Virus record (IMG/VR): IMGVR_UViG_3300028840_005860
Location: 166,070-230,069 of that record
Reading direction: 5' to 3' (one strand)
Length of the DNA stretch: 64,000 bases
Shown: one piece after another, positions 1 through 64,000 of the stretch
Numbering within the stretch: position 1 is the stretch's first letter
Layout: each line of letters begins with the position of its first letter
The notes under the pieces: generated by a model
Databases searched by the model: none
Seen by the model: only the letters and a program-made list of their open reading frames with translations
Told to the model about the DNA's origin: nothing
Translations under genes and position numbers: made by a program

Positions 1-3
1 GAG

Positions 4-2484
4 GTGAGCGCCGCGACCCTGGAGTTCTTCGACGGAGACGAGTTGGCGGCAGACACGTGGGTCTCGAAGTACGCGCTGCGAGACGGCGACGGGCGGTACG
101 TCGAGAAGACCCCCCCCGACATGCACTGCAGGCTCGCGCGAGAGTTCGCCAGGATCGAGAAAAGCTACGAGAACCCGATGTCCGAGGAGGAGATCTTCGG
201 CCTGCTGAGCGACTGGACAGTCGTGGCCCAGGGTTCTCCGATGAGCGGCGTCGGCAACCCGTTCCAGCTCCAGAGCGTCTCCAACTGTTTCGGAATATCG
301 CCGCCGTTCGACTCCTATGGTGGGATCCTGCTCACGGACCAGCAGCAGGCGCAGATCATGAAACGTCGCGGGGGCGTCGGAACCGACATCTCGACGTTGC
401 GTCCCAAGGGGATGCCCACGGCCAACGCGGCCCACACGACGGACGGCCTCGGGATCTTCATGGAGAGGTTCAGCCACACCTGTGGCGAGGTCGGCCAGGG
501 CGGACGACGCGGGGCCCTCATGCTCACCTGCGACGTGCACCATCCCGAGATTCGACGGTTCATCGGCATCAAGGATGAGCGCTCCTCCTGCCGCGTCTGC
601 GGCCACGAGGAGCGCACGCGCGTCACGAAGGCGAACGTGAGCGTGCGCCTGAGCGACGAGTTCCTCGAGGCAGTCGAGAAGGGGGAGAAGTACCAGATGC
701 GCTGGCCGTGCGACCCGGATCAGAAGCCGGTCCTGGAGGAGTGGACCGACGCGCAAGAGATCTGGGACGACATCAACCAGCACGCGCGAGACAGCGCCGA
801 GCCCGGGCTCCTGTTCTGGGATCGCATCCTCCGCGAGAGCCCGGCGGACTGCTACGCGGACGTGGGCTTCAGGACGATCACCACGAACCCGTGCTCGGAG
901 ATTCCCCTGAGCGGCGCGGACGCGTGCCGGCTGCTGCTCGTGAACCTCGCGAAGTTCGTGAAGGACCCCTTCACCGACAAGGCGACGTTCGAGTGGGCGC
1001 GCCTGCACGAGGTCACCAAGAAGGCTCAGCGCCTCATGGACGACCTCGTGGACATTGAGCTCGAGCAGGTCGACAAGATCATCGCGAAGATCGAGGCCGA
1101 CCCGGAACCCCCCGAGGTCAAGACCGTCGAGCTCGGGCTCTGGCGGAAGATCCGGGCCTCCGGACACAACGGCCGCCGCACGGGCCTCGGCGTCACGGCG
1201 GTCGGGGACACCATCGCGATGCTCGGTCACAAATACGGCAGCGATGAGTCGATAGATCTCGTCGAGAAGATCTACAGGGCGCTGGCCGTGGCCTCCTACG
1301 AGTCCTCGATCGAGATGGCCGGAGAGCGCGGGTGCTTCCCCGTCTACAACTACAAGAAGGAGGAGGGACATCCCTTCATCGAGCGCGTCCTCGAGGCGGG
1401 GGGCGAGGAGCTGCGCACCAAGTATGAGCGGCACGGACGCAGGAACATCGCGAACCTGACGACGGCGCCCACAGGAAGCGTCAGCCTGCTGACCCAGACC
1501 TCGAGCGGCATCGAGCCGATCTACAGGGCCATCTACACGCGTCGCAAGAAGATCAACTCCGGGGATCCTGACGCCCGGATCGACTACGTGGACGCGTCGG
1601 GCGAGGCGTGGTCCGAGTACACGGTGCGTCACCACGGACTCGTCAGGTGGGAGCAGGTCACCGGCAAGGGGGACGAGGACTTCGAGGAGAGTCCCTACCA
1701 CGGGGCCGAGGCCCACGACCTGGACTGGAACCAGCGCGTCAGGTTTCAGGCGGCGGCGACCCGGTGGCTCGACCACGCCGTGAGTTCTACGATCAACCTA
1801 CCGGAGGACGTGTCCGTCGACACGGTCAAGCAGATCCACTGGATGGCGTGGAAGTCGGGATGCAAGGGCATCACGACCTACCGCGAAAACTCGCGGGACG
1901 GCGTGCTCGTCGAGAAGCGCGAGTTCCTCCAGCACAGCGCGCCTAAGCGTCCCGAGCGGCTGCCCTGCGACATTCACCGCAGCCGCGTCAAGCGGGAGGA
2001 CGGCGAGTACGAGGACTGGATCATCTTCGTCGGACTGTTCGAGGGCAAGCCGTACGAGGTCTTCGGCGGCACGACCGAGAACATCGAGCTCCCGAAGAAG
2101 GTCACCGAGGGTCACATCGTGAAGCGGGCGCTGAGGTCGGGCGGCAAGTACGATCTTCACTATGGAGAGGCCGACGACCCGCTCAAGATCAAGGATATCG
2201 TCCGGCAGTTCGACAACGCCGATAGGGGCTGGGCGACCCGCATGATCTCACTGGCCCTCCGACACGGGTCTCCGCCGCAGTACATGGTCGAGCAACTCCA
2301 GCACGATAAGGACAGCGACCTCTACGACTTCGCGAAGGCCGTCGCCCGCGTCCTCAAGAAGTACATCCAGGACGGGACGAAGTCGGGGAAGAAGATCTGT
2401 CCGAAGTGCGAGGCACACGACAGCCTCCGGTATCAAGAGGGGTGCCTGCTCTGCATCTCGTGCGGCTACAGCAAGTGCATGTAG
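4..2484 (+). CDS. nrdJ: Class II (B12-dependent) ribonucleotide reductase with C-terminal TSCPD/zinc-ribbon region
   Basis: SNCF, GGVG, TNPCSEI (thiyl Cys), TAPTGSVS, SSGIEP, SSTIN and KGITTYR motifs; C-terminal CPKC...CxSCGYSKC. The start lies at the window edge. Confidence 0.93.
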   Translation: MSAATLEFFDGDELAADTWVSKYALRDGDGRYVEKTPPDMHCRLAREFARIEKSYENPMSEEEIFGLLSDWTVVAQGSPMSGVGNPFQLQSVSNCFGISPPFDSYGGILLTDQQQAQIMKRRGGVGTDISTLRPKGMPTANAAHTTDGLGIFMERFSHTCGEVGQGGRRGALMLTCDVHHPEIRRFIGIKDERSSCRVCGHEERTRVTKANVSVRLSDEFLEAVEKGEKYQMRWPCDPDQKPVLEEWTDAQEIWDDINQHARDSAEPGLLFWDRILRESPADCYADVGFRTITTNPCSEIPLSGADACRLLLVNLAKFVKDPFTDKATFEWARLHEVTKKAQRLMDDLVDIELEQVDKIIAKIEADPEPPEVKTVELGLWRKIRASGHNGRRTGLGVTAVGDTIAMLGHKYGSDESIDLVEKIYRALAVASYESSIEMAGERGCFPVYNYKKEEGHPFIERVLEAGGEELRTKYERHGRRNIANLTTAPTGSVSLLTQTSSGIEPIYRAIYTRRKKINSGDPDARIDYVDASGEAWSEYTVRHHGLVRWEQVTGKGDEDFEESPYHGAEAHDLDWNQRVRFQAAATRWLDHAVSSTINLPEDVSVDTVKQIHWMAWKSGCKGITTYRENSRDGVLVEKREFLQHSAPKRPERLPCDIHRSRVKREDGEYEDWIIFVGLFEGKPYEVFGGTTENIELPKKVTEGHIVKRALRSGGKYDLHYGEADDPLKIKDIVRQFDNADRGWATRMISLALRHGSPPQYMVEQLQHDKDSDLYDFAKAVARVLKKYIQDGTKSGKKICPKCEAHDSLRYQEGCLLCISCGYSKCM

Positions 2485-2490
2485 CGGCCG

Positions 2491-2655
2491 CTAGACGTAG
2501 CAGCTGAAGCTCACGTCGACGCTGAAGTCGACCTTCGGGTCCCGTCTCGGTCGCTCCTCCTCGCGCCTCGTCGCGGGCGCGTCGTCCTCGGGGGGAGGCG
2601 CCGGCGGGGGCGCGCGGGGCTCGTCTTGGGTCGGAATGGGCCGGGTCGGTCTCAC
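2491..2655 (-). CDS. Small Pro-rich hypothetical protein (54 aa, below the ORF track cutoff)
   Basis: Manual translation: GTG start, MRPTRPIPTQDEPRAPPPAPPPEDD...VDFSVDVSFSCYV*; GAGGG upstream; fills the gap between two + genes. Confidence 0.45.
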   Translation of the reverse strand: MRPTRPIPTQDEPRAPPPAPPPEDDAPATRREEERPRRDPKVDFSVDVSFSCYV

Positions 2656-2739
2656 GCCCTCTGCACGAGGCGTCGGAGTAATTTACAGGAAACGCCGGTT
2701 TTCACGTTCTACGGGATCCTGAGGGGGTAAATTCCGTAG

Positions 2740-3285
2740 ATGACGACCCCGCTCAAGGGACTCAAGGTCGTGGACGCGCTGGGCGCGTTCTACCGCGACG
2801 GCGACCGCCTCATGGTGGCCGACGAGCTCGAGGGTACGCGCGACGTGGACAAGATTTTGAGCGCGTTCGAGGGTCACGAGGTGAGGCTCCTGGCGCACCA
2901 TCGACCGCCTGACGTCCCGCTGCGAGACAGGTGGGGAGCGGGCTGCTGCCTGCTCGAGAACACGGGCCGCTGCCACTACGGGCACCACGATGATCCCGGG
3001 CTCCTGTTCGCCTTCGACTCCGTCGGCGTCCTGCGACGGGAGAAGGACGACTGGATCGTGGAGAGGTCTGACGGCGAGCGACTGCGGGTTTACGTGAACT
3101 TCTTGGTGGGGCACAGGTCGCAGGTCGTTGTCACGTCTATTCCCGACCTAGAGAGCATCGACGAAAAGATCAAGTCGTTCGATCCGTCGAACCTGGACCC
3201 TACCAACCTCGAGGACCTCACCGGGCGCCTTCACGAGATCCGCGAGTTCCTTCAGCAGGTCGAATCCCTCAAGCGAGATCTTTGA
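2740..3285 (+). CDS. Hypothetical protein
   Basis: Genome-typical codon usage; stop overlaps the next start (TGATG); GGGGTA promoter-like motif upstream. Confidence 0.8.
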   Translation: MTTPLKGLKVVDALGAFYRDGDRLMVADELEGTRDVDKILSAFEGHEVRLLAHHRPPDVPLRDRWGAGCCLLENTGRCHYGHHDDPGLLFAFDSVGVLRREKDDWIVERSDGERLRVYVNFLVGHRSQVVVTSIPDLESIDEKIKSFDPSNLDPTNLEDLTGRLHEIREFLQQVESLKRDL

Positions 3286-6200
3286 TGTCCAACTACTACG
3301 CCGGGCGCGTCCAGACGGTCGTCTTCGAGAACGACGCCCAGAGCTTCTACGTCGTCAAGATGGTCCTCGACGGTCGAAAGGGGAAGAACGCCTCGGTGAC
3401 GGTCCGCGGGAACGTCCCCGGACTCGAGGTGAGGGAGGGCAGCTGGTTCGGCTTCGAGGCGAAGTGGCAGAACCATCAGACCTACGGACGCCAGCTCGTC
3501 ATCTCGCGCGCTCCGGTCGTCAAGAGTTGGGACGCCCAGACGACCGTGAAGATGCTGCAGGGCCACGGCGTGGGGAGCAGGGTGTGCGAGGCGCTGCTCG
3601 CCCACTTCGGAGAGGGGCTGCCCGACGCGCTCTCGGACAGCGAACGTCTCCAGGAGGTCCCCTCGGTCTCGGAGTTCACGGCGCACTACCTGGTGAGCAG
3701 GTGGCAGGCCGTGCGTTCCATGTTCCAGTCGCTCAAGTTCCTCTCGGACCTGAACCTGCCCAAGCGAAAGATCGAGCGGATCTACACCCGTTTCGGGGAC
3801 GAGGCCGAGCAGGTCCTGAGCGAGAACCCGTGGGCGCTGGTCGAGATCGACGGGATCACGTTCGACCAGGCCGACGAGGTCGCGATGCGCCTCGGACTCG
3901 ACCTGAAGTGTGCCGGACGCATCAGGGGCGCGGTCCTCCACACCTGCAAGGTGCGCCGCGGCATGGGGCACCTGTACCTGAACTCCGGCGAGATCGTGCA
4001 GGGCGTGCACCAGTACGCGCCCGACACGGAGCGACAGCGCATCGCGGAGACCCTCAAGGGGCTCCACGACGAGTCCCTGCTCGTGCTCGACAACCAGACC
4101 CGGCCACAGACCACGGCCATCTACGAGCCCTGGTTCCACGAGGTCGAGAGGGAGAGCGCCCGTCTCCTAGCGGAGAGGATGGAGCACGCGAGCTTCGAGG
4201 ACGACGACGACTTCGCGGAGTACCTCGAGAAGCTCTCCTCCGTGGGCCCCGAGACGAAGAAAGTCGCGGAGGCAGGGAGTCGCGGGCTCGGGGACGTCGC
4301 GCAGGCGGCCATCACCGAGTGGTCGAGCCACGGCGAGATCCGACTCTCCGAGGCCCAGCTCGAGGGCGCCGTCAACGCCCTAGTCGAGCCGGTGTCGATA
4401 GTGACGGGACTTCCCGGGACTGGGAAGTGCGTGGTACCCACCACTTTAGTGAGCGGCCCCTGGGGCGCGCGGCCCATCGGAGACTTCCTACCGACGGGTC
4501 TTGCACCTGACCAAGACCAGACGCTTTCCCTCGACATTGATACGAGCAGGGGAATCGAAAAAACGGCGTACATCTACAATGGAGGCGTAGCTCCCACTGT
4601 CCGCATCACGACGCAATCGGGGTATACCTTGGAGGGCACTCCAGAACATCCCATCCGCATCGTTCAGGAAGGGGACTTCGTCTGGAAAAAGATGGGCGAC
4701 CTGGGCGTCGGTGATGTCCCTGTCATAGTTCGGGGCAGTTTCCACTCCTCAGGGTCCGGCGGCGCGGAGCTGCCCCCGCTGACCGAAGGCGACTATCGGG
4801 AATTTCGATACCGCAGCCCTAGACGGATGTCGGAGGCTCTTGCGCGGGTCTTGGGTTACCTGATCTCAGAGGGCACCGTCACGAGTGCCTCCCACTGGGC
4901 CGTGACCAACCACGATCCTCGCGTCCGCAACGACGTCAGGCGGTGGTGCCAAGATCTGTTCGGCTACGAGGTCCGAGATCATTATGACAAGCGAGTCGGT
5001 GGCCTCGTGGGTGTCCGTCTCAACAGCGTACAGCTTATCAGGTGGTTTCGGGCGTTGGGCGTGGGTGCCGCCACCTCCTTCACTAAAACCGTCCCGCATG
5101 TCATTTTGGCGGGATCGGAAGGCGAGCGCCGAGGTTTCCTTTCCGCTCTATTTGAAGGAGACGGCACCGTGCACGCTGAGCGGTTTTCGGTTGAATATGG
5201 AACCCGGTCCGAGAAACTTGCACGCGGTATCCAGTATCTACTTCTGACGCTCGGCATCGTCTGTTCTTTTCGTGAAGAACAGAGAGAGGGCGCCTCGTGG
5301 TACCGGCTCTCCATGTACGGGCAGGACTACGACAGGTTCCGAGAACGTGTGGGGTGCGAGTTCAAGGTCCTCCCTGAGAGAACCACGAAGACCAACACGA
5401 ACCGGCACCTGATTTACAACGCCGAGTCGCTCATCGAGGCACTCATGGCACAGACGCGTCCCAGGAAAGGAACTGATTACGATCGGTTTTACCGATATGG
5501 GAAGGGGAAAAACGGTAATGAACGGCATCCGTCCCGCGAACATCTGGAGCAGCTGCTGGGTTACGCGAAGAGGTCAACGCCAGTCACCGAGAGACTCCGG
5601 GCTTTGATGCGAGAGGATTTTTTCTACGACCCCATCACGACTATTGAAAGCGGCGTTTCCCAAGTTGTCGATTTCGGTGCGCCAGAAAGTCACGAGTTTC
5701 TCTCAAACGGGTTCATCAGCCACAATACGACCCTGCTGAGGATCGTCGTCAAGGTGCTCCAGGACGCGGGGGTGCCCTTCCTGCTCGTGGCCCCGACGGG
5801 CATCGCCGCCAAGCGCATCACGGCGGTCACGGGCGCCGAGGCGTCGACCATCCACCGGGCGTTCGGAGCCCGTGGCGCCAGGAGCGAGGACGGTCGAGAG
5901 AGCACCTACGCCGGGATCGTGGGTGACGCGGTGTCCACCGTGGACGCCGACGGCAGCGACGAGTACTGGAGCTTCTCGACGATGCGCCCGCACCCGGCGC
6001 GCGTGGTGGTCGTGGACGAGAGCAGCATGATGGACCAGCACCTCCTCTTTCGGCTCCTGAGTTGCACCGTCTCGAGCTGCCGGCTGGTGTTCGTGGGCGA
6101 CGCCGCCCAGCTGCCCTCGGTCGGGCCCGGAAACGTGCTGCGCGACTTGGTGGACAGCGAGCGTTTTCCGGTCGTGAATTTGCGGGAGATCTTCCGTCAG

Positions 6201-6932
6201 GACGAGGCCAGCGACATCGTGATCGCGGCTCACGCCATCAACGGAGGCACCGTCCCGAGTTTCAAGGATGGCTCGAGGGACTTCACCTTCGTGGAGGTCC
6301 GAGACGAGGCGCAGGTGCTCGAGATGGTCGTGGGCACGGTCGAGAAGCTCTACGCTCGCAGAACCAACTTTCAGGTGCTCAGCCCGCGTCACAAGGGGAC
6401 CCTGGGCGTCACGAACCTGAACCTGCGCATCCGCGAACTCCTGAACCCCAAAACTCCCGGCCTCCGGGAGATGCGCCTCGGCTCGGAGACGGTTCGCGAG
6501 GGAGACCGCGTGATGGTCTCCAAGAACAACTACCGCTACGAGATCTTCAACGGGGACGTAGGCAAGGTCACCCGGCTGGACGAGAGGTCGAAGTCGGTCT
6601 CCGTGAAGATCCACGGTCCTCCGGTCATGCAGGTGGAGATGCCGTTCAGGGACGCCCCTGAGCACCTTCGGCTGGCCTACTGCGTGACCATCCACAAGAG
6701 CCAGGGCCAGGAGTACGACGTCATCCTTATGCCGTGGGTGGGCGGCTTCCACCACCAGCTCCAGCGCAACCTGATCTACACGGCGATCACGCGAGCGCGG
6801 AAGAAGGTGATTCTCGTCGGACATCCCGAGGCTTTGGAAAAAGCCGTTCGTAACAGCAAGATCGATACGCGAAATACTCTCTTTCCCGACCGTCTGAGGG
6901 CGTTTCTCGGCCGATTCAGCAGGACCCCGTGA
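3285..6932 (+). CDS. recD2: RecD2-like SF1B DNA helicase, intein-containing
   Basis: N-terminal OB-like and HhH regions (ENPWAL..IDGITFDQAD), Walker A GLPGTGK/TT interrupted by an intein, VVDESSM, GDAAQLPSVGPG, IFRQ, TIHKSQGQEY, YTAITRAR. Confidence 0.93.
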   Translation: MSNYYAGRVQTVVFENDAQSFYVVKMVLDGRKGKNASVTVRGNVPGLEVREGSWFGFEAKWQNHQTYGRQLVISRAPVVKSWDAQTTVKMLQGHGVGSRVCEALLAHFGEGLPDALSDSERLQEVPSVSEFTAHYLVSRWQAVRSMFQSLKFLSDLNLPKRKIERIYTRFGDEAEQVLSENPWALVEIDGITFDQADEVAMRLGLDLKCAGRIRGAVLHTCKVRRGMGHLYLNSGEIVQGVHQYAPDTERQRIAETLKGLHDESLLVLDNQTRPQTTAIYEPWFHEVERESARLLAERMEHASFEDDDDFAEYLEKLSSVGPETKKVAEAGSRGLGDVAQAAITEWSSHGEIRLSEAQLEGAVNALVEPVSIVTGLPGTGKCVVPTTLVSGPWGARPIGDFLPTGLAPDQDQTLSLDIDTSRGIEKTAYIYNGGVAPTVRITTQSGYTLEGTPEHPIRIVQEGDFVWKKMGDLGVGDVPVIVRGSFHSSGSGGAELPPLTEGDYREFRYRSPRRMSEALARVLGYLISEGTVTSASHWAVTNHDPRVRNDVRRWCQDLFGYEVRDHYDKRVGGLVGVRLNSVQLIRWFRALGVGAATSFTKTVPHVILAGSEGERRGFLSALFEGDGTVHAERFSVEYGTRSEKLARGIQYLLLTLGIVCSFREEQREGASWYRLSMYGQDYDRFRERVGCEFKVLPERTTKTNTNRHLIYNAESLIEALMAQTRPRKGTDYDRFYRYGKGKNGNERHPSREHLEQLLGYAKRSTPVTERLRALMREDFFYDPITTIESGVSQVVDFGAPESHEFLSNGFISHNTTLLRIVVKVLQDAGVPFLLVAPTGIAAKRITAVTGAEASTIHRAFGARGARSEDGRESTYAGIVGDAVSTVDADGSDEYWSFSTMRPHPARVVVVDESSMMDQHLLFRLLSCTVSSCRLVFVGDAAQLPSVGPGNVLRDLVDSERFPVVNLREIFRQDEASDIVIAAHAINGGTVPSFKDGSRDFTFVEVRDEAQVLEMVVGTVEKLYARRTNFQVLSPRHKGTLGVTNLNLRIRELLNPKTPGLREMRLGSETVREGDRVMVSKNNYRYEIFNGDVGKVTRLDERSKSVSVKIHGPPVMQVEMPFRDAPEHLRLAYCVTIHKSQGQEYDVILMPWVGGFHHQLQRNLIYTAITRARKKVILVGHPEALEKAVRNSKIDTRNTLFPDRLRAFLGRFSRTP
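4428..5726 (+). mobile_element. Intein with LAGLIDADG endonuclease in the helicase P-loop (433 aa)
   Basis: GK|CVVPTTLV...GTPEHP...LGYLISEG...FLSALFEGDG...NGFISHN|T; lower GC than the exteins. Confidence 0.95.
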
Positions 6933-6940
6933 GGGGTAAA
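6912..6940 (+). promoter_or_regulatory. Putative early/middle promoter (CGATTCAGC...GGGGTAA)
   Basis: 22/29 identical to 17057..17085. Confidence 0.6.
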
Positions 6941-6976
6941 CCCGATGAGGATTTCCACGACGGAGCCCCTGTCGAA

Positions 6977-7414
6977 ATGTCAGAAGCGCACAGCCAGAAC
7001 CCTCCCTCCAAGGACGAGGCGCGCCGGTGGCTACGCCGAGTTCGGCGGGGCATCCGCGTCACGAAGATAACGTGCACGCGCTGCGTGAAGGGCCGGAACG
7101 GAGACAGCTTCGTCGGCTTCTCGGCGGCGTGGCAGTCCGTGCAGGACGACATGGGTGGGTCGGGCGACGTCCACGTGGAGGAGGACGATGCCGAGGAGCA
7201 GGCGGCCCAGGGGCTCAACCTGAAGGACGCCAAGCTGGCGCGGCACATGCTCGCGATGGAGGTGGACCTCGCCGCGCTTGAGTCCGCGGTCGCGAACGGC
7301 ACCATCAGCGCGAGCTACTTCGCGGACGCCACGAAGGGCGTCCGAAACAACTACAACGAACTCATCATGCGAGAGATGGGACTTCTGACCGATGACGGCG
7401 ACCAAGGCAAGTAG
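6977..7414 (+). CDS. Hypothetical protein
   Basis: ORF 6929..7414; ATG 6977 preferred because a promoter-like motif occupies 6912-6940. Confidence 0.75.
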   Translation: MSEAHSQNPPSKDEARRWLRRVRRGIRVTKITCTRCVKGRNGDSFVGFSAAWQSVQDDMGGSGDVHVEEDDAEEQAAQGLNLKDAKLARHMLAMEVDLAALESAVANGTISASYFADATKGVRNNYNELIMREMGLLTDDGDQGK

Positions 7415-8357
7415 CGAGCAGAAGAGGCCCGCGCCCGTCGTCGATCTCGAGCGGATCGGGCGGACGTACGCCGAGCTCAAGGACATGGAGGTCAAGCTCG
7501 ACCCTAATCCCATCGAGTACGGCCCCAAGCGGTTCAACAACCGCATCGCCCGCGTCAGGGCCCTCCTGAACCGCGTCGATCAGATCTTCCTCCAGATCTC
7601 GGAGGATCTCCACTACTTCCAGCGAGACATCAACGCCCGGCGCACCCTCTACGAGCTCGAGAAGCGCGAGCTGCTCGTGAACGATCCGAGGTGTCGGGTG
7701 GGGCGCTCGCAGCAGGAGCGCGAGGCCCTGGCCGACGTGCAGCTCAGGGACCAGATCGAGAAGATTCAGAACCTCGAGGCGCAGGCCCACGACCTGGAGA
7801 CGCTCATGATCTCGGTCAAGTCCAAGCGGACGGACCTCAAGAACGTTCAGGGTCGGATGAAGGACCAGATGAAGCTCATCGAGCACGACATCGGGATGGG
7901 CGCGCGCTGGGGCGGCGATGGCGGCCCTTCGCTCCTCAGCGACGGGGTGAAGGAGATCGACGAGATGCTTGCCAGCGTGGACGAGCGCATGAGCTGGACG
8001 GACGAGGGCGACGAGGTGGCCCCCACCTCGGGGAAGGACGCGACCGCGGACGAGCCCGACGAGGACGACGAGGAAGTCGAGGCGAGCGACGACCAGGATC
8101 CGGCCCCGCAGGCGTCCGAGGAGCCCGTGCTCGAGTTCGGGGCGCCCGACGGAGAGGCCGTTCCCGACATCGCCGAGCTGCTGCCCTCGACCGAGGAGCA
8201 GACGCCCCTTCCCGACGACGGCGTCGAGCGGGACGCCGACGACTTCCTGACGAATTTCGATCCAGAGACGGAGGACGGCGAGGAAAGCGCGGAGGGAGGA
8301 GAAGCCCCAACCTCGGACGGGATCGATGACCTGATCGCGAGCTTCGCCGACGACTAG
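7392..8357 (+). CDS. Coiled-coil protein with acidic tail, possible UvsY-like recombination mediator
   Basis: Helical N-half (DVQLRDQIEKIQNLE...VKSKRTDLKN), long acidic disordered C-half ending IDDLIASFADD; lies upstream of the SSB-like gene, ruvC and recA. Confidence 0.45.
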   Translation: MTATKASSEQKRPAPVVDLERIGRTYAELKDMEVKLDPNPIEYGPKRFNNRIARVRALLNRVDQIFLQISEDLHYFQRDINARRTLYELEKRELLVNDPRCRVGRSQQEREALADVQLRDQIEKIQNLEAQAHDLETLMISVKSKRTDLKNVQGRMKDQMKLIEHDIGMGARWGGDGGPSLLSDGVKEIDEMLASVDERMSWTDEGDEVAPTSGKDATADEPDEDDEEVEASDDQDPAPQASEEPVLEFGAPDGEAVPDIAELLPSTEEQTPLPDDGVERDADDFLTNFDPETEDGEESAEGGEAPTSDGIDDLIASFADD

Positions 8358-8440
8358 GCGGTCGCGGTCTCGGGGCCAAACGAATCGGCAAAGTCTGACG
8401 GACACGCCACCTGAGGAAAGAACAAGGACGAGAGGAAGCA

Positions 8441-9199
8441 ATGACCGACTCACAGGAGACCTTCGGCTTCGGCCAGAACGACGCGGGCGTAGGAGGTCGC
8501 GTCCAGAAGTTCAAGGGCGAGAAGGGGCGGACCTACAGGATAGGGTTCGCTTGGTGGCCCGGCATGGAGGGAGGCCGAGATTTCACGCACAAGGACCTCT
8601 GTCCGAAGGAGGACCAGAACGAGGACGAGCTCACGCCGTTGTTCATCCGGGCGCCCCGGAACTTCATCAACAGCGTTGGCTACGTCATCAACAAGGGGCC
8701 CGAGTTCACTAAGCTCGCCGGGCAAGCTCCGAAGATGATGATCGCGACGATCATCGTCTCGTGGCCACTGGGCAAGCAGGGAACCCCGACGAAGGAGTCG
8801 CTGTTCGGTCAGAAGCCGGACGTGATGCCCTGGATCTTCTCCGGCGACAAGTACGAGAAGCTGAAGAAGATGCACACGTCGGGGTACCCGATGCACGACT
8901 GGGACGTGCAGCTCGACTGCGAGGACTCGCAGTTCCAGAAGTTCGGGTTCCTGCCCGCGAAACAGTGCGTCCTCAAGGAGATGCTGAAGGCCCAGAACCC
9001 CGCGGGACAGGAGATCGCCCAGCACGTGCTCGCCCAGGTCCGCGCCCTCGCGCCCACCCTGGGCAACGAGATCGGACAGGATCTCACCATCGACCAGCTC
9101 CGCGAGCGTATGGGCCAGGACGTGGCCAGCCCGGTGGCGAACATCGTGGCCGGGGACCAGGAGGTGGACAGCATGCTCGGCTCGCTGCTCGACGAGTAG
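8441..9199 (+). CDS. Putative single-stranded DNA-binding protein (gp32-like)
   Basis: Beta-rich core, acidic/hydrophobic tail (EVDSMLGSLLDE), strong RBS, position in the recombination cluster. Confidence 0.55.
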   Translation: MTDSQETFGFGQNDAGVGGRVQKFKGEKGRTYRIGFAWWPGMEGGRDFTHKDLCPKEDQNEDELTPLFIRAPRNFINSVGYVINKGPEFTKLAGQAPKMMIATIIVSWPLGKQGTPTKESLFGQKPDVMPWIFSGDKYEKLKKMHTSGYPMHDWDVQLDCEDSQFQKFGFLPAKQCVLKEMLKAQNPAGQEIAQHVLAQVRALAPTLGNEIGQDLTIDQLRERMGQDVASPVANIVAGDQEVDSMLGSLLDE

Positions 9200-9216
9200 G
9201 GAGCGAGACGTCCCCG

Positions 9217-9861
9217 ATGCTGGTGCTGGGACTTGATCCGTCGTTGACAAATTTCGGATGGGCCCTTCACGACACCGATGCCGAGGGAGCGCCGAGATGC
9301 GTCGAGAGAGGGCGCTTCAGGACGGGTCCCCGTGACTTCCGCGACGAGATCGACAGGTACGTGCATCTCCGCGAGGCGCTCCGCGACAAGGTCGTGGAGC
9401 TTGAGCCCGATCACATGGGTATCGAGCATCCCGTCTTCAACGAAGACTATTCCGAGGGGATGTACGGCCTGTTCCTGTTCAGCCTGGAGGCCATCAAGGA
9501 CTGCGGCCAGGACCTCGTCCTGTTCGCGCCTCCCCAGGTCAAGAAGTTCGCGAAACTCATTCTCGAGCGCCCCCGCGGCTGGTCCATGGCGAAGTCGGAC
9601 ATGGTGGACGCCGCGCGGGAGGACTCGGGGGGAGGCCCCTGGAACCACAACGAGGCGGACGCCTACCTGGTCGCCGCCTTCGCGGGCCGGTTCTGGAAAT
9701 TCTACGAGGGGAGCCTCGTCGAGGACGACCTCACACCCTACGAGAAGAAGACGTTCACGCACATGCGTACCATCACCAAGGGCAAGCGCGCCGGCCAGCT
9801 CGAGATCAAGGGGATCCTGCATCGCGAGTCGGAGAGGTTCTTTCTCTGGTCGATGAAGTAG
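9217..9861 (+). CDS. ruvC: RuvC-like Holliday junction resolvase
   Basis: MLVLGLDPSLTNFGW, IEHP, VKKF, KSDMV, HNEADAY; start reassigned to ATG 9217. Confidence 0.88.
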   Translation: MLVLGLDPSLTNFGWALHDTDAEGAPRCVERGRFRTGPRDFRDEIDRYVHLREALRDKVVELEPDHMGIEHPVFNEDYSEGMYGLFLFSLEAIKDCGQDLVLFAPPQVKKFAKLILERPRGWSMAKSDMVDAAREDSGGGPWNHNEADAYLVAAFAGRFWKFYEGSLVEDDLTPYEKKTFTHMRTITKGKRAGQLEIKGILHRESERFFLWSMK

Positions 9862-9870
9862 AGGGCAGCG

Positions 9871-11166
9871 ATGGTGAAGAAGAAGGAAACCAAGAAGACC
9901 TCCAAGAAGACCGCCAAGAAGAAGACCAAGAAGAAGGCCAAGGCGAAGTCTGCGCTCCTCCAGGCGAAGGGTCTGCTGAACCACGCCCTCAAGAGCAACG
10001 ACTGGCAGGCGAACCTAGACCCCAAGACCGCCAACAAGCCGCTGGATATCCTCTCGACGAGCTCGATCATCATCGATCACCTCATCGGCGGCAAGTTGAA
10101 CGAACGGGGAATCGCCCCCTGTCCGGGCCTCCCTCGAGGTCGCATCGTGAACGTCTACGGGCGCGAGGGCAGCGGCAAGACCACGCTAGCCCTTGGGACA
10201 TCAGCCCAGACGATCCACGACGGGGGGGTCGTCTGCTACATCGACTGGGAGCACGAGATCGTGCCCGGCTATGCCCTGGCGCTCGGCGTGCCCATCGGTG
10301 ACGAGGAGAGGTTCATGCTCTGCCAGCCTGACACTCTCGACGAGGGCATAGCCATCCTCTGGACGATGGTGAACTCCGGCGTGGACCTGGTCGTGCTCGA
10401 CTCCGTCGGGGCTGGCGTTCCCAGGGCGTACTTCGAGAAGTCCATCAAGGAGACCGCCGAGCAGGGACGCGTCGGGATGAACGCCGCTGTGTGGTCGGCT
10501 TTCCTGCCGAAGCTGAAGGCCCGCACGAGCAAGACGGGTTCGGCCGTGCTCGGGGTCTCCCAGATCCGAGACGCTATCAACACTGGCGGGGGTTACGGCG
10601 ACACCTTCACGGTCCAGGGTGGGAAGGCGTGGAAGTTCTACAGCGCGATCCGCCTGCGTCTTCAGCCGATAGGCGTCGAGAAGGCGTCCGACTACTCCGC
10701 CTTGACGAACAAGGCGCAGGATCGGGTGATCGGGGCGAAGATCCGGGCGAAACTCGACAAGTGCAAGGTCAGTCCGCAGCAGGGGAACGAGGAGATTTTC
10801 TACATCCGGTGGGGCGAGGGCATCGACGATCTACGCTCTCTCATCGAGATCGGCTGCGCCCACAGGCTCGTTCAGAAGAAGGGCTCGTGGCTCTACTGGG
10901 TCGACCCGGACGGCGAGCAGCACGGCAAGCAGGGAATGGAGAACTTCCGCAGGATGTTCGTGGACAACGAGCGTCTGGCCGTGGCCCTGGAGAAGCAGGT
11001 CAAGCCGTTCATGGGCGCCACAGGTAGCTCGAAGGACGAGGATGAGGACGAGGACGAAAACGAGCTGTTCGCCGCCGACGCGTTCCAGGACGACGGCGAA
11101 CTCAGGGAGATCCTCTCGAGCATTCAGACGGACGACCCGGAGATTCCTCCCGACGAACCCGCGTGA
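9871..11166 (+). CDS. recA: RecA recombinase
   Basis: GLPRGRIVNVYGREGSGKTT, YIDWEH, VLDSV, SQIR, GGKAWKFYSAIRL, KCKV; Lys-rich N-terminus and acidic tail. Confidence 0.95.
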   Translation: MVKKKETKKTSKKTAKKKTKKKAKAKSALLQAKGLLNHALKSNDWQANLDPKTANKPLDILSTSSIIIDHLIGGKLNERGIAPCPGLPRGRIVNVYGREGSGKTTLALGTSAQTIHDGGVVCYIDWEHEIVPGYALALGVPIGDEERFMLCQPDTLDEGIAILWTMVNSGVDLVVLDSVGAGVPRAYFEKSIKETAEQGRVGMNAAVWSAFLPKLKARTSKTGSAVLGVSQIRDAINTGGGYGDTFTVQGGKAWKFYSAIRLRLQPIGVEKASDYSALTNKAQDRVIGAKIRAKLDKCKVSPQQGNEEIFYIRWGEGIDDLRSLIEIGCAHRLVQKKGSWLYWVDPDGEQHGKQGMENFRRMFVDNERLAVALEKQVKPFMGATGSSKDEDEDEDENELFAADAFQDDGELREILSSIQTDDPEIPPDEPA

Positions 11167-11182
11167 GGCGGTAGAGTAGGTC

Positions 11183-12424
11183 GTGCCCCTGAAGATCCGC
11201 GTGAGGAACTTCCAGAGCGTCGAGGACGCGGAGATCGTGGTGGACGGCCTGACGGTCGTCACGGGCACGAACAACGCGGGCAAGTCGGCGTTCTTCCGCG
11301 CCGTCCGCGGCGCCCTGACGAACGCGCGAGGTTCGGACTTCGTGCGGCACGGGACGAGCTCCTGCACCGTCGACGTCGAGGATCTCGAGTCCGGCCGCAA
11401 GCTCACGTGGGAGAAGGGGGCCAAGGTGAACCGCTACACGGTAGACGGCGAGGTCTTCGACCGCGTGGGACACGGGGTTCCGCCGGAGGCGCGCGTCTTC
11501 GGAGTGGAGTCCGTCGGCGCCGGCAACTCCGAGCTGTGGCCTCAGATCGCGCCCCAGATCACGGGCGTGAGCTTCCTGCTCCACGAGCCCGGCTCCGTGA
11601 TCGCCGAGGCCGTGGCCGACGTGGAGCGCGTCAACCAGCTCGGCCGCGCTCTCAAGGCGTGCGAGTCTGACCGGCGCGCGGCCAAGGGCGACCTCAAGAC
11701 CCGACGAGCCGACGCCGCGATTCTGAGCCGCCGCCGCGAGGGGTTCGCAGGCCTGGACGAGTTGCTGCAGCGGCTGACGGAGCTGGAGGCGCGCCGGGTG
11801 GCGGCAGATCGCGTGGCGAAGGCCCACGGCAACCTATCGAAGATGGGTCGCAGGTACCACGATGCCGCGGAGGCCGTCGAGAAACTCGCCGGACTGGAGG
11901 ACCTGGAGGCCCCCGTCCCTCCGGAGGAGCGGGTCGTCGCCGTGCAGGGTGTCGCGACCGAACTCGCCGCCACGCGTTCTCTGCGGTGTCGTCATGACCT
12001 CGCGGCGACCGTCGTCCGAAATCTCGAGGGTTCGGACCAGGTGGGAGACCTCTTGCCCTCGGACGAGCGCGTCGCGTATGTCGAGAAGTTTAGGCACGCT
12101 CTCGGAATGTCCGTGGGCCTGGCCCTCCGGCACGACGAGGCCGTCGAGGAGCGAGACCGGACGCTCGAGGTAGAGGCGGCGCTCGAGGGGATCCTCCTCG
12201 ACGACCAGGTCCTCGACCGCGTGGAGAAGCTCCGACGGGCCGTCGTCAACGCGCGTGGTCTCGTGAGGCGGCGCGCGGAGCTGGGTAAGGAGGTGGCGCA
12301 GCTCGAGCGTGAGCTAGCTCGACACGAGGAGGCCCTTGAGCAGACGATGCTGACGGCGGCCCAGCTGCTTGGGACGTACGAGGAGTGCCCCACCTGCGGC
12401 GGCGCGCTAGACCACGTCCACTGA
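11183..12424 (+). CDS. SbcC/Rad50-like ATPase, N-terminal half ending at the zinc hook
   Basis: IRVRNFQS, Walker A GTNNAGKS, coiled coil, terminal CPTCG; no signature motif or Walker B. Confidence 0.85.
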   Translation: MPLKIRVRNFQSVEDAEIVVDGLTVVTGTNNAGKSAFFRAVRGALTNARGSDFVRHGTSSCTVDVEDLESGRKLTWEKGAKVNRYTVDGEVFDRVGHGVPPEARVFGVESVGAGNSELWPQIAPQITGVSFLLHEPGSVIAEAVADVERVNQLGRALKACESDRRAAKGDLKTRRADAAILSRRREGFAGLDELLQRLTELEARRVAADRVAKAHGNLSKMGRRYHDAAEAVEKLAGLEDLEAPVPPEERVVAVQGVATELAATRSLRCRHDLAATVVRNLEGSDQVGDLLPSDERVAYVEKFRHALGMSVGLALRHDEAVEERDRTLEVEAALEGILLDDQVLDRVEKLRRAVVNARGLVRRRAELGKEVAQLERELARHEEALEQTMLTAAQLLGTYEECPTCGGALDHVH

Positions 12425-12427
12425 GAA

Positions 12428-12736
12428 CTACGACCCGGTGCCCGTGTCGGTTTCTCCGGTTTCGGTACCGGAGCCGTCGGTGGGGGTCTCGGTCCCTTCC
12501 GTGTCGGAGCCGTCGGTGGGGGTCTCGGTCCCTCCCGTGTCGGAGCCGTCGGTGGGGGTCTCGGTCCCTTCCGTGTCGGAGCCGTCGGTGGGGGTCTCGG
12601 TCCCTTCCGTGCTGGAGGCATCGGCGGAGGTCCCGCTGTCGGTACCCGAACCGGTCCCGTCGGTGTCGTCATCGTCCGACCCACAGCATGGAACCACGCT
12701 AAGGATCACGGCAAGTACAGCGTGCTCGATCTTCAT
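12428..12736 (-). CDS. Small secreted/lipoprotein-like protein with Thr/Gly/Asp repeats
   Basis: Signal peptide MKIEHAVLAVILSVVPCC followed by TEGTETPTDGSD repeats. Confidence 0.7.
   Translation of the reverse strand: MKIEHAVLAVILSVVPCCGSDDDDTDGTGSGTDSGTSADASSTEGTETPTDGSDTEGTETPTDGSDTGGTETPTDGSDTEGTETPTDGSGTETGETDTGTGS
12469..12611. repeat. 36-bp tandem repeat, 4 copies
   Basis: Unit CGGAGCCGTCGGTGGGGGTCTCGGTCCCTTCCGTGT at 12469, 12505, 12541 and 12577; coding repeat. Confidence 0.95.
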
Positions 12737-12817
12737 GGCGTAGAAGGCAATCCAATAGGGGAATCAGCGGGTTCTTTGCACCATCTCCGAGTTTCACGTA
12801 GAAACAGAGGAGGCCAG

Positions 12818-15064
12818 ATGACCACCCTGTTCGACGTGGACCTGTACACCGTCTTCCTCGGGTTGACCGGCTCGCACGCCTACGGGACGGCGCGGCCGGG
12901 CTCCGACGTGGACGTTCGGGGAGCCTGTCTCGTCCCCGGTCGGGTCCGGGAGAGCTTCTACCAGACGTTCGAGCAGTTCCTCTCCGAGAACCAGAAGGGG
13001 CCCTGGGGCGATAACGCGCGTCGTGCGGTCGAGGTCGTCCTCCGGCACCCGACGGCGGGCCCGGCGTACACGGACGGTGGCGAGGTCCTGGACCTCTGCG
13101 TGTACTCGATCCACAAGTACGTGGCGCTCGCCGCCAACGCCAACCCAAACGTGCTCGAGCTCCTGTTCTTGGACGACCGAGACGTGCTCTTCACGACGCC
13201 GGCGTGGGACCGGCTCCGGGAACACAGAGACCTGTTCCTGTCGAAGAAGTGTCGTCACACGTACACGGGCTACGCGATGTCGCAGCTCAAGCGCATCAAG
13301 GGGCATCGAGCGTGGCTTCTGAACCCGCCGAAGGCCGAGCCCACGCGGGCGGAGTTCGGACTGCCCGAGGAGTCCGTGCTCCCGGCCGACGTACGCAACC
13401 AGATCGACGAGGCGGTGTCGAAGATCATCCGTGACTGGGGAGTCGAGGACGGTCTCGACGAGCATATCAAGGGTGCTCCACAGGACGTGCTGCGCGAGCG
13501 CATGGCCGATTTCCAGGCGACCGTCCTGAACTGCACGGAGGACATGCTGGACGAGAGGACCTACGAGCTGGCCGGGGCGAGTCTCGGACTCACGAAGGAC
13601 GTGCTCTACGCGATCAAGCAGGAGCGGCGGTACCGGGTGGCGCGGAAGCACTGGGAGCAGTTCAAGCGGTGGGAACGTGACCGCAACCCGGCCCGCGCCG
13701 AGCTCGAGGCGAAGCACGGCTACGACTGCTATTCGGCGGACACGCAGTTTCTGACCGACAGCGGGTGGAAGTACTTCGACGAGGTGGGTCAGGAGGACAT
13801 GCTTGCGACCATGTACGTCGGCAGAGACATGCAGCACAGGCGGCTTGGTGCCCTGGAGTATCAAGAGCCTCTTGAGAGGTTCGACGGGACCTTCACAGGC
13901 AACCTGTATGCGTTCAAGGGTTACCACACCGACGTGCTCGTGACCCCCAACCACAGAATGCTTCATCGTCAGGTCTCGCGAAGGAAGGATGAGACCTACG
14001 GCATCACCATGACAGAAGCCGCGCGGCTGCCGGATGCCTTCGATTTCTTCCGAACGATCCGCCCACGCAAGAAGAGGTACTCCACACAGGACCTTTTCGC
14101 CAACCTTCCAATCAAACCGGAGGCGTTCCTCCGTCTGATGGGCTGGTATCTCTCGGACGGGACCGCGTCAAAGCCGAAGGGTTCGGCGCGCGTGAAGGAT
14201 GTCCGCGTCAGCCAGAAAAAGGGAGGCCGTCTTCATCGGGGCCTTTCCCGGTTTCATGGTCAGTACGGAAAGAGCGCGAACGCCACTCTGCATTCCTACG
14301 ACAGAGAGAGTGGAACGGGAGAGCGGATTACGGAGATGGTCCTGGTGGTCCGAAACAAGATTATCCGGGAGAGGCTCGTGTCGGAGTGCGGCAGGAAGAA
14401 GGACAAGCGCATCCCCCGGTGGGTGTTTGGCCTTTCGAAACGCATGATGGAGATCCTTTTCGATGCGATGTGCGGAGGTGACGGCACCGTCCGTCCCACT
14501 TCCAAGAGAAGTTGGATCTACTACTCGTCCCTGGAGGGACTCGCGGACGACGTCAACGAGCTGGCCGTACACTGCGGCTGGGAGACGTCGCGTTGGGGGC
14601 CGTATCCGAGCCCGACCGACTGGAATCCTGATGCCGTCATGTACCAGGTCCACGTCGATAAGAAGGCGAAGCGGTTTCAGCGGTTCGTCCGGCACGGGGC
14701 CGTTGAGACGGTGCCCGTGAAGAACCATCGAATCGTGTGTTTTACGGTTCCTAACGGAACCTTGATCACCAGGCGCAACGGGCGTGTCGGCATCCATGGG
14801 AACAGCAAGCACGGGGCTCATCTCATCCGTCTCTTGAGGACGGGACTGGAGATTCTGCGAGACGGGGAGTTGCTCGTGCGGCGTCCTGATGCCGAGGAAC
14901 TTGCAAAGATCAGGGACGGTTACTACACGTACGACGACCTGATGGCCGAGGCCGAATCGCTCCAGGAGGCGATGAAGGAGGCTGCCAAGGACTCCGCGCT
15001 GCCGGAGGCTCCCGACAGGGAGCGCATCGACGAGGTTCTTTTCTCGATCCTTGAGACCGCCTAA
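12818..15064 (+). CDS. Pol-beta superfamily nucleotidyltransferase (YcgL/RlaP/T4 NrdC.11-like), intein-containing
   Basis: GSHAYGTARPGSDVDVRG, NPNVLELLF, GYAMSQL, GYD|intein|SKHGAHLIRLL; GAGGAGG RBS before ATG 12818. Confidence 0.88.
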   Translation: MTTLFDVDLYTVFLGLTGSHAYGTARPGSDVDVRGACLVPGRVRESFYQTFEQFLSENQKGPWGDNARRAVEVVLRHPTAGPAYTDGGEVLDLCVYSIHKYVALAANANPNVLELLFLDDRDVLFTTPAWDRLREHRDLFLSKKCRHTYTGYAMSQLKRIKGHRAWLLNPPKAEPTRAEFGLPEESVLPADVRNQIDEAVSKIIRDWGVEDGLDEHIKGAPQDVLRERMADFQATVLNCTEDMLDERTYELAGASLGLTKDVLYAIKQERRYRVARKHWEQFKRWERDRNPARAELEAKHGYDCYSADTQFLTDSGWKYFDEVGQEDMLATMYVGRDMQHRRLGALEYQEPLERFDGTFTGNLYAFKGYHTDVLVTPNHRMLHRQVSRRKDETYGITMTEAARLPDAFDFFRTIRPRKKRYSTQDLFANLPIKPEAFLRLMGWYLSDGTASKPKGSARVKDVRVSQKKGGRLHRGLSRFHGQYGKSANATLHSYDRESGTGERITEMVLVVRNKIIRERLVSECGRKKDKRIPRWVFGLSKRMMEILFDAMCGGDGTVRPTSKRSWIYYSSLEGLADDVNELAVHCGWETSRWGPYPSPTDWNPDAVMYQVHVDKKAKRFQRFVRHGAVETVPVKNHRIVCFTVPNGTLITRRNGRVGIHGNSKHGAHLIRLLRTGLEILRDGELLVRRPDAEELAKIRDGYYTYDDLMAEAESLQEAMKEAAKDSALPEAPDRERIDEVLFSILETA
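13727..14803 (+). mobile_element. Intein with LAGLIDADG endonuclease (359 aa)
   Basis: D|CYSADTQFLTDSGW...VTPNHRM...MGWYLSDG...MCGGDG...VGIHGN|S. Confidence 0.93.
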
Positions 15065-15108
15065 ACGGCAGCCGGTTTCGCGCAAATCTGGTGGGTACAA
15101 GTGAGGAG

Positions 15109-16098
15109 ATGCTTCGTCTCCTCTGGCGCACCGACGTCCACTACTCCGACCAGACGCCTTCCTCCCGGACAGACGACTGGACGGAGACGGTCGCTCACAA
15201 ACTCGCCGAGGTCGGCCGAATCGCGCGCGACCACGAGTGCAGGGCCGTGATCGACGGCGGCGACTTCTTTAACGAGAAGACTCCCGTCCGCACGAGCCAC
15301 CGTCTCGTGGGGCGCATCGCCCGCATCCACGCGCACTACCCGTGCCCCGTGTTCTGCAACGTGGGCAACCACGACGTGCGCCTTGCCAGACTCGAGAACC
15401 TCGCTGAGAGCCCGCTCGGGAGCCTCTTCGACGCGGGCGTGTTCTACCCTCTGCACGACAGCAACGAGATGCTCGTGGACCACGAGGGGGTGAAGGTCCG
15501 GGCCGTCGGCATCCCGTACCACGGGCCGCGCTACGATCTCGACAGGTTCCGCGCGATCAGTCGTCGCGACGAGGACTGGCTCCTGTGTGCGGCCCACCTG
15601 CTCGCGTCTCCGCATGGCGGAGAGATGTTCAAGAAGGAGGACATCGTCCGCTACTCCGACCTGCCCGAGCTCGCGCCCGACGTGGACATTTTCCTGCTGA
15701 GCCACTGGCATAAGGACCAGGGCATCGAGGAGGTCGCGGACGGCAAGTGGGTGGTGAACGTGGGGAGTTTGACGCGAGGAGCCCTGACGCAGGACAACGT
15801 GGACCGAGAGCCGGGCGTGGTGGTCATCGGCCTCTGGCCGCGATCTCGGGGGATCCCGCCCCAGCTGGAGTTCGTGAAAATCTCGGTCCGGCCCGCGAGC
15901 GAGGTCTTCGACATGGAGAAGCGCACTCGAGAGGAGGCACGGCTCATGACGGTGGATGCCTTCGTCGAGTCGGTGAGGCGCGAGCTCCAGTCGTCGTCCG
16001 ACCGTCCTTTCAGCGAGATCGTCGCCGAGATGGACCTTCCCGACAGGGTGAGGGAACGGGCGATGGCGTACATCGAGGAGGCCGCGAGGCCGCGATGA
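15109..16098 (+). CDS. SbcD/Mre11-like metallophosphoesterase nuclease
   Basis: TDVH, GGDFF, VGNHD, SHWH, VGSL motifs; GAGGAG before ATG 15109. Confidence 0.9.
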   Translation: MLRLLWRTDVHYSDQTPSSRTDDWTETVAHKLAEVGRIARDHECRAVIDGGDFFNEKTPVRTSHRLVGRIARIHAHYPCPVFCNVGNHDVRLARLENLAESPLGSLFDAGVFYPLHDSNEMLVDHEGVKVRAVGIPYHGPRYDLDRFRAISRRDEDWLLCAAHLLASPHGGEMFKKEDIVRYSDLPELAPDVDIFLLSHWHKDQGIEEVADGKWVVNVGSLTRGALTQDNVDREPGVVVIGLWPRSRGIPPQLEFVKISVRPASEVFDMEKRTREEARLMTVDAFVESVRRELQSSSDRPFSEIVAEMDLPDRVRERAMAYIEEAARPR

Positions 16099-17084
16099 GC
16101 GAGCTAGGACCGCGGGAGGCCTCGGTAGAGTGCCCCCCGATGCCTCCCCCGCGCACCTTGTTCTGGACGCACCTCGACTCGTACGAGAAGTGCCCTCAGA
16201 AGTGCCTCTGGTCGGCGGGTTGGGGCGGCATCGACCTGGGCGCCGGTCCGGGCAAGGCGAAGCCCAAGCCGAACGACAAGTCCCGACACCACGCCGTCAT
16301 GGGCATTGTGATCCAGGCCGTGCTGGAGGACCTCTACAATCAGTATCTCTGGAAGCATCGGCAGGGCCTCCAGACGCGGCTCACGCAGCTCACGCGCGAG
16401 AAGCTGTCGGCCACGTGCGCCAGGTCGTACATCGACTGGCACCAGGCCCCCTCCTACGAGGAGATGGAGCAGATCTGCGTCGCGGGCGTGCTCGGCTACC
16501 TGAAGACGATGAAGGGTCATCGCCTCCTGGGCCAGTACGCGCGCAGCGAGGTGGAGCTATTCGGTCACGCCGCGAGCTGGCTCCCGCTCGGAGGACGCGC
16601 GGACTTCGTGATCCGTCGCGACGACACGGGCATCACCCTGCTCGACGGCAAGAACAGCGAGACGAAGATGAAGTACGTCGATCCGGACCAGCTGCGCTGG
16701 TACGCGCTGTGCTTCGTCCTGAGCTACCACCAACTCCCGCAGCGGCTCGGCTTCGTCTGGTACCGCTACCCGTTCGATGAGCAAACCGGGGAGTCGGGAG
16801 TCGACTGGGTAGAGTTCACGAAGCGCGACCTGGCCGAGCTCGTCGAGCGCGCCAAGAAGGTGCGCCGTGGACAGGAGGCCGAGAAGTTCGACGCGTCCCC
16901 GGCCTACAAGGTCTGCCGGTTCTGCGACTACGAGTCCGTGTGCCCGCAGCGCCAGGAGGCCAAGGCGAAGAACGTGGCGAAGCGCAAACGTGAAAATCCC
17001 GAATTGTACGTCTCGGGGGACGACCCTCTGGGCATCGTGGAGTTCGGGTTCGGAGGCGATTCAGCGGTCCTCCGCAAGGGGTAA
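16095..17084 (+). CDS. PD-(D/E)XK exonuclease (RecB/AddB/Cas4-like) with Fe-S cysteines
   Basis: YEKCP, GRADFV, LDGK, QLRWYA, CRFCDYESVC; ATGA overlap with the upstream gene. Confidence 0.87.
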   Translation: MSELGPREASVECPPMPPPRTLFWTHLDSYEKCPQKCLWSAGWGGIDLGAGPGKAKPKPNDKSRHHAVMGIVIQAVLEDLYNQYLWKHRQGLQTRLTQLTREKLSATCARSYIDWHQAPSYEEMEQICVAGVLGYLKTMKGHRLLGQYARSEVELFGHAASWLPLGGRADFVIRRDDTGITLLDGKNSETKMKYVDPDQLRWYALCFVLSYHQLPQRLGFVWYRYPFDEQTGESGVDWVEFTKRDLAELVERAKKVRRGQEAEKFDASPAYKVCRFCDYESVCPQRQEAKAKNVAKRKRENPELYVSGDDPLGIVEFGFGGDSAVLRKG

Positions 17085-17085
17085 C
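17057..17085 (+). promoter_or_regulatory. Putative early/middle promoter (CGATTCAGC...GGGGTAA)
   Basis: Matches 6912..6940 with identical spacing. Confidence 0.6.
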
Positions 17086-17137
17086 AGGGACAGGAGCATG
17101 TCCCGGCACCAATCCAGGGGCCCTCGGGAGGAGCGGC

Positions 17138-17437
17138 GTGACCAACCTCGACCAGGAACTTGAGAACGTCGTCAGGAAGCGAAAGCAGCTCCAGGGGGAG
17201 CTCGAGCGCCTGCGCGGTCGCAAGGAGCAGGCCGAGGCTAATCTCGAGGCCGTCGAGAAGGAGATTCGGTCCAAAGGAATCGAACCCTCCGAGATCGACG
17301 AGAAGCTCCGCCAGCTCGAGGAGAAGTACCAGACCCTCGTCGAGGAACTCAAGAAAGACACCGAAGCAGCCGAGCGGGCCCTCGCCCCGTTCGTCGGAGG
17401 AAGCGAAAACAATGAAGATCGAAGTAGCCAAGCCTGA
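17138..17437 (+). CDS. Small coiled-coil protein
   Basis: GGAGG RBS; heptad-rich 99 aa. Confidence 0.75.
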   Translation: MTNLDQELENVVRKRKQLQGELERLRGRKEQAEANLEAVEKEIRSKGIEPSEIDEKLRQLEEKYQTLVEELKKDTEAAERALAPFVGGSENNEDRSSQA

Positions 17438-18572
17438 TCTCGAGGCGGCGCTCCAGGTCGCATCCATCGGGACCGCGTCGACCGGAAGCGACCTCACGAC
17501 CCACTTCGTATTCTGGCACAGGCCAGACGGCATCGTCGAGGTTCTGTCCAGTAACAACCGTCTCGGCGTCTCGATGCCCATCGCGGGCTGCAAGGCGGTC
17601 CTCCCGGACGGCGACGACACGGGCTCGTTCACCATCGAGTCGTGGCGCCTCAACAAGTGGATCGCGGCGGTCGAGGACGCCGTGCTCGCGCTGGAGCTGG
17701 AGGACGGCGTCGTCAAGGCGACGTGCCCGAAGGGTTCGGTCAAGTTCCAGTCCCTCGATCCCTCGGAGTTCCCTCACTGGGAGGAGGCTCTCGCGGAGAG
17801 CCCGGCCGGGACCGCCATCGCGGCGCGGCGGCTCCACGCGGCCCTGTCCCACGTCAAGCTGTTCATCTCGGACAAGGACACCACCACCCCGAAGCTGGCG
17901 GTGACCGAGATCCTGAACGAGTCCCTCCAGGCGACCGACAAGGGCGCGCTCGGGGTCGTGACTATCGATGAGCTGGCCAAGAGCAACCTCCGCATCCACG
18001 GCAAGGACCTGGGCCAGGTGCTCTCCTTCCTGGCCGCGTGCGGCGACGACGAGGTGCAGGTTCGGGAGCACGAGAGGTGCCTCTTCCTCGTGCGTCAGGA
18101 CGAGGGCGTCATGTCGGTCGGGCGGCCGCACCACGCCTTCCCGGACATCAAACTCGACAAGAAACCGGACGATCCGCATCACTGGACGATCAAGACGGCG
18201 GAACTTCGCATGGCAATCAACGCCCTCGCAGCCTCGGCCGCGAGGGAGGACACGCGGCTCAGCTTCGGGATCGACAGGAACATGGTCGGCCTGACGATGA
18301 CCAGCGCGTCGGGAGACCGCGTCACCCTGCACTTGGAGGCGCAGGACCAGAGTTCGGGCGAGGACGCCGAGGTCCCGCTCCCGGAGAGCGGTTTCGACAT
18401 CGCCTACCCCTACCTCCTCAAGCTGCTCGGCCAGTACCAGGCCGAGACCATCAAGTTCGGCCTCAATCCCCAGGTAGACCAGGCGACCGGAAAACCCCGT
18501 GGCGGCTGGGTGCGCTTCCGTGAGGATCGGGGTGGCGACGACTACCTCACGCTGCTCGTCTGGCTGCTCTAG
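17412..18572 (+). CDS. dnaN: DNA polymerase III beta sliding clamp-like protein
   Basis: About 386 aa; MKIEVAKPDLEAAL start, SLDPSEFP, LQATD, AFPD and three-domain periodicity; dnaX nearby. Confidence 0.75.
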   Translation: MKIEVAKPDLEAALQVASIGTASTGSDLTTHFVFWHRPDGIVEVLSSNNRLGVSMPIAGCKAVLPDGDDTGSFTIESWRLNKWIAAVEDAVLALELEDGVVKATCPKGSVKFQSLDPSEFPHWEEALAESPAGTAIAARRLHAALSHVKLFISDKDTTTPKLAVTEILNESLQATDKGALGVVTIDELAKSNLRIHGKDLGQVLSFLAACGDDEVQVREHERCLFLVRQDEGVMSVGRPHHAFPDIKLDKKPDDPHHWTIKTAELRMAINALAASAAREDTRLSFGIDRNMVGLTMTSASGDRVTLHLEAQDQSSGEDAEVPLPESGFDIAYPYLLKLLGQYQAETIKFGLNPQVDQATGKPRGGWVRFREDRGGDDYLTLLVWLL

Positions 18573-18598
18573 GAGGGGCCCTCGGGCCATCCCGAACC

Positions 18599-19270
18599 GT
18601 GACGGATCTCGCTGCCCTTCCCGACCTCACGGCCGCGCGTGCGATGGCCAACAAGGCCCTCGGGCTCCGGGACGCGCTCGACCAGCAGATCGAGGAGAAC
18701 GACCGACGCATCACCGACCTGGAGAGGGAGGAGGAGCTGCTCGAGCTCGTCGGCAACCTGCTCCGACGCCTCATCGACGCCGAGGTCACGGATGGCGTCC
18801 GGGCCGTCGAGAAGCTTCAGACGGAGGGACTCCAGGAGATCTTCCACGACCAAGAGATGTCCGTGCGCGCCGAGGTAGAGGAGTCGAGGGGCAGGATCTC
18901 CGTCACTCTCCTGACGCAGCGCAGGCAGAAGGACGGTTCTTTCGTAGAGGGCGTCGTAGATCAGTCGTTCGGCGGCAGCGTGCTCACGATGCAGAGCATT
19001 CTCATGCGGATCACGGTCATCTTCCGTCGGGGACTGCGGCCGCTCCTCCTCCTGGACGAGACGCTGGGGGCCGTGGCGAACAAGTACGTCGACCGGGCGG
19101 CGCGGTTCCTGTCCACGCTCTGCCGACGCCTAGAACTCGACATTCTCCTGATAACCCACGACGAGGCCCTAGTGGGCGCGGGCCATCGAGCCTACTACGT
19201 GACCTACGCCAAGGACCGCGCGAGGTTCCGGGAGATCTCCTCCGAGGAGATGCAGGGAATCAGACGATGA
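18599..19270 (+). CDS. SbcC/Rad50-like ATPase, C-terminal half
   Basis: Short coiled coil, signature-like SFGGS, Walker B LLLLDE, H-loop LITHD; no Walker A. Confidence 0.85.
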   Translation: MTDLAALPDLTAARAMANKALGLRDALDQQIEENDRRITDLEREEELLELVGNLLRRLIDAEVTDGVRAVEKLQTEGLQEIFHDQEMSVRAEVEESRGRISVTLLTQRRQKDGSFVEGVVDQSFGGSVLTMQSILMRITVIFRRGLRPLLLLDETLGAVANKYVDRAARFLSTLCRRLELDILLITHDEALVGAGHRAYYVTYAKDRARFREISSEEMQGIRR

Positions 19271-19785
19271 AGACGGAGGGTCAGATCAAGCAGAAGGCCA
19301 AGCAGGTGATCTTCCGTCACCGCAAGGAGTACGTCCGTCAGGGACTCGCCCGGCGGCCGCCGAACTGCCTCTACAACGAGGAGGTCACGCTTCCCGTCCA
19401 CATGGCGAACCGAGCGACCATCCACGTCTGCGGATACTATCCCGGTGCCGACCGCAACAACGTCGTCTGCGACTCGACCATGGGAGGCGACCGGCAGGCG
19501 GCCGAGTGCCCCTACTTCCGCGTCCGCCGGAGTCCGGAGGCCCTCAAGGACGAGTTTCACGACAGGATAGGTCGAGGGATCGGCTACCTTGCGAAGGCGT
19601 ACCCGGACGTGGCCGCGCTCATGTGGGTGATGGGTCCCGGCAAGGAGACGAGTCGGGAGGAGGCCGAGTCCGAACCCGAGCCCGAGAACCAGGGCAACAT
19701 CCTCGCGTTCTTCGGCGAGGAGGAACCCGAGGACCTACCTGAGCGTCCTCTCGTGGAGGAGGGATCCGATGACGAGTCTCCTTGA
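19267..19785 (+). CDS. Cys-containing hypothetical protein
   Basis: ATGA overlap with the upstream gene; four spaced Cys and an acidic tail. Confidence 0.7.
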   Translation: MKTEGQIKQKAKQVIFRHRKEYVRQGLARRPPNCLYNEEVTLPVHMANRATIHVCGYYPGADRNNVVCDSTMGGDRQAAECPYFRVRRSPEALKDEFHDRIGRGIGYLAKAYPDVAALMWVMGPGKETSREEAESEPEPENQGNILAFFGEEEPEDLPERPLVEEGSDDESP

Positions 19786-20308
19786 GGTGATGGACTTCGG
19801 AGCCACTATCAAGGAGACCCGGCGTGGGCGGGTAGCTCCCGCGATGATGGAGTTCGAGGTGAACCCGGAGCTCGCGCCATACCTCGTCTCGAGCACGCGC
19901 TCGGTCCTGTGGGTTCCCCACGCCTCGCAGGCGCAGACGATCCGGGCAGCTGTCCGCAAGCGCAAGGGACTCGAGGCGGAGCTCGTCGCCGCCATCGTCA
20001 GCATGGGAGAGCAGGCGGAGTGGGGGAACGCCCATCCGCTGACCTCCGAAGGACTCGACGCGTGCATCGAGCACCTGAAGTACTACGGCCTCGAGCAGCT
20101 CGAGATGCTCATCGCGCCCGAGACCGACGTGTCGGGACTGCTCGTTCCCGACATCCCGCTCGTCAGGGCGTCCTGGATGCCCGAGGAGGCGGTCGTGGTC
20201 GTCCCCGCCGACCGGGGGTTCGTGGGCACCCTCGGAGTCATCGGGCAGTACAAGGCGGTCGCGGTGGTCCACAATGCGAGCCGAGGAGTCGCGGTCGCGT
20301 GGAGGTGA
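19769..20308 (+). CDS. Hypothetical protein resembling the C-terminal half of the major capsid protein
   Basis: By-eye alignment to 57248..58126 (see findings). Confidence 0.5.
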   Translation: MTSLLEVMDFGATIKETRRGRVAPAMMEFEVNPELAPYLVSSTRSVLWVPHASQAQTIRAAVRKRKGLEAELVAAIVSMGEQAEWGNAHPLTSEGLDACIEHLKYYGLEQLEMLIAPETDVSGLLVPDIPLVRASWMPEEAVVVVPADRGFVGTLGVIGQYKAVAVVHNASRGVAVAWR

Positions 20309-20982
20309 GCGAGTGGATCGGTCGTGCGCTAGACGACTCGACCCTGCTGGACGAGCACCGCGACTACCTCATGGGACGCGGCGCGACGCCCGACCTGATC
20401 GAGAAGTGGGGTATCCGCACCTTCGAGTGCCCCTTCTCGCGCTGTCCCGACCCAGTTCTGGCCAAGCGATACGGTCCGCACCTGGAGACTTTCAGGGAGC
20501 GCATCGTCTACCCGCTCCGGTCGCTGCGCGGACGCCTGCTGGGCTTCGACAGCCGTCATGTGGACCAGAAGGACGACTTGCGGCTGCTCCTCGCCGAGAG
20601 CCGCTGGAACTGCGTCTGGATCGGGGCCCCCCAGGGAATGGACCTGATCTGGGCGGGCTCGGATCTCGTCGTCGTCGAGGGCCGCTACGACGTGTTCGCC
20701 ATGCTCCAGATCGTCGGCGACAAGGCGGTCTGGGGTTCGGGACCGGCTCACCTGTCGTGGAAACACGTCGAGTCCGTGCGCCGCTGGGTGCGCGGGACCG
20801 TGCACGTAGTCTACGACCAGGACGAAGCGGGACGCAGGGGCACCGAGAAGGGGTTAGGAGAGATGCGGCGGCACGAGGTAAGGTGCATCGAGGTTCCTTA
20901 CGGCGCGTCCGGGGACGACCCCGGCGCAATCTGGGATCGCGGAGGGAGAGAGGCACTCCGCGAGGCATTCCCGTCCCTCTGA
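20305..20982 (+). CDS. DnaG-type primase catalytic core/TOPRIM, lacking the zinc-binding domain
   Basis: YLMGRG, FRERIVYP, GFDSR, VVEGRYD, YDQDEAG, DDPG; GTGA overlap with the upstream gene. Confidence 0.85.
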   Translation: MSEWIGRALDDSTLLDEHRDYLMGRGATPDLIEKWGIRTFECPFSRCPDPVLAKRYGPHLETFRERIVYPLRSLRGRLLGFDSRHVDQKDDLRLLLAESRWNCVWIGAPQGMDLIWAGSDLVVVEGRYDVFAMLQIVGDKAVWGSGPAHLSWKHVESVRRWVRGTVHVVYDQDEAGRRGTEKGLGEMRRHEVRCIEVPYGASGDDPGAIWDRGGREALREAFPSL

Positions 20983-20995
20983 AGGAGACATCGTC

Positions 20996-21529
20996 ATGGA
21001 GATCTACAAGGCCGGTGCCGAAGTGATGGACCGGGTCAAGAAGCTCGTCGCGGACTATCATCCTCACCTCGCGCTCATCCTGGACGACATCGGGGTGGTG
21101 TTCCGCGAGAAGGCGATCGAGAAGGGCGGGAAGGTGCTCCTCGGCGCCACGAAGAAGGCACCGCCCCTGCTCCCCGTGCTGACCGACAAGAAGTTCAACT
21201 ACAAGTTCATCATCGAGATCGGGGAGGACGTGTGGAAGGAGCTGACCCCCGCGCAGCAGACGGCCCTGCTCGACCACCACCTGTGCGCGATGAGGGTCGA
21301 GGAAGACGCCGAGAGTGGCACGATGAAGTGCTCGATCCGGCCGCCCGACTTCGTCGGCTACCGCGAGGAGGTCGAGCGCCACGGGATGTGGCGCCCCATG
21401 GATGACGACACCCTGTCGGTCATCGAGGAGATGTTCGGCAAGAAAGCCGAGGAGGTCCAGCAGGCCAGCGCGGCCTCGGAGACGGCGGACGAGGACGTAG
21501 AGGACATCGTCGAGGCGCTGAATGCCTGA
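20996..21529 (+). CDS. Putative phage metallopeptidase-like protein (degenerate HExxH)
   Basis: KFIIEI..DVW..L...QQTALLDHHLCAM...PPDFVGY.E.V.RHG.W pattern; strong RBS. Confidence 0.65.
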   Translation: MEIYKAGAEVMDRVKKLVADYHPHLALILDDIGVVFREKAIEKGGKVLLGATKKAPPLLPVLTDKKFNYKFIIEIGEDVWKELTPAQQTALLDHHLCAMRVEEDAESGTMKCSIRPPDFVGYREEVERHGMWRPMDDDTLSVIEEMFGKKAEEVQQASAASETADEDVEDIVEALNA

Positions 21530-21848
21530 GGCTAGGGTCGCTTCCGAGGCCGAGATCGACAGGATCCTCGGGGACTTTTTCGAGCGGGACCCGTACGCAG
21601 AGCGGCACTATGGGCTGCACCCGGATGGCTCGGTATCGACGCTGAGCCGTGGCACCACCCTGCATTGTCCTCTCTGTCACGAGAAACCGACGGGGCGCAT
21701 GCCTATCGTGAAAATCGAGGGGACCGACGGCACGATGCTGTTCGATGGGTGCGTGCGCTGCCTTGACCGGCATGTGCAGGAACCTCTGGCTAGAGCCTTC
21801 GTTCAGATAGCGCTGGCCACGCCCAAGCACACGGGATTTCAAGCCTAG
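21522..21848 (+). CDS. Small zinc-binding protein
   Basis: CPLC...CVRC. Confidence 0.6.
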   Translation: MPEARVASEAEIDRILGDFFERDPYAERHYGLHPDGSVSTLSRGTTLHCPLCHEKPTGRMPIVKIEGTDGTMLFDGCVRCLDRHVQEPLARAFVQIALATPKHTGFQA

Positions 21849-21869
21849 CCTGGGTGTAGAAAGAGGGCG

Positions 21870-23342
21870 GTGAGTCTCGCGACGAAATACCGGCCCCTGC
21901 ACTACGCCGACGTGCTCGGTCAGGAGGCGACCATCGCCGTCTGTCGGCAATACGTCAAGGAAGGTAAGGGATTCCAGCAGAGTTACGTGTTTGCCGGGGC
22001 GCACGGGGGCGGCAAGACCACCATCGCGCGCATCCTCGGTCGCGCCCTCCTGTGCGAGAATCCCCGGGACGGCGAACCCTGCGACGAGTGCTCTCAGTGT
22101 GCCGCAATGCTCGCGGACAAGTCGGAAAACCTGATCGAGGTCGACGCGGCGACGAACAGCGGCAAGGAGGACATGAAGCGCATCACCGAGGAGGCGCAGT
22201 TCGGGAGCTTCTCGGGACGCCGGAAGATCTACATACTCGACGAGGCGCACGAGCTCAGTCGGCAGGCGATGGACGCCCTCCTCAAGCCGCTCGAGGACAA
22301 TCGACGAGGGACGAGCGAGAAGCAGATCGTCTGCCTCTTCTGCACGACGGAGCCCGAAAAGATGCGCCCGGCGATCCTGAGCCGCTGCGCCCCCCTGTTC
22401 CGCATCCGGGCCAACACGCCCCAGGAGATCGCCGCGCGCCTGAGGCACATCTGCGAGAAGGAGGGGATCGACCACGACCCCGAGGTGCTGCCGCTGATCG
22501 CGGAGGTGACCGAGTGTCACGTCCGGGATGCCATCCAGGCCGTCGAGGGCGTCTCCATGCTCGGTCGAATCGACCGGGACAACGTGGCCCGCTACCTGCA
22601 CCTGGACGCCAACGCCCTGTACCTCGACGTGCTCGAGAACCTGGGATCGGATCTCCCGGCCCTGCTCGCGACCATCGAGAAACTCGACGAGAAGGTCTCC
22701 CCGGCCGTCCGCTACGAGCGCATGGCCGACGTGTGCATGCTGGCCTACCGGCTCGTCAACCTCGGAGAGGCGTCGATCCCCTCCTACTGGGATCGACAGC
22801 GACTCGAGGCCGTCGGGAAGTTGCACCGGGAGTTTTTGATCGAGTTCGCCCAGCGGTTCGCCCAGCGCCCCGTTCGCTCGACCTCGGCCATGTTCGCCTG
22901 CGACGTCTCGGCGCTGCACCAGCGACGTGCGGGCATCGTCGTTCGAACCGAGCGGTCCGAGGTCGTCGTGCCCTCGCACGCCTCGGTTCGGGCCTCTCCT
23001 ACGCCGACGGATCCTCCGGCGCCGACCGAGGCGACCGCGGCCCCTATCGAACCATCACCGAAGCCCGGGTCCCCCACGTCGCCTGGGACCGAGAACCTCT
23101 CCGCGAGCGTTGGTAGTATGAGCGCTGATCCCTACCTCACCGAGACGGGGATCGGCATCAACCCGCTTGCGCAGAACACCCGTCGCGCCCACGAGGCGCG
23201 GCGGCCAAACCCCGAAGAGACCATGCCGGCGATGCCGGCAGACGAGTTCGTGAAAACGCTGAAGCGCCGGGTCATTGAGCTGTTGGAGGAGCAGTCATCC
23301 AGTGGCAGACCGGCGCGACGAAACGACCTGGGTAGCCCTTGA
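21870..23342 (+). CDS. dnaX: DNA polymerase III gamma/tau clamp-loader subunit
   Basis: SLATKYRP, GAHGGGKTT, C-x8-C-xx-C-xx-C zinc site, EVDAA, ILDEAH, SRC motif. Confidence 0.93.
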   Translation: MSLATKYRPLHYADVLGQEATIAVCRQYVKEGKGFQQSYVFAGAHGGGKTTIARILGRALLCENPRDGEPCDECSQCAAMLADKSENLIEVDAATNSGKEDMKRITEEAQFGSFSGRRKIYILDEAHELSRQAMDALLKPLEDNRRGTSEKQIVCLFCTTEPEKMRPAILSRCAPLFRIRANTPQEIAARLRHICEKEGIDHDPEVLPLIAEVTECHVRDAIQAVEGVSMLGRIDRDNVARYLHLDANALYLDVLENLGSDLPALLATIEKLDEKVSPAVRYERMADVCMLAYRLVNLGEASIPSYWDRQRLEAVGKLHREFLIEFAQRFAQRPVRSTSAMFACDVSALHQRRAGIVVRTERSEVVVPSHASVRASPTPTDPPAPTEATAAPIEPSPKPGSPTSPGTENLSASVGSMSADPYLTETGIGINPLAQNTRRAHEARRPNPEETMPAMPADEFVKTLKRRVIELLEEQSSSGRPARRNDLGSP

Positions 23343-23832
23343 GCTCACGCACCACGGTGAGAAGCTAGTCGACGACGGAGTCCTCGCGGACGAGCTGCGC
23401 GCCGAACTCGACGTCGGGCCCGAGTGGCCGGTCTTCATTCCGGCTCGGGCCTTCGAGAAGAAGGGGCGACGAATCACCGTCCATCTCCTTGAGGGGTACG
23501 CGTTCGTCGCCACCGGACTGGACGAGGTCTGTTACTTTCGGCTCGAGCAGACCAAGCTCGTCAGCCAGGTCCTGGCCTCGCGCGGGCCGCGCGGCCTGCG
23601 GGTCTTGTCGGTGATCTCGGACGACAAAGTGGCCGAACTTCGGAGGCAGCTGAACGAGGAAGTGGCCTCCGACATCGTCCCCGGCATGGAGGTGCTCGTG
23701 ACGGACGGGACATACTGCAAATTGACGGGTACAGTCATGGACACGGAGGGCGATCACGCGGTCGTCCGCTTTGAGCTGCGTTCCCTGAGGATCCTGTCGA
23801 AGATCCCCAAGGTGTTCTTGGACACCGCGTGA
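23302..23832 (+). CDS. NusG/RfaH-family transcription elongation factor
   Basis: NGN domain (WVAL...VFIP...LLEGYAFV) and KOW (IVPGMEVLVTDGTYCKLTGTV); GGAGG before GTG 23302. Confidence 0.85.
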   Translation: MADRRDETTWVALELTHHGEKLVDDGVLADELRAELDVGPEWPVFIPARAFEKKGRRITVHLLEGYAFVATGLDEVCYFRLEQTKLVSQVLASRGPRGLRVLSVISDDKVAELRRQLNEEVASDIVPGMEVLVTDGTYCKLTGTVMDTEGDHAVVRFELRSLRILSKIPKVFLDTA

Positions 23833-23836
23833 CACG

Positions 23837-24448
23837 ATGACATCGAGCTGGGCGGATTGCAGGACGGTCGACCCCTCCGAGCTGGAGAGCCGGGTCAGCA
23901 CCGAGGACAACATCGAGTTCCTCGAGCAGATCCTCTCCGAGGAGCCGAGCGAGGAGTCGCAGCGCAACCTCGAGCGCGTGCGGGAGATCATGGAGGAGCT
24001 GCCGCCCCGCGAGGCCGACTTCGTCGACCTCTACTTCTTCTCCCACAAGACGCAGACCGACATCGCGGAGATCTTCAAGGTCTCGCAGCCCACCGTCTGC
24101 TACCGGCTCCAGCGCGCGACGGCCCGGATCCGGTTCGTGCTCGGGCTCCCCGACGTTTCCGAGGAGGAGATGCTCACCGCCCTGCGCGGTTTCCTCTCCG
24201 ACAACGAGGACGTTCAGATCATGCGGCTGATGTACGAGACCACGTGTCAGTCGGCCGTCGCCAAGCGCCTCGGCGTGACCCAAGGAAAGGTCCGGCATCG
24301 TTTCATGCGTTCCACGAAGCGGATGCTCGATCATCCTGGCATGCACAAGCTCGCGAAGATCTTCGCGAGCATCGCGGAAAACCTGAACATCCTGCACGAG
24401 GTGGACAGGCCCTCCTGGGACGAGAAGATCAGCTACGTCCTGGATTAG
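23837..24448 (+). CDS. Protein with two tandem sigma70 region-4-like HTH domains
   Basis: LPPREADFVDLYF..KTQTDIAEIFKVSQPTV and DVQIMRLMY..CQSAVAKRLGVTQGKV; no region 2 recognised. Confidence 0.8.
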   Translation: MTSSWADCRTVDPSELESRVSTEDNIEFLEQILSEEPSEESQRNLERVREIMEELPPREADFVDLYFFSHKTQTDIAEIFKVSQPTVCYRLQRATARIRFVLGLPDVSEEEMLTALRGFLSDNEDVQIMRLMYETTCQSAVAKRLGVTQGKVRHRFMRSTKRMLDHPGMHKLAKIFASIAENLNILHEVDRPSWDEKISYVLD

Positions 24449-24451
24449 GGC

Positions 24452-24466
24452 CGGTTTTCCTCCTAT
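24452..24466 (+). promoter_or_regulatory. Putative late promoter motif
   Basis: CGGTTTTCCTCCTAT; related copies at 28375, 39637 and 49858. Confidence 0.65.
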
Positions 24467-24493
24467 CCGAGGTCCCCGGTTAGGAGGCCAGCC

Positions 24494-25258
24494 ATGTCCC
24501 GTTTCGGCAAAATCAGCACGGTCGTCATGCTCGCGCTGCCCCTCGTCGTGGGAGGTTGCAGACCCAACAGGAAGACGGCGACTCCCGAGGACTACTATCC
24601 CCTCATCCAGGTCGCCTTCGAGGCCGGCGCGGTGGGTGCCATGATCGCGCGCAACGAGGCCATCGAGAAGAAGAATTTCGCGGCCTGCGTCGCCGCCGAC
24701 GTGCTCGCGGACGCGTTCGACAGCGCCGGAGACGCCCTCCAGGCGCGCATCTCCGACAAGATCGAGATCCCGGCCTTCGAGATGGACCTGACCGACTGTC
24801 TCGCCCTGCGTCCCGCGACCGATGAGGGGGACGAGAGCGCCCGCCTTGCGGGTCCCGTCGTCCTGATGACCATGGGCCCGGCCGAGGAGGAGAAGCCGAC
24901 CGAGGAAGCGGCCCCGGCCGAGGAGGAGAAGCCGACCGAGGAAGCGGCCCCGGCCGAGGAGGAGAAGCCGACCGAAGAGGCCGCGGCGGAGACTCCGGCC
25001 GAGGAGGTGGACGCCACGCTCGACAAGGGCAACCCGGACGCCGCCGTGCTCGTCGAGGCGATAGCAGGTATCACCCTGACCGCGGCCCTGTACTACGCGA
25101 ACAAGCTCAAGACAGCGAACTGCAAGAAGGGGGTCGCGGCGCTCGCGGCCATCCACTACGTCAACGGCATGATCAAGCCGATCGCGGACGAGATCGCGGA
25201 ACCCGACGGAAAGGTGTCGGTCCCGGCGGTCACCATCGACTTCTCGGAGTGCAAGTGA
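24494..25258 (+). CDS. Lipoprotein with internal two-domain duplication
   Basis: Signal peptide with lipobox LVVGG-C; two related domains ending IPAFEMDLTDC and VPAVTIDFSEC, separated by an acidic repeat linker. Confidence 0.75.
   Translation: MSRFGKISTVVMLALPLVVGGCRPNRKTATPEDYYPLIQVAFEAGAVGAMIARNEAIEKKNFAACVAADVLADAFDSAGDALQARISDKIEIPAFEMDLTDCLALRPATDEGDESARLAGPVVLMTMGPAEEEKPTEEAAPAEEEKPTEEAAPAEEEKPTEEAAAETPAEEVDATLDKGNPDAAVLVEAIAGITLTAALYYANKLKTANCKKGVAALAAIHYVNGMIKPIADEIAEPDGKVSVPAVTIDFSECK
24878..24985 (+). repeat. 36-bp tandem repeat, 3 copies (PAEEEKPTEEAA)
   Basis: Unit CCGGCCGAGGAGGAGAAGCCGACCGAGGAAGCGGCC. Confidence 0.92.
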
Positions 25259-25290
25259 GGAGCTGACGCGACGGCCACGCGAGGAGGCAC

Positions 25291-25596
25291 ATGACCGATA
25301 GACCCTCAGCACGTCGAATCGTGATGTCCAAATCGGTGGCCCGGCAGTGGCTCATCAAGCAGGCCCGCCCCGAGTACCGCATCAAGGTGTTCAACCCCAA
25401 CGCCCGAGACTACCCGTCCGTCCTGCGCGCTTTCCGGGACGAGAGGCTGAGGATGGCCGGGGTGTCGCCCCTCCCCGACCTCGGCGTGAGGGAGGACTTC
25501 GGCGGCTTCTACGTCTGGTCGTCCGACCGAGAGGCCCTCGCCACCCTCCAGGGGTGGTTCGAGAAGCGCGGCCTGGAGACCTCCTGGATCTGGTGA
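25291..25596 (+). CDS. Hypothetical protein (late operon)
   Basis: GAGGAGG RBS; carries SVARQWLIKQA. Confidence 0.75.
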   Translation: MTDRPSARRIVMSKSVARQWLIKQARPEYRIKVFNPNARDYPSVLRAFRDERLRMAGVSPLPDLGVREDFGGFYVWSSDREALATLQGWFEKRGLETSWIW

Positions 25597-25597
25597 G

Positions 25598-26041
25598 ATG
25601 GCCGCCGTTCGCACTCGCCTCCAGAGCTGCTTCGTCTACAACGTGCGGATCGATGATCCGTGCAACCCGTCGTGGCAGTTCACCATCATCGTCAACCAGG
25701 ACGGCACGTACGGAGTCGAGAACATCCGCTCACCGAACGGGAGCATCTGCGACCCCAACACCCAGCTCCCGGCGGAGGTCCTCGACGAGATCAACGCCGC
25801 CAAGGGAGACGTGGAGAACATCTTGGCACAGACGAGCGCAGTCAACGGAACCCTGACCTTCACGGCCCAGACCAGTCAGTCGATAGTGTTCGCCACGCCG
25901 TTCGCGAACACGCAGTACAGGGTCTACGTGTCGCTGCCGGACTTCGTCGACTGGAAGATCACCAACAAGACCCTCACCGGCTTCGACCTGGAGATCAATA
26001 CCACCTACACCGGGACGGTCGGCTACGACGTGTTCGTCTAG
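25598..26041 (+). CDS. Putative virion structural protein
   Basis: Thr/Asn/Val-rich beta protein; C-terminal IVFATPF....Y.V...NKTLTGF domain typical of fibre-tip/H-lectin-like modules. Confidence 0.6.
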   Translation: MAAVRTRLQSCFVYNVRIDDPCNPSWQFTIIVNQDGTYGVENIRSPNGSICDPNTQLPAEVLDEINAAKGDVENILAQTSAVNGTLTFTAQTSQSIVFATPFANTQYRVYVSLPDFVDWKITNKTLTGFDLEINTTYTGTVGYDVFV

Positions 26042-26049
26042 GAGGAAGC

Positions 26050-26118
26050 ATGTCTCGTGCCGACGAGAAGGACATGGTGAGCCACGACCCGCCCGAGGTG
26101 CGGCTCTGGTGGGACTAG
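26050..26118 (+). CDS. Micro-ORF, 22 aa (MSRADEKDMVSHDPPEVRLWWD)
   Basis: AGGAGG RBS at canonical spacing; fills the intergenic gap. Confidence 0.5.
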   Translation: MSRADEKDMVSHDPPEVRLWWD

Positions 26119-26138
26119 AAGCCTGAGAGGAACCTGAT

Positions 26139-27746
26139 ATGGCCGTTCAACCCCCATTCAGAAGCGACGTCTACGAGGTCGAGAACGCCGATGCGCCGGT
26201 CGGTCCACGACTGATCGAGGCCGACGAGAACGACGGCTCGCTCCGTTTCACCGATCCGAGGATCCCCGGGGGCATCGACCTATTCGAGCTCGCCGGACTC
26301 CAGCAGGCGAACAATACCATTGTCGTCTCGCCCACGGGGGCGGCGGCGAGCAAGGACGCGAACGGCGACTCCATCACCACGGTCCAGGCCGGACTCGATG
26401 CCGTACCCACCTCGGCCGACGTGAACGACCCTTGGACGGTTCTCCTGGCCCCCGGCATCTACGCCGAGGACGTGCTCTTCATCCGCGACGGGACGGTTCT
26501 GCGAGGACTCGGCAACGTCACGCTCCGATCCGCGGGCGCGTTCAGCACCGTCCGCATCGGCGCGGGACCGGCCAGCGTTCCCCGTCGGATCAGACTCCAG
26601 GACCTCAGGATTGAGAACTCCGTGGCGTCCGAGGCGTGCGTGGATATCGGCAGCGCGACGTTCGCCACGGGGACTTTCACGGTGGCCTCGGTTCCGAACG
26701 TGGGCGACCAGGTGACCGTGGACGTGACGACGCTGACGGCCATCGCCAACGGCGGTGTCCCGGCCCCCGGCGAGTTCGAGCTCGGAACGGACGCGGCCTC
26801 GACCGCCACGAACTTGGCCGACGCCATCAACGACCCCGTCAACGGGCTGAACGCCATCGTGGTGGCGACCGTGGTCGGGACCGTCGTCACCGTCCGGGCC
26901 CTGAATCCGGGCGTCGCGGGCAACCTCGTCGCCATCGCCTCGAGCGTCCCCCTGGTCCTCGTGCCCTCCGGCGCCACCCTCGCGGGCGGCGCGGACGCCA
27001 GTGCCGGCTCGACGGTCGGAAACGACCTTATCGAGATCGTCGACTGCGACCTCGTGGCTACCGGCGTCAACGGCTTCCAGATCCGGGCCGTCTCGATCAA
27101 CAACGTCTCCGTGAGGGGCGGCGACTGGAGTGGCGGCGTCACCACGAGCTCGGTGTGGGTCTCCGAGTGCGCCTCCTTCAGCCTGGTAGACCAGCAGGCC
27201 CTGTTCGGCGTCACCACGAACTACAACTCGGCCGCACCTAACATCCCGAGCATCGCGACCTCGGCCTACAGCCTCCAGCGGGTTCGCAGCGGCTACGCCT
27301 TCGCCTCGAACCTGGCCGGAGCGGGCAGCGTCACCATGCAGGACGTGACGTTCCTCGGGGCCGTCGGCTACACTGGAGACGCGGCCCTGCGTACGTTCGA
27401 GGCCACCCGGTGCCGATTCGGTCCCCTGACGCTCGGGGGGACCGGGACCGTCACCCTGAGCAACTCCACCCGCGGAGGTCTGGTCGCGGCCGGGACCGGC
27501 ACCCTAGCCGAGACCTCCGCGCAGGGGAGCGCGGCATTCGTCGCCGTCCCGGTGGTCACGGTGCCCTTCGTGGAACCCCAGCCCGACACCGCTTACACGG
27601 TGGCGCTCGAGTGGGACGGGCCGCCGGCCGCGATCACCGACGTTCCCTCGGTTCCGGCGTCGTCGAAGCTGACGAGCGGCTTCGACATCGCCTTCGGAGC
27701 GGCTCAGACCATGACCGTACACTACGTGATCAGGCGGGACGTCTAG
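26139..27746 (+). CDS. Putative virion fibre/spike structural protein
   Basis: Ala/Gly/Thr/Val-rich; TVQAGLDA...LLAPGIYAED beta-helix-type start; C-terminal domain related to that of 25598..26041. Confidence 0.6.
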   Translation: MAVQPPFRSDVYEVENADAPVGPRLIEADENDGSLRFTDPRIPGGIDLFELAGLQQANNTIVVSPTGAAASKDANGDSITTVQAGLDAVPTSADVNDPWTVLLAPGIYAEDVLFIRDGTVLRGLGNVTLRSAGAFSTVRIGAGPASVPRRIRLQDLRIENSVASEACVDIGSATFATGTFTVASVPNVGDQVTVDVTTLTAIANGGVPAPGEFELGTDAASTATNLADAINDPVNGLNAIVVATVVGTVVTVRALNPGVAGNLVAIASSVPLVLVPSGATLAGGADASAGSTVGNDLIEIVDCDLVATGVNGFQIRAVSINNVSVRGGDWSGGVTTSSVWVSECASFSLVDQQALFGVTTNYNSAAPNIPSIATSAYSLQRVRSGYAFASNLAGAGSVTMQDVTFLGAVGYTGDAALRTFEATRCRFGPLTLGGTGTVTLSNSTRGGLVAAGTGTLAETSAQGSAAFVAVPVVTVPFVEPQPDTAYTVALEWDGPPAAITDVPSVPASSKLTSGFDIAFGAAQTMTVHYVIRRDV

Positions 27747-27756
27747 GAGGAGAGCC

Positions 27757-28323
27757 ATGGCAGACGACGACTTCTGGACCGAGTTGACGCAGGGGCCTCA
27801 GACCCGAACGGCCTCGTCGCTCGACGCCCACCTCCAGGGGCGTGACGCGGGGGACTCGGGACTCCGGGTGCTCACCGACAAGGGACGCGCCGAGGCGGCC
27901 CTCCCGACGCCCGCGGAGGCAGGGACGAGGGTCCAGTTCGTCACCAATATCGGCAGCGTCCTCACCTACCCGAATCCTCCGCTCCCGGAGGCCGAGGGCA
28001 CCGTCGTCATGGTGCGGACCGCGGAGGGAGACCAGACCGGCCTGGACGAGATGGTCTTCGTGAAGTTCGACGACGGCAAGTTCCTCGCCGTCCACGCGGA
28101 GCACCTCAGGAGGGCATCGAGCGGCTCCAAGGTCGCGACGAGCTTCGCTCGCCGCGTGGGCTGCCTGGGTGATCTGAGCGGATTCCTGCGATGGGGTCAG
28201 GAGGAGGACAACGAGCTCGTGCACAGGGCCACGAGGGACCTCTGGTCCTACCAGCAGACCGAGGACGGAGACTTCGTGATCGCTCGTCTGTTCGACGACA
28301 CCGGAGAGCCGCTTCGGGTGTGA
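27757..28323 (+). CDS. Putative head-associated protein with SH3-like domain
   Basis: GTRVQF...EGTVVMV...VFVKFDDG...AEHL; RTAS/RRAS/KVAT motifs; strong RBS. Confidence 0.65.
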   Translation: MADDDFWTELTQGPQTRTASSLDAHLQGRDAGDSGLRVLTDKGRAEAALPTPAEAGTRVQFVTNIGSVLTYPNPPLPEAEGTVVMVRTAEGDQTGLDEMVFVKFDDGKFLAVHAEHLRRASSGSKVATSFARRVGCLGDLSGFLRWGQEEDNELVHRATRDLWSYQQTEDGDFVIARLFDDTGEPLRV

Positions 28324-28374
28324 TGCCATCGTCTCGCGGTCTTTGCGCCACGCCTCGAACGAGCCGTGGATTGG

Positions 28375-28389
28375 TGGTTTTCCCTTTAT
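28375..28389 (+). promoter_or_regulatory. Putative late promoter motif
   Basis: TGGTTTTCCCTTTAT, intergenic. Confidence 0.65.
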
Positions 28390-28416
28390 AGGCCCCCGTT
28401 GGCAGGAACTTTCGTC

Positions 28417-29358
28417 GTGCCCACTCCCGACCCGAAGAGAGTCGCCGCGGCCTACCGCCAGGACCTCGTGAAGACCGCCGGCGAGGTCATTTTCAAGAAG
28501 GACCGAAGCGGCGACGTGGGCTCGTGGGCCTACACGGACGTCGCGCCGAGTCGTCGCGAGATCCCGGCCGACTTCAACTACTCCCCGAAGAACCGCAAGT
28601 CGCTCGCGAAGATCCTGCGAGGGACGCTCGCGGGCCTCGGGCACGTGCTCGCCGCCTACACGCAGTTCGCGAAGCTGAAGTCCGCTCGCCTGAGCCCCGA
28701 CGGGAGCCTCGGCGGCCGCGGCTACATCCAGAACATCGCGGACATGCGCAAGCAGTACATGAACTGCGTCGAGGCCCTGTCGGCCCTGAGCGACACGGTC
28801 TACGACGAGCTCCACGCCCCGCACTGGGCCGTCGTCTCTCGCCAGGAGGACGACGGGGAGAAGGCGGAGGTCTCCGCCATCATCGACGACGCCGAGACCA
28901 TCCGTCGGGACCCGCAGGAGTGGGCCGAGGAGGTGGAGGCCGACGAGGCGATGCAGGGGAAGCGGAGGGGTCCTCGACCGCAGGTGCCGAAGATACGGGT
29001 GCCCGAGATGGAGCCTCACGAGATGCAGGAACGGGGAAGGGGACAGCCACCCGACCTGTTCGATGCCCAGAACCTGGTCCCGGCCACCATGGGCAAGGTG
29101 GCCTCTCTCGAGGAGAGCGTGCGACGAGTCGCCTACGGCTGGATCGCGGGAGAGTACAGGGATCGCATCCCGGGCGGACTGGCCGACGAGAAGCGGCCGT
29201 CCGACTTCGATCCCGTCCAGCTCGAGAAGGGAATCAAGGTCGAGCGCGAACATGCCGGGAAGGACACGGCCCTAGCCCGGGAGATCGCGATGGATCATCT
29301 CACCGAGGACCCCGACTATTACCGGAAGCTCGAGAAGATAGAGGAGGGAGCTCACTGA
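28417..29358 (+). CDS. Putative head-associated protein with C-terminal DUF5661-like domain
   Basis: GGLAD...FDPVQLEKGIKVEREH...AREIAMDHLTEDPDYYRKL; start placed after the late-type promoter motif. Confidence 0.7.
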   Translation: MPTPDPKRVAAAYRQDLVKTAGEVIFKKDRSGDVGSWAYTDVAPSRREIPADFNYSPKNRKSLAKILRGTLAGLGHVLAAYTQFAKLKSARLSPDGSLGGRGYIQNIADMRKQYMNCVEALSALSDTVYDELHAPHWAVVSRQEDDGEKAEVSAIIDDAETIRRDPQEWAEEVEADEAMQGKRRGPRPQVPKIRVPEMEPHEMQERGRGQPPDLFDAQNLVPATMGKVASLEESVRRVAYGWIAGEYRDRIPGGLADEKRPSDFDPVQLEKGIKVEREHAGKDTALAREIAMDHLTEDPDYYRKLEKIEEGAH

Positions 29359-31604
29359 TGGGTTCCAAGAAGGCCAATTCCACCCTCCCGAGCGAGCTCA
29401 ACGAGGACTGGGGCTCGAACTACATGATGGACGGCTTCTGGCACGACATGGAGTACGAGCACGGACTCCGCGAGAACCCGGCGCGTGACCCGGTGCCGCA
29501 ACCTTCGACCTCGGGTTTCGCCCAGCTGCCGGGAGCGCTGATCGTGGGCGACGAGGAGACGGAGCCTCCTCAGGAGGTCGAGCAGGAGGCGCTCATCGAC
29601 CTCGAGGCCCTGGGCATCGTCGCCTCGGTCGATCCCGACGTCGACCGCAGCGACGTGGGCGTCGTCGACTTCTCGTGGATCGGAGAGGCGCGTCAGGACC
29701 TCGACCGCCTGCCGAATCAGCCGGTCGACAACGGCATCCCAGAACTGCAGGAGGCGTGGGGGGACCGCACGGACGGCATCCATCGGATCGACCTGTACGA
29801 CCGGGACGAGACTCACTACGAGGACGCGGACCAGCGGAAGGAGGACGACGACCGCCTCAATCGCGAGAAGCTCGCGGGCCTCGTCGGCGCCGCCATGAGG
29901 CGCTCGGCGGCCGGAGATCCGCTGCAATCCATCAAGGCGGACCTCGCGGCCCACGTCGACTCCGAGGACGTGCCGAAGATCGTCCGAGCGGTTCGCGCCG
30001 TCGAGGCAGAGCACGGGCTTGTCGGCAACGTTTACGTCCGGGCCTCGGCGTACCCCGGTCTCCACAAGGGACGGCACCGGGAGGCGATGCAGCGAGCCGC
30101 CAAGGGGGCTCGGTACCTCGTGGCGCACGAGGGCTGCGACTGCACCGACTGTGCCTGTGCCCTGGGCCTGCGCGTCGTGGATCATGCGAATGAGATCGAC
30201 TGGAACGACGCCTACGAGCACTACGCGCCTCAGCTCGAGGCGACGGGACGTCTTGATAGGATGGCGACCATCATGGACAAGCGCGAGTCGCTCCGCAGGG
30301 CCTTCTTGGCCCACGAGGTCGCGCCTCGCCTCGCCGTCGAGAGCACCAAGGTGCGGCCCACGATGCCGGCCGACCGCGTGTCCTCCGAGGAGGCTCGCGC
30401 CGCCCTGGCGGCGCTGAAGACTGGCGAGCGCGAGACGTTGACGAACGAGGCGAGGGAGCACGCGGTCGTGATCCGGAACCTCGGGGTCAGGCTCGGAGCA
30501 CTCGTCAAGGCCAGCCTCATCACGCAGGAGGAGGCGGACAGGCTGTTCAAGTCGGAGGCTCCCGCAGAGATGCGTCTCCGCATGGCCCACCTGCTCGCCG
30601 CGCGGACGAAGCGGGCGAGTTACTCGGGAGCGAGCCTCCAGGACGCTCGAGTCAGGATCTCCGCCGAGCAGTTCGCCCGGGCGGCGGCGGACGCGTCGCG
30701 ACACGAGCACATGGCCCGGACGGCGTCTGCCGCCGAGGGGGCCGAGCGCCTGCGCCTTCTCGAGGGGTTCAGGCGCGTCGAGGCCCGCTACGAGCAGGCG
30801 CGGAGGAAGTTCGCCCAGGTGCTCGAGGCCGTCGAGAAGGGAGACGTCAAGGGCGCGGCCCTGCGGAAGATGGTCGACGGCCTTTTCGACGGGCTAGAGC
30901 GCAGGATGGTCGCATTCGAGCTCGACCCCGTGCTCGCGAGGAACGGCTACTACGAGCAGTCCGAGGCTCCTCGGGACTACCAGGACGCGGCGGTCCGCGA
31001 GGCGGTGCCGGCGAGACACGAGCCCGTAGTCTCCGCTGGGGAGGTCTCGGGGGCGGTGCGCTGGACGCGGCGGCAGATGAGCGAGGGCGCGGCGGGGCGC
31101 GAGCTCGACCGCCTCCTTCGGGCAAGGTTCGAGCCGCGCGTGATGAAGGCCGCGAGCGAGAAGATTGCCGCCGCCAGACGCGAGCACGAGGGGTTGTCGG
31201 GTCACCTCTACGCCGATGCGGGCGCGTACGCGACGAGGAAGACGGCCAAGGGCTGCGAGGAGGGTGGACTGCGCCATCGGGCCAACGGGCTGAAGTACGT
31301 CCTGGCGATGCCCCGCTGCGAGGGGTGCGTCTTCAAGAACGCCGACGGCGTCTGCCAGAAGTACAACAAGGTCCTGGCCGACGAGTTCTCCGGCGACGAC
31401 GTCGAGCAGCTTCGGCGCCGCACGATCGCGTCGCACGAGATGACCGACCAGGAGCAGACGGCGGCGATGTTCGCGGTCGGGACTCAGGCGGCCGACGAGG
31501 CCACCCGGTTCGGCCTCCACAACGCCATGCTCGACGACGTGGAGACCGAGGAACCCGAGCACGGGCTCCTCGACGGGATCTTCTTCGGAGGCTTCGAGAT
31601 ATGA
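29358..31604 (+). CDS. Large putative head/core protein with duplicated Cys-rich domain
   Basis: TGATG coupling; two related segments (EAEHGLVGNVYVRASAY / RREHEGLSGHLYADAGAY), each followed by Cys clusters. Confidence 0.7.
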   Translation: MGSKKANSTLPSELNEDWGSNYMMDGFWHDMEYEHGLRENPARDPVPQPSTSGFAQLPGALIVGDEETEPPQEVEQEALIDLEALGIVASVDPDVDRSDVGVVDFSWIGEARQDLDRLPNQPVDNGIPELQEAWGDRTDGIHRIDLYDRDETHYEDADQRKEDDDRLNREKLAGLVGAAMRRSAAGDPLQSIKADLAAHVDSEDVPKIVRAVRAVEAEHGLVGNVYVRASAYPGLHKGRHREAMQRAAKGARYLVAHEGCDCTDCACALGLRVVDHANEIDWNDAYEHYAPQLEATGRLDRMATIMDKRESLRRAFLAHEVAPRLAVESTKVRPTMPADRVSSEEARAALAALKTGERETLTNEAREHAVVIRNLGVRLGALVKASLITQEEADRLFKSEAPAEMRLRMAHLLAARTKRASYSGASLQDARVRISAEQFARAAADASRHEHMARTASAAEGAERLRLLEGFRRVEARYEQARRKFAQVLEAVEKGDVKGAALRKMVDGLFDGLERRMVAFELDPVLARNGYYEQSEAPRDYQDAAVREAVPARHEPVVSAGEVSGAVRWTRRQMSEGAAGRELDRLLRARFEPRVMKAASEKIAAARREHEGLSGHLYADAGAYATRKTAKGCEEGGLRHRANGLKYVLAMPRCEGCVFKNADGVCQKYNKVLADEFSGDDVEQLRRRTIASHEMTDQEQTAAMFAVGTQAADEATRFGLHNAMLDDVETEEPEHGLLDGIFFGGFEI

Positions 31605-32140
31605 GCACGGAGCGATGGACCTTCATGGGTGGCCGCAACGCGGCCGATGACCGCGCCCAGGCGGTGGAGATCCTGCGGTGGCTCCTCGCGTGCCTGCGCG
31701 GCCAGTACTGGTCGTACCAGCAGTCTCACTGGCAAGCTCAGGGAGCGCCCGCGTACGGCGACCACCTCCTGTTCCAGCGGCTCTACGAGAGCGTCCAGGA
31801 CCACGTCGACACGCTCGCGGAGAAGATGGTCGGCCTGTACGGGAACGAGGCGGTGAACACCCTGAGCCTCGCGCCGAAGTTCGACTCCTGGGTCGCCCGG
31901 TGGGCGGAGGTCCAGTGCCTCCACAAGCGCGGGCTGCTCTCCGAGGACGACTTCCAGAAGGCGTGTCGGCAGACCTACGACAAGCTCGGAGACCTGGGCG
32001 AGCTGTCGCTGGGCATGGACGACTACCTGATGGCGACGGCTAGCGACCACGAGACGAACCAGTTCCTGCTGCGCCAGGTCCTCCGGCAGAAGCAGGCGTC
32101 GGCCGACTGGGCCGAGCTCAGGAGGAGCTTGAAGGAGTAG
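31601..32140 (+). CDS. Dps/ferritin-like protein
   Basis: HWQAQG..YGDHLLFQRLYE....VDTLAEK ferroxidase-type pattern; HE near the C-terminus. Confidence 0.8.
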   Translation: MSTERWTFMGGRNAADDRAQAVEILRWLLACLRGQYWSYQQSHWQAQGAPAYGDHLLFQRLYESVQDHVDTLAEKMVGLYGNEAVNTLSLAPKFDSWVARWAEVQCLHKRGLLSEDDFQKACRQTYDKLGDLGELSLGMDDYLMATASDHETNQFLLRQVLRQKQASADWAELRRSLKE

Positions 32141-32144
32141 TCGC

Positions 32145-32774
32145 ATGCCAACCGCCGCCAAAGTCGGGTACGAGATCCTCGTCGCGAACTTCTCGCGACC
32201 CTTCCCGAGCTCGATCACGGGGGCGGACCCCGTTCACGACGCCCCGACGAAGACGCGCACGGGTTTCGAGTTCACCCACGTGCAGACCCTCGGGTTCGCC
32301 TTGGACCACACGCAGGCAGGCGCCGCGCGGTCGGTCGTGGTCAGCAGCCTGCAGCAGGGGTTCGAGCCCTTTCCGCCGACCGCGCTGCCGCAGGCGAGCC
32401 TCGACGTCGTGGACAACACGTTCGCCGGACTCTCCGCGATCCTGTACCTCGGTCCCTATGAGTTAGTCTCCAACCGCGACTACGTGGTCGGGGCCGGCGT
32501 CAACGCGACGGCGGCGGCGATAGGCGCGGCCATCGACAACCTTCCCGGCTACAGTACCGTGGTCGCGCTCGCGAACGTGGCCGTGAGCGGTCCGCGAGGC
32601 CAGGTCGGGCTGCGTTTCGACGCGACCTACAGGGGAGGCAACGACAACTTCACGTTCAACTATCCGGCAGGCTCCCCGGACGGGGTCCTCGGCTACGGAC
32701 CCTCCCCGGGCGACGGGCCGATCAAGCCGCCGCACATCCTGCCGCCGGGCCTGCCGAACGGCGTGGCCCCCTAG
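32145..32774 (+). CDS. Putative virion structural protein
   Basis: Gly/Ala/Pro/Val-rich; NATAAAIGAAIDN resembles TATNLADAIN in 26139..27746. Confidence 0.55.
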   Translation: MPTAAKVGYEILVANFSRPFPSSITGADPVHDAPTKTRTGFEFTHVQTLGFALDHTQAGAARSVVVSSLQQGFEPFPPTALPQASLDVVDNTFAGLSAILYLGPYELVSNRDYVVGAGVNATAAAIGAAIDNLPGYSTVVALANVAVSGPRGQVGLRFDATYRGGNDNFTFNYPAGSPDGVLGYGPSPGDGPIKPPHILPPGLPNGVAP

Positions 32775-32788
32775 CCCGCGGAGGCTGA

Positions 32789-33484
32789 ATGGAAGCAGAG
32801 AGGCAGAGCACCCGCGACGAGATCCTCGCCCTCATTCCCGACGACGCCAAGCGCGTGAAGGTGAAGACGGAGAAGGGCGGCGAGCGCTGGCGCGACATCG
32901 AGGGAGGCAACCTGAGCGGCATCCTCGAGGGCGACGAGATCGTCGTTCTGAACGGGAAGCCCGTGGTCATGAAGACAAAGCCGGGTCGCAAGGCCAAACC
33001 CCCGGCCCCGAAGGCACCTCCTCCCGTGACCCAGACGGTCGCGCAGCTCCAGGTCGCGAAGCAGCACTTCTTCGACATGGACCCCCTGCTCCGGCAGCTC
33101 TCGAAGGGAGTCGACTCGGAGGACGTGCTGCACCTCGTCATGCACGGGTTCGCGCAGGAGGCGGCGTCGCTTGAGTTCGAGCGGCAGGAGGCCGAGCGCA
33201 CCGGCAAGGAGACGAGCCAACTCTCCATCCGCCGAATCAACGCCCTCAAGGCCCTGGCCGAGACGTGGATCAAGCGGAAGGAGCAGCTCTCCGGGAAGAC
33301 CATCGACATGGACAGTCCCGCGTTCCGCGAGCTGTTCAGCTTCATGCTCGACAACTTCCGCGAGGCCATGCACAAGGGCGGCGTTCCACGGGACCAGGCC
33401 GAGACCGTGTTCGTGAGTTTGTCGGAGCGGATGAGCGACGAGTCCTGGGAGCAGGAGGCGCGCAACCGGATGAAGGGAGGATGA
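32789..33484 (+). CDS. Hypothetical protein, candidate terminase small subunit
   Basis: Immediately upstream of the large terminase; helical C-half. The functional call is positional only. Confidence 0.45.
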   Translation: MEAERQSTRDEILALIPDDAKRVKVKTEKGGERWRDIEGGNLSGILEGDEIVVLNGKPVVMKTKPGRKAKPPAPKAPPPVTQTVAQLQVAKQHFFDMDPLLRQLSKGVDSEDVLHLVMHGFAQEAASLEFERQEAERTGKETSQLSIRRINALKALAETWIKRKEQLSGKTIDMDSPAFRELFSFMLDNFREAMHKGGVPRDQAETVFVSLSERMSDESWEQEARNRMKGG

Positions 33485-33488
33485 GGCG

Positions 33489-35390
33489 TTGGCGAAGGGC
33501 ACGGCCAACCTGGCTCGGATGGCCCTCAACGCCGGGCGACGGTCGGAGAACGCGGGGCAGCGCGACGTCGTAGACATCATCACGTTCGTCGAGGCCGAGT
33601 GGGGCCTCGACATGCGCCTGTACCCCGTCCAGCGCGTCATCCTGAAGGCCCACTACGGGATCCCGCTCGACGACAACCTGGCGAACAGCTTCGTCATCAC
33701 GGACTGGAGGCGGGAGAATCCCCGGAGGTTCACGGAGGCCGAGTACCTCCGGTACCTCAACGACGAGGGCCGCTGCAACATCCGAGAGGTCGTGCCGGGA
33801 CAGGAACGCCGACAGATGATCCTGAGCGTCGGACGCCGGAGTGGCAAGACCTTGATCAGCTCTTGCGTCGCGGCCTACGAGACCTACAAGCTGATCAACA
33901 AGGGCAACCCGCAGCACTACTACGGCCTGAGCCCGTCGAGCAACATCCAGCTCATCTCGGTCGCGACCGGCAAGGACCAGGCGGGCCTCCTCTACCAGGA
34001 GGTGTCGGGCCACTATGCGAAGTGCTCGTTCTTCAGGCGCTACACGGCGAACCACACGATGTCGTACGCGCGGTTCCAGACCCCCCACGACATCGAAGAG
34101 TTCGGCCCGTACTCCGAGAACCCCCAGGCGCGGGCGAGCATCAAGGCCACTTTCCATGCTTGCAACGCCAAGGGCCTGCGCGGCGCGGGGAACGTGGTCG
34201 TCATCCTCGACGAGGTGGCCCACTTCGTCGAGCAGGGCGGGAGCTCGGCCGAGGACGTCTGGAAGGCTATCGCACCCTCGATAGGTACGTTCACCCCGAA
34301 GGACGAGTACGGCGAGCCGATCGATGGTCCCGGCACCCCCTCGGAGGGTCGCACGATCCTCATCTCCTCCCCGCTCGGCACGCAGGGCCTGTTCTACAAC
34401 AAGTTCCGACAGGGGATGTCGGGCGGCGAGTCGTCCGAGCACATGCTGTGCGTTCAGGCCCCGACCTGGGAGGTCAACCCGACGGTCTCGGCGTCCGTGT
34501 TCAAGGACGCCTACGCCGAGGATCCCCGGATCTTCTTCACCGAGTGGGGGGGCGAGTTCAGGAGCGCCACCCTGGGCTGGCTGGAGGACCCGAAAGACCT
34601 CTTCGACTGCGTGGATCCGCATCTGCGTCCCCGGTCTCGGGGACAGGCGAGGCGCCCGTACTTCGTGGGATTCGACCTCGGCCTGGCGGGGAACGGGAGC
34701 GCCCTGGCCATCGTCCACATCGACGAGCTCAACCGGATCGTCCTCGACTTCGTCGGCCAGATGAAGGCCGGAGAGGGAGAGCACGCCGACAAGGAGCGCC
34801 TCGACTTCGAGGAGGTCGCGGCCTGGATCTTCTCCCTGTCGCGGCGCTTTCACTTCTACAAGGGCCTCTTCGACCAGTGGGGCGCGATCCCTCTCGAGCA
34901 GGCGCTCGCGAAGAAGGGCCTCAAGCAGTTCGAGGGCAAGCTGTTCTCGCCGCAGGAGAGGTCCCAGATCTGGCAGAACTTCAAGTCGATCCTCTGGGAC
35001 CGCGTGAACGGAAAGCCGCGCCTCGTCCTGTACGACATCACTCCGGAGGAGAAGGCGAGGTACGAGGCTCGAGACGAGAAGCCGCCCGAGCACCTCCTCT
35101 ACCTCACGCAGCTGACCGAGCTGCAGGCGACCTACAGGAGCAAGTACGTCATCCACGTGGAGGCGCCCCAGGTCGAGGGCAAGCACGACGACATGCCCGA
35201 CGCCCTGTCGCGAGCCGTGTGGCTCGCGAGCCAGCATCTCGGCAAGATGAAGCACATCGCGCGGTCGAAGAACGGCATCAACCCAAGCTGGCCGCAACCC
35301 TCGTCGAAGGTCCGGCGTGCGAACCATCGCAAGAGGCTCCTCGGAGGCTCGGACCCGAAGAGGCAGGTCCCGCGGAGGCGCTACAGGTAG
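33489..35390 (+). CDS. terL: Terminase large subunit
   Basis: Walker A GRRSGKT, Walker B VVILDEVAH, ISSP coupling motif, nuclease GFDLG and HDDMPDA. Confidence 0.92.
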   Translation: MAKGTANLARMALNAGRRSENAGQRDVVDIITFVEAEWGLDMRLYPVQRVILKAHYGIPLDDNLANSFVITDWRRENPRRFTEAEYLRYLNDEGRCNIREVVPGQERRQMILSVGRRSGKTLISSCVAAYETYKLINKGNPQHYYGLSPSSNIQLISVATGKDQAGLLYQEVSGHYAKCSFFRRYTANHTMSYARFQTPHDIEEFGPYSENPQARASIKATFHACNAKGLRGAGNVVVILDEVAHFVEQGGSSAEDVWKAIAPSIGTFTPKDEYGEPIDGPGTPSEGRTILISSPLGTQGLFYNKFRQGMSGGESSEHMLCVQAPTWEVNPTVSASVFKDAYAEDPRIFFTEWGGEFRSATLGWLEDPKDLFDCVDPHLRPRSRGQARRPYFVGFDLGLAGNGSALAIVHIDELNRIVLDFVGQMKAGEGEHADKERLDFEEVAAWIFSLSRRFHFYKGLFDQWGAIPLEQALAKKGLKQFEGKLFSPQERSQIWQNFKSILWDRVNGKPRLVLYDITPEEKARYEARDEKPPEHLLYLTQLTELQATYRSKYVIHVEAPQVEGKHDDMPDALSRAVWLASQHLGKMKHIARSKNGINPSWPQPSSKVRRANHRKRLLGGSDPKRQVPRRRYR

Positions 35391-35393
35391 ACG

Positions 35394-35654
35394 ATGTCGA
35401 AGGGGATCATGCCGGGAGACCCGTCCAGGGCCGATCACAGGCTCGTGGGTTACGTCCTCAAGACCTTCTTCAAGGACAGGAAGGTCCTGCACGTGCCCGA
35501 AGAGTTCGACCGCGTGGGGCGCGTGTTCGAGCGGGCCGGGGGTTCCTGGGAGCACCTGTTCAAGGGCTCGATCAGGGACATCAACCTCCTCAAGCGGATC
35601 GTGAAGATCGCGATCAAAGAGGGTTTCATGTCGAAGGCTCCGCGCTTTCGGTAG
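35394..35654 (+). CDS. Hypothetical protein
   Basis: Tightly packed ORF with typical codon usage. Confidence 0.7.
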   Translation: MSKGIMPGDPSRADHRLVGYVLKTFFKDRKVLHVPEEFDRVGRVFERAGGSWEHLFKGSIRDINLLKRIVKIAIKEGFMSKAPRFR

Positions 35655-35655
35655 G

Positions 35656-36138
35656 ATGACGAGCGACGTGACCGATACGCCCGACAGCACGCCCGAGACC
35701 GAGCCCAAGCCCCGGACGGAGGACGCCGAGGTCGAGCGCGAGACCATCCGGGAGGCCGTCGTCGCCCAGCAGGAGCTCGAGCGCGAGCAGCGGATCGCGG
35801 TCGAGCGAGCGGAGGCTCGGAGGGCACGGGATCGCCGCGCCGAGCAGCGTCGGGAGGAGCGCGTCGCGCAGGCCAGGGAGGCCCAGGCGCGGCGCGTAAG
35901 GGCCCTCGAGGAGGCCAACGACAGGGTCGCGGCGAACGTCGCGGAAGCCTCACGGGCTCTCAGAGGCGCCCTGAGAGCGGCCTCGGAGGTGCCCCTAGGG
36001 CGCCAGTCGGTCGAGGGACGCGAGCAGCGGCGCCTCGTGCGGAGCATCGAGGACGCCATGGGTGCCCTGCGCCGCATCCGGCGCGGGACTTTTCACGAAG
36101 GAGAGCTCGAGCTCGACCTGGATCTTCACATCGACTGA
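35656..36138 (+). CDS. Coiled-coil hypothetical protein
   Basis: Arg/Glu/Ala-rich helix; tightly packed. Confidence 0.7.
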   Translation: MTSDVTDTPDSTPETEPKPRTEDAEVERETIREAVVAQQELEREQRIAVERAEARRARDRRAEQRREERVAQAREAQARRVRALEEANDRVAANVAEASRALRGALRAASEVPLGRQSVEGREQRRLVRSIEDAMGALRRIRRGTFHEGELELDLDLHID

Positions 36139-36184
36139 ACCACCCACAGGAGCACAGAACACAGGACCCCAGGAGTAGCGAGCG

Positions 36185-39100
36185 ATGGCAGCGGAAGGCA
36201 GCAAGAACGCAATCGCGGGATCGGCGTCCCCGTCCTCACAGAGGAAGAACGAGGACGAGCGCGTCGTGGCGGACGTCCCGAACACCCGGCCCGAGCTGCA
36301 CATCGGCAAACCCACCCGCGTCGTCGTCGGATCTATGAGATCGAGGGGCGGCCCTACCAGCTTCCGCGCGAGGGTGGCGAGCTGCGGGCCGGGCACCGGC
36401 AGCTACGGCGGCGTCAGTGCCGGAGGCGGCGGCACCGGCTACGGAGGGTACGGAGGCTTCGGAGGGAACTTCGGAGCCGGAGCCGTCATGCAGGCGAGCT
36501 CCGGAAACTTCTACTCCCCCGAGCTGAGCACCGACTTCCTTGAGCTTCCCCAGTCGCTCAACGAGCAGTGGAACTACTACAGGTTCTTCTACGACAACGA
36601 ACCGTTCGTCGGGCAGGCGCTCGACCTGCACACCGAGCTGCCGCTGTCCAAGGTCCGGCTCGGGCGCCCGAAGGCCAACGACAGGCGGATGGCCGAGGCG
36701 TCTCTGCGGTTCTGCGAGAAGTGGGTGAAGCGCATCGGGCTGCTCCAGCGTCTGCTCGAGATCGTCCACGACTACTTCAAGATCGGAGAGGTCTACATCT
36801 TCTGCGAGGACGCCAACCCGGAGATCCCACAGGACGTCCGGAAGAAGGTCGTGAGGCGCGTCGAGGCGGACGGCACGCTGACGGAGACGTGGGTCGACCG
36901 CGAGGACGCGAACGAGCGCACCGTCAGGTGGATGAAGCAGCACTACAAGGGGTGGACCAGCATCAGGACCGTCCCGCCCGAGCAGATCCACCTCCAGACG
37001 TTCCCGTTCACCGACGAGGTGTTGATCGATCTGATCCCCGACTCGAAGAGCAGGCACCTGCTCGACATGGCCGACCAGGGCGACAAGTACGCCGCGCGCG
37101 TCGTCAAGTCCATGGATCCGGTCGTGGTGGAGGCCCTTCGCAGGGGAGAAAACGTCCCGCTCAGCACCGACCCGGACGGCGGCTCCTTCGTCCACTACAT
37201 GGCGAACAAGAAGTCGCAGTACGAGCCGAGGGGCCACAGCATCCTCCAGCGGTGCCTTCTTCCCGGCACGCTCATAACCGTCCAGCGCAACGGGATCGTG
37301 CGGCAGGTCCCCGTGGAGGACGTCGACACGACTACGGATCTCCTGTTGACCCACAAGGGTCGGTTCCGTCGGGCCACGGCAGGTTCTCGCCCGGTGCGCG
37401 AGAGGGTCGCGGTCCTGCGCATCGAAGGCGTCGAAGACCCCTTGGCCCTCACCACTGACCACGAGGTGCTCCTCGTGCGGGAAGACGGCACCGAGGCGTG
37501 GGTGCCCGCGGGCGAAGTGCGCGAGGGCGACATCGTGCGCGAGAGTCACGTTGTCCCGGAGAACGAGCCCGTCCCTGAGATCGACCTCGCGACGTGGTGG
37601 AGTAATCGGAGGCTCAACGTTGCGCGACGTTTCCGTGAAAACGCGAAGGAAGTCGAAATCCGCAACCGTGAGGTTCGCGTCATCGACGTCGAGGATGGTC
37701 CCGATGGGCTCACCGTCACCTTCGAGCACGACAACGACGACGCGGGTCAGATCGAGGCGACTGAGGGGATGCGTCGGTTCGTGGCATGGCTCAAGAACCT
37801 GGACGCGCCCACGGAGGCCACCTATGACGAGATCGCGGCCGTCACCGGAGTCGACAAGTCGAAACTCAGGAACTACGCGCACCTCCTCCGAAGGGAAGCG
37901 GATCTGCGCACCGAGAGTCGGAGCCTTGGACGGGGTCGAGGTCGTCGCACGACCTGGTGGCCCCTCTCTGGCGACGCGGTCGTCCCGCGAGAGACCCGCT
38001 GCGTCACGATGACGTCCCCCGTCGCCCGGATCGAGGTGGACGAGGGATTCTGTTACCTGCTCGGCACGTGGGTCGGAAACGGCAACATCTGGACCTCGGA
38101 CGAGTTGGTCCTCAATTCTCATTCCGTCGCTTGGACCGCGGGCACCGGCGACCTGGAGCAGGAAATCAAGGCAGAGGAGATGAGGCTCGCCAGTGCCTCC
38201 TTCGGCGACCAGTGCTCGGACGGCCACCTGTTTGGAGAGGAGTCCGGCTCCGACGCGTTCAGGATTGAGGATCCGCTCCTGGCGCGGTGGTTTATGGATG
38301 AGTTCGGGCACTCGGCCCAGAGCAAGCGGATCCCGAGGTGGCTCTTCGACCTCGACGAGGCTCGCGTGTTGGCGTTCCTGCGGGGACTGCTCGACACGGA
38401 CGGGAATCTCCAGGAGAGGACGACACAGACGACCATCAGGTTTGAGATGGATAACCGCGTCCTCCTCGACCAGGTGCATCTCCTCTGCAACAGGCTCGGG
38501 ATAAAGACCCAGGTCAGGAACTATGTGAAACCCGCGCGGTCGTGGACGCGGCGCTGGAAGACCAAGAGGGGTTGGAAAGAGAAGAGTTACCATTACGATG
38601 CCAAGGCGTACGCGACTCTCACGGCGACGCGCCACGCTGACGTGCGTCGTTGGGCCGAGGGGTCCGTCAAGGGATCGAAGGTCGAGTGGCAGGACAAGAC
38701 GCACCCGAACGCCCTGCGTACACAGTTCGTGAACGGATGGCTCACGCGGAGGGTCGAAGGCACCGGTTTGGTGCCATACGAAGGACTCGTGTTCTCGTTC
38801 GATGTCGAGGGAGACGAGTCTCACGTAACACATCAAATGGTGACCCATAACTGCTTGAGAACATTAGTATTTTTTGATAAGTTGAGACAGGCCCAGACCA
38901 GCATCGCCTCCCGGCACATGACGCCGATCCGGCTCGTCTACGCCGAGGACATGGACGAGGAGAACACCGAGGCCCTCCGCGACCAGATCGACCTCGCCCT
39001 CCAGGACCCGGACTACACCATCGTCACCAACTTCCAGGTGACGTGGGAGGAGATGAACTCGAACGGGCGCCTCCTCGAACTCTCGAGCGAGTACGACCTC

Positions 39101-39634
39101 ATCGCGCGGCAGCTCTACGCGGGGCTCGGCGTCACCGAGACCCTCCTGAACGGAGAGTCGAGCTACAGCGGCGACCGCATCAACCTCGAGGTCATCAACA
39201 CGCGCTACATGCTGCTCCGCGAGAACGTCCAGCGCCTCGTCGAGGAGTACTTCTTCAAGCCCATGTGTCGTCGGATGGGCTTCGTCGAGGAGGACGAGGA
39301 CGGCCAGCTCGAAGTGATCTACCCGCGCCTGAGCTTCACGCGGCTCGCCCTGCGCGACAACCAGGACACCTTCGACGCGCTGTTCAACCTCTACCAGAAG
39401 GGGAGCCTCGACATAGAGACGATCCTCGACCTGCTCAACATCGACCCGGTGGTCGTCCGTGAGAGGCTCGAGGCCGACTTCGGGACCTTCAACGACTCGC
39501 AGTTCAACGAGGTCCTGCGCTCCGCCTACGGGCGCGTCGGCGACCAGCTCGTCGAGGGGTCCGACATCGTTCAGAAGATCGCCGACGTCCTGGGCGTGGA
39601 CTACAAGAAGCCCGAGGAACCCGGACGGTTCTAG
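36185..39634 (+). CDS. Portal protein, intein-containing
   Basis: Downstream of TerL; about 616 aa after intein removal; RFFY..EPFVGQALD, G.SILQR and PIRLV portal-like segments. Confidence 0.8.
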   Translation: MAAEGSKNAIAGSASPSSQRKNEDERVVADVPNTRPELHIGKPTRVVVGSMRSRGGPTSFRARVASCGPGTGSYGGVSAGGGGTGYGGYGGFGGNFGAGAVMQASSGNFYSPELSTDFLELPQSLNEQWNYYRFFYDNEPFVGQALDLHTELPLSKVRLGRPKANDRRMAEASLRFCEKWVKRIGLLQRLLEIVHDYFKIGEVYIFCEDANPEIPQDVRKKVVRRVEADGTLTETWVDREDANERTVRWMKQHYKGWTSIRTVPPEQIHLQTFPFTDEVLIDLIPDSKSRHLLDMADQGDKYAARVVKSMDPVVVEALRRGENVPLSTDPDGGSFVHYMANKKSQYEPRGHSILQRCLLPGTLITVQRNGIVRQVPVEDVDTTTDLLLTHKGRFRRATAGSRPVRERVAVLRIEGVEDPLALTTDHEVLLVREDGTEAWVPAGEVREGDIVRESHVVPENEPVPEIDLATWWSNRRLNVARRFRENAKEVEIRNREVRVIDVEDGPDGLTVTFEHDNDDAGQIEATEGMRRFVAWLKNLDAPTEATYDEIAAVTGVDKSKLRNYAHLLRREADLRTESRSLGRGRGRRTTWWPLSGDAVVPRETRCVTMTSPVARIEVDEGFCYLLGTWVGNGNIWTSDELVLNSHSVAWTAGTGDLEQEIKAEEMRLASASFGDQCSDGHLFGEESGSDAFRIEDPLLARWFMDEFGHSAQSKRIPRWLFDLDEARVLAFLRGLLDTDGNLQERTTQTTIRFEMDNRVLLDQVHLLCNRLGIKTQVRNYVKPARSWTRRWKTKRGWKEKSYHYDAKAYATLTATRHADVRRWAEGSVKGSKVEWQDKTHPNALRTQFVNGWLTRRVEGTGLVPYEGLVFSFDVEGDESHVTHQMVTHNCLRTLVFFDKLRQAQTSIASRHMTPIRLVYAEDMDEENTEALRDQIDLALQDPDYTIVTNFQVTWEEMNSNGRLLELSSEYDLIARQLYAGLGVTETLLNGESSYSGDRINLEVINTRYMLLRENVQRLVEEYFFKPMCRRMGFVEEDEDGQLEVIYPRLSFTRLALRDNQDTFDALFNLYQKGSLDIETILDLLNIDPVVVRERLEADFGTFNDSQFNEVLRSAYGRVGDQLVEGSDIVQKIADVLGVDYKKPEEPGRF
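37253..38851 (+). mobile_element. Intein with LAGLIDADG endonuclease and extra HTH-like insertion (533 aa)
   Basis: R|CLLPGTLITV...LTTDHEV...LGTWVGNG...FLRGLLDTDG...MVTHN|C. Confidence 0.93.
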
Positions 39635-39636
39635 GA

Positions 39637-39651
39637 CGGTTTTCGCCCTAT
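39637..39651 (+). promoter_or_regulatory. Putative late promoter motif
   Basis: CGGTTTTCGCCCTAT, intergenic. Confidence 0.65.
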
Positions 39652-39675
39652 CGTGCGGCCTCTAGCGGAGGCCCC

Positions 39676-42240
39676 GTGCCCTCGCTCATCCCCGACAATT
39701 TCACGAAGGAGACGCCTCCCGAGCCGGTGCGTCAGCTCGCGGAGGCGTGGCTTCGCGCGAGGCTTCGGGGTGCCGAGCCCGACTTCCTCGACGTGGCGGA
39801 CGGGGCGGTGATCGGCGTCTACCGGCTGCCCTGCGGCCTCGTCAGGCGGGCGAGCCACAGCTTCTCGCGGTGCATGGCGAAGGGCTGCCAGAAGCCGCCC
39901 GAGGTGGAGTGCCTCTGGGCCGAGGGTCGCGGCCGTGCCTGGCACTGTCAGAAGCACCACGACGCCTGGGTGAAGGAGGACGGTCCGGACGGGCGCGACA
40001 TCATCAAGCAGCAGAAGATTCCCGACGGCGTCGTGGGCGAGAAGTACGGCGAGTATCCGGCGAAGAAGACGGCCGGGGACGGCGACGAGTTCAAGAAGGG
40101 CGACAGGATCGTCTACGGCCCGCTCGTGCCGCCCGGCCCCAGGTACCTGCCGGGGATCGTCGTGAAACCGCAGGCCCCCTCGAGCCTCGACAACCCCGTG
40201 ACGATCAGGGTGAAGGGAGAGGGCACGTTCGAGACCGACCCCGACAGCGTGACTCCGCTGTCCCGGTGGAAGCGAAACCCGGATCTCGGCAAGACGGCCA
40301 AGGCGACAGGCAAGAAGACCGGCGTCGGCGAGCACGTCGGGCTGTTCATCCCGCTTCCGAAGGATCTAGCCAAGAAGTTCCCGTCGCTCGGCGAGGACGA
40401 CCCGTCCCCGTCCCACGTGACCTTCCTCTACATCGGCGACTGCAAGGGCAAGCGCGACCAGAAGGTCCTGGTCGACACGCTCCGGGACGCCTGTCGGCGC
40501 TGGTGGCCCGGCGCCAAGGCCACGCTCGGGGGCCTCGAGTACTTCACCCACGAAGACAAGGATCGTCGCGTCCCCCACGTCTCCGTGGACTTCGACAAGG
40601 ACCTGTCGGGTTTCAAGCACCGCATCAGGCAGGAGCTCGAGGAGAACGGCGTCGAAGTCGAGGACAGCTGGCCCGACTTCAAACCCCACGTGACGCTCGG
40701 ATACCTACCGGGTACGGACTCCGAGTGGAAGGGCAAGGTTCCGAAGGGTTCCTGGAGTTTCGACGAGATGGAGGTCTGGGGTCTCCCGAAGGTCCACAAG
40801 CTCAAGCTCGGTCCCTCCATCTACAAGATCTCCGACACGTGGCTCCGCGGGAGGTTGCACCGCTACGTTGCCGCGCGCTACCTCGTTCGCAAGATCGCCG
40901 GATGGTGGGCCATCAGGCCGGGCAGTCCGGGAATCAACTGCCCGCCCGTGGACAAGGGCGGCCTCATGAATGCCATCCCCGGCACGGACCCGCCGGACGC
41001 CCGCTACAACGGGGACGGCCCGGCCGACATCATGGACGCCGCGCTCGCGGACGTCGACATGGAGTACCTGATGGAGTGGGGGCGCCCCGCGACCAAGCAG
41101 GAGCTCCAGGCGGTGTTCGACTTCTGCACTGGGGCCCTCCGCGAGGACGGTTCGAGGGACTACGGCAAGCACGAGCACGTGAATCAGTGGTTCGTCGAGT
41201 TCGCGGAATGGCTTGGCAAGAGGCCGAATGAGATCCGGTTCTTTCAGGGCGACAGCGACATCGTGGACGCCCTCCGGCAGAACTGGGACGGTACGGGCGA
41301 GTCCCTGGACGCCTACAAGAAGGAGATCCTGGACCTCGTCGACAAGACCAAGAAGTTCGAGGGCGGTCTCGAGGCCAAGGACCTGGCAGAGCGTCTGAAG
41401 GCCAGAACCCAGGTGATCCACGACGAGACCTTCCGGGGCGAGGACTGCCTGGAGGGGGGAGAAGATCCCGAGATCGTCATAAAGCGGGTAGCATCGAGGT
41501 ACATGGCCTCGATCCCGCACGGCAAGAACGTCGCCCTGATGAAGTGGCTCTCGGACGTGACCAGGCGCCTGGGCGTCGCCCGGGACACCTACGTCGTCGG
41601 GGGTGCGGTCAGGAACTTCCTCATCGGTCGGCCCATCAAGGATCTCGACGTGGTGATCGACTCGGTTCGGGCCGGACGCGACTCCGCGTGGCTGGCGGCT
41701 CAGATCTCCCGGCACGTGCCCGCTCCGACGAACGTCACGACGAACCAGTACGGCGTCGCCATCCTGACGATCAAGGGGAGCTGGGTCCTCGACGGCGAGG
41801 ACATGCGAGGCGAGGTGATCGAGATCGCCAACGCCCGCAAGGAGAGCTACGCGGAGGGACTCGGGAAGGGGCACAAACCCCATACGGTTGCCCCGGCCAC
41901 CATCGAGGAGGACGTCAGGCGTCGAGACTTTACGATGAACGCGCTTCTCTGGCGTCTGATGGACCTGGCGCACGGGCCCGAGAAGGCCGAGGTGATCGAC
42001 CTCACCGGCTGCGGCCGGCGCGACCTTGAGCAGGGGGTCCTGCGGTGCCCGCAGCCGCCCGACAAGGTGTTCTCTGACGATCCGACGAGGATGCTGCGTC
42101 TTGTTCGACTCGCCTCCAAGTACAATCTGAAAATCCCACCTGATGTGGCTGCCTCAGTACGCCGGAATGCAAGCAAACTGAAGAGAATGCCTTGGGAGGC
42201 GGTCGCGACGATCCTCATGCAGACACTGGAGGGCAGGTAA
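39676..42240 (+). CDS. Multidomain protein: Zn-finger-like, SH3-like, 2H phosphoesterase, and N-terminal part of a CCA-adding-type nucleotidyltransferase
   Basis: Two HxT motifs (SHVTF, PHVTL); YVVGGAVRN...KDLDVV, ARKESY, EEDVRRRDFTMNA, FSDDPTRMLR. Confidence 0.88.
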   Translation: MPSLIPDNFTKETPPEPVRQLAEAWLRARLRGAEPDFLDVADGAVIGVYRLPCGLVRRASHSFSRCMAKGCQKPPEVECLWAEGRGRAWHCQKHHDAWVKEDGPDGRDIIKQQKIPDGVVGEKYGEYPAKKTAGDGDEFKKGDRIVYGPLVPPGPRYLPGIVVKPQAPSSLDNPVTIRVKGEGTFETDPDSVTPLSRWKRNPDLGKTAKATGKKTGVGEHVGLFIPLPKDLAKKFPSLGEDDPSPSHVTFLYIGDCKGKRDQKVLVDTLRDACRRWWPGAKATLGGLEYFTHEDKDRRVPHVSVDFDKDLSGFKHRIRQELEENGVEVEDSWPDFKPHVTLGYLPGTDSEWKGKVPKGSWSFDEMEVWGLPKVHKLKLGPSIYKISDTWLRGRLHRYVAARYLVRKIAGWWAIRPGSPGINCPPVDKGGLMNAIPGTDPPDARYNGDGPADIMDAALADVDMEYLMEWGRPATKQELQAVFDFCTGALREDGSRDYGKHEHVNQWFVEFAEWLGKRPNEIRFFQGDSDIVDALRQNWDGTGESLDAYKKEILDLVDKTKKFEGGLEAKDLAERLKARTQVIHDETFRGEDCLEGGEDPEIVIKRVASRYMASIPHGKNVALMKWLSDVTRRLGVARDTYVVGGAVRNFLIGRPIKDLDVVIDSVRAGRDSAWLAAQISRHVPAPTNVTTNQYGVAILTIKGSWVLDGEDMRGEVIEIANARKESYAEGLGKGHKPHTVAPATIEEDVRRRDFTMNALLWRLMDLAHGPEKAEVIDLTGCGRRDLEQGVLRCPQPPDKVFSDDPTRMLRLVRLASKYNLKIPPDVAASVRRNASKLKRMPWEAVATILMQTLEGR

Positions 42241-42242
42241 TC

Positions 42243-43070
42243 GTGGCCGGAAGACCTTGGACGGAAGGAGAGGAGAGGCTTCTTCGCCACTTATGGAAGT
42301 CCGACCTCACGCGGGAGGAGGTCGCGGCACGGTTGCTAGGACGAACGCCGGTCGCCATACAGGTGAGGGCAAAGCGTCTTGGTCTTCGCCATACGGATGA
42401 GCAGTTCCGCCGGATCCTTTCGAAGAAAAGCAAGGGGGAGAACAATGGGATGTTCGGACGTGAGGGGCCGCGCAGAGGTGTAGTGCTCACTGTTACCCAG
42501 CGAGATCTTCTCAGAAAGAAGGCGCTCAACTCCTACAAGAATGGGCGACCCAAGATGGTCGGTGCTCGAAACCCGATGTTTGGTAAGCCGGGCACGATGC
42601 GCGGCAAGAAGTTGCCACCGTCGGCCAAGGCCACCCTCTCCGAGAAAGCCAAAGTCCGTTGGTGTCAGGCATCGGACGAGGAAAAGGCCAAGAAAGTCGC
42701 TCAGCTTCGTGAGGGTCGCGAGCGTCTCGGACGTGACAGCCCCTCATCGATCGAGGTGGCGATGAGGGAATGGTTGTCAGACTTGCAAACTGACTTTGAA
42801 GCACAGGTCGTGATTGGGTTCTACACCGTCGATTTCCTTGTATCGGAGAACAAGGTCATCGAGTGTCACGGCGACTATTGGCACGCGCACCCTGAGAAGT
42901 ACGCGAGCGGCGACCTTGATGAGACGCAACGGCATAATGTTCACCGAGACCGCCGCAAGGCCACTTTTCTCCGAAATCGGGGTTATGGGCTGCTTGTGAT
43001 GTGGGAGAGTGACATCAAGGAGCGTCCTTCGTGGTGCGTCTCGCAAGTGGAGGATTTTCTTCATGGGTGA
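42243..43070 (+). mobile_element. Free-standing homing endonuclease (HTH + NUMOD3 + Vsr/DUF559-like nuclease)
   Basis: WTEGEE..L...GRT..AI..RA..LGL; GENNGMFG and GARNPMFG; SSIE...YTVDF...IECHGDYWH; lower GC; own RBS. Confidence 0.85.
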
Positions 43071-43503
43071 TCCCAGGAAGGCTCTTCAGCAGATGAAGCA
43101 GCTCGGGCTGCTCGAGGTGGTCTCCGAGATGATCAGGTCGAGCAAGCCCTTCTCCGCCTACATGGCGAACCAGCTGCGGACGAACAGGAGGGTCCCCCTC
43201 CTCCTCGACCTCATGGACATGGGGGTCCCCGCGACCACGCCCCTCTCGTTCCTCGACCGCGCGGGACAGCAGCGCGTCCGCGAGGTCACGATGCCGATGA
43301 CAGAGCGCGAGGCCGCGGACTTCGTGAACCTCCTGATCAAGCCGCCCGTGGACAACAGGCGGATCATCGAGGAGCTCGGGCTCCCAGGTCCCGAGCGGCG
43401 CCTCATCCTGCCGATGGCGCGCGACCTGATCCTCAAGAACCCCCCTCTCGCGGCCGACGGGCGCAGGCTGACCGAGGAGGTCCTCCGAGCATGGCCGCGC
43501 TAG
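43063..43503 (+). CDS. C-terminal part of the split CCA-adding enzyme
   Basis: MGDPRKALQQMKQLGLLE matches the helix that follows motif E in class II CCA enzymes; VDNRRIIEELGLPGPE tail motif; GGAGG RBS inside the endonuclease gene. Confidence 0.75.
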   Translation: MGDPRKALQQMKQLGLLEVVSEMIRSSKPFSAYMANQLRTNRRVPLLLDLMDMGVPATTPLSFLDRAGQQRVREVTMPMTEREAADFVNLLIKPPVDNRRIIEELGLPGPERRLILPMARDLILKNPPLAADGRRLTEEVLRAWPR

Positions 43504-46500
43504 CACAGCTGGCCCTCCGCGTCGCCGCGAGGCACCTCGCAGCCGACGCCTACTTCGAGGTCGGCGAGGAGGTGCTGTACGGCAAGTTCAAGAACCGTCG
43601 CGGTCGGGTCGTCAGGATCTTCGACGACGAGCGCGGCGTCCCCTCCGTGGAGATTGAGCCGATCCCGAAGGGCCGCAGGCAGAACAGGATGGTGGGCCTC
43701 TACGGGATCTGGAAGCTGCCCGAGGCGCGGAAGACCGCAGCGATGGACCGCGAGGCCTGCATCATCGCGGGCCGCAAGTTCGGGGACGGCCTGTGCCTCA
43801 TGAAGACCCGCGACCGGGCCTACGATCCGAAGCTCCAGGTGCTCCACGTCGAGCGGGACGGCACCGAGATGGCCGTGGTGTTCGACAAGACCACGGGCTA
43901 CCTGGAGGGCGTCAACGAGCACGGCATCGGCATCGTCAACACGACGCTCATGGTCGTCCGGGACGAGCAGGAGGGCGTCAAGAAGACCAAGGGCGACAAG
44001 CAGAAGGGGCCCAAGAGGTCCAAGGACGGTCCCAAGATCTTCAAGGCGCTCGAGGCCGAGACCCTCGACGACGCCATCCGCTCCCTCGTCTCCTTCCGCG
44101 GCGGCATCAAGGGTCACACGTTCGTGGCGGACGGCGAGCGCATGGTCTGCATCGAGCGCAGCGGCAGGCATCCGGCCAAGATCCACCGCCTCGACCCGAC
44201 GCGCGTGAACACGCGCACCAACCACGGAGTCGCCTACCCCGACGCCGGCTACACCCACGGGGACGACTACGTGTCGTCCATCGTGCGGCGCTGGGAGGCC
44301 CAGAAGCGCCTCCAGAACGTGAACAATCCCGAGGTCGTGGCCCCGGCCCTGGTCCAGGCGATCCACGAGGCCGACAGCCCGTTCAACCCGGTCCGCTGCA
44401 CCGACAAGATGCGGACCACGAGCCAGCTCACCATCGACACGACGAACCCGACGCTCTACCTGTACGTCATCCCCGGGCACGCCGACCTCTCCCCCCCGCG
44501 CAACGTCCTCCCCGACGGCCGACGCCCCAAGATCCCCGTGCGGACCTTCCGCTACCGGCAGAGGATGGAGGACCGCACGGAGCAGCCGGGCCGGAAGACC
44601 GCGCGGGAGGTGCTCGCGCGCTACAAGTCGAAGAAGAAGGTCAGGTCCGAGGACGGCGACGAGACGACCGTCTACGAGTACTCCGAGCGCCAGGTCCAGC
44701 ACCGCAACCGCGAGAAGGCCGAGCGCATCGAGAGGCTCCGTGGATCGATAGGCAAACTCCGCGCGCAGCTCGAGAAGGACATCAGATCCGACGACCCCAA
44801 GAAGCGCGACGTCGCGGCCGCCGTGGGCCTCATGGATCACACGTACGAGCGTCCCGGCAACGACGAGTCGGCGTCCGACGGCCACTATGGCGTGACCAAC
44901 TGGAAGGTGCGGCACGTCAGGTTCGGCGACGGCCAGGCCAAGATCAGCTACGTCGGCAAGTCGGGCGTCAGGCAGCAGAAGTCCGTCACGGACCGAGACC
45001 TCGTGAAGGCGCTCAGGGCCGCCTGCGCCGACAAGGGCGCCGAAGCGACCTGCCTGGACGTGAGCGCCGACGAGGTCAACGAGTACCTCAGGCCCTTCGG
45101 CGTCACGGCGAAGGACCTGCGAGGGCTGCACGCCAACGGGGAGATGAAGGACCGGCTCAGGCGCGTGCGCCGGGAGGGCGGCCCGCTGCCCGAGGACCCG
45201 GAGAAGCGCGAGGAGAAGCTCAGGAAGGAGTTCGACAGGGCCCTGGACGAGGCCGCGGAGACGGTGGGCCACGAGCCTTCGACCCTCAAGAGCCAGTACC
45301 TCGTGCCCGGCCTGGAGGAAGACTACAAGAGGGACGGCACCGTGAGCGAGAGCCACGCCAAGAAGGCGGCCGAGGCCGTGACCGACACGGCGTCCTTCTA
45401 CGTGATCGCGCCCGAGGCGCTCAGGGGCATGCTCGACGACACCGACTGGCTCGAGCTCGCTCACGACCTATGGCCTGGAGAAGGGCGCCCGGGCGGCGAC
45501 GCCGAGGTGCTCGTGCCCGAGATGGAACGCCAGGTCCGCGAGAGCGGTGGCGCCGTGCTCGACACCGGATGGGACGGCGGCTTCGACGTCGGCGTGAGGG
45601 GCAAGTACGACGAGCTGGGCCGGATCGAGCCCTTCGACCTGCCCGTTCGCGAGAAGGGCGCGGTGCCTCCCTACGGGTTGCGCAAGAGCGCGTCGCTGCT
45701 GCGCGTCGCCGCCGAGGAGGGGACCTCGGCCGAGCGCAGGATCCTCGCCAACGCCCTGGTGGCCCCCGTGCTCGTGGCCCGGACGCGCGAGTGGTGGCTC
45801 CGCGAGGCGCCCCACCTGTACCGGATTGCTCGCGATCACGAGAAGCCTCGACCTCGCATCGAGGGCCTCGAGTTTCCGTCCAATCTTTTCACGATCCTAT
45901 GGTACGAAGACGCGGACGGGAACGACCTGGGAGACGGGGACCTTGAAGGAGAGCCGGGCGCGCCAGAAGGAGCACAGTACCAGCACAGCCAGTTCCCGCA
46001 CGTCCTGCACCACAACGTCCTGCGCCTCAACGACGACGGAACCTCCACGGACCTCGGCGGCGGCGAGGCGTCCTACCCGGAAGACCTCGTGAACGCGATG
46101 GTTCGCAGCGGGGACTGGGACGTGGGCGACGCGATCATGGTCGCCGCCCAGTCGTGCGAGCGGTGCCTGAACGTCCTGTGCCACCATTACGACCTGGACG
46201 ACGGCTACCCGTTCGGGTCCGAGGAGTACTGGAGCGCTGGCACCCGTTGTCCGATGTGCGAGAACGTGCATGCTCCCGCTCGCACGGCCGCGACGCCGAA
46301 CTACGAGGCGTACGTCGAGCGCAAGAGGCGGGAGGGAGAACCCCCGCTCGACCGCGAGCGGTGGGAGCGCAGGGTCCTGGGCGTGCGCGACGAAGAGGGT
46401 CCGCGCGACTGGGACGCGCACCGCAGAGACGTGATGCGGCGTCACGAGCTGGACAAGCTGCACGCGCCCTACGATCCCGAGAACAAGCACCTGCGCATCG

Positions 46501-49500
46501 ACCTGATCAGCGTCCGAAGGGACGCGCGCGGAGAGGGTCACGCCCGACGGGCGATGGAGGAGATCCTCGGATGGGCGGACCGGGCCGGAGCGACCGTCAC
46601 GCTGACGCCGACCTCCGAGTTCGGCGCGTCCAAGAAGCGCCTGACGCGGTGGTACGAGGGCATGGGGTTCGTCCCGAACAAGGGCAGGAACAAGGATTTT
46701 CGGTTTCAGGACGCGATGATCCGCGCCCCCCAAGTCAAGACCGCCACGAAGTCCGACGCCGAGCTCGACGAAGAGGCGGTCGAGGAGATGCTCCGCGAGG
46801 AGCCCAAGAAGAAGCCGCCTCGCTACGATCTGCGGGACAACCGACCCTTGGAGGACGACGACGAGGAGGACCTCGAGGGCCTCGGCGGCGGGGACCGGGG
46901 CGACCGGGACCTGAGCCTCAAGTGGAACAAGGTCGGCAGGCGCGTGGCGTTTCGCTGGCTGGCGACTCCCGGAAGGCTCTCGGCGGTCAGGACCGCCATG
47001 CGTCATCGGGCGAAGGTCACGCCCGACTCCGAGTTCCAGAAGGAGATCGCGGACAAGAAGTTCAGGCACCCGGAGACGGGCAACGAGGTCGCGTTCGGCT
47101 CCCTGCCGACCGAGGAACAGCACCGGATTTTCGAGGAGTGGAAGAAGAAGCACGCGCCGAAGGGGGAACCGGCCGAGGGCAAAGAGAAACCCAAGGAGGA
47201 GCCCGAGGGTCGGTCGCCCGAGGAGATCGACCAGGACATCTCCGAGGCCCGCGAGGCGGCCAAGAAGTTGAAGGGCGAGATCCGCGACCTGAAGGAGAAG
47301 ATTGGCGACGCGAAGAAGGCCATCGAGGACTGGACCGAGCTCACGAAGGGAGAGGTCGGCGAGGAGATGAGGAAGAAGGGCGACGCCGTCATCAAGGAGA
47401 TGAAGCGCATCGTCCTGGATGCCGAGGACGACATCGAGTACAAGACCCAGGACCTCAAGGACGCGCGCAGACGCGTCCAGGAGCTGAAGGAGGAGCGCGA
47501 GGACCCGACCGGAGCTAAGGCGAAGAAGGAGCAGGAGGAGAGGGAGCAGAAGGAGAAGCGGACGCGGCAGGCCGTCAAGGACACGGTCGCGGCGATGGAG
47601 AAGATGCTCGGCAGGGGGTCGAGGCTGCCGCAGGGGACGAGGCAGGAGATCGAGAGTGCGCTGGGCGACTTCGACTACCCCCAGCTCGAGGCGTTCGCGC
47701 TGGCGTTTCAGGGCGAGCTCAAGGACCTCAGCGGACAGGACCCGACGTCGCCCGACGTGATCTCCATGGCGAACCGGCAGGCGAAGATCGGCTTCGACGT
47801 GGAGGGTGTCACGGATCCCGAGGAGCTGGCGAGGCGTGCCGCGGAGGTCGGCTACGTGACGAACGTGGTCGCCAACCCGATGGTCGTGGGAGGCAGGCCC
47901 GTCGGGCAGACGGAGATGGACGACGCGGCACGGTCGGCGCGGGCGAGGGAGGCGTTCGCCCAGTTCGAGAATCTCCACCCGAAGCTGCAGCGCATGGCGG
48001 CGGAGCGCATCCGCGAGGAGCTAAGGGGCCTCGACGAGGACACCGACCGCGCCGTGGAGCTCGAGTCGATCCTCAGCGCCGTCGACCTGGCGCACGTGGG
48101 CCAGACCGGAGAGGCCCTCCCCGGACGCCCGCAGCCGAGCGCCGGCAACGCCGCGCTGATCAAGCGCATGATCGCGGACGGCAACGCCGACAGGATGTTC
48201 CAGACGAAGAAGGACTTCTTCTCGGAGGGATCGCGGGAGGCGATGGCGCAGGCGCTCGAGGAGATGGACGACGCCGACGTGGCCAATTTCATCACGGGCG
48301 ACGACCCGAGCCACCCGTTCTACGAGCTCTCCCAGAGCATGAGGACCGAGGGCGCGGGCGAGTTCAACCAGATGATCAAGGACTTCCTGATCAAGGACTT
48401 CCTGAACGACACGTGGGGCGACCGGGCCGCGCGCGACGTGATGGAGGCCGCGGGCGTCGAGGACTGGGACAGCCCGGAGGCGCGGGCCGAGCTGCTCGAG
48501 GAGTCCAAGCGAGCCGGCGAGACGCCCCTGGGTCAGGTGCTGGAGGCGAAGGAGCGTGTCGAGGCGGCGCGGGCCGCGGGCGAGGAACCCAGCCAGGACG
48601 ACCTGGACCTCGTGAGTTCGTACTTCGAGCCCGAGGCCGGCGAGGGGGTCGTCGGCAATGCCAGGGCCCTCCTCGGCCTCCTGAGGGACAAGTTCAAGAA
48701 GCACGTGATCTCGCCCGCCGTGGCCGTGCTCAACCACTTCGTGAAGACGCGGGATCCGAAGGTACTCAGCCAGGAGACGTTGCCGCACCCGGACGAGAGA
48801 TCCCCTGAGCCGAGACCCAAGGAGGAGCGCGAGAAGGCGCGGGTCGAGATGCCCACCGAGGCAGAGGCGCCCGAGAGCAAGCCTGGTAAGCCCGAGGTCG
48901 TGGCTCCCGAGTGGGCCGCGGAAGGACGCAAACCGGCCGAGGACCTGACCCCTGAGAAGGCGATGCGCAGGCGCATCGTCCTGAAGAGCGAGCGCCAGAA
49001 GCTAGAGGCCCAGCGAGAGAAGGCGCCGCCCGAGGAGCGCGGCAAGTACGACGTCAAGATCAGGAAGCTGGACAAGGAACTCGAGAGAGCCAGCGTTCCG
49101 AAGAGACCGGAGAAGAAGGCCCCTGAGCCGGAGAAGAAGGCCCCTGAGCCGGAGAAGGTGAAGGAGCCTGAGGTGGTGCGGAAGCGTCGCAAGCAGCTCG
49201 AGAAGGTGAAGTCCGTGCGCGACGAGGCCAGGGCGGCGCTGAAGGAGATGGAGCCCGCGGCCCGGAAACAGCTCGAACAGAAGCTCGAGAAGATGGACGC
49301 CGCCATCAGGCAGGTCGAGGAGCAGCACGCCGAGGACGAGAAGCACGGCCCCGGGGACGTCTGGAAGACCAAGGGAGGAAACTGGCGCGCCAAGAACGAG
49401 GAGGGTCTCTCCAGGAGTTTCAAGAAGAGGGACGAGGCCGAGACGTACGCGAGAGGGGAGCCCGAAAAGGAGTGGAGCGCCGAGTTCAAGGCAGTCTCGC

Positions 49501-49625
49501 CCGAGGAGGCCTGGCGCGGGCCGACGCGCTTCGCGGGGAACGTGACCGACGCGTGGCTCGCCCGCATCCGAAGCATCCATCCCGACGATCCCGACCGCCC
49601 CGTCATCGTGCTCGACGCGGCCTGA
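43491..49625 (+). CDS. 2044-aa polyprotein-like head protein: SH3-like, Ntn hydrolase, DNA topoisomerase IB, GNAT, coiled-coil domains
   Basis: CIIAG...KTRD...EGVNEHG...RTNHG (Ntn); ERPGN, VGKSG, KDLRG, VGHEP..LKSQY (Topo IB R-K-R-H-Y); ISVRRDARGEGHARRAM...WYEGMGF (GNAT). Confidence 0.85.
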   Translation: MAALAQLALRVAARHLAADAYFEVGEEVLYGKFKNRRGRVVRIFDDERGVPSVEIEPIPKGRRQNRMVGLYGIWKLPEARKTAAMDREACIIAGRKFGDGLCLMKTRDRAYDPKLQVLHVERDGTEMAVVFDKTTGYLEGVNEHGIGIVNTTLMVVRDEQEGVKKTKGDKQKGPKRSKDGPKIFKALEAETLDDAIRSLVSFRGGIKGHTFVADGERMVCIERSGRHPAKIHRLDPTRVNTRTNHGVAYPDAGYTHGDDYVSSIVRRWEAQKRLQNVNNPEVVAPALVQAIHEADSPFNPVRCTDKMRTTSQLTIDTTNPTLYLYVIPGHADLSPPRNVLPDGRRPKIPVRTFRYRQRMEDRTEQPGRKTAREVLARYKSKKKVRSEDGDETTVYEYSERQVQHRNREKAERIERLRGSIGKLRAQLEKDIRSDDPKKRDVAAAVGLMDHTYERPGNDESASDGHYGVTNWKVRHVRFGDGQAKISYVGKSGVRQQKSVTDRDLVKALRAACADKGAEATCLDVSADEVNEYLRPFGVTAKDLRGLHANGEMKDRLRRVRREGGPLPEDPEKREEKLRKEFDRALDEAAETVGHEPSTLKSQYLVPGLEEDYKRDGTVSESHAKKAAEAVTDTASFYVIAPEALRGMLDDTDWLELAHDLWPGEGRPGGDAEVLVPEMERQVRESGGAVLDTGWDGGFDVGVRGKYDELGRIEPFDLPVREKGAVPPYGLRKSASLLRVAAEEGTSAERRILANALVAPVLVARTREWWLREAPHLYRIARDHEKPRPRIEGLEFPSNLFTILWYEDADGNDLGDGDLEGEPGAPEGAQYQHSQFPHVLHHNVLRLNDDGTSTDLGGGEASYPEDLVNAMVRSGDWDVGDAIMVAAQSCERCLNVLCHHYDLDDGYPFGSEEYWSAGTRCPMCENVHAPARTAATPNYEAYVERKRREGEPPLDRERWERRVLGVRDEEGPRDWDAHRRDVMRRHELDKLHAPYDPENKHLRIDLISVRRDARGEGHARRAMEEILGWADRAGATVTLTPTSEFGASKKRLTRWYEGMGFVPNKGRNKDFRFQDAMIRAPQVKTATKSDAELDEEAVEEMLREEPKKKPPRYDLRDNRPLEDDDEEDLEGLGGGDRGDRDLSLKWNKVGRRVAFRWLATPGRLSAVRTAMRHRAKVTPDSEFQKEIADKKFRHPETGNEVAFGSLPTEEQHRIFEEWKKKHAPKGEPAEGKEKPKEEPEGRSPEEIDQDISEAREAAKKLKGEIRDLKEKIGDAKKAIEDWTELTKGEVGEEMRKKGDAVIKEMKRIVLDAEDDIEYKTQDLKDARRRVQELKEEREDPTGAKAKKEQEEREQKEKRTRQAVKDTVAAMEKMLGRGSRLPQGTRQEIESALGDFDYPQLEAFALAFQGELKDLSGQDPTSPDVISMANRQAKIGFDVEGVTDPEELARRAAEVGYVTNVVANPMVVGGRPVGQTEMDDAARSARAREAFAQFENLHPKLQRMAAERIREELRGLDEDTDRAVELESILSAVDLAHVGQTGEALPGRPQPSAGNAALIKRMIADGNADRMFQTKKDFFSEGSREAMAQALEEMDDADVANFITGDDPSHPFYELSQSMRTEGAGEFNQMIKDFLIKDFLNDTWGDRAARDVMEAAGVEDWDSPEARAELLEESKRAGETPLGQVLEAKERVEAARAAGEEPSQDDLDLVSSYFEPEAGEGVVGNARALLGLLRDKFKKHVISPAVAVLNHFVKTRDPKVLSQETLPHPDERSPEPRPKEEREKARVEMPTEAEAPESKPGKPEVVAPEWAAEGRKPAEDLTPEKAMRRRIVLKSERQKLEAQREKAPPEERGKYDVKIRKLDKELERASVPKRPEKKAPEPEKKAPEPEKVKEPEVVRKRRKQLEKVKSVRDEARAALKEMEPAARKQLEQKLEKMDAAIRQVEEQHAEDEKHGPGDVWKTKGGNWRAKNEEGLSRSFKKRDEAETYARGEPEKEWSAEFKAVSPEEAWRGPTRFAGNVTDAWLARIRSIHPDDPDRPVIVLDAA

Positions 49626-49857
49626 CCGTAGTTTCAGGGAACGAAAACCACCCTGAAAACCCGGAGGGCCGGTTTCTTCTCGACGCTGGGTAGGCAAACC
49701 ACCCTCGGAGCCCGCACTAGGGAGGTTTTTCCTACCTGCGAGTCAGGGTTTCAAGGTTCGTCGGGGGTTTGGTGCGCGCTACCGCTCCTCGGGAACTTCA
49801 AGGAGCGGAGGAGGGGATCTGTGAGTGACCTTGCGCCCCCTGAAACCCGGTTTGTGT

Positions 49858-49872
49858 CGATTTTCCTCTTAT
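49858..49872 (+). promoter_or_regulatory. Putative late promoter motif
   Basis: CGATTTTCCTCTTAT upstream of the protease/scaffold/capsid operon. Confidence 0.65.
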
Positions 49873-49952
49873 ATGGGTCGCCAGATAGGACAAGGGGCCC
49901 CCCTCTGGCGAGGGCGTCGCATGGCCCTGCTGCAGTCCTCAGGAGAACTTCG

Positions 49953-50456
49953 ATGCCGAAAAAGCTCAGCAAGCAAGGTGCCATGCAGGTCACGACCGAC
50001 CTGGATCGAATCGCGTCCCTCTTCGAGCAGGAGCACGAGACGCTCGGGATCTCCGACAAGATCGCCGGCGACTTCGCGCTTCGCTGCGACATCCTCTCGA
50101 CCGCGGTGGAGAAGACCGCGGGCATCGAGCGCACCCCTGAGGGGAAGCTCAAGGACCCCGAGCTCCTCAAGCTCGCGCAGATGGACCCGACCCAGAACTA
50201 CACGGAGACCAAGGTCAAGCCGAACGAGTTCGATCCCTCCGAGATCGCCAAGGAGACCCCGGCCGCGCTCCTGCGGAACACCGACGAGCCGTACATGGAC
50301 GTCTTCCGTCAGGACGAGTACGACCAGCTCCGCGAGGTCCAGCAGACGGGCATGTTCTCGAACGCCAAGACGGCCGCCGTCCTCGTGAAGAAGATGGCCG
50401 CCCTGCTGGCTCAGAACAACGTGCCCCTTCCCGTCGCACGTCAGCAGGCCGAGTAA
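49953..50456 (+). CDS. Putative head/core protein
   Basis: AGGAG RBS before ATG 49953, downstream of a late-type promoter motif; KTAG and KTAA motifs. Confidence 0.7.
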   Translation: MPKKLSKQGAMQVTTDLDRIASLFEQEHETLGISDKIAGDFALRCDILSTAVEKTAGIERTPEGKLKDPELLKLAQMDPTQNYTETKVKPNEFDPSEIAKETPAALLRNTDEPYMDVFRQDEYDQLREVQQTGMFSNAKTAAVLVKKMAALLAQNNVPLPVARQQAE

Positions 50457-50481
50457 CCCCTTCCTGGTCGGTTCTCTGCCC

Positions 50482-51411
50482 ATGCAGACGCCCAGCAACA
50501 TCGACCGTCTCGCCGGTCTCGAGGCGGAGCTAGTCAAGGCGCAGAAGGAGGCGGAGACGGTCGCGGGCTCGGTCGGGAAGGAGAACCCGGCCGGGGTCTC
50601 CCAGCTCAAGGCGGCCGCCAAGGAGCTGGGAGAGAAGCGTCGTCACGTCGTCGCCGCGCGAGAGGCCCTGCTGGAATTCGACGGCTACCTCCGAGCTAGG
50701 CAGGAGCTCGGGCGCCAGGAGTCCGACGATCCCGAGAAGCAGGGGCGTGCCGACCGGTTCGTCGGGGCCATCGGACAGCGGATGGCGGCGCGGATCGAGG
50801 AGGTCGTCGGGCGCCTCAGCGACGAGGTCATGGGCGACGTGTCTCACGTCTCCTCGGTCGTCCAGACGATCCGCTCCGTCCAGGACTCGGCCGCGCGCAC
50901 GAAGGCGGCCGAGGAGTGTGCCGCCCAGGTCGAGAAGATCCTGGCGGCGGCCAGGAAGGCGGTCGACAAGGCCGTCGAGGGGCGCCTCCCCGAGCCCGAG
51001 ATCGAGGAGGGGCTCGTCGACGACGTCGACGACGTGGAGGAGGCCGAGGAGATCGAAGTCGCCCCCGCGGACGATCACGGGTACGACCTCACCGCCTCCA
51101 AGATGTCCGACTTCATCAAGGAGAAGATCGAGGAGCGGGAGAAGGAGAAGGGGGACGAGGAGGGCAAGGAGAAGGGCGAGAAGCCGAAGAAGGGCGAGGT
51201 CCCTCCGCAGTTCCTCGAACACATGAAGAAGAAGAAGGCCGACGGCCACGGCTACGACCTCACGGCCGAGTCGCGCGTTCCGGGCAACGAGTCCAAGGGA
51301 CCGAAGGAGCTGGAAGAGGAGGACGAGGGTTGGGTCCCGGGTCACCGCACGCAGAAGAAGGCGTATGCCCTCACCGACGACGAGCCTCACGGCTACAGGC
51401 TGGACGCGTAG
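50482..51411 (+). CDS. Putative head/core protein with three HGYxLxA motifs
   Basis: Coiled-coil N-half, charged C-half containing HGYDLTA twice and HGYRLDA. Confidence 0.7.
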   Translation: MQTPSNIDRLAGLEAELVKAQKEAETVAGSVGKENPAGVSQLKAAAKELGEKRRHVVAAREALLEFDGYLRARQELGRQESDDPEKQGRADRFVGAIGQRMAARIEEVVGRLSDEVMGDVSHVSSVVQTIRSVQDSAARTKAAEECAAQVEKILAAARKAVDKAVEGRLPEPEIEEGLVDDVDDVEEAEEIEVAPADDHGYDLTASKMSDFIKEKIEEREKEKGDEEGKEKGEKPKKGEVPPQFLEHMKKKKADGHGYDLTAESRVPGNESKGPKELEEEDEGWVPGHRTQKKAYALTDDEPHGYRLDA

Positions 51412-51419
51412 GAGCACCG

Positions 51420-52061
51420 ATGCACAGACGTCAGGCGGATGAGGGCAACTGGCAGGCACGGGGGCAGGAGTTCGCCGTCGGCCAGTCCGTCAGGATGGTC
51501 AACGGGGGCTCGACCGACGAGGGCCGCGTGGTGGCCGTCTGGCCGGGCATCGGCATGGTGGACGTGCAGTTCCCGCACACGAGCTACAGGATGCCCGTCG
51601 AGAGCCTGCAGATCGTGAGTCCGGGCGACGACTCGTTCGTCACGCCCCTCCACGAGATGGTCCCGGGAGGGGCCGGAACCGTGGCCGAGGTGCCCGAGGG
51701 TGCCCTGGCGGAGGACCTTATCACGGCCGAGGAACCGCGCGTAGAGCTCGTCCACGAGGTCGGTCCCCTCGAGGAGCTCCGCAGGCAGGCGAGCATGGCG
51801 TCGAGGGTCGCCCGGGCCTTCGTCAAGAAGTCCCTCTACTGGCACGCCCGCGACCGCAAGTACCGGGTGAGCCGCGAGGAGCACGACAACGGGCAGTACC
51901 GCTGCCCGATCCGTGGCTGCGACGGCCACCTTCGGCGCGCGACCTACAAGATGCGCGACGGCGCGAAGATCAAGCTCCACGCCTGTCCCGCGTGCCTGTT
52001 CATGATCCGGGCGTCGGACCTCCTGGTCGACCACTGCGAGCCCGAGGAGGAGGTCTGCTGA
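51420..52061 (+). CDS. Putative head protein: SH3-like domain plus zinc ribbon
   Basis: FAVGQSV...GRVVAVWPGIGMVDVQF; CPIRGC...CPAC; AGGAG RBS. Confidence 0.7.
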   Translation: MHRRQADEGNWQARGQEFAVGQSVRMVNGGSTDEGRVVAVWPGIGMVDVQFPHTSYRMPVESLQIVSPGDDSFVTPLHEMVPGGAGTVAEVPEGALAEDLITAEEPRVELVHEVGPLEELRRQASMASRVARAFVKKSLYWHARDRKYRVSREEHDNGQYRCPIRGCDGHLRRATYKMRDGAKIKLHACPACLFMIRASDLLVDHCEPEEEVC

Positions 52062-52062
52062 C

Positions 52063-54843
52063 GTGGCGTTCCTGAAGACCGCGCGCGCGGGCATCATCCA
52101 CCGGGACTGGTCCCCCGAGAACTGGGGCAACTGGGTCGGACGACACCGCGACACCATCGCCAACGGCCCCTACCGGACGGCGTCGAGCTCCCCGAACCTC
52201 ATCGCCCAGGCCTCGGAGATCCTCAAGGAGGACTTCGACCCGAGGAACTACCTGCTGACCCACGCGACGATAGTCGCCTCCGTAGACACGGAGGACGTGC
52301 CGAACGTGAAGCTCGGCACCGTCACCGAGCTCGGGAGGAAGATCGACCGGCGCTGGCCGAACTACCACATCACGCCCGAGACCGAGCGCTGGACCAACAA
52401 CAACGGCGACTCCTGGGACCGTCCCGTGCTCCTCAAGAGCTACCGGACCTTCGTCGGATCGCACAACTGGGTCGAGCACGTCCAGGTCGAGGAGCAGTCG
52501 AAGGGCCGCATCATCGACGCCGTCGCGCGCGACATCGGCCCCTCCATCTACGTCGACATCCTGACGGCCACCAACCGGAGGCATGCCAGCCTGATCCGCG
52601 ACATCGAGAGCGGACGCCTGAACACGCTGTCCATGGGCTGCTTCCTTGCCGGCACCCAGGTCACGATGGCCGACGGGACTCGCGTCGCCATCGAGGACGT
52701 GGTGCCCGGCGACATGGTCCTCACCCACAGGGGACGTGCTCGTGAGGTGGTCAACAAGCAGATCCGAACTTACCGGGGGCCCTTGCGCCGTATCAAGGCC
52801 GTCGGCGTGTCCTCCACCATCCGAGCGACGGCGAATCACGGGTTCCACGTCCTGCGTGCCGCGAAAACCTGCGCCTGTGGCTGTGGCGAGGCTCTGCCGA
52901 CGACGAGCACCCTGACGCGCCGCATGACCCGGCGGTTCAAGCACGGACACGACAAGCGCATCTACAACCCGAACAACACCTACTCTCTGGAAGAGGCGCG
53001 CCGTCGCGAGGAACGGGTTCGATCTCTCAAGGAGTTCACCTTCGAGAAGATTCGTGCGGACGAGCTCGAGATCGGGGACTTCCTCGCCTTCCCGCGCCCC
53101 GCCGAGGGCGTCTCCGAGGGTTGGACTTCCGGCAAGGCGCGCCTCGTCGGCTACTTCTTGGCCGAGGGCTCGTATCTGAAGCACCGGGGTAGGCCCGTCG
53201 AGGTGCAGTTCAGTTTCTCCATGTCGGAGAGGGACACGTACGTCCGGGAGGTGGTCGATCTTCTTCGGCAGGAGTTCCCGTCGGCCAACGATCCCTGGGT
53301 GCAGGAGCGACCGACGAGGGGTGGCTGTGTCGTTCACATGACGGGCCCTGAGGCGGTCGAGTGGTTCTACCGGCATTGCGGCGAGTACAGCCACGGCAAG
53401 CGCATGAGCGCCGAGACCATGTCGCTGCCTGTCGAGCTACATAGGCATCTCGTGGGTGCGTGGATCAACGGCGACGGGACGTTCGGCGAGGCGAACAAGA
53501 CCCTCTCCGGCACGAGCGTGTCTTACGACCTCGCCTGTCAGATGCACTACCTCCTCGCTCGGTGCGGAGTCTTCGCGCGCATGGGGTGCGACCAGGAAGG
53601 TCGCAGCATCGAGGTCTCGGAGGCCATCGGTGCCGGATGGTTGCCCGACCCGGAGACCAGAAAGCGACCCGCGCTCACGTTGGTCATGGGACTCACGGGG
53701 CAGCAGCCCCTCGCGGGATTCTCCGACAAGGTCGGCAGGAACTCGCAGGCCGAGCAACAGCTTCGAGTGCTCGACGACTACGTGATCTTCCCGATCACCT
53801 CGATCGAATCCGAGTGGTACGAAGGGCCCGTTCACAACATGGAGGTGGAGGAGGACCACACCTACGTTGTGGAGGGCGTGACGGTTTACAACTGCTCGGT
53901 CACCGAGACGCAGTGCACCAAGTGCGGAAACGTCGCGGCCGACGAGACGGAGATGTGCCCGTGCGTCAAGTACGAGAAGCACAACGTCTTCTTCGACTCT
54001 CGCGGGGTCCGTCGCAAGGTCGCCGAACTCTGCGGCCACCACTCGCTCGACCCGACCGGCGGCGTGAACTTCATCGAGGCGTCCTGGGTCGCCGTCCCGG
54101 CCTTCGCCGGGGCCGTCACCCGCAACATCCTCCAGCCCGAGACCATCAGCGTCCAGACGACCGAGAAGATGCGGAGCGTCCTCGCGTCGCCGCCGCCCGA
54201 GTGGGTCGAGGGCGCCATTCCGAAGGCCGCGTCCTTCGAGAGTCCCAGCGTGTCGCCGCGCACCGACGTGACCACCCTGGAGGGGCGCGTCGCCCAGATG
54301 CCGGCCGCTCCCGAACCCGCGCCGGGCGGCATGCCCGGGATGCCGGGCGGCATGCCCGGGATGCCGGGGATGCCCGGCGCCGAGGAGAAGGACCCGCTCG
54401 AGGAGCTCGAGGACGAGGTCGAGAAGTTCGTCGTTGACAAGGTGAAGAAGAAGCTGCGCAAGAAGCTGCGCGAGGAGGTCGCCGAGAAGGCGGTCTCCGA
54501 GCCCGAGCTCGGCGCCTCCACCAACGAGAACGTCAACCACCAGGCGTCGGACCGCAGGATCGCCGCGCTCGTCAGCGGCACCTCGGCCCTGCTGAGGATC
54601 GCCCGCTCGGACGTCGAGCTGCTCGACGGCGTGGCCAGGCTCAGCGACGACCTGGGAGTCGAAGTTTCGAGGGACCTCTACCGCGCGGCCCTCCGCGTCG
54701 GGTCTACGGAAGGCCACCCGTCCCTCGATAGGTACCTCTCGCGTGCTGCGGAGGTACTCGGCCGCAAACCGACAACGGGAGAAGCCAAGACCCTGGTGCG
54801 TCTTGGGCGGATCCTTTCACTGCGAAAGAAGACCCGGTTCTAG
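52063..54843 (+). CDS. Prohead maturation protease (assemblin/HK97-type serine protease), intein-containing
   Basis: NNNGD, VEH (candidate catalytic His), LSMG|C (candidate catalytic Ser), CTKCG, FIEASWVAVPAF.GA; sits upstream of the scaffold and capsid genes. Confidence 0.8.
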   Translation: MAFLKTARAGIIHRDWSPENWGNWVGRHRDTIANGPYRTASSSPNLIAQASEILKEDFDPRNYLLTHATIVASVDTEDVPNVKLGTVTELGRKIDRRWPNYHITPETERWTNNNGDSWDRPVLLKSYRTFVGSHNWVEHVQVEEQSKGRIIDAVARDIGPSIYVDILTATNRRHASLIRDIESGRLNTLSMGCFLAGTQVTMADGTRVAIEDVVPGDMVLTHRGRAREVVNKQIRTYRGPLRRIKAVGVSSTIRATANHGFHVLRAAKTCACGCGEALPTTSTLTRRMTRRFKHGHDKRIYNPNNTYSLEEARRREERVRSLKEFTFEKIRADELEIGDFLAFPRPAEGVSEGWTSGKARLVGYFLAEGSYLKHRGRPVEVQFSFSMSERDTYVREVVDLLRQEFPSANDPWVQERPTRGGCVVHMTGPEAVEWFYRHCGEYSHGKRMSAETMSLPVELHRHLVGAWINGDGTFGEANKTLSGTSVSYDLACQMHYLLARCGVFARMGCDQEGRSIEVSEAIGAGWLPDPETRKRPALTLVMGLTGQQPLAGFSDKVGRNSQAEQQLRVLDDYVIFPITSIESEWYEGPVHNMEVEEDHTYVVEGVTVYNCSVTETQCTKCGNVAADETEMCPCVKYEKHNVFFDSRGVRRKVAELCGHHSLDPTGGVNFIEASWVAVPAFAGAVTRNILQPETISVQTTEKMRSVLASPPPEWVEGAIPKAASFESPSVSPRTDVTTLEGRVAQMPAAPEPAPGGMPGMPGGMPGMPGMPGAEEKDPLEELEDEVEKFVVDKVKKKLRKKLREEVAEKAVSEPELGASTNENVNHQASDRRIAALVSGTSALLRIARSDVELLDGVARLSDDLGVEVSRDLYRAALRVGSTEGHPSLDRYLSRAAEVLGRKPTTGEAKTLVRLGRILSLRKKTRF
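52639..53892 (+). mobile_element. Intein with LAGLIDADG endonuclease (418 aa)
   Basis: G|CFLAGTQVTMADG...ATANHGF...VGYFLAEG...AWINGDG...VTVYN|C. Confidence 0.93.
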
Positions 54844-54874
54844 CCAACCGAGACCACCGAGGAGAGGTAATCAC

Positions 54875-56383
54875 ATGCAGCGTCAACGACGTACCTGGAC
54901 GAAGAAGGCCGAGCAGGACAAGACGGCTTCCCCGCCGCCTCAGATGCCGGCCGTGGACCGTACCGAGGGGCCCGACCACCCCGCGTACCACGCGGACCCC
55001 GACGCCGACCAGTACAAGTCGGGCGACACCAGCTCGTGGGCCGAGGACCCCCACAAGCCGATGAGCCCGGAGTCCCCGCCCCCGGCAATGCCGGGCAACC
55101 TGACCACCGACGAGCTCGACCACCCGGGCACCTCGGACTTCCAGAAGACGCCCGAGAGCCCCGAGAAGGCCGAGGCGGCCGGAGGCGGCGGCAAGCAGGC
55201 GTCCAAGGAGCCGACGCTCCGCCAGCTCGCCGAGCAGCGCGCGACGCTCTGCGTCCGCATCGCCAGCGCCCTCATGCCGCAGGCCGACGTCAAGACCGTC
55301 GAGAACAAGGCCCTCGAGCTGATGGACCTCGACGACGCGCAGCTGCGGGCCACCGCCAGCACCCTCAAGATCGTCGCTGGCGAGGAGGAGGAGGAGGAGG
55401 TCGAAAAGGAGATGGAGACCGAGGCCGGCAAGAAGGCCAACGTCGAGGTCGTCGCCCGCGTCGAGAGGCTCGAGGGCGCCGTCGGCAAGCTCGTCAAGGC
55501 GATGAGCCACTTCTTCGGCCAGGAGGGCGACGAGTCCGACACGGACGGGATGTCCGACAGGGAGCTCCTCGCGTACCTGACGGCCGAGGACACGGACGGC
55601 GACGGCATCGACCAGAGCAAGAACGACTACCCGCAGGGGTACGACGTCGAGAAGATGGGCCAGGAGGAGGACGAGGAGGAGATGCTCAAGGCGATGCTCG
55701 AGGAGATGGACGAGGAGATGGCCGTCACCGCGGCCACCAAGGAGGAGGAGGTCACCGAGCCGCTCGCCAAGGGCGAGAGCATTCAGTCGGGCGAGGGCGG
55801 CAACGTCAACCCCGACGAGAAGGCCGAGACCCCTCAGGTCGAGCAGAGCGACGGCTCCGAGAAGACCGCCCAGGACGACGAGGCGAAGGAGAAGCCGAAG
55901 GAGTTCATCGAGGGCGAGGAGTCCGAGGGCACCAAGGAGTCCGACGAGGGCGAGAAGGAGGGCGCCTGCAAGAAGAAGGCGGAGGACGAGGAGACCCCCA
56001 AGGCGGCCGAGAACGACATCGACATCACCGCGGGCGTCGATCCGATGGGCCTGATGGAGGAGACGAGGGAGGCGTCGGCCGACGACGAGCTGATGCAGCT
56101 GTACGCCGACCTCGACCTGCCGAAGACCGTGGGCGAGGAGCCCGAGGAGGAGGCCCCCGTCGAGGAGGTCGTCGAGGAGACCGTCGAGGAGGAGAAGGAG
56201 GCTGGCAAGAAGAAGGCGGCCGACGAGCCCGAGCTCAAGCCGCAGGCCAAGGTCGCCAGCTCCGGCGCCAAGACCATCGGCAACGTCGCCCTCAGCAAGG
56301 AGGCTCGCGACGAGATCAGCGAGCTCGAGAAGATGTGGGAGCACGCTCCTAGCGTCAACAAGGTCTTCGGACTCCCCGAGTAG
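54875..56383 (+). CDS. Capsid scaffolding protein
   Basis: Highly acidic and disordered; lies between the protease and capsid genes; C-terminal LEKMW...PSVNKVFG. Confidence 0.7.
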   Translation: MQRQRRTWTKKAEQDKTASPPPQMPAVDRTEGPDHPAYHADPDADQYKSGDTSSWAEDPHKPMSPESPPPAMPGNLTTDELDHPGTSDFQKTPESPEKAEAAGGGGKQASKEPTLRQLAEQRATLCVRIASALMPQADVKTVENKALELMDLDDAQLRATASTLKIVAGEEEEEEVEKEMETEAGKKANVEVVARVERLEGAVGKLVKAMSHFFGQEGDESDTDGMSDRELLAYLTAEDTDGDGIDQSKNDYPQGYDVEKMGQEEDEEEMLKAMLEEMDEEMAVTAATKEEEVTEPLAKGESIQSGEGGNVNPDEKAETPQVEQSDGSEKTAQDDEAKEKPKEFIEGEESEGTKESDEGEKEGACKKKAEDEETPKAAENDIDITAGVDPMGLMEETREASADDELMQLYADLDLPKTVGEEPEEEAPVEEVVEETVEEEKEAGKKKAADEPELKPQAKVASSGAKTIGNVALSKEARDEISELEKMWEHAPSVNKVFGLPE

Positions 56384-56572
56384 GGGAGCCCGACTCCAGG
56401 GAAACGCCCCATAGTTCGACTATAGGGGCGTTTGCCCTCGGTAAAACGTGAATAGATGGGCCCGTATGTGTACCGGAAGGGTTCGTGATCGGTAGCGTGA
56501 AAAGTGACCCCACGGTGGGGTCGGCCGGCGCGAACACCACCCCAACCCTGTAAACAAGGAGCAGAAGCACAG

Positions 56573-57232
56573 ATGCCAATGCTTGGACAGGCGAGCGGTG
56601 GATGGACCGAGTCAAGCGCCGCGCTGAGACTTCTCCACGTGCAGATCAGGAACGCCACGGGAGTCCTCACCGCGGACGGCTTCACTCAGGCCAACCCGCC
56701 CATCGTCACCACCGCGGGCACGATCTCGACGCAGGTCAACACCGGAGTCTCCGGCGTCCTCTCGGGATCCGTCGCCTTCACACGGCCCGACCAGGGCTCG
56801 AACTTCATCGGCGGCCCCGTCGAGCCGGGCGCCCCCGATGAGATCCTCATCCAGCCCCTCGGCGTGTTCGTGAACACGGCCGTCGGCAACGCGTACGAGA
56901 ACCAGCCGGGGCCCGCCTCGGGGAAGAACACGTACGTGTCGGCTTCGGGCACGTTCGGCAACCAGCTGTTCGAGACCGAGGCGCTGGCCGCGGCGGGCGC
57001 GCTCGCCGTGGGCGCGGACCTCATCTACACCGCCGGACAGCAGCTCGTCGCCTCCCGCAACGGGTACCTCATCATGAGGGTCACCACCCAGACGGGCGTG
57101 GCGATCTCACTGGACCTCGCGACCATCACCTCAGAGGTGGCAAACGGTGCCGCGGCGTCCACCACGCTGGCCATCCTCAAGATGCCGCCCGACTCGGAGC
57201 AGTTCGAGTTGGTCTACGACCAAAGGATCTAG
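56573..57232 (+). CDS. Head decoration/cement-like protein
   Basis: Gly/Ala/Thr-rich beta protein immediately upstream of the capsid gene; AAGGAG RBS. Confidence 0.6.
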   Translation: MPMLGQASGGWTESSAALRLLHVQIRNATGVLTADGFTQANPPIVTTAGTISTQVNTGVSGVLSGSVAFTRPDQGSNFIGGPVEPGAPDEILIQPLGVFVNTAVGNAYENQPGPASGKNTYVSASGTFGNQLFETEALAAAGALAVGADLIYTAGQQLVASRNGYLIMRVTTQTGVAISLDLATITSEVANGAAASTTLAILKMPPDSEQFELVYDQRI

Positions 57233-57247
57233 GAAAGGAGATAGAAG

Positions 57248-58126
57248 ATGCCTACTGGTGTTGACAACGCAGTAAAGCAGCGGCTGATCTCCGAGTACAT
57301 CCGGACTCCGGCAGGTCGTGCCAAGCTCGCAGCCTCCCTCACCCAGCCCCTCCGCACGCGGCGGGACTACACGTCGGTCGGTCGGAAGACCTTCCTCGTC
57401 GAGCAGCTGCCCGACGGGGCCCTCCCGATCTACGACAAGGACCCGGACGTCACCGCGTTCGTGGTGGGTGAAGAGGGCGAGAACATCATCGCGGTCACCA
57501 AGCCGCGCCGGGTCATCTTCCCGTTGTTCGAGATCGCGAGCAACCCGGAGATCCCGCTCACCCAGATCAAGGAGCGCCGCTTCGACCTCATCGAGCGTGC
57601 CCAGGACCTCGCGCGTGCGCAGATCCAGGCCGCTGAGGACGAGCGCGTGTTCGCCGTTCTCGATGCCATCGCGACCAACGGTTTCGACAGCATCGCCGGC
57701 GGGACGAACCCGGACATCCCGGTCGTCGCTCCCATCTCTGGTGCGGTACTCGCCGACGCCTTCGCACTCATCGAGCGCCACGACCTCAGGGTCGCTCGCG
57801 TGTACATGAATGCGCGGGACTACGCGGACATCCGCAAGTTCGGCAGGGACATCCTCGACATCGAGTCGCAGGCCACCCTGCTGAAGACTGGTCTCCAGGC
57901 CACCCTCTGGGGTGCCCAGGTGATCACCTCGCGCATCGTGCCGGCAGGCACGGTGTACGTGTGCTGCGAGCCCGAGATGTTCGGGCGCATCCCCGTGCGC
58001 ACCGAGCTGACTGTGCTCTCCGCCGACGATCCGAAGGCTCGAACCATTGGCTTCAGTGTGTTCGAAAACCTCGGCATAGGCGCGTATAACCCGCGTGGGT
58101 TGACTCGCCTCGTCGTCACGCGCTAG
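57248..58126 (+). CDS. Major capsid protein (HK97 fold)
   Basis: 292 aa; GRAKLAASL.QP.R.RRDY...GRK...LP.GA.P.YD, FEIASNP, AQIQAAED, NPRG; resembles the Bxz1/E3-type capsid family as recalled (not searched); strong RBS and downstream terminator. Confidence 0.88.
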   Translation: MPTGVDNAVKQRLISEYIRTPAGRAKLAASLTQPLRTRRDYTSVGRKTFLVEQLPDGALPIYDKDPDVTAFVVGEEGENIIAVTKPRRVIFPLFEIASNPEIPLTQIKERRFDLIERAQDLARAQIQAAEDERVFAVLDAIATNGFDSIAGGTNPDIPVVAPISGAVLADAFALIERHDLRVARVYMNARDYADIRKFGRDILDIESQATLLKTGLQATLWGAQVITSRIVPAGTVYVCCEPEMFGRIPVRTELTVLSADDPKARTIGFSVFENLGIGAYNPRGLTRLVVTR

Positions 58127-58140
58127 TCCAACTAGCCGCT

Positions 58141-58182
58141 AGAGACCCCGAAGGGCCGCGAGGTTCTTCGGGGTTTCTGTTT
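58141..58182 (+). terminator. Rho-independent terminator after the capsid gene
   Basis: AGAGACCCCGAAGGGCC-GCGA-GGTTCTTCGGGGTTTCT stem with GNRA loop and T-rich tail. Confidence 0.85.
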
Positions 58183-58292
58183 GGTCGGATGCCACGCTAC
58201 ACGGACAGACCAAAAAGCTCCACTAACGGATTCTGAAACACCGGAAGGCACGGTCTTGACGGCGAAGGTGTTGTTCGTCATGGTACCGAAAC

Positions 58293-61200
58293 ATGACGGA
58301 CGCGGCGGACCCTCGAAGATCTGGACGAACACGTAGGCGTGAGCAGAGACCGACACGCCCGGACATGGAGAGCCCGTTCTGGACGCGTGCCGTTGGGTTA
58401 GGGTTGCCTGAGGAGGAGCGAGACGGGTACGTCGCTCTGTTCGAGAGTCAGCAGGGCAAGAAGAAGCGTCACGGGTTGGTGACGGGGCTCGGACTCTCGC
58501 TGGAGGCGTGGCAGACGCTCGCTCACGAGTTCACGGACTTGGAGATGGGACGGGCTCTAGGGCTCCTCTCGGCTGCGGTGACCGTCTTTCGCAAGCGCCG
58601 GGGCATCAACACCCTGACGGCCCGACAGCGTCGTGAGAAGGCGCAGGGAGGGCGACGACGGTCGCTCGATGACCTCACCAAGGCCCAACTTGAGAGTCTG
58701 ATCGCCGAGATGCCTCTGAAGGCGGTGGCCGCCCTCTACGGGGTGGCGCCTCCCGCGATACGGGCTCGATGTCGTCGGTGGGACATTTACGTGCCCTCCA
58801 AGTCGGAGCGCGCCGTTTCCGACAAGACTCTGACCGAGGAACAGAAGCAGGCCGTCTGGGGGATGATGCTAGGCGACGGGCACCTGACCGAGACGGGCTA
58901 CTTTAGGCTGGCGCACGGCTACGAGCAGTACGAGTACCTGATGCACTGCCGAAAACTCCTCGCCTGCATCGCCCGGTCCGTGACCTACGACGAGTCGGTG
59001 AAGGACAACGGCACGCTGTATCACGAGTTCTCCTTTCGGACGGACAACCATCCGTGGCTCAGGATGCAGCGCCCGCTCTGGTATCCGAACGGTTCGAGGA
59101 CGAAACGGCCGCTCCCCGAGGTGATCGACCGCCTCAGCCCGTTCGGTCTGGCCCTTTGGTTCATGGACGACGGTCATCGGGGGGACGTGGCTTCGTTCGC
59201 CGTAGGCGACGTGCCGTTTGATTTGGCCGAGGAGGTCGCCAGACGGACCGCGGCTCGCTTCGGGATCGAGACGTACATCAAGCCGCACAGTCGTCACACG
59301 ACCTGCAAGAGTTTGGCGATCCGCGGCGCGAGCCTCGACAGGTTTTTCTCTCTCATAAGGGACTACGTTCCGAACAACCTGTTGCACAAGCTGCCCGCTT
59401 CTTACTGGAAGGAGGGCACGCGCGCTGAGGGTCGTGTGGACGAGACGGACGGGCGCCTGTTCCCGAGAAGCGTTGCCGCACGCAGCAGAGACTACGAGAC
59501 CTTAGACGACCAGGAACGGGAGATTCTCGTGGACGAGGTGGTGGAGTACTGGCGCCGAGAGGGGTTTCCCTTTCACGAGCCTCGCGTGCGAGACCTGAGG
59601 ACGCTGGTGAACGTGACGGGGCGCCAGGCATTGAAGGGAGACCTGCTGCGGGCGTGGCAGGTGGGGCAGTCGTCCTGTCTGGCTTTCCAGCCCCATTACT
59701 GGGAAACGCCGGTTCACGGGCGAGAGGGCGAGACGCCGCTTGAGAGGTTCGGACGCGACGACGATCTGCGGAGGGAGATTCTGCGACTCCTCACGAAGGG
59801 GCGCGTTCCGAATGGTGCTCGTCTGAGGTCGGCCCTAGCGGGATCTCACAACTCGGTGTCGAACTTTCGTCCGAGCTCCGCGAAGGTTCTGGTGGAACGG
59901 TTCTGTCCCACGGGAGGCACAGTGTGGGACCCTTGCGCTGGCTGGGGCGGCCGTCTTCTGGGAGCTACGATGGCCTCCTGCATGCCGCGGTACGTCGCGT
60001 GCGAACCGCAGCCCTTGACGTTGCAGGGGTTGCGCGCGCTCGTTGACTGGCTGGGGCGGTTCGTGCCGGGTGCCGAAGAACGAGTCGAGCTCCACGCGGC
60101 CCCCGCGGAAGACTTCGAGCCGCCTTCTGGTCTTGACCTTGTCTTCACGAGTCCTCCGTATTTCAAGAAGGAGGTCTACGGGCACGAGGACACGCAGTCG
60201 TGGGTCCGTTATCCGAGCTACAGGGAGTGGATCGAGGGTTTCCTGGCTCCGGTCATGGTCAGGGCTCGCGATAGGCTCAGGCCCGGCGGCTGGCTCGTGC
60301 TCAACGTCGCGGACGTCACCATCGAAGGAAATCGCTATCCTCTCGTAGCGGACGCGAGGCGCGTGGCCGAGGAACTCGGACTCGGGGAGCCTGAGATCCT
60401 TCGCTACGAGCTCCCGTCGCTGCTCGGGGACGACCGCGAGGAGCCCGTCCTCTGTTGGTCGAAGTCAAGGGAGGCCACGCACCATCTCGGAGGTCCAGGG
60501 TTGCAGCTCGTCATGTGCGAGAAGTGTGGTCGGGTCACGGACCATCGGGTGCTTCGCGCTGGGATCTGCCCCTCCTGTGATGCGAAGGTCGTACGCTGTC
60601 AGTACCCGGGTTGTGGAAAGGACCTCCCCGGCGCCATCGCGACCCGCAGGTACTGTGATGACTGCGCCAGGAGGATCGACGCCGAACGGGCTCGGGATCG
60701 TCGGCGCGTCCTCCGGGAAAGGGTCCCCGTCAGAGTAATCAGGAAGTTTACCTGTACATGCGGGGTCGAATTCGAAGTACCAACGGACGGAGGGCGCCCC
60801 CGTGCATGCCCTTCCTGCACGAGCGCCCGCAAGGCCGAGGAGGCCGAAGCCGAGATCCGACGTCGCACCAAGACCTGCGCCTACCGACACTGTGATCGCG
60901 CGTTCGTAGATCATAGTCCGAGGAACAGTGCGAAATTCTGTCACGAGGAGCATCGGCGACGTGAGAAGGCATTTCGAACTGGTCGTGTTACCAGCGTAAA
61001 GGACTTCCGCAAGTCCGATCCCGTGTTGGACGAGAGGCCGTCCTCGGCGATCCACACCTGCAAGGGATGCGGAAACCCCTTCGAGTTGCCGAAGGGATCA
61101 CAGAGAACGCGATGTTCCGACTGCGAAGCCGAAGCGCGGAAGAAGGTCTGCAAGACGGAAGGCTGCGAGACGGAGTTTCACGACGAGTCCGAGCGCAACA

Positions 61201-61436
61201 ATCGGCGCTACTGTGAGGCTTGTCAGGCGAAGACGTCGGGACGGACGGGCAAGAGGAGGACAATCCAACGCAAACTCGATCCCGACAGGCTCGCCGTTCT
61301 CGCGGCTGCGGGCGTGCCTATCAAGAAGATGGCTGAGGTGTTGGGGGTAGGTGCTTCGACGCTCGATCGGTATCTCCGCAAGCACGGCATCGAGCACCCA
61401 CGGACGGGGGGCAACCCGAAGCACCGAGGCGCCTGA
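58293..61436 (+). CDS. Fusion: HTH + LAGLIDADG endonuclease + amino-DNA methyltransferase + zinc ribbons + HTH
   Basis: WGMMLGDG and LALWFMDDG; NFRP, WDPCAGWGGR (motif I), FTSPPYF (motif IV); many CxxC pairs; C-terminal IKKMAEVLGVGASTL. Confidence 0.85.
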   Translation: MTDAADPRRSGRTRRREQRPTRPDMESPFWTRAVGLGLPEEERDGYVALFESQQGKKKRHGLVTGLGLSLEAWQTLAHEFTDLEMGRALGLLSAAVTVFRKRRGINTLTARQRREKAQGGRRRSLDDLTKAQLESLIAEMPLKAVAALYGVAPPAIRARCRRWDIYVPSKSERAVSDKTLTEEQKQAVWGMMLGDGHLTETGYFRLAHGYEQYEYLMHCRKLLACIARSVTYDESVKDNGTLYHEFSFRTDNHPWLRMQRPLWYPNGSRTKRPLPEVIDRLSPFGLALWFMDDGHRGDVASFAVGDVPFDLAEEVARRTAARFGIETYIKPHSRHTTCKSLAIRGASLDRFFSLIRDYVPNNLLHKLPASYWKEGTRAEGRVDETDGRLFPRSVAARSRDYETLDDQEREILVDEVVEYWRREGFPFHEPRVRDLRTLVNVTGRQALKGDLLRAWQVGQSSCLAFQPHYWETPVHGREGETPLERFGRDDDLRREILRLLTKGRVPNGARLRSALAGSHNSVSNFRPSSAKVLVERFCPTGGTVWDPCAGWGGRLLGATMASCMPRYVACEPQPLTLQGLRALVDWLGRFVPGAEERVELHAAPAEDFEPPSGLDLVFTSPPYFKKEVYGHEDTQSWVRYPSYREWIEGFLAPVMVRARDRLRPGGWLVLNVADVTIEGNRYPLVADARRVAEELGLGEPEILRYELPSLLGDDREEPVLCWSKSREATHHLGGPGLQLVMCEKCGRVTDHRVLRAGICPSCDAKVVRCQYPGCGKDLPGAIATRRYCDDCARRIDAERARDRRRVLRERVPVRVIRKFTCTCGVEFEVPTDGGRPRACPSCTSARKAEEAEAEIRRRTKTCAYRHCDRAFVDHSPRNSAKFCHEEHRRREKAFRTGRVTSVKDFRKSDPVLDERPSSAIHTCKGCGNPFELPKGSQRTRCSDCEAEARKKVCKTEGCETEFHDESERNNRRYCEACQAKTSGRTGKRRTIQRKLDPDRLAVLAAAGVPIKKMAEVLGVGASTLDRYLRKHGIEHPRTGGNPKHRGA

Positions 61437-61457
61437 CGGGGTATAAGGGTCGAGATG
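61414..61457 (+). repeat. Junction repeat copy 1 (stop codon + promoter-like GGGGTATAAG + ATG)
   Basis: ACCCGAAGCACCGAGGCGCCTGACGGGGTATAAGGGTCGAGATG. Confidence 0.93.
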
Positions 61458-61655
61458 GAGCTGTCTGAACGCGTGCGGAGCATGGGGGACGACGAGCTCG
61501 AGCGGGTGATCGCGAAACTCGAGACCGAGCGGGGGACCTGGCACGACGAGCTGGAACGCGACGGTCTCGTCGCCCTCCTGCGGCTGGAGCAGAAGAGACG
61601 AGACGGCACCGAGACGCATCCGACGAAACACGAGGACCGAGATGACCGACCCTGA
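61455..61655 (+). CDS. Small hypothetical protein (paralogue at 63930)
   Basis: MELSERVRSMGDDELER vs MELSERIRSMTDDELER. Confidence 0.75.
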   Translation: MELSERVRSMGDDELERVIAKLETERGTWHDELERDGLVALLRLEQKRRDGTETHPTKHEDRDDRP

Positions 61656-62457
61656 CGTGCCGGTTGACGAACGAGATGCCTGTCGGATCCTTCAGGAGTT
61701 CTATCGGGAGCGGGGCCACCGTCCTTCGTGCGGCGACCTCAGGGAACTCGACAGGGCACTCAGGCGACGGGGAACTTCCCTCTTCGTCCTGTGCAACGAC
61801 ATGGGGTTTCCGGAGACGTACCGCACCCAAGAGCGAGGCTGGACGAGACGGAAGGCTCAAGAAAAGGTGTTCCAGTTCCATGCGAGTCACGGAAGACGCC
61901 CGAGTTGTAAGGAGATGGGATCGCTTCCAACCTGGCTCAAGTACCATCTCGACGAGACGCTGAGCGACTTCTGCAACGAGATCGGCATCCCGGAGGACCA
62001 ACCCCTCCGAACTCGGGACTCGATCCGGGCAGATGTTCAAGCGTTCTATGACGAGCATGGCCACCGTCCGACTCAGAGGGACTTCAAGAACCATGACGAC
62101 TGGCTCCAGAAGCAGGGGAGTTCCATCTCGAGGATGTGTGACGAGATGGGCCTGGTCGGAGACCGATTCGGACGGAGGAGGAGACGCAGCGAGAAGGAGA
62201 TCGAGCAGCGCGTGCGGGCCTTCTACACCGAGCACGGTCGGCGTCCCACCCAGGCTGACCTTCCAGGCGACAACAGATGGCTCCACAGGATCTTGGGGAG
62301 TTCGCTCCCGAAGCTCTGTGATGCAATGGGGTTTCCTCGAAGTCCCCCAACGCGTCGCCGACCCCCAGCTCGGATCATGGAGGCGATGAGGACCGAGATC
62401 CGGGAGTTCTTCGACCAACACGATCCCTCGACAGACCCGAAGCACCGAGGCGCCTGA
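61642..62457 (+). CDS. Protein of four ~55-aa helical repeats (homing-endonuclease-associated repeat-like)
   Basis: F[YH]xxxGxRP...[WA]L...[ST][LI]..[LFM]Cxx[MI]G four times. Confidence 0.75.
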   Translation: MTDPDVPVDERDACRILQEFYRERGHRPSCGDLRELDRALRRRGTSLFVLCNDMGFPETYRTQERGWTRRKAQEKVFQFHASHGRRPSCKEMGSLPTWLKYHLDETLSDFCNEIGIPEDQPLRTRDSIRADVQAFYDEHGHRPTQRDFKNHDDWLQKQGSSISRMCDEMGLVGDRFGRRRRRSEKEIEQRVRAFYTEHGRRPTQADLPGDNRWLHRILGSSLPKLCDAMGFPRSPPTRRRPPARIMEAMRTEIREFFDQHDPSTDPKHRGA

Positions 62458-62478
62458 CGGGGTAGAAGGATCGAGATG
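62435..62478 (+). repeat. Junction repeat copy 2
   Basis: ACCCGAAGCACCGAGGCGCCTGACGGGGTAGAAGGATCGAGATG (42/44 identical to copy 1). Confidence 0.93.
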
Positions 62479-62664
62479 GCCCACCTCGAGTTCCGTTGCC
62501 GGTATTGCGCCTCGCTGATGAACGTGAGCGCGGCGTCCTACGCGGAGAACCCTTGGTGTGTGAACTGCCTGGACGAGCGCATGGCAAGGGCGGCTGCCGA
62601 AAATCCGCTCATCGGCTGGCGCGTGGAGGGCGACTACATGGTTCCGATCTGGAGGGACGACTGA
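62476..62664 (+). CDS. Small zinc-ribbon protein
   Basis: CRYC...CVNC; starts at the ATG of the repeat. Confidence 0.7.
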   Translation: MAHLEFRCRYCASLMNVSAASYAENPWCVNCLDERMARAAAENPLIGWRVEGDYMVPIWRDD

Positions 62665-62689
62665 CCCGAGGCACCGAGGCGCCTGACGG
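62664..62689 (+). repeat. Junction repeat, left half only
   Basis: ACCCGAGGCACCGAGGCGCCTGACGG. Confidence 0.9.
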
Positions 62690-62880
62690 CTGCGCTAACA
62701 GCGCACTCCCTTTTGGAGTACAAGGGAGGAAGGCGCCGGGAGTGCCTGCCGTTCGCGCCTCCTCCGGGGGCATGGTGAAACTTCCTGGAATCCTGAGTCT
62801 CCTGGTCGCTGACCGTTTCCCGAGACCCAGCCCCCGCAACGCGAACACGGAGCCCTGACGGGTCTCAAGGAAAGGATCAA
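62690..62880 (+). ncRNA. Candidate structured leader RNA
   Basis: Non-coding gap with several complementary pairs (TGCGC/GCGCA, GCACTCCC/GGGAGTGC, GGAGG..GGCG/CGCCTCCTCC, GAGACCC/GGGTCTC). Confidence 0.4.
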
Positions 62881-62885
62881 CGATC

Positions 62886-63911
62886 ATGGACGGGAAAAAT
62901 TCGTCTACCGCTCCTCTCAAGACCCAGGCCAAGGCGCTTCGCAAGTATCTGGCCGAGCAAGGTGTCGAGCTCGGGCACTCGAAGTGCCTCGAGGCCGTCG
63001 CACGAACCCAGGGATTCAAGAACTGGGACACGGCGTCGGCCCGCGTGAAAGGGGGTGAGGGGGTTCTTGGAGAGTCCGAGTTTGACGCCCGTCGCCCCGC
63101 GGGGGCACGTGGAGTTCTCGAGGCCGGCGAGGAGGGGCACGTCGTTCGCGTGTTCGTGGACGATCAGGAAGTACTCGGCCAGCTCGTGGACGCGGGGGTG
63201 AGTTTGACCGGCTCGCGTACTCTCCGTTTCGATCGGGAGACCGAGATTCCCCTTCCAGAGCAGGGGGCTCGCGTCCTGCTCCGCGTGGGGAACGAGGTCG
63301 TTGAGCGCGGGGTGGGGGGCGCAAGGTCGGCGCACGGCGAGACCGAGGTGCGGTTCTTCGAGGTAGACGACCTCGCGGAGGACATGCCAGCCCACGTGTT
63401 CGCCAGGTATGACTGTCTGCTCCCCGTATCTCTCCCCGGAAACGATCTCCGTGATCAATTAAAGCACTGGCCTCCAGGTCGCGCCTTCCTGTGGCTCGCC
63501 AAGCGGTACGACGCGGCCGCCGCTCAGTGTCGCCGTGTCGGAGGGGTCCTGAAGGAACTTTCGGACATCGAGATTCGCGCCGACGGACACGACATCGTCA
63601 TCTCTGCCTCTAGCGAAGCGCTGGAGCCTCTGCGGGACGAGGGGGTCCTGCAAAGGAGTCCGGAGGAGCAGCAGGAATCCTGGGAAACGAAGGAAGCGTT
63701 CTCCGCGGCCCTGCCTACAGAGATGACGGAGCTGGGTTTGCCATTCAGTCTCTCCGACGTGCTCAAGTGGTTCGAGAACAGGTACGAGGAACTCTGCGGA
63801 CTGAACCCGGCTTGGGTTCGCCTTCAGCTCGAGAACATGACCCGAGAGGGCCTGCTTCAGGATGTCGGTGACGGGAAGTACGTGGTCAAGGACGAGAGCG
63901 CAGATACCTGA
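62886..63911 (+). CDS. Protein with N-terminal Glyoxalase_8-like (glyoxalase superfamily protein) helical domain
   Basis: LKTQAKALRKYL...G.EL.HSKCLEAVAR..GFKNWDT. Confidence 0.7.
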   Translation: MDGKNSSTAPLKTQAKALRKYLAEQGVELGHSKCLEAVARTQGFKNWDTASARVKGGEGVLGESEFDARRPAGARGVLEAGEEGHVVRVFVDDQEVLGQLVDAGVSLTGSRTLRFDRETEIPLPEQGARVLLRVGNEVVERGVGGARSAHGETEVRFFEVDDLAEDMPAHVFARYDCLLPVSLPGNDLRDQLKHWPPGRAFLWLAKRYDAAAAQCRRVGGVLKELSDIEIRADGHDIVISASSEALEPLRDEGVLQRSPEEQQESWETKEAFSAALPTEMTELGLPFSLSDVLKWFENRYEELCGLNPAWVRLQLENMTREGLLQDVGDGKYVVKDESADT

Positions 63912-63932
63912 AGGGGTATAAGGACCGAGATG
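63907..63932 (+). repeat. Junction repeat, right half only
   Basis: CCTGAAGGGGTATAAGGACCGAGATG. Confidence 0.85.
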
Positions 63933-64000
63933 GAGTTGTCCGAGCGCATCAGGAGCATGACCGACGACGAGCTCGAGCGCGCGGCGGCGAAGTTGGAGGC
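63930..64000 (+). CDS. Small hypothetical protein, paralogue of 61455..61655 (runs off the window)
   Basis: MELSERIRSMTDDELERAAAKLE. Confidence 0.7.
   Translation, partial: MELSERIRSMTDDELERAAAKLE

What the first reader, a model, noticed from the sequence alone, without database searches (positions are those of the whole stretch)
42100..43503. CCA-adding enzyme gene split in two by an intron-less homing endonuclease
Seen: the CCA domain stops after the motif-E region (LKRMPWEAVATIL...TAA 42240). An endonuclease ORF begins 2 nt later, and its end overlaps a new RBS+ATG (43063) whose product continues the CCA fold (ALQQMKQLGLL). There is no flanking space for a group I/II intron core and no intein motifs. 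Codons just upstream (about 42100-42190) are atypically AT-ending, like a co-conversion tract. Known precedent: mobE splitting nrdA in phage Aeh1, where two polypeptides assemble into an active enzyme. Inference: a naturally split heterodimeric CCA enzyme.
Basis: partly seen in the sequence, partly recalled or inferred. Interest (0 to 1): 0.7.

Follow-up and report, generated by a model that had tools for sequence, protein, structure and literature searches.

The report
Homing endonuclease splits phage CCA-enzyme gene
In an uncultivated jumbo phage, a selfish Vsr-like (EDxHD) homing endonuclease gene has cut the tRNA CCA-adding enzyme gene into two separately translated pieces with no intron or intein; the same cut recurs in at least ten related phages, and it is a well-documented new example of a known kind of event.

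Summary
The upstream ORF (39676-42240) ends with TAA at 42238-42240. A 275-aa endonuclease ORF starts at GTG 42243 and stops at 43068-43070. A 146-aa ORF starts at ATG 43063, inside the endonuclease's last codons.

In more than 100 uninterrupted relatives the two host pieces are adjacent parts of one class II CCA-adding domain. The linker has the same length (9 residues), so nothing is left for an intein. Rfam finds no intron, and the endonuclease is out of frame with the host gene.

The endonuclease belongs to the EDxHD/Vsr-like family. It has a GcrA-like helix-turn-helix, two NUMOD3-like repeats and a Vsr-like nuclease domain. Homologues (40-56% identity) sit at the same codon position in at least ten diverged phage contigs, scattered through the host-gene tree. 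One lineage lost the endonuclease but stayed split.

The last ~50 codons before the insertion have the endonuclease's low GC3 and group with other occupied alleles, which fits a co-conversion tract.

Assembly of the two pieces into an active enzyme is inferred only. It rests on a complex model (0.79 against a best control of 0.03), undiminished conservation of the C piece, and ribosome-binding sites supplied by the cassette.

Verdict: new member of a known kind, of moderate interest.

The parts
39676..42240 (+). N piece: 854-aa fusion protein. 2H/LigT-like phosphoesterase at about aa 244-349; CCA-enzyme head and neck at about aa 612-854 with motifs A, B and D. The start codon is uncertain: GTG 39676 has an upstream GGAGG, but homologue P0009 begins at the position of Met67.
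41509..42237 (+). CCA-adding catalytic part of the N piece (aa 612-854). PolyA_pol head domain, then the DDPTRMLR motif and three helices that contact the C piece in the complex model.
42097..42192 (+). Low-GC3 tract (15 of 32 codons G/C-ending). Inferred to be a co-conversion tract or recoded flank that travels with the endonuclease cassette.
42228..42233 (+). Shine-Dalgarno-like GGAGGG for the endonuclease, encoded by the N piece's codons L-E-G.
   Evidence: the E-G or D-G tail is shared by most occupied alleles
42238..43065 (+). Minimal inserted segment (828 nt): the N piece's stop codon, 2 nt, and the endonuclease ORF up to and including the ATG of the C piece.
   Evidence: Junction comparison with uninterrupted alleles: 9-residue linker in both forms
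42243..43070 (+). Free-standing homing endonuclease gene, 275 aa, EDxHD/Vsr-like family.
42252..42386 (+). Endonuclease aa 4-48: GcrA-like/SANT-like helix-turn-helix DNA-binding domain.
   Evidence: 5yiu E 2e-4; 5yiv target TM-score 0.92
42426..42605 (+). Endonuclease aa 62-121: two NUMOD3-like repeats (G..NGMFG.. and G..NP.FGKP..).
   Evidence: (NUMOD3 E 0.026, below the cut-off)
42735..43067 (+). Endonuclease aa 165-275: Vsr-like nuclease domain with invariant E171, D197, E207, H214 and D236.
43049..43054 (+). Shine-Dalgarno-like GGAGGA for the C piece, encoded by the endonuclease's conserved C-terminal E-[ED]-F-L motif.
43063..43503 (+). C piece: 146 aa, the remaining helical part (neck end, body and tail, the tRNA-binding part) of the CCA enzyme.

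Best explanation
[quoted passage not shown] The insertion point is a surface loop between two helices, after the catalytic head and neck motifs.

The cassette carries what is needed to keep both halves translated:
- a ribosome-binding site and stop codon at the end of the upstream half;
- its own ORF, 2 nt later and in a different frame;
- a second ribosome-binding site written into its last codons;
- an ATG that overlaps its stop codon.

All three ORFs are therefore probably read from one transcript by translational coupling (inferred). The catalytic N piece and the tRNA-binding C piece then associate non-covalently through a helical interface to rebuild the enzyme (inferred).

The endonuclease spreads by cutting uninterrupted alleles in co-infecting relatives. 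It is copied in by recombinational repair, dragging about 150 nt of upstream flank with it. That would explain the low-GC3 flank, which resembles other occupied alleles. The asymmetry suggests that the cut or recognition site lies upstream of the insertion point (inferred).

Shown: the anatomy, the homology of both halves, the absence of an intron or intein, the endonuclease family, the recurrence at one site in many lineages, and the mosaic flank. Inferred: expression, assembly, enzyme activity and endonuclease activity.
For: **Anatomy and collinearity**
- Anatomy.
- Collinearity with uninterrupted homologues. In one search, 111 of the 119 other best homologues carry the C-piece region in the same protein, nearly all directly after the N part and a few with an intein or other insert between; six end at the split point or 1 residue from it, and P0097 and P0114 gave no full match.
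- The linker is 9 residues in both forms.

**No intron or intein**
- No Rfam match.
- No Hint or intein domain.

**Endonuclease family**
- An endonuclease profile hits Vsr 1cw0 (E 1.5e-9), the I-Bth0305I nuclease domain 3r3p (E 7.4e-9) and the GcrA DNA-binding domain (E 2e-4).
- D197 and H214 align with the two catalytic residues that were mutated in the 3r3p crystal construct (PMC3239194).
- The fold search gives the same top hits.

**Recurrence and mobility**
- The same endonuclease sits at the same site in L003, L004, L005, L006, L009, L029/L037, L035 (partial), L036 and L038.
- On the catalytic-core tree the split state needs 5-6 changes, and monophyly of the split alleles is rejected (p-AU 0.0005).
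- In the flank tree the window joins two other split alleles.
- In 8 of 9 occupied alleles the flank GC3 is below the host core and near the endonuclease's value. This is true of none of 4 uninterrupted alleles.

**Signs that the split enzyme is kept in use**
- The split allele without the endonuclease (L001 = L002 = L023) keeps the endonuclease's first three codons and its stop/ATG overlap.
- C-piece conservation is not relaxed in split alleles, and rough dN/dS values are 0.14-0.45.
- This is the only PolyA_pol gene in the 230-kb genome.
- Complex model: score 0.79 against a best control of 0.03. That mark was reached by 51 of 78 solved complexes and 2 of 108 mismatched pairs. The runs agree in at least 95% of contacts and the partner's pLDDT is at least 82.
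- Three independent runs carry the arrangement.
Against: - No transcript, protein or activity data exist, and no RNA run was listed.
- The complex model may only be re-creating a known single-chain fold from memory, so it shows compatibility, not binding.
- dS is saturated, so the dN/dS values are rough.
- No near-identical occupied/empty allele pair was found. The co-conversion tract is therefore inferred from composition and a 47-column tree, and the AU test on the three-allele group is only marginal (p 0.0375, with the group chosen after seeing the flank tree).
- The phage might manage with the host's CCA enzyme, so selection on the phage copy could be weak.
- No hairpin or promoter signal supports any particular mode of regulation.
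Confidence: 0.8

Rival explanations
1. The gene was already two adjacent genes, and the endonuclease later settled in the intergenic gap, as free-standing T4-type endonucleases usually do. The spacer-only allele (L001) would then be the ancestral state.
For: L001/L002/L023 show a split gene with only a 51-nt spacer and no endonuclease. Free-standing endonucleases often sit between genes (established knowledge of T4 seg and mob genes).
Against: - In one search, 111 of the 119 other best homologues, including the window's nearest relatives, carry both parts in one protein.
- Split alleles are scattered among uninterrupted ones on the core tree.
- The L001 spacer begins with the endonuclease's start (GTG GCG GGC = M-A-G, 2 nt after the stop) and ends with the same stop/ATG overlap. 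It therefore looks like a deletion remnant.
- The N tail of occupied alleles encodes the endonuclease's ribosome-binding site.
Confidence: 0.06
2. The insertion simply inactivated the CCA domain. The two ORFs are decaying remnants and the phage relies on the host enzyme.
For: No expression or activity evidence exists. Many phages lack a CCA enzyme altogether (general knowledge).
Against: - Both halves are intact in at least ten diverged occupied alleles and in the allele that lost the endonuclease.
- The C piece is as conserved, relative to the catalytic core, as in uninterrupted genes: mean residual +0.013, and +0.058 for the window.
- Rough dN/dS values are below 0.5.
- Ribosome-binding sites and start codons are kept.
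- It is the only copy in the genome.
Confidence: 0.1
3. The halves are rejoined by a splicing-type process: an unrecognised intron, a cryptic or very small split intein, or ribosomal bypass.
For: Inteins are abundant in this genome and even in relatives of this gene. In the window and in L001 the N and C frames are the same.
Against: - No Rfam family matches at E up to 1.
- Only 2 nt lie between the N stop and the endonuclease start, and the endonuclease and C ORFs overlap, so no room is left for an intron core.
- The linker has the same 9 residues as in uninterrupted genes, so no intein residues are present.
- The endonuclease is out of frame, and in other occupied alleles the N and C frames differ.
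Confidence: 0.03
4. Assembly chimera or sequencing artefact.
For: The record is a metagenome-assembled virus contig. The unitigs break at 41818-41851.
Against: Contigs from three runs of three samples span 41822-43775 or beyond with no differences. The same architecture occurs in many independent contigs from other samples.
Confidence: 0.01

Closest known systems
Aeromonas phage Aeh1 nrdA split by the free-standing endonuclease gene mobE (Crona et al. 2011, PMC3045599)
   Same: [quoted passage not shown] The two polypeptides have to assemble non-covalently.
   Different: mobE is an HNH-type enzyme; this one is Vsr-like/EDxHD. In Aeh1, new tail sequences created by the insertion are essential for assembly. 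Here the linker length is unchanged and only the last few N-piece residues differ, because they encode the endonuclease's ribosome-binding site. The target is a CCA-adding enzyme, not ribonucleotide reductase. Activity of the split enzyme was shown for Aeh1 and has not been shown here.
Intein-less SbcD-like gene fractured by a Vsr-like endonuclease in ocean metagenomes (Dassa et al. 2009, PMC2677866)
   Same: [quoted passage not shown]
   Different: That case was a single locus with extra residues at both broken ends. Here there are at least ten occupied alleles, more than 100 empty alleles and a remnant allele, with no added residues. The target gene also differs.
'Fractured genes' proper: a split intein plus a free-standing endonuclease (Dassa et al. 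2009)
   Same: Gene halves stay in place and in orientation with an endonuclease gene between them. The Vsr-like endonuclease family is shared.
   Different: No split-intein halves are present (tested, not met). Any restoration must therefore come from subunit association, not protein trans-splicing.
I-Bth0305I, prototype of the EDxHD family (Taylor et al. 2011, PMC3239194; PDB 3r3p)
   Same: Similar size (266 against 275 aa). Both have an N-terminal DNA-binding region with NUMOD-type repeats and a C-terminal Vsr-like nuclease, and the catalytic Asp and His align.
   Different: I-Bth0305I is encoded inside a group I intron in recA. This gene is free-standing in a coding sequence, and it has an additional GcrA-like helix-turn-helix at its N terminus.
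Bacterial CC-adding and A-adding enzyme pairs (for example Aquifex aeolicus; from established knowledge)
   Same: CCA synthesis depends on two polypeptides of the class II family.
   Different: Those are two complete paralogous enzymes with divided tasks. Here one enzyme is cut into a catalytic piece and a tRNA-binding piece.

Membership tests
EDxHD / Vsr-like homing endonucleases | C-terminal nuclease domain with the Vsr fold | tested here: met
   Profile against PDB: 1cw0 E 1.5e-9, 3r3p E 7.4e-9. In the fold search the top four hits are Vsr and I-Bth0305I, with target TM-score 0.71-0.75 for 3r3p.
EDxHD / Vsr-like homing endonucleases | Composite catalytic residues: a Glu, the metal-binding Asp, an acidic residue at the Vsr Phe62 position, the His general base and a neighbouring Asp | tested here: met
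   E171, D197, E207, H214 and D236 are invariant in 8 homologues. D197 and H214 align with the D196A and H213A positions of the 3r3p construct, and E207 aligns with Vsr F62.
EDxHD / Vsr-like homing endonucleases | Separate N-terminal DNA-binding region with NUMOD-type motifs | tested here: inconclusive
   Pfam NUMOD3 E 0.026, below the cut-off. Two conserved glycine-rich repeats appear in the alignment. A GcrA-like helix-turn-helix is clearly present.
EDxHD / Vsr-like homing endonucleases | Presence/absence polymorphism at one fixed site of a conserved host gene (homing signature) | tested here: met
   At least ten occupied alleles at the same codon position, among more than 100 empty ones. 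The state needs 5-6 changes on the host-gene tree.
EDxHD / Vsr-like homing endonucleases | Site-specific double-strand cleavage of the empty allele | not testable with these tools
   Needs purified protein and DNA substrates.
Gene split by a free-standing endonuclease without splicing (Aeh1 nrdA/mobE type) | Two collinear halves on one strand, with an independently translated endonuclease ORF between them | tested here: met
Gene split by a free-standing endonuclease without splicing (Aeh1 nrdA/mobE type) | No intron and no intein | tested here: met
   No Rfam match, a 2-nt gap and overlapping ORFs, unchanged linker length and a different frame, and no Hint domain. A spliced RNA could not be looked for, since no RNA run was listed.
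Gene split by a free-standing endonuclease without splicing (Aeh1 nrdA/mobE type) | The halves assemble into an active enzyme | not testable with these tools
   Only a model: score 0.79 against a best control of 0.03, 74 contacts, N residues 806-854 with C residues 1-50. Conservation is not relaxed.
Fractured genes with split inteins (Dassa et al. 2009) | Split-intein halves at the broken ends | tested here: not met
   The N tail plus the C head total 9 residues, as in uninterrupted genes. No intein domains are found.
Intron-encoded homing endonuclease (group I or II) | A self-splicing RNA core around the ORF | tested here: not met
   No Rfam match at E up to 1 in 41000-44500. There is no non-coding space.
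Class II CCA-adding enzyme / tRNA nucleotidyltransferase | PolyA_pol head domain with motifs A (GGxVR, DxD), B (RRD) and D (DDxxR) | tested here: met
   PF01743 E 1.3e-18; phrog_2244 E 8e-33. The motifs are readable in the translation.
Class II CCA-adding enzyme / tRNA nucleotidyltransferase | Helical neck, body and tail following the head, as in solved enzymes | tested here: met
   A model of the uninterrupted homologue (pLDDT 90.5) aligns over about 400 columns with 5hc9, 3h38, 6qy6, 1miv and 4wc2 at E about 1e-13. The C piece corresponds to model residues 264-408.
Class II CCA-adding enzyme / tRNA nucleotidyltransferase | Adds CCA, rather than only A, only CC, or poly(A) | not testable with these tools
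   Specificity cannot be read reliably from sequence.

The most novel reading that the evidence does not exclude
The split has been put to use. After the endonuclease forced the cut, the catalytic piece (fused to a 2H phosphoesterase) and the detachable tRNA-binding piece work as a two-subunit RNA-repair enzyme. Its substrate choice or activity would be set by the separate C subunit, which could explain why one lineage kept the split after losing the endonuclease, and why in relatives the C piece is fused to quite different downstream domains.
Probability: 0.1. Interest if true: 0.7.

Novelty: new member of a known kind. Interest (0 to 1): 0.5.

Why it matters
This is a natural test of whether a class II CCA-adding enzyme tolerates a cut between its catalytic part and its tRNA-binding part, which bears on how these template-free polymerases hold and measure tRNA.

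The family also supplies an unusually complete natural series for studying intron-less homing: many empty alleles, at least ten occupied ones and a remnant allele. That series can address how a selfish gene limits its cost by bringing its own translation signals, how much flanking sequence it drags along, and what remains when it is lost.

It also adds a new host gene and a new domain combination (a GcrA-like helix-turn-helix) to the little-studied EDxHD endonuclease family, which has been considered as a source of long-target DNA cutters.

Tried and rejected
- **No close isolate.** Megablast of the region against deposited phage genomes gave nothing. Protein-level searches found only distant relatives, at most about 36% identity for the CCA part and about 31% for the endonuclease, so no cultured phage has this arrangement.
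- **Bacillus phage G.** It looked as if its CCA match spanned two genes, but the gene is uninterrupted.
- **Regulatory hairpin.** A hairpin over the endonuclease start, as reported for fractured genes, was not better than shuffled sequence (z -0.19).
- **Promoter or terminator.** No sigma-70-like promoter or convincing terminator was found in 41800-43700.
- **RNA evidence.** No RNA run was listed. The DNA runs are contigs, so rare empty alleles in the same samples cannot be excluded.
- **Recent donor.** Nucleotide-level identity of the flank to other occupied alleles is only about 0.70-0.75, so no recent donor was identified.
- **dN/dS.** dS is saturated, so the estimates are rough.
- **Literature.** Full-text searches found no report of a CCA-adding enzyme gene split by a homing endonuclease. 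The Vibrio phage phi-pp2 paper mentions both items, but unconnected.


Full report
**1. What is in the sequence**

The window is the last 64 kb of a 230,069-bp virus record, judged about 90% complete. Its genes include ribonucleotide reductase, a RecD2-like helicase, a UvsX-like recombinase, a sliding clamp, a primase and a portal protein. These mark it as a tailed jumbo phage, and several of these genes carry inteins or LAGLIDADG inserts.

At the flagged place three same-strand ORFs follow each other without free space:
- ORF 39676-42240 encodes 854 aa.
- ORF 42243-43070 encodes 275 aa. It starts with GTG 2 nt after the TAA, in a different frame.
- ORF 43063-43503 encodes 146 aa. Its ATG lies inside the last codons of the middle ORF.

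GGAGGG at 42228-42233 and GGAGGA at 43049-43054 are placed as ribosome-binding sites for the second and third ORFs.

G+C drops from about 0.67 to about 0.56 between about 42100 and 43100. Contigs from three independent metagenome runs (two sediment, one seawater) cross both junctions with no differences, so the arrangement is real.

**2. The two host pieces are one CCA-adding enzyme domain**

The N ORF is a fusion protein. It has a 2H/LigT-like phosphoesterase and, at aa 638-790, the PolyA_pol head domain (PF01743, E 1.3e-18). It matches the phage tRNA nucleotidyltransferase family phrog_2244 only over profile positions 4-176 of 392, so the match is truncated. The 146-aa ORF has no family hit of its own.

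A database search with the N tail returned 577 relatives. Among the other 119 of the best 120:
- 111 carry the C-ORF sequence in the same protein, nearly all directly after the N part; in a few an intein or other insert lies between.
- Six end at the split point or 1 residue from it: P0003 (the window's own protein), P0006, P0021, P0050, P0084 and P0087.
- P0097 gave no C match and P0114 only a partial one.

For example, in P0009 (1038 aa) the N piece aligns up to residue 887 and the C piece aligns from residue 897, at 61% identity and E 1e-52. An exhaustive search with the C piece found 183 proteins, nearly all with the match just after a PolyA_pol head inside larger multi-domain proteins.

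A model of an uninterrupted homologue's domain (P0005:300-707, pLDDT 90.5) aligns over its full length with solved class II CCA-adding and A-adding enzymes: 5hc9, 3h38, 6qy6, 1miv and 4wc2, at E about 1e-13.

The cut maps to the loop between helices 249-261 and 266-275 of that model. This lies after motifs A to D/E of the catalytic head and neck. By the published description of these enzymes, the head and neck hold the catalytic core and the body and tail bind tRNA (PMC8563995).

**3. No intron, no intein**

- Rfam finds nothing at E up to 1 across 41000-44500.
- There is no non-coding room for an intron core.
- Uninterrupted genes read ...ILV-NDVMSQ-PTA-RKSL... The window reads ...ILM-QTLEGR-stop and Met-GDP-RKAL... 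Both forms have nine linker residues, so no intein residues are present.
- The middle ORF is out of frame with the host pieces.
- In other occupied alleles the N and C frames differ from each other.

**4. The middle ORF is an EDxHD/Vsr-like homing endonuclease**

Pfam gives DUF559 and, below its cut-off, the related nuclease family REase_MTES_1575 at the C terminus, GcrA at the N terminus, and a sub-threshold NUMOD3.

A profile of eight homologues hits E. coli Vsr (1cw0, E 1.5e-9), the nuclease domain of I-Bth0305I (3r3p, E 7.4e-9) and the GcrA DNA-binding domain (E 2e-4). A structure model gives the same top hits.

E171, D197, E207, H214 and D236 are invariant. D197 and H214 align with the two catalytic residues that were mutated in the 3r3p crystal construct. 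E207 sits at the Vsr Phe62 position, where this family has a conserved acidic residue. Size and layout match the family prototype, apart from the extra N-terminal helix-turn-helix.

**5. It is mobile and recurrent**

Homologues of this endonuclease (40-56% identity) lie at the same codon position of the same gene in L003, L004, L005, L006, L009, L029 (= L037), L036 and L038, and partly in L035. The host catalytic cores of these alleles are only 60-65% identical to the window's.

On a tree of the catalytic core (N residues 612-795):
- The window's nearest relatives are uninterrupted genes (78% identity).
- The split state needs six changes, of which at least five are forced by well-supported branches.
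- Holding the eight split alleles together costs 205 log-likelihood units (p-AU 0.0005).

The pattern fits repeated homing, or loss by recombination with empty alleles.

**6. A flank that travels with the endonuclease**

In the window, 17 of 32 codons at 42097-42192 end in A/T, against about 9% elsewhere (P about 4e-10). This is the GC3 minimum of the gene. In this genome such tracts occur mostly in genes with mobile inserts and in none of the ordinary replication and repair genes checked (RNR, UvsX, Sbc, clamp).

The effect is general. GC3 values by region:

| Allele | N core | Last 50 N codons | Endonuclease | C piece |
|---|---|---|---|---|
| window | 0.89 | 0.64 | 0.66 | 0.96 |
| L009 | 0.71 | 0.50 | 0.53 | 0.74 |
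| L036 | 0.65 | 0.34 | 0.44 | 0.54 |

- In 8 of 9 occupied alleles the last 50 codons of the N piece have a GC3 close to the endonuclease's and below the host core.
- In all four uninterrupted alleles with DNA in hand the flank is as GC-rich as the core, or richer.

At the protein level the window's flank is 75% identical to those of two other split alleles but only 56% identical to its nearest core relatives. In a flank tree the window joins those two alleles (support 90). The split label then needs four changes, fewer than in any of 500 shuffles. The core data reject that three-allele grouping only marginally (p 0.0375, and the group was named after the fact).

Downstream, GC3 returns to host level within about ten codons. 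The tract is therefore one-sided. I take this as co-conversion from a cut or recognition site upstream of the insertion point. This is inference: no near-identical donor was found.

**7. How the cost is limited**

The last N-piece residues of most occupied alleles end in E-G-x or D-G-x, whose codons (GAGGG or similar) form the endonuclease's ribosome-binding site. The endonuclease's conserved C-terminal E-[ED]-F-L is written with GAGGA or GGAG 8-9 nt before the C piece's start codon, and its stop overlaps that start. The cassette thus brings the signals that keep both halves translated. Dassa et al. noted the same for control elements carried by such endonuclease genes. No promoter or terminator lies inside the region, which is consistent with one transcript and coupled translation (inferred).

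**8. Do the halves work?**

This is inferred, from five lines of evidence:
- The gene is the only PolyA_pol gene of the genome.
- Both halves are intact in every occupied allele found.
- Relative to divergence of the catalytic core, the C piece of split alleles is as conserved as the same region of uninterrupted genes. The mean residual is +0.013 and the window's is +0.058, against a per-sequence spread of 0.04. Rough dN/dS values are 0.14-0.45, with saturated dS.
- One lineage (L001 = L002 = L023, from three samples) has lost the endonuclease but is still split. An 18-codon remnant ORF begins with the endonuclease's GTG-GCG-GGC 2 nt after the N stop and ends with the same stop/ATG overlap, and both host ORFs are intact.
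- A complex model places the C piece's residues 1-50 against N residues 806-854 with 74 contacts. The score is 0.79 against a best control of 0.03. That mark was reached by 51 of 78 solved complexes and 2 of 108 mismatched pairs. The runs agree in at least 95% of contacts and the partner's pLDDT is at least 82. Because single-chain CCA enzymes have been solved, this pass may come from memory: it shows the fit of the pieces, not binding.

**9. Comparison with what is known**

Genes split by free-standing endonucleases without any splicing are known:
- nrdA of phage Aeh1 with mobE, where the halves assemble and the enzyme is active (PMC3045599).
- A DNA polymerase gene of Aeromonas phage 25.
- A single SbcD-like metagenomic locus with a Vsr-like endonuclease and no intein (PMC2677866).

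The present case belongs to this kind. It is not a 'fractured gene' in the strict sense, because split inteins are absent.

What is new:
- the host gene: searches of the held literature found no report of a CCA-adding enzyme split this way;
- the GcrA-like domain on the endonuclease;
- the completeness of the natural series (empty, occupied and remnant alleles);
- the clear one-sided flank signature.

No cultured phage carries anything close.

**10. Verdict**

It is a new member of a known kind, of moderate interest. The anatomy and the evolutionary reading are well supported. Assembly and activity of the two-piece enzyme, and activity of the endonuclease, remain to be shown.

Noticed in passing
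window 3282-6932, 36185-39634, 52063-54843, 58293-61436: The window is crowded with other selfish inserts. A RecD2-like helicase carries a LAGLIDADG intein, a portal-like ORF has a LAGLIDADG_3 insert, one ORF has Hint plus LAGLIDADG signatures, and another has a LAGLIDADG_2 domain. Low-GC3 tracts coincide with several of them.
   Followed up: partly
P0014, P0037, P0085; L031:3387-4672: In some relatives the same CCA gene is hit by a different element: a LAGLIDADG intein inserted in the head domain just after motif B, at about N-piece residue 757.
   Followed up: partly
L001:6936-6992 (= L002, L023): In the endonuclease-less split allele the N and C ORFs are in the same frame and separated by a single TAG. 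Read-through of that stop would give a fused protein with a 17-residue insert.
   Followed up: no
L009:2779-3828: This endonuclease homologue is 350 aa long because its N-terminal W-T-x-E-E helix-turn-helix module is duplicated.
   Followed up: no
L010:2989-4489: A 32%-identical relative of the endonuclease lies immediately upstream of a distant (28% identity) CCA-like gene in a low-GC phage contig, next to the gene rather than inside it.
   Followed up: no
window 41818-41851: In all three metagenome runs the unitigs break here, and a 34-base unitig has about 1.7 or more times the depth of its neighbours. This hints at a co-occurring related allele that shares this stretch.
   Followed up: no
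L003, L006, L037, L038 downstream ORFs: In relatives the C piece is the N terminus of much longer proteins (441, 397, 321 and 935 aa; the 935-aa one has an InPase domain). In uninterrupted relatives the CCA domain sits inside proteins of up to about 3400 aa. The endonuclease therefore also cuts 'polyvalent' multi-domain proteins.
   Followed up: partly
window 43491-49625: A 2044-aa ORF with a eukaryote-type topoisomerase IB core and a weak GNAT match starts 13 nt before the end of the C piece. A topoisomerase IB gene follows the CCA gene in most related contigs too.
   Followed up: no
window 7666-7746 (- strand); 12722-15064: A tRNA-Ser(GCT) gene and an RlaP-type RNA-repair nucleotidyltransferase lie in the same window. 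Together with the 2H phosphoesterase fused to the CCA domain, this suggests a tRNA/RNA-repair toolkit.
   Followed up: no

What the first reader, a model, noticed from the sequence alone, without database searches (positions are those of the whole stretch)
39676..43503. 2H phosphoesterase fused to a CCA-adding enzyme next to the portal: possible virion-delivered tRNA-repair/anti-defence protein
Seen: two HxT motifs (His codons at 40414 and 40687) and class II nucleotidyltransferase motifs, with an intact flexible loop (RKESY...KP) and no poly(A)-polymerase G[RK][RK]F signature. Known: 2H enzymes hydrolyse 2',3'-cyclic phosphates, and the T4 Acb1 member destroys CBASS signals; several defence toxins damage tRNA 3' ends (for example CapRel/toxSAS pyrophosphorylation); the slot after the portal often holds MuF-type ejected proteins with variable enzyme domains. 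Inference: an end-healing plus CCA re-addition unit and/or anti-CBASS activity delivered at injection.
Basis: partly seen in the sequence, partly recalled or inferred. Interest (0 to 1): 0.75.

Follow-up and report, generated by a model that had tools for sequence, protein, structure and literature searches.

The report
Split tRNA-repair enzyme beside phage portal
A giant uncultured phage encodes, right after its portal gene, a protein that joins an RNA-end-cleaning (2H) domain to a CCA-type tRNA nucleotidyltransferase.

Summary
The motifs are real. His247-V-T and His338-V-T sit at 40414 and 40687. GGAVR/DLD, RRD and DDPTR are present, and there is no G[RK][RK]F signature. The portal, which carries an intein, lies directly upstream.

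But 39676-43503 is three genes:
- an 854-aa protein made of a Cys/His module, a LigT-like 2H domain, a helical domain of unknown fold, and the head and neck of a class II nucleotidyltransferase;
- a free-standing Vsr/DUF559-type homing endonuclease (42243-43070), inserted exactly inside the transferase coding sequence;
- a 146-aa ORF (43063-43503) encoding the transferase body and tail.

Uninterrupted homologues exist. Some relatives keep the split after the endonuclease has decayed. The two pieces are predicted to re-associate.

The unit belongs to a conserved block, portal, then transferase with or without 2H, then a topoisomerase IB giant. In relatives this block is fused into polypeptides of up to 3,381 aa and swaps in HAD_SAK_1, RNA ligase, pyrophosphatase, Fic, GNAT and ART domains, in the style of polyvalent proteins.

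The best reading is healing of tRNA 3' ends followed by CCA rebuilding. This is the genome's only such transferase, and 22 of its 36 tRNA genes lack an encoded CCA. Packaging into the capsid is plausible but untested. An Acb1-like anti-CBASS role is poorly supported. HMM scores cannot separate CCA-adding from poly(A) activity.

The parts
36185..39634 (+). Portal protein gene (1149 aa) interrupted by a 533-aa LAGLIDADG intein (residues 357-889, 37253-38851). This is context for the finding.
   Evidence: phrog_16240 portal E 4e-25 and LAGLIDADG_3 E 9e-10. Intein borders C357 and HN|C889 read from the sequence. Intein-free 575-661-aa ORFs occupy the same position upstream of the unit in related contigs; only this window's ORF was tested as a portal.
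39676..42240 (+). Gene 1: an 854-aa multidomain protein. GTG start, with RBS GGAGG at 39667-39671.
   Evidence: Homologues P0005, P0007, P0008 and P0011 are 50-59% identical over 76-93% of its length.
39853..40065 (+). N-terminal Cys/His module (about residues 60-130). Its conserved motif is C-x4-C ... W-x-C-x2-H, a probable small zinc-binding domain of unknown role.
   Evidence: C71 and C91 are invariant in 25 homologous segments. There is no Pfam or PHROG match. The Atlas search was uninformative.
40321..40851 (+). 2H phosphoesterase domain (residues 216-392). The two HxT motifs are at 40414-40422 and 40687-40695.
   Evidence: Pfam PF13563, E 8e-8. TIGR02258 RNA 2',3'-cyclic phosphodiesterase, E 6e-9, below its cut-off. 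AlphaFold model with pLDDT 89.6. The best PDB matches are LigT, drCPDase and TT0787. Motif residues are invariant.
40852..41550 (+). Middle region (residues 393-625). It holds a conserved core of about 120 aa (AGWWA ... YNGDGPAD ... WGRPAT) followed by a variable helical linker. Function unknown.
   Evidence: Alignment A4. The model has pLDDT 72 and is all-helical. There is no significant fold match in PDB or AFDB clusters.
41551..42237 (+). Head and neck of a class II (PolyA_pol-type) nucleotidyltransferase, residues 626-854. Motif A is GGAVR 41599-41613 with DLD 41641-41649. RRD is at 41920-41928. Motif D, DDPTR, is at 42076-42090. The frame ends at TAA 42238-42240.
   Evidence: PF01743, E 1e-18. 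phrog_2244 tRNA nucleotidyltransferase, E 8e-33, matching profile positions 4-176 of 392 only. Mean column identity is 75% across 60 homologues.
42243..43070 (+). Gene 2: a free-standing homing-endonuclease gene (275 aa from GTG 42243, RBS GGAGG 42228-42232). It has an N-terminal HTH, NUMOD3-like repeats and a C-terminal Vsr/DUF559 nuclease domain.
   Evidence: DUF559, E 5e-5, above its cut-off. Vsr TIGR00632, E 7e-7. It is 49% identical to the endonuclease at the same site in L007. It is single-copy in this genome. Start and RBS were read.
43063..43503 (+). Gene 3: the 146-aa body and tail piece of the nucleotidyltransferase. Its ATG 43063 overlaps the endonuclease stop (ATGGGTGA). RBS GGAGG is at 43049-43053.
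   Evidence: 65% identical to residues 866-1005 of the uninterrupted homologue P0005. Junction analysis. Predicted to bind the N piece with ipSAE 0.81 against a best control of 0.55.
43491..49625 (+). Downstream partner gene: a 2044-aa polyvalent-type giant with a topoisomerase IB catalytic core (residues 403-601) and a GNAT domain (about residues 995-1060). Its start overlaps the stop of gene 3.
   Evidence: Pfam Topoisom_I, E 1e-24; Acetyltransf_1, E 7e-4. Relatives fuse the transferase and Topoisom_I into single proteins of 2740-3381 aa. Synteny is conserved.
57248..58126 (+). Major capsid protein gene. It marks the far end of the head-morphogenesis block that contains the finding.
   Evidence: phrog_2522 major head protein, E 7e-50.

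Best explanation
The locus encodes a two-piece RNA 3'-end repair and maturation enzyme.

Shown:
- An 854-aa protein carries an intact LigT-like 2H phosphoesterase and the catalytic head and neck of a class II tRNA-type nucleotidyltransferase.
- A Vsr-like homing-endonuclease gene has inserted precisely between two codons of the transferase gene. It adds a stop, two ribosome-binding sites and a new ATG.
- The 146-aa body and tail are therefore made as a separate polypeptide.
- The split loses no residue and adds one Met.

Inferred:
- The two pieces re-associate without a covalent bond into a working transferase.
- The 2H domain opens 2',3'-cyclic phosphate ends on tRNAs that have lost part of their 3' end. 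The transferase then rebuilds CCA.
- This would serve the phage's 22 CCA-less tRNA genes and also host or phage tRNAs clipped by host RNase defences.
- The protein is one module of a portal-adjacent polyvalent enzyme set, together with the topoisomerase IB-GNAT giant. It is probably loaded into the capsid and injected, so that it acts before phage genes are expressed.
For: Architecture and split:
- ORFs, stops, starts and RBSs.
- The uninterrupted homologue P0005 aligns to gene 1 up to its residue 859 and to gene 3 from residue 866.
- The codon-level junction is ILMQTLEGR*|MGDPRKAL against ILVNDILTQ|PTARRSL.
- Five of 107 relatives end at the same residue.
- L007 has the split together with a homologous endonuclease.
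- L005 has the split with only a 51-nt endonuclease remnant, and both of its ORFs are intact.
- At least 8 of the 150 best 50%-identity clusters start with the C piece at residue 3-5.
- Complex prediction gives 0.81 against a best control of 0.55. That mark was reached by 58 of 80 solved complexes and by 2 of 110 mismatched pairs.

Activity:
- The HxT motifs are invariant.
- The 2H fold is nearest to LigT/ThpR and to the Deinococcus CPDase.
- The transferase head is 75% conserved, with all catalytic motifs present.

RNA-repair context:
- The transferase is fused in relatives with 2H, in both orders.
- It is also fused with HAD_SAK_1, RNA ligase, InPase, HD and PAP2.

tRNA link:
- The genome has 36 tRNA genes, and only 14 encode CCA.
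- This is the only PF01743 gene in the genome.

Packaging:
- The gene lies between the portal and the major capsid protein.
- The same slot is occupied in seven related contigs.
- Relatives are fused to topoisomerase IB giants and carry ART-PolyVal, Fic, C39 peptidase, GNAT and InPase domains. These are typical of phage polyvalent proteins, which are predicted to be packaged (PMC5512222).
- The best viral structural neighbours of the 2H domain include proteins annotated as capsid morphogenesis or structural proteins in actinophages.

Precedent for cyclic-phosphate removal followed by CCA re-addition: PMC11897441 and bioRxiv 10.1101/2021.08.05.455008.
Against: - No biochemical or proteomic data exist, and no RNA-seq run was found among the runs that hold the sequence (kind 'any', not a dedicated RNA search).
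- LigT-type 2H enzymes leave a 2'-phosphate (established biochemistry, from my own knowledge). That group may still block extension, and no phosphatase domain is present in this copy.
- HMMs cannot tell CCA-adding from poly(A) polymerase. PcnB scores 87-97 bits and actinobacterial CCA 86-88 bits, both far below their cut-offs.
- The last roughly 100 residues match no canonical tRNA-binding body or tail model.
- There is no MuF domain and no fusion to a portal.
- Some relatives carry 2H in this slot with no transferase at all (L021).
- In isolates with related portals (phage G, Tunturi_5) the transferase lies far from the portal.
- The complex score partly reflects that the model simply recognises one cut fold.
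Confidence: 0.5

Rival explanations
1. This is housekeeping only. The enzyme matures the phage's own tRNA transcripts by adding CCA to the 22 tRNAs whose genes lack it. It is made late with the structural genes, is not packaged, and has no counter-defence role. The 2H domain tidies processing intermediates.
For: - The genome has 36 tRNA genes and only 14 encode CCA.
- This is the only class II transferase in the genome.
- CCA enzymes are common in jumbo phages that carry many tRNAs (PMC7824862; phage hits).
- In phage G and Tunturi_5 the transferase is not near the portal.
Against: - This reading does not explain the conserved position inside the head module, or the fusions to topoisomerase IB, Fic, ART-PolyVal, GNAT and C39 domains.
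- It gives no source of cyclic-phosphate ends during normal maturation. No ribozymes were detected beside the tRNA genes.
- The host very probably has its own CCA enzyme (from my own knowledge).
Confidence: 0.25
2. This is anti-signalling. The 2H domain acts like Acb1 or the viral 2',5'-phosphodiesterases and destroys cyclic or 2'-5'-linked nucleotide alarm signals (CBASS, type III CRISPR, OAS-like). The transferase has a separate function.
For: - 35 of 66 family members give weak Acb1 (PF23474) hits, and AKAP7-type hits are common.
- Viral 2',5'-PDEs and a poxvirus cGAMP PDE appear among the structural matches.
- Iyer et al. proposed this role for 2H domains of polyvalent proteins (PMC5512222).
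Against: - The Acb1 hits are below the gathering score. Acb1 structures rank 47th (E 1.2e-3, TMq 0.39), behind LigT, CPDase, Usb1 and AKAP18.
- The recurrent partners are RNA-end enzymes: the transferase, RNA ligase and HAD_SAK_1.
Confidence: 0.08
3. This is RNA tailing or turnover. The transferase is a poly(A)- or poly(N)-polymerase-like enzyme, and the 2H domain is a Usb1-like 3' exoribonuclease. Together they remodel or destabilise host, or early phage, RNAs.
For: - The PcnB subfamily HMM scores as high as the CCA models.
- The C-terminal region that sets specificity is divergent.
- Usb1 is among the good structural matches, with TM about 0.6.
- Iyer et al. considered an RNase role.
Against: - The G[RK][RK]F poly(A)-polymerase signature is absent.
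- The motif D template residues DDxxR and a full-length flexible loop are present.
- The protein matches PHROG families annotated as tRNA nucleotidyltransferase.
- The genome is rich in tRNA genes.
Confidence: 0.12
4. The gene is dead. The endonuclease insertion inactivated the transferase, and the 146-aa ORF is a decaying remnant.
For: A stop codon interrupts the gene. No split intein or intron is present to rejoin the parts.
Against: - No residue is lost at the junction, and both pieces have their own RBS and start.
- The C piece is 65% identical to uninterrupted homologues over its full length.
- The split persists with intact ORFs after the endonuclease has decayed in L005, and it recurs in several divergent clusters.
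- The pieces are predicted to associate.
- There is precedent in the Aeh1 NrdA split, which is functional (PMC3045599).
Confidence: 0.05

Closest known systems
Phage polyvalent proteins (Iyer, Burroughs, Anand, de Souza, Aravind 2017, PMC5512222)
   Same: - Several unrelated enzyme domains are strung together and encoded among portal/terminase-type virion genes.
- A 2H domain is one of the recurrent modules.
- Relatives carry ART-PolyVal, InPase, GNAT, peptidase and Fic domains.
   Different: - That paper never mentions a CCA-type transferase (0 occurrences). It also states that polyvalent 2H domains never associate with RNA ligases, whereas relative P0055 joins transferase, RNA ligase and 2H.
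- No MuF domain or portal fusion is present here.
- The constant partner in this clade is topoisomerase IB.
Bacterial multifunctional CCA addition/repair protein (E. coli Cca with its C-terminal HD domain)
   Same: It is a class II transferase joined to a phosphoesterase. From my own knowledge (Yakunin et al. 2004), that phosphoesterase has 2',3'-cyclic phosphodiesterase and phosphatase activity. The logic is the same: clean the end, then add CCA.
   Different: - The phosphoesterase here is an N-terminal 2H domain, not a C-terminal HD domain.
- The NF008137 HMM scores only 54-63 bits against a cut-off of 451.
- The protein is phage-borne, split in two, and carries extra domains.
Eukaryotic tRNA recycling: ANKZF1/Vms1 cut, ELAC1/TMS5 removal of the 2',3'-cyclic phosphate, then TRNT1 CCA re-addition
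   Same: It is the same two-step chemistry proposed here: cyclic-phosphate removal from tRNA lacking CCA, then CCA synthesis (PMC11897441; bioRxiv 10.1101/2021.08.05.455008).
   Different: In eukaryotes the steps are done by separate, unrelated proteins, and the phosphatase is an RNase Z-type metallo-beta-lactamase enzyme rather than a 2H domain. Here the two activities sit in one phage polypeptide.
LigT/ThpR RNA 2',3'-cyclic phosphodiesterase
   Same: It is the best structural match (4qak and 5ldm, E 3e-7). Both have two HxT motifs, and TIGR02258 gives E 6e-9.
   Different: - Identity is only 17-20%, with TM 0.5-0.66.
- The HMM score of 36 bits is below the cut-off of 65.7.
- The domain is embedded in a multidomain phage protein.
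Phage anti-CBASS protein Acb1
   Same: It is a phage 2H-fold enzyme.
   Different: The match is weak (rank 47, E 1.2e-3, TMq 0.39). Pfam Acb1 hits are below the cut-off. Acb1 is a small stand-alone protein.
Genes in pieces made by free-standing homing endonucleases: Aeromonas phage Aeh1 nrdA/mobE (PMC3045599), and fractured genes with Vsr-like endonucleases (Dassa et al. 2009, PMC2677866)
   Same: - A conserved phage enzyme gene is cut in two by a free-standing endonuclease gene that brings its own expression signals.
- The endonuclease is of the Vsr-like family described by Dassa et al., who also reported an intein-less case in an SbcD-like gene.
   Different: - The target is new: a tRNA nucleotidyltransferase.
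- No split intein is present.
- A lineage that keeps the split after the endonuclease has decayed is documented here (L005).
T4 Pnkp/Rnl1 tRNA repair
   Same: It is a phage-encoded pathway of end-healing followed by restoration, countering host tRNA nucleases.
   Different: T4 repairs anticodon-loop breaks with kinase/phosphatase and ligase. This locus has no ligase or kinase and targets the 3' end. No RNA ligase was found in the genome above the cut-off.

Membership tests
2H phosphoesterase superfamily | Two H-x-T/S motifs on a duplicated alpha+beta lobe fold | tested here: met
   HVT at 247-249 and 338-340. Both His and the first Thr are invariant, and the second Thr nearly so, in 66 segments. 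The model has pLDDT 89.6, and 46 PDB matches at E<=1e-3 are essentially all 2H proteins.
LigT/ThpR RNA 2',3'-cyclic phosphodiesterase (TIGR02258 equivalog) | HMM score above the curated cut-off | tested here: not met
   36.1 bits against a cut-off of 65.7. It is the nearest known fold but this is not a member.
LigT/ThpR RNA 2',3'-cyclic phosphodiesterase | Hydrolysis of RNA 2',3'-cyclic phosphate | not testable with these tools
   Needs an enzyme assay.
Acb1 anti-CBASS nuclease (PF23474) | Pfam score above the gathering threshold, or close structural match | tested here: not met
   There is no Acb1 hit for this protein. The best among 66 relatives is E 8.5e-5, and the two relatives scanned in full (P0040, P0037) scored 25.7 and 23.1 bits against a gathering score of 27. 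The structure 7t26 ranks 47th, with TMq 0.39.
Class II (PolyA_pol, PF01743) nucleotidyltransferases | Head-domain HMM above its cut-off, with motifs A (GGxVR, DxD), B (RRD) and D ([ED]DxxR) | tested here: met
   68 bits against a cut-off of 23. GGAVR 642, DLD 656, RRD 749 and DDPTR 801 are present.
CCA-adding enzyme (NCBIfam equivalogs TIGR02692, NF009814, NF008137) | HMM score above the curated cut-off | tested here: not met
   86-88, 72-77 and 54-63 bits against cut-offs of 438, 290 and 451.
CCA-adding enzyme | Template-independent addition of exactly C-C-A to tRNA | not testable with these tools
   Needs an assay with both pieces co-expressed.
Bacterial poly(A) polymerase I (PcnB) | The signature [LIV][LIV]G[RK][RK]Fx[LIV]h[HQL][LIV], and HMM score above its cut-off | tested here: not met
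   The signature is absent in both pieces. TIGR01942 scores 87-97 bits against a cut-off of 305.
Phage polyvalent proteins | Several unrelated enzyme domains in one polypeptide, encoded within the virion (portal/terminase) gene block | tested here: met
   2H plus the transferase plus two uncharacterised modules. The gene lies between the portal and the major capsid protein. Relatives are fused to topoisomerase IB, GNAT, Fic, ART-PolyVal, InPase and C39.
Phage polyvalent proteins | MuF or portal anchor domain in the same protein | tested here: not met
   There is no Phage_Mu_F or portal domain in this protein, nor among the Pfam lists of the 120 listed relatives.
Phage polyvalent proteins | Packaged in the capsid and injected | not testable with these tools
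   Needs virion proteomics. No cultured close relative was found.
Free-standing homing endonuclease, Vsr-like family | A Vsr/DUF559-type nuclease domain with DNA-binding modules, in its own ORF | tested here: met
   DUF559 scores 23.6 bits against a cut-off of 20.6. Vsr TIGR00632 gives E 7e-7 over 103 of 119 positions. NUMOD3-like repeats were seen by eye.
Free-standing homing endonuclease | Sits in a conserved gene that exists uninterrupted elsewhere, with presence/absence polymorphism at one site | tested here: met
   The gene is contiguous in about 99 relatives. It is split with an endonuclease in the window and in L007, and split with an endonuclease remnant in L005.
Free-standing homing endonuclease | Site-specific cleavage of the uninterrupted allele | not testable with these tools
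   Needs a cleavage assay.
Group I intron with an endonuclease ORF | Structured intron RNA core flanking the ORF | tested here: not met
   No Rfam intron match even at E<=10. The endonuclease ORF fills the whole insert: 2 nt after the stop, and its end overlaps the next ATG.
Intein or split intein | Hint-domain halves at the junction | tested here: not met
   The N piece ends and the C piece begins at homologous residues, with only one extra Met. Stops are present in frame.

The most novel reading that the evidence does not exclude
An uncultured clade of phage G-related jumbo phages loads its capsid with a modular enzyme kit: topoisomerase IB, a CCA-type transferase, 2H, and variable extras. 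One part of the kit is a non-covalently reassembled, two-piece tRNA 3'-end repair enzyme. It would be injected with the DNA, so that host tRNA-clipping defences are undone before any phage gene is expressed.
Probability: 0.3. Interest if true: 0.75.

Novelty: new variant of a known kind. Interest (0 to 1): 0.55.

Why it matters
- If the two pieces assemble and the protein is packaged, this would be the first injected tRNA 3'-end repair activity. It would extend phage counter-defence from anticodon-loop repair (the T4 paradigm) to the acceptor end.
- It would also give a one-polypeptide bacterial-virus analogue of the eukaryotic pathway of cyclic-phosphate removal followed by CCA re-addition.
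- The split offers a natural, evolutionarily tested fragment-complementation site in a class II nucleotidyltransferase.
- The portal-adjacent topoisomerase IB, transferase and 2H module defines a large, uncharacterised family of giant phage proteins.
- If it is only a tRNA-maturation enzyme, the finding is an ordinary jumbo-phage accessory gene with an unusual gene structure.

Tried and rejected
- Group I intron: no Rfam hit at the gathering threshold, nor at E<=10 over 41800-43700, and the insert has no non-coding room. Rejected.
- Intein or split intein at the junction: rejected.
- Read-through or an alternative genetic code: several different stops lie in frame between the pieces, and nothing in the genome suggests recoding. 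Not pursued.
- Close relatives in the phage collection (GenBank/INPHARED): megablast found none. tblastn found only distant transferase matches and one weak 2H match.
- PDB sequence search with the 2H domain: nothing.
- ESM Atlas look-alikes for the N-terminal and middle regions: uninformative, because the stored model is poor.
- Fold of the middle domain: helical, with no match in PDB or AFDB clusters.
- A shared targeting domain between gene 1 and the topoisomerase IB giant: none by BLASTP.
- Ribozymes next to the tRNA genes, as a possible source of cyclic-phosphate ends: none at E<=0.1.
- RNA evidence for splicing or expression: the search (kind 'any') returned only DNA runs from sediment and seawater metagenomes. 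All three that hold the sequence show the same endonuclease-bearing arrangement and no endonuclease-less joints.
- A second transferase, or an RNA ligase, in the genome: none above the cut-offs.
- Promoter and terminator scan of 33000-52000: nothing on the + strand.

Full report
**Source and setting.** The window is the last 64 kb of a 230,069-bp IMG/VR viral contig (about 65% G+C, CheckV completeness about 90%). Identical sequence occurs in sediment and seawater metagenome runs. Its portal is 67% identical to that of a 485-kb uncultured huge phage. It is more distantly related to the portals of Tunturiibacter phage Tunturi_5 and Bacillus phage G. So this is a phage G-related jumbo phage with no cultured close relative.

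**Checking the observation.**
- The + strand ORF 39676-42240 (854 aa) has HVT at residues 247-249 and 338-340.
- Pfam finds a 2H domain (PF13563, E 8e-8) and the PolyA_pol head domain (PF01743, E 1e-18). PHROGs calls the C-terminal part a tRNA nucleotidyltransferase (E 8e-33).
- GGAVR, DLD, RRD and DDPTR are present, and there is no G[RK][RK]F.
- In an alignment of 66 homologous 2H segments, both His and the first Thr are invariant and the second Thr nearly so.
- The upstream gene is the portal, itself interrupted by a 533-aa LAGLIDADG intein.
- The motifs and the neighbourhood are therefore real.

- The PHROG profile matched only positions 4-176 of 392, so the transferase is truncated.
- The frame ends at TAA 42238-42240.
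- Two bases later, GTG 42243 opens a 275-aa ORF in another frame, preceded by GGAGG at 42228-42232. Its C-terminus is a Vsr/DUF559 nuclease: DUF559 scores above its cut-off, and Vsr TIGR00632 gives E 7e-7. Its N-terminal part carries an HTH and NUMOD3-like repeats.
- Its stop overlaps ATG 43063 (ATGGGTGA), which is preceded by GGAGG at 43049-43053. That ATG opens a 146-aa ORF running to 43503.
- This last ORF is 65% identical to residues 866-1005 of the uninterrupted 1006-aa homologue P0005. Residues 243-859 of P0005 align with gene 1.
- At codon level the junction is ILMQTLEGR*|MGDPRKAL against ILVNDILTQ|PTARRSL. Nothing is lost and one Met is gained.

**The insert is not an intron or an intein.**
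- Rfam finds no intron even at E<=10, and the endonuclease ORF fills the entire insert.
- Several stops lie in frame, and no Hint sequences flank the junction.
- This is a gene in pieces made by a free-standing homing endonuclease. It belongs to the Vsr-like family first described in phage "fractured genes", which included an intein-less case (PMC2677866). It is analogous to the functional split NrdA of phage Aeh1 (PMC3045599).

**Is the split enzyme alive?**
- Of 107 relatives carrying this transferase, about 99 are contiguous and three have inteins inside the head domain. Five, including this one, end at exactly the same residue.
- L007 has the split with a 49%-identical endonuclease.
- L005 and L006 have the split with only a 51-nt spacer. 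That spacer retains the endonuclease start and a fragment of its NUMOD3 region. Both transferase ORFs there are intact.
- A profile of the C piece, searched against 1.84 billion cluster representatives, finds 240 proteins. In at least eight of the best 150 the domain starts at residue 3-5, so they are stand-alone or N-terminal C pieces.
- The head and neck are very strongly conserved, with 75% mean column identity.
- A complex prediction of residues 615-854 with the 146-aa piece scored 0.81 against a best control of 0.55. That mark was reached by 58 of 80 solved complexes and by 2 of 110 mismatched pairs. The caveat is that the model is recognising one cut fold.
- I conclude that the split form is most likely functional through non-covalent assembly.

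**The domains.**
- The 2H domain folds with high confidence (pLDDT 89.6). Its nearest solved structures are E. coli LigT/ThpR (E 3e-7), the Deinococcus CPDase and TT0787. Next come Usb1, AKAP18 and the viral 2',5'-PDEs. Acb1 is 47th (E 1.2e-3, TMq 0.39).
- TIGR02258 (RNA 2',3'-cyclic phosphodiesterase) is the only NCBIfam hit, but it scores below its cut-off. Acb1 Pfam hits in relatives are below threshold.
- The best viral structural neighbours are 2H domains inside large actinophage proteins. These are annotated RNA ligase, capsid morphogenesis protein or structural protein.
- The N-terminal Cys/His module (C71 and C91 invariant) has no assignable function or fold. The same is true of the helical middle region.
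- The transferase cannot be assigned to CCA-adding or poly(A) polymerase by HMM. PcnB scores 87-97 bits and actinobacterial CCA 86-88 bits, all far below their cut-offs. The motif D residues, the full flexible loop and the missing poly(A)-polymerase signature favour a tRNA enzyme but do not prove it.

**Context.**
- The gene order is portal, then gene 1 / endonuclease / gene 3, then a 2044-aa protein with a topoisomerase IB core and a GNAT domain. After that come a protease-like gene with an intein and, further on, the major capsid protein at 57248-58126.
- No + strand promoter-like or terminator-like site lies between these genes.
- Seven related contigs hold the unit in the same slot, directly after an ORF of portal size. 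The content of the slot varies:
  - 2H with the transferase;
  - the transferase with DUF5661 and HAD_SAK_1;
  - the transferase with RNA ligase and 2H;
  - 2H alone;
  - 2H-Fic-2H followed by a separate 412-aa transferase.
- In the 485-kb phage LR745208.1 the slot holds HAD_SAK_1 fused to topoisomerase IB, with no transferase.
- In other relatives the transferase and topoisomerase IB are parts of single proteins of 2,740-3,381 aa.
- Further partners are InPase, ART-PolyVal, C39 peptidase, GNAT, SOD, HD and PAP2.
- This is the syntax of phage polyvalent proteins, which Iyer et al. predict to be packaged and injected (PMC5512222). That paper does not mention a CCA-type transferase. It also states that polyvalent 2H domains never accompany RNA ligases, which P0055 contradicts.
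- 51 of the 107 transferase relatives carry this 2H: 33 upstream of the transferase and 18 downstream.

**The tRNA link.**
- The genome has 36 tRNA genes, of which only 14 encode CCA.
- It has a single PF01743 gene and a single 2H gene, both in this locus.
- No RNA ligase scores above its cut-off.
- No ribozymes flank the tRNA genes.

**Mechanism.**
- Shown: the domain content, the intact catalytic motifs, the precise split, its recurrence, the conserved head-module position, and the fusions.
- Inferred: the pieces assemble. The 2H domain opens 2',3'-cyclic phosphate ends. The transferase rebuilds CCA on truncated tRNAs and completes the phage's CCA-less tRNAs. The unit is packaged with the topoisomerase IB giant.
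- The same two-step chemistry is documented in eukaryotic tRNA recycling (PMC11897441; bioRxiv 10.1101/2021.08.05.455008). From my own knowledge, it is also documented in the HD domain of E. coli Cca.
- A weak point is that LigT-type enzymes leave a 2'-phosphate, and this copy has no phosphatase. Relatives that carry HAD_SAK_1, HD or PAP2 may cover that step.

**Rivals and verdict.**
- The rivals are pure housekeeping, anti-signalling, RNA tailing and a dead gene. They are weighed in the report sections.
- The locus is a new variant of known kinds, combining a polyvalent or "Swiss-army-knife" RNA-repair protein with an endonuclease-fractured gene.
- Interest is moderate. It would become high only if packaging and two-piece activity are shown.

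Noticed in passing
window 37253-38851 (inside the portal gene 36185-39634): The portal gene carries a 533-aa intein with a LAGLIDADG endonuclease domain. Its borders are Cys357 and His-Asn|Cys889. ORFs at the same position in related contigs are 575-661 aa long and lack it.
   Followed up: partly
window 43491-49625: A 2044-aa protein with a eukaryotic/poxvirus-type topoisomerase IB core (residues 403-601) and a GNAT domain sits inside the head module. Topoisomerase IB is the most constant element of the portal-adjacent slot across this phage clade, which recalls the virion-packaged topoisomerase IB of poxviruses.
   Followed up: partly
window 52063-54843 and 58293-61436: Two more large ORFs carry selfish-element domains. 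The first is a protease-like head gene with Hint/intein and LAGLIDADG_3 matches. The second is a 1047-aa ORF that matches a PHROG family of LAGLIDADG homing endonucleases (no Hint/intein match was tested) and also has methyltransferase-like and HTH matches. This genome is heavily colonised by selfish elements.
   Followed up: no
genome G000 positions 29-126 kb (outside the window); one tRNA-Ser at window 7666-7746 (- strand): There are 36 tRNA genes, many in tight tandem arrays 1-5 nt apart. Twenty-two lack an encoded CCA. No ribozymes were detected beside them.
   Followed up: yes
L005 11936-11992: In a relative that has lost the endonuclease, the two transferase ORFs are in the same frame. 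They are separated by a single TAG and 17 sense codons. Stop-codon read-through would give a contiguous protein, but this may be chance in G+C-rich DNA.
   Followed up: no
L014 11398-16582: In a 357-kb relative, the topoisomerase IB giant gene itself appears to be cut by a NUMOD3-bearing endonuclease gene. The pieces are a 288-aa Topoisom_I piece, a 255-aa ORF with a faint NUMOD3 match, and a 1186-aa remainder with HAD_SAK_1.
   Followed up: no
P0013, P0026, P0063 (relatives): Three relatives carry a LAGLIDADG intein inside the transferase head domain, right after the RRDFT(F)N motif. This is a second, independent insertion site for selfish elements in the same enzyme.
   Followed up: partly
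window 40852-41250 (residues about 393-525): A conserved module of about 120 aa (AGWWA ... PPVDKG ... YNGDGPAD ... WGRPAT ... FDF) has no Pfam, PHROG or fold match. It is duplicated in relative P0038 and also follows 2H in proteins that lack the transferase.
   Followed up: partly
window 41818-41851: In all three metagenome runs the assembly breaks at the same 34-nt node, which has higher depth than its flanks. This suggests a short sequence shared with co-occurring related strains.
   Followed up: no

What the first reader, a model, noticed from the sequence alone, without database searches (positions are those of the whole stretch)
43491..49625. 2044-aa protein chaining Ntn hydrolase, topoisomerase IB and GNAT in the head operon
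Seen: SH3-like domain, Ntn-hydrolase domain starting at Cys90 (43758), Topo IB with a full R-K-R-H-Y pentad (about 44620-45360), two unknown domains, GNAT (about 46440-46730) and long charged helical regions. Known: Ntn hydrolases need the catalytic Cys to become the N-terminus; poxviruses package Topo IB in the virion to aid early transcription. Here the Cys directly follows R-E-A, so cleavage at the proposed motif would activate the enzyme. Inference: an ejected toolkit that relaxes incoming DNA and modifies host targets by acetylation and amide hydrolysis.
Basis: partly seen in the sequence, partly recalled or inferred. Interest (0 to 1): 0.8.

Follow-up and report, generated by a model that had tools for sequence, protein, structure and literature searches.

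The report
Phage head-module multi-enzyme protein with topoisomerase IB
This is a real 2044-residue "Swiss-army-knife" protein of an uncultured jumbo phage, encoded beside the portal gene, that joins an intact type IB topoisomerase to a self-activating-type amidase and a small acetyltransferase. It belongs to a very large, essentially undescribed phage family in which the topoisomerase is the constant core and the other enzymes are swapped.

Summary
ORF 43491-49625 (+) is one 2044-aa gene.

**Domains confirmed**
- **Topo IB (aa 370-630):** passes Pfam. R454, K490, R544, H594 and Y603 align residue for residue with the variola topoisomerase catalytic pentad and are invariant in 178 of 178 relatives.
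- **Ntn module (aa 90-362):** models as a Cys-Ntn hydrolase nearest to isopenicillin-N acyltransferase. Cys90 is invariant.
- **GNAT (aa ~960-1082):** a mini-GNAT with an intact CoA loop.
- **aa 20-80:** a Tudor/KOW-like SH3 barrel.
- **Unassigned:** two further domains, one with a C4 zinc ribbon, and the conserved C-terminal half.

**Family and context**
- Relatives number in the hundreds of clusters and are almost exclusively viral. Many sit on 200-536 kb contigs.
- The Topo gene (234-2837 aa) lies between terminase/portal and capsid genes.
- Around the constant Topo core, modules are swapped. They include Ntn, GNAT, NUDIX, ART, gamma-glutamyl cyclotransferases, carbonic anhydrase and especially RNA-repair enzymes.

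**Interpretation**
- It is best read as a Topo-IB-cored polyvalent protein that is packaged and ejected with the DNA. Packaging is inferred, not shown.
- Ntn activation is more likely autocatalytic than done by the head protease.
- The kind is known; this variant is new.

The parts
43491..49625 (+). Whole gene: 2044-aa Topo-IB-cored polyvalent protein
   Evidence: ORF list and translation; 57 homologues, more than 20 collinear over most of the length; held by three independent sequencing runs with even depth
43491..43742 (+). Module A (aa 1-84): low-confidence N-terminal helix plus a five-stranded Tudor/KOW-like SH3 barrel (aa ~20-80)
   Evidence: AF2 strands 27-75 with pLDDT 82-87; Tudor domains 6if4 and 6hq9, TM 0.72 normalised to the target; weak KOW hit. 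In relatives it often directly precedes the Topo domain
43758..44576 (+). Module B (aa 90-362): Cys-Ntn hydrolase/acyltransferase of the AAT (C45)-choloylglycine hydrolase type. Cys90 (43758-43760) is the predicted nucleophile and self-cleavage point
   Evidence: Foldseek 2x1c E=1e-7, also 3gvz, BSH, PVA, C69, proteasome; PF03417 in 19/37 relatives; C90 invariant together with K105, R107, D108, R109, Y111, N142, N150, N244, R266, R302; first core strand starts at residue 91
44598..45380 (+). Module C (aa 370-630): type IB topoisomerase catalytic domain; R454, K490, R544, H594, Y603
   Evidence: PF01028 E=1e-24; PDB 6z01, 2f4q, 2h7f; pentad invariant in 178/178 relatives
45396..45656 (+). Module D (aa 636-722): optional cassette, fold unknown, low model confidence
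   Evidence: Present in 11 relatives and cleanly absent in e.g. P0004; pLDDT mostly below 70; no family match
45657..46280 (+). Module E (aa 723-930): alpha/beta domain ending in a C4 zinc ribbon (C889, C892, C920, C923); function unknown
   Evidence: pLDDT 85-95; four Cys invariant in 24/24; present in 26 relatives; no Pfam, PDB or Atlas assignment
46368..46736 (+). Module F (aa ~960-1082): mini-GNAT acetyltransferase cassette; CoA loop R1013-x-x-G1016-x-A1018 and Y1055
   Evidence: PF00583 21.8 bits; fold matches Naa50, GCN5, AtaT and AcrVA5 (TM 0.63 normalised to the target); viral mini-GNATs; motif residues invariant in 16/16; clean insertion relative to P0011 and others; shared with DarB-like, LPD and ART-PolyVal giant proteins
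46737..47180 (+). Module G (aa 1083-1230): the second most conserved element. A disordered linear motif P-K-K-K-P-P-R-Y-D-L-R (1105-1115) ... D-L-S-L-K-W-N-K (1140-1147), followed by a small beta-beta-alpha unit (~1190-1225)
   Evidence: Present in 71 relatives; near-invariant columns. It lies at the N-terminus of the separate 572-aa protein that follows the small Topo gene in L006
47208..48860 (+). Module H (aa 1240-1790): long, largely helical conserved scaffold; the first part is very charged
   Evidence: Conserved in 42-44 relatives; composition. In 9/24 relatives the G-H-J stretch (A5) hits tape-measure PHROGs, but the query does not
48861..49322 (+). Module I (aa 1791-1944): variable, low-complexity Pro/Glu/Lys-rich linker
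   Evidence: Only 3 relatives align here; 52% charged and 13% Pro
49323..49622 (+). Module J (aa 1945-2044): conserved C-terminal domain (motif G-P-G-D-V-W...G-N-W)
   Evidence: Present in 28 relatives; a related motif directly follows G in distant relatives
39676..42240 (+). Upstream partner gene: 854-aa 2H phosphoesterase plus PolyA_pol/CCA-type nucleotidyltransferase (RNA repair). It is fused into the Topo protein in many relatives
   Evidence: Pfam and PHROGs. The same domains lie inside the Topo ORF in 22 of 84 loci and just upstream in 14; 13/20 large relatives carry PolyA_pol
36185..39634 (+). Portal gene interrupted by a LAGLIDADG intein; anchors the head module
   Evidence: PHROG portal E=4e-25 and LAGLIDADG_3; the two extein halves are 70% and 89% identical to the uninterrupted portal of L001
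52063..54843 (+). Downstream head gene with an intein; weak prohead-protease similarity. It is a candidate processing enzyme
   Evidence: phrog_18299 E=1.7e-5, Hint/LAGLIDADG; intein-free 528-537 aa versions exist in relatives
57248..58126 (+). Capsid-like gene that closes the conserved head block
   Evidence: 97% identical to the L001 gene that carries a weak Phage_capsid_4 hit; found downstream of the Topo gene in 38 of 84 loci

Best explanation
The gene encodes a polyvalent (multi-effector) protein of the head module of an uncultured marine/sediment jumbo phage (contig 237 kb).

Shown here:
- It is one continuous gene.
- It holds a catalytically intact type IB topoisomerase domain, a Cys-Ntn hydrolase/acyltransferase fold with an invariant nucleophile, and a mini-GNAT with an intact CoA loop. 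It also holds a Tudor/KOW-like barrel, a zinc-ribbon domain and a conserved non-enzymatic C-terminal half (G-H-J).
- Across hundreds of phage relatives the Topo domain is the constant and best-conserved part. The gene sits between terminase/portal and capsid genes.
- The other enzymes are exchangeable cassettes inserted at fixed junctions.

Inferred mechanism:
1. The protein is made late, together with head proteins.
2. It is taken into the procapsid through its conserved G-H-J half and leaves the capsid with the DNA at the next infection.
3. The Topo IB needs neither ATP nor Mg2+. It serves as an immediate swivel on the entering genome, which is torsionally constrained while one end is still in the capsid and is being transcribed. 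This parallels the virion topoisomerase of poxviruses.
4. The Ntn module activates itself by cleaving the A89|C90 bond, which also detaches the N-terminal barrel. It then acts as an amidase or acyl-transferase on an unknown substrate.
5. The mini-GNAT acetylates a host (defence) protein, as AcrVA5 does.
6. The neighbouring 2H/CCA-type enzyme is fused to the Topo protein in many relatives. It repairs RNA damaged by host nucleases.
For: - **One gene, not a fusion artefact.** More than 20 independent metagenome proteins are collinear with it. Three runs hold it with equal depth on both sides of the only contig break.
- **Topo.** PF01028 E=1e-24. The pentad aligns to variola R130/K167/R223/H265/Y274 and is invariant in 178/178. 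Median identity of 56% is second only to module E (61% in 26 relatives) and holds across 178 relatives.
- **Ntn.** Fold match to IAT at E=1e-7, AAT profile in 19/37 relatives, invariant Cys90 with A or G at -1, and relatives that start M-K-K-E-A-C.
- **GNAT.**
- **Polyvalent class.** The GNAT cassette is shared with giant proteins that carry LPD22/23/37/39, ART-PolyVal and SNF2 domains. It is also shared with the 3695-aa DarB-like protein in the structural block of phage Skulduggery. Relatives carry NUDIX, GGACT/AIG2/ChaC, ART-PolyVal, InPase, carbonic anhydrase, RNA ligase, HAD_SAK_1 and PolyA_pol.
- **Head-module position.** A portal homologue lies within 10 kb in 53 of 84 loci. Capsid-block genes lie downstream in 38-50 of them.
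- **Viral family.** 134 IMG/VR relatives against 4 MAG contigs among 185,579 species genomes.
- **Concept.** Packaged and injected polyvalent proteins, with autoproteolytic release of their domains, are described in PMC5512222.
Against: - There is no direct evidence that the protein is in virions. No cultured close relative exists and no virion proteome is available.
- No MuF or other known capsid-targeting domain was found.
- About 15 of the 84 loci carry only a ~350-aa Topo between terminase and portal, without effector cassettes. This fits a role in packaging at least as well as a role after ejection.
- The substrates of the Ntn and GNAT modules are unknown.
- Pfam support for AAT is below threshold for the query itself.
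- The usual N-terminal DNA-binding domain of pox/bacterial Topo IB is not detectable by sequence.
Confidence: 0.58

Rival explanations
1. Packaging helper, not an ejected effector. The Topo IB works in the producing cell. It removes torsional stress or untangles the replicating concatemer while the terminase-portal motor fills a very large head. The fused enzymes simply share late expression.
For: The Topo gene always lies among terminase, portal and capsid genes. In about 15 of 84 loci a ~350-aa Topo without cassettes sits directly between the terminase-like gene and the portal. In L006 a 344-aa barrel-plus-Topo gene directly follows the portal. The Topo domain is the universally conserved part. 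Contigs are often 200-536 kb.
Against: Fusion to domains typical of injected polyvalent proteins, namely the mini-GNAT shared with DarB-like virion-block proteins and ART-PolyVal and InPase in relatives, is hard to explain for a packaging factor. A large conserved non-enzymatic half (G-H-J) suggests a structural or targeting role. No known phage packaging system uses a Topo IB (own knowledge; literature searches found none).
Confidence: 0.22
2. Tape-measure-like or ejectosome structural protein. The long helical C-terminal half forms part of a tail or trans-envelope conduit. The enzymes are accessory decorations, as in some mycobacteriophage tape measures.
For: The G-H-J halves of 9 of 24 relatives hit the tape-measure family phrog_167 (best E=1.5e-8), and 6 hit phrog_1535. 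There are long charged helices.
Against: The query itself has no tape-measure hit. The gene lies between portal and capsid genes, not in a tail module, in every locus examined. The hits may reflect coiled-coil composition. An ejectosome role would in any case be a sub-case of 'packaged and ejected'.
Confidence: 0.08
3. The prohead protease cuts after R-E-A and thereby creates the N-terminal Cys that switches on the Ntn enzyme during head maturation.
For: A candidate prohead protease gene lies 2.4 kb downstream. The sequence before Cys90 is conserved as [KR]-x-[AG]. Head proteases do process internal proteins in T4 and phiKZ-like phages (own knowledge).
Against: A small residue at -1 with an invariant Cys is the signature of autocatalytic Ntn precursors. 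Relatives with only a 5-residue leader (M-K-K-E-A-C), and a stand-alone homologue in Chryseobacterium phage MA9V-1, keep the same junction without a head-protein context. T4/phiKZ-type proteases cut after Glu (own knowledge), which would leave Ala-Cys rather than Cys. R-E-A is not enriched.
Confidence: 0.1
4. Assembly chimera: two genes of related phages joined at a shared sequence.
For: Logan contigs of all three runs break at 45267-45298. This is a 31-mer in the Topo active-site codons that is also present in a co-occurring relative.
Against: The depths of the two flanks track each other in three runs (21 and 20.6; 19.7 and 18.9; about 5-7 and 6). The competing contig has depths of 13.6, 12.7 and 21.3. 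The same order of modules is found in more than 20 independent assemblies. The identical protein is on record from two contigs.
Confidence: 0.02

Closest known systems
Polyvalent proteins of phages and conjugative elements (Iyer, Burroughs, Anand, de Souza, Aravind 2017, PMC5512222), e.g. P1 DarB, N4 vRNAP-type giants, Skulduggery gp28
   Same: One very large polypeptide strings together unrelated enzymatic effector domains. Architecture varies greatly among relatives. The gene is encoded with virion genes. The same mini-GNAT cassette is shared, and relatives carry ART-PolyVal, InPase, 2H and LPD-bearing partners. An embedded self-cleaving domain could release parts, as that paper proposes for its MPTase peptidase domains.
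   Different: That survey never mentions a type IB topoisomerase or an Ntn hydrolase. Here Topo IB is the invariant core. No MuF, DarA, LPD or MPTase domain was found in this protein. The conserved G-H-J half has no named counterpart.
Poxvirus virion type IB topoisomerase (vaccinia/variola; PDB 2h7f, 1a41)
   Same: The same catalytic domain and pentad, aligned residue for residue. It is a virus-encoded enzyme made late.
   Different: Sequence similarity is distant (phmmer E=1.4e-6 over ~215 residues; percent identity not computed). The pox N-terminal DNA-binding domain is not detectable, apart from its last strand. A Tudor/KOW-like barrel stands in its place. Here it is separated from the catalytic domain by an inserted Ntn module, and the whole is embedded in a 2044-aa protein. 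Packaging is not shown here.
Acyl-CoA:isopenicillin N acyltransferase / peptidase C45 and the choloylglycine hydrolase (C59) Cys-Ntn hydrolases (PDB 2x1c, 3gvz, 6ufy, 2iwm)
   Same: An alpha-beta-beta-alpha Ntn fold, an invariant Cys at the start of the first core strand, a small residue before it, and conserved Arg/Asp/Asn residues nearby.
   Different: Only 15-17% identity. There is no sequence-level PDB match. The module is embedded inside a multidomain protein, so activation would cut the host polypeptide. The substrate is unknown.
AcrVA5 and other phage mini-GNATs
   Same: A GNAT core of about 100 residues with the CoA loop; TM 0.63 (normalised to the target) to AcrVA5 and 0.6-0.76 to stand-alone phage acetyltransferases. 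AcrVA5 inactivates a defence nuclease by acetylation (own knowledge).
   Different: No sequence-level relation to AcrVA5 was shown. Here it is a cassette within a giant protein, and the target is unknown.
PF01028-bearing genes noted in marine jumbo phages of cluster PGC_D (Weinheimer and Aylward 2022, PMC9123017)
   Same: The same Pfam domain, recorded as a distinctive gene of a group of marine jumbo phages. The window also comes from sediment and seawater samples.
   Different: That paper only lists the Pfam hit. It gives no architecture, head-module context or function. Whether this window's phage belongs to that cluster was not tested.

Membership tests
Type IB topoisomerase (PF01028) | Profile match above the curated threshold | tested here: met
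   87.7 bits against a cut-off of 23.7, E=1e-24; profile against PDB gives 6z01 1e-18, 2f4q 1e-17, 2h7f 1.5e-16
Type IB topoisomerase (PF01028) | Catalytic pentad Arg-Lys-Arg-His-Tyr in register | tested here: met
   R454, K490, R544, H594, Y603 align with variola R130, K167, R223, H265, Y274; invariant in 178/178 relatives
Type IB topoisomerase (PF01028) | N-terminal DNA-binding domain of the small (pox/bacterial) enzymes | tested here: inconclusive
   Profile matches start at variola residue 64 and D. radiodurans residue 76. In relatives a Tudor/KOW-like barrel sits directly before the catalytic domain, but equivalence was not tested by structure
Type IB topoisomerase (PF01028) | ATP-independent relaxation through a 3'-phosphotyrosyl intermediate | not testable with these tools
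   Needs a relaxation assay with a Y603F control
Cys-Ntn hydrolase (AAT/C45 - choloylglycine hydrolase superfamily) | Four-layer alpha-beta-beta-alpha fold | tested here: met
   AF2 core pLDDT above 90; Foldseek 2x1c E=1e-7, 3gvz, 3hbc, 6ufy, 2iwm, 5img and proteasome subunits
Cys-Ntn hydrolase (AAT/C45 - choloylglycine hydrolase superfamily) | Nucleophile at the first residue of the first core strand, invariant, preceded by a small residue | tested here: met
   C90 invariant in 37 sequences; A or G at -1 in 28/30; strand 91-97 follows a disordered linker at 81-87. Residue-level superposition on Cys103 of IAT was not available
Cys-Ntn hydrolase (AAT/C45 - choloylglycine hydrolase superfamily) | Family profile above the curated threshold | tested here: inconclusive
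   Query 22.2 bits against 23.2. 19/37 relatives match at E<=0.01, best 6.9e-9. No PDB hit by sequence profile
Cys-Ntn hydrolase (AAT/C45 - choloylglycine hydrolase superfamily) | Autocatalytic cleavage that exposes the nucleophile | not testable with these tools
   Needs intact-mass or N-terminal sequencing of recombinant aa 1-365 and a C90A mutant
GNAT acetyltransferase | GNAT fold | tested here: met
   All top 50 PDB matches are GNATs, probability 0.96-1.0; viral GNATs down to E=2.7e-8. Only about 100 residues, the C-terminal core, are matched (mini-GNAT)
GNAT acetyltransferase | Acetyl-CoA pyrophosphate-binding loop (R/Q-x-x-G-x-G/A) | tested here: met
   R1013-G-E-G1016-H-A1018. R, G and A/G are invariant in 16/16, and Y1055 is invariant
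GNAT acetyltransferase | Profile above the curated threshold | tested here: met
   PF00583 gives 21.8 bits against 20.7 for the 605-aa piece. It gives 20.4 when the whole protein is scanned. 14 relatives match
Polyvalent proteins (PMC5512222) | Several unrelated catalytic domains in one phage or plasmid polypeptide, with strongly variable architecture among relatives | tested here: met
   Three enzymes plus at least five other modules; clean cassette gains and losses; relatives carry NUDIX, GGACT, ART, InPase, RNA-repair domains and carbonic anhydrase
Polyvalent proteins (PMC5512222) | Shares domains with recognised polyvalent proteins | tested here: met
   The GNAT cassette is 33-43% identical to segments of proteins with LPD22/23/37/39, ART-PolyVal and SNF2 and to DarB-like gp28 of Skulduggery
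Polyvalent proteins (PMC5512222) | Encoded with virion or packaging genes | tested here: met
   Lies between the portal and the capsid block here and in 53 of 84 related loci
Polyvalent proteins (PMC5512222) | Physically packaged and delivered with the DNA | not testable with these tools
   No cultured close relative. The distant Topo of the cultured Xanthomonas jumbo phages has no virion proteome in the paper read
Polyvalent proteins (PMC5512222) | Known head-targeting module (MuF/SPP1 gp7-like) | tested here: not met
   No such Pfam or PHROG hit for the query or for 24 G-H-J halves. This is not a required feature of the class
Tail tape measure protein | Family profile match and a position in the tail module | tested here: not met
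   The query has no tape-measure hit. 9/24 relatives hit phrog_167. The gene lies in the head module

The most novel reading that the evidence does not exclude
The packaged Topo IB may act not, or not only, as a free swivel. It could form a covalent 3'-phosphotyrosyl link near the leading end of the packaged genome, the same suicide-substrate chemistry that TOPO cloning exploits. This would tether the whole effector chain to the DNA so that it is drawn into the cell with it. It would cap the end against exonucleases such as RecBCD and could later rejoin ends. That would be a new kind of phage terminal protein. It would also explain why the Topo domain is the one invariant part of an otherwise freely shuffled protein and why it always sits beside terminase and portal.
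Probability: 0.1. Interest if true: 0.85.

Novelty: new variant of a known kind. Interest (0 to 1): 0.62.

Why it matters
Virion-borne topoisomerase IB is a textbook feature of poxviruses. A bacteriophage counterpart has not been described in the literature I could search. The only trace found is a Pfam hit listed for marine jumbo phages.

Here the enzyme turns out to be the fixed core of a very large phage protein family. At least 623 clusters at 50% identity have E<=1e-30, and there are 134 IMG/VR loci. Defence-related and RNA-repair enzymes are shuffled around that core.

If the protein is packaged, this gives three things:
1. a testable answer to how very long phage genomes deal with torsional stress at entry;
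2. a catalogue of candidate counter-defence enzymes that travel with the DNA (Ntn amidase, mini-GNAT, NUDIX, gamma-glutamyl cyclotransferases, carbonic anhydrase, CCA-adding/2H/ligase RNA repair);
3. a self-cleaving Ntn module as a possible built-in release switch in giant proteins.

If the protein is not packaged, a Topo IB dedicated to head filling would itself be new.

Tried and rejected
- **Megablast of the gene against 50,697 phage records:** no match.
- **Sequence profile of the Ntn family against PDB:** no hit even at E<=10, so the Ntn assignment rests on the fold and the Pfam AAT hits.
- **Profile of natural barrel-plus-Topo proteins against PDB:** run to see whether the barrel is the Topo N-terminal domain. 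The match starts only at variola residue 64, so the question is unresolved.
- **ESM Atlas for aa 1083-1800 and 723-935:** best scores 0.67 and 0.77, below the level at which shuffled sequences also score. The DarA_N, phi29 gp3 and L5 gp82 leads were discarded.
- **PDB and BFVD fold searches of the aa 636-1240 model:** dominated by the GNAT. Nothing was found for modules D, E or G.
- **PADLOC:** no hit for this gene or the upstream gene.
- **Self-BLAST for internal repeats:** none.
- **R-E-A as a recurring cleavage motif:** 5 occurrences against roughly 2 expected. Rejected as evidence.
- **Idea that in L005 the missing barrel is encoded at the end of the upstream gene:** rejected, since no similarity was found. 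That protein really starts five residues before the Cys, at a GTG overlapping the upstream stop.
- **Short 'joints' reported by read laying** (sides of 21-22 letters): treated as stray matches from other organisms.
- **Promoter and terminator scan of the 200-nt gap after the gene:** nothing found.
- **Claim that the protein evolves much faster than its neighbours:** not upheld. Its 41-56% identity to the L001 orthologue lies within the 33-89% range of the other head genes. Only the capsid-like gene stands out, at 97%.

Full report

Yes. The + strand carries one ORF from the ATG at 43491 to the stop at 49625, 2044 codons. A GAGGAGG motif lies 10 nt upstream. In this 65% GC window long ORFs appear in several frames, so length alone proves nothing.

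The protein has 57 homologues in a 5.8-billion-protein collection. More than 20 of them are collinear with it over almost the whole length. The identical sequence is on record from two contigs, the longer of 237 kb.

**2. Assembly check**

- Three public runs (two sediment, one seawater) hold 93-100% of the gene's sampled words.
- Their contigs break at a single place, 45267-45298. This is a 31-mer within the codons of the Topo active site (aa 593-603) that a co-occurring relative also contains.
- The two flanks have matching depth in each run (21 and 20.6; 19.7 and 18.9; about 5-7 and 6). The competing contig differs, at 13.6, 12.7 and 21.3.
- With the collinear relatives, this makes a chimera very unlikely.

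**3. The enzymatic modules**

Topo IB
- PF01028 gives E=1e-24, well above threshold.
- PDB sequence matches are the Topo IB entries 6z01 (deposited as 'DNA topoisomerase I'), 2f4q (putative type I topoisomerase; D. radiodurans by my own recollection) and 2h7f (variola, likewise).
- Counting along the printed alignment with variola topoisomerase, R130, K167, R223, H265 and Y274 fall on R454, K490, R544, H594 and Y603.
- All five are invariant in the 178 relatives that have the domain.

Ntn module
- An AlphaFold model of aa 1-365, built on 37 sequences, has mean pLDDT 82, with the core above 90.
- Its best PDB matches are the precursor and mature forms of acyl-CoA:isopenicillin N acyltransferase (E=1e-7). 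Next come CV2077, bile-salt hydrolases, penicillin V acylase, C69 dipeptidase and proteasome subunits. All are Ntn folds.
- The Pfam AAT profile is just under threshold for the query, but it matches 19 of 37 relatives.
- Cys90 is invariant and sits immediately before the first core strand, after a disordered linker. It is accompanied by invariant K105, R107, D108, R109, Y111, N142, N150, N244, R266 and R302.

GNAT
- The model of aa 636-1240 (pLDDT 74) finds only GNATs among the top PDB matches, including the minimal anti-CRISPR acetyltransferase AcrVA5. It also finds many phage mini-GNATs.
- PF00583 passes its cut-off when the piece is scanned.
- The CoA loop R1013-x-x-G1016-x-A1018 and Y1055 are invariant.

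Residues 20-80 form a five-stranded barrel that matches Tudor domains.

**4. The rest of the protein**

BLAST against all collected relatives divides the protein into modules.

| Module | Residues | What is known |
|---|---|---|
| D | 636-722 | Optional, poorly modelled, unassigned |
| E | 723-930 | Confident alpha/beta domain ending in a C4 zinc ribbon; C889, C892, C920, C923 invariant; unassigned |
| G | 1083-1230 | Near-invariant, apparently disordered motif P-K-K-K-P-P-R-Y-D-L-R ... D-L-S-L-K-W-N-K, then a small beta-beta-alpha unit |
| H | 1240-1790 | Long, conserved, mostly helical |
| I | 1791-1944 | Variable Pro/Glu/Lys-rich linker |
| J | 1945-2044 | Conserved C-terminal domain |

After the Topo domain (178 relatives), G is the most widely retained module, in 71 relatives.

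**5. Modularity**

- The Topo domain occurs at any relative position in proteins of 318-3381 aa in the representative search. In IMG/VR loci the ORFs are 234-2837 aa.
- Cassettes come and go at clean junctions. The close relative P0011 goes directly from E to G and lacks the GNAT. P0004 lacks D. P0028 and P0029 lack the Ntn module, so the barrel abuts the Topo domain.
- Ten natural proteins have the barrel directly in front of the Topo domain. In the window's protein the Ntn module therefore looks like an insertion between the two.
- In locus L006 the unit is split. A 344-aa barrel-plus-Topo gene follows the portal. It is followed by a 572-aa protein that starts with the G motif and continues with H- and J-like sequence.
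- The giant protein therefore looks like a Topo gene fused to a G-H-J gene, with cassettes in between.

**6. What relatives carry instead**

- Precomputed and fresh Pfam scans show NUDIX, AIG2/GGACT and ChaC (gamma-glutamyl cyclotransferases), and DUF5661. They also show ART-PolyVal, InPase, a eukaryotic-type carbonic anhydrase and an intein.
- RNA-repair enzymes are the most frequent: PolyA_pol/CCA-type nucleotidyltransferase in 13 of 20 large relatives, plus 2H phosphoesterase, RNA ligase, HAD_SAK_1 and tRNA-ligase CPD.
- In the window these RNA-repair domains are in the separate upstream gene 39676-42240.
- In 22 of 84 related loci they are inside the Topo ORF, and in 14 they lie just upstream. 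The two genes therefore belong together.

**7. Genomic context**

- The window's order is: terminase-like gene (33599-35659), portal with an intein (36185-39634), RNA-repair gene, a free-standing HNH/DUF559 gene, and the Topo protein.
- Seven head-block genes follow, ending with a capsid-like gene (57248-58126). This matches L001, L005, L007, L008 and the P0004 locus.
- Among 84 loci fetched with a Topo profile, a portal homologue lies within 10 kb in 53 (38 upstream, 15 downstream). Head-block genes lie downstream in 38-50.
- Two layouts exist: terminase - portal - (RNA repair) - large Topo protein - capsid block, and terminase - small Topo (~350 aa) - portal.
- The family is viral. There are 134 IMG/VR relatives, many on contigs of 200-536 kb. 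Among 185,579 species genomes there are only four loci, all in MAGs.

**8. How it most likely works**

The class it fits is the polyvalent proteins of Iyer et al. 2017. These are giant phage or plasmid proteins that chain effectors, are encoded with virion genes, and are thought to be delivered with the DNA. Embedded peptidases may release the parts.

The link is more than analogy. The mini-GNAT cassette is 33-43% identical to segments of proteins that carry LPD22/23/37/39, ART-PolyVal and SNF2 domains. It is also similar to the 3695-aa DarB-like protein in the structural block of Pseudomonas phage Skulduggery.

I therefore commit to the following model:
1. The protein is made late.
2. It is packaged through the conserved G-H-J half.
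3. It is ejected with the DNA.
4. The cofactor-independent Topo IB acts at once as a swivel on the entering, torsionally trapped genome.
5. The Ntn and GNAT modules and the neighbouring RNA-repair enzyme act on host molecules.

Domain identity, conservation, modularity and synteny are shown. Packaging, ejection and targets are inferred.

**9. The Ntn activation question**

An Ntn enzyme needs its nucleophile as the free N-terminus, so activation must cut A89|C90. Three observations point to self-cleavage rather than a head protease:
- the -1 residue is A or G in 28 of 30 relatives;
- five relatives begin M-K-[KR]-E-A-C, and one of these starts was verified on DNA as a GTG overlapping the upstream stop;
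- a stand-alone homologue in Chryseobacterium phage MA9V-1 has a leader of about 12 residues.

In relatives where the module lies deep inside (positions 250-1232), it would split the giant protein. The Ntn module could thus double as a built-in release switch.

The closest solved relative is an acyl-CoA-dependent acyltransferase. Transfer rather than hydrolysis therefore remains possible.

**10. Rivals**

- **Packaging helper.** The strongest rival is that the Topo IB serves DNA packaging in the producing cell. The minimal ~350-aa versions wedged between terminase and portal carry no effectors.
- **Tape-measure-like role.** This is suggested only by PHROG hits of some relatives' G-H-J stretches. 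The gene's position contradicts it.
- **Chimera.** This is addressed in section 2.

**11. Novelty**

- The 2017 survey of polyvalent proteins mentions neither a type IB topoisomerase nor an Ntn hydrolase.
- Full-text searches for Topo IB together with phage, virion or jumbo phage found nothing relevant.
- A 2022 study lists PF01028 as a distinctive gene of one marine jumbo-phage cluster, without further analysis.
- The kind (polyvalent protein) is known. A Topo-IB-cored, head-module family of this size is, as far as I can tell, a new variant. So are the Ntn cassette and the conserved G-H-J half.

The finding is solid, moderately surprising and directly testable.

Noticed in passing
window 36185-39634; 52063-54843; 42192-43070; 58293-61436: The head module is full of selfish elements. 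There is a LAGLIDADG intein in the portal and a Hint+LAGLIDADG intein in the protease-like gene. A free-standing HNH/DUF559 endonuclease gene lies between the RNA-repair gene and the Topo gene and is absent at that place in L001, L005 and the P0004 locus. A 1047-aa LAGLIDADG/methyltransferase-like gene follows the capsid gene.
   Followed up: partly
window 57248-58126 compared with L001:23919-24797: The capsid-like protein is 97% identical to that of L001, whereas the neighbouring head proteins are only 33-89% identical. This points either to very strong constraint or to recent exchange of the capsid gene between these phages.
   Followed up: no
window 45267-45298: A 31-mer in the codons for the Topo active site (V-G-H-E-P-S-T-L-K-S-Q-Y) is shared with another phage in the same samples. 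It breaks the de Bruijn-graph contigs of three runs at exactly this point. It is a likely site of mis-joins in assemblies of this phage group.
   Followed up: partly
window 43009-43503: A 164-aa ORF overlaps both the end of the HNH gene and the start of the Topo gene. It has no family hit and no counterpart in L001. It is unclear whether it is a real gene.
   Followed up: partly
window 49626-49820: A non-coding gap of about 195 nt follows the giant gene. Relatives have a similar gap of about 300-340 nt at the same place (L001 16063-16406; L005 13343-13641). Simple promoter and terminator scans found nothing.
   Followed up: partly
window 4-19785: The left part of the window is a replication and nucleotide-metabolism block. 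It holds a ribonucleotide reductase large subunit, an exonuclease V/Dda-like helicase, a UvsX-like recombinase, an SbcC-like protein, a nucleotidyltransferase, a Cas4-like exonuclease and a sliding-clamp-like protein.
   Followed up: no
L093 (Xanthomonas phage PhiXhv-16, record 191134-193140): Cultured 227-229 kb Xanthomonas/Erwinia jumbo phages encode a distant (27-29% identical) 668-aa Topo IB. It has the full pentad and a Lys/Pro/Glu-rich tail, and lies 2.7 kb upstream of a head-tail connector gene. This is a possible laboratory handle for testing whether phage Topo IB is packaged.
   Followed up: partly
L006:8001-10761: In a 117-kb contig the unit is split into a 344-aa barrel-plus-Topo gene and a 572-aa gene. 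The second gene begins with the G motif and carries H- and J-like sequence. This is either the ancestral state or a fission of the giant protein.
   Followed up: partly
P0044 / P0045 (relatives, not in the window): Two relatives carry a eukaryotic-type (alpha) carbonic anhydrase domain (PF00194, E=4e-34) together with an RNA ligase in the same Topo protein. This is an unexpected enzyme for a phage head-module protein.
   Followed up: no
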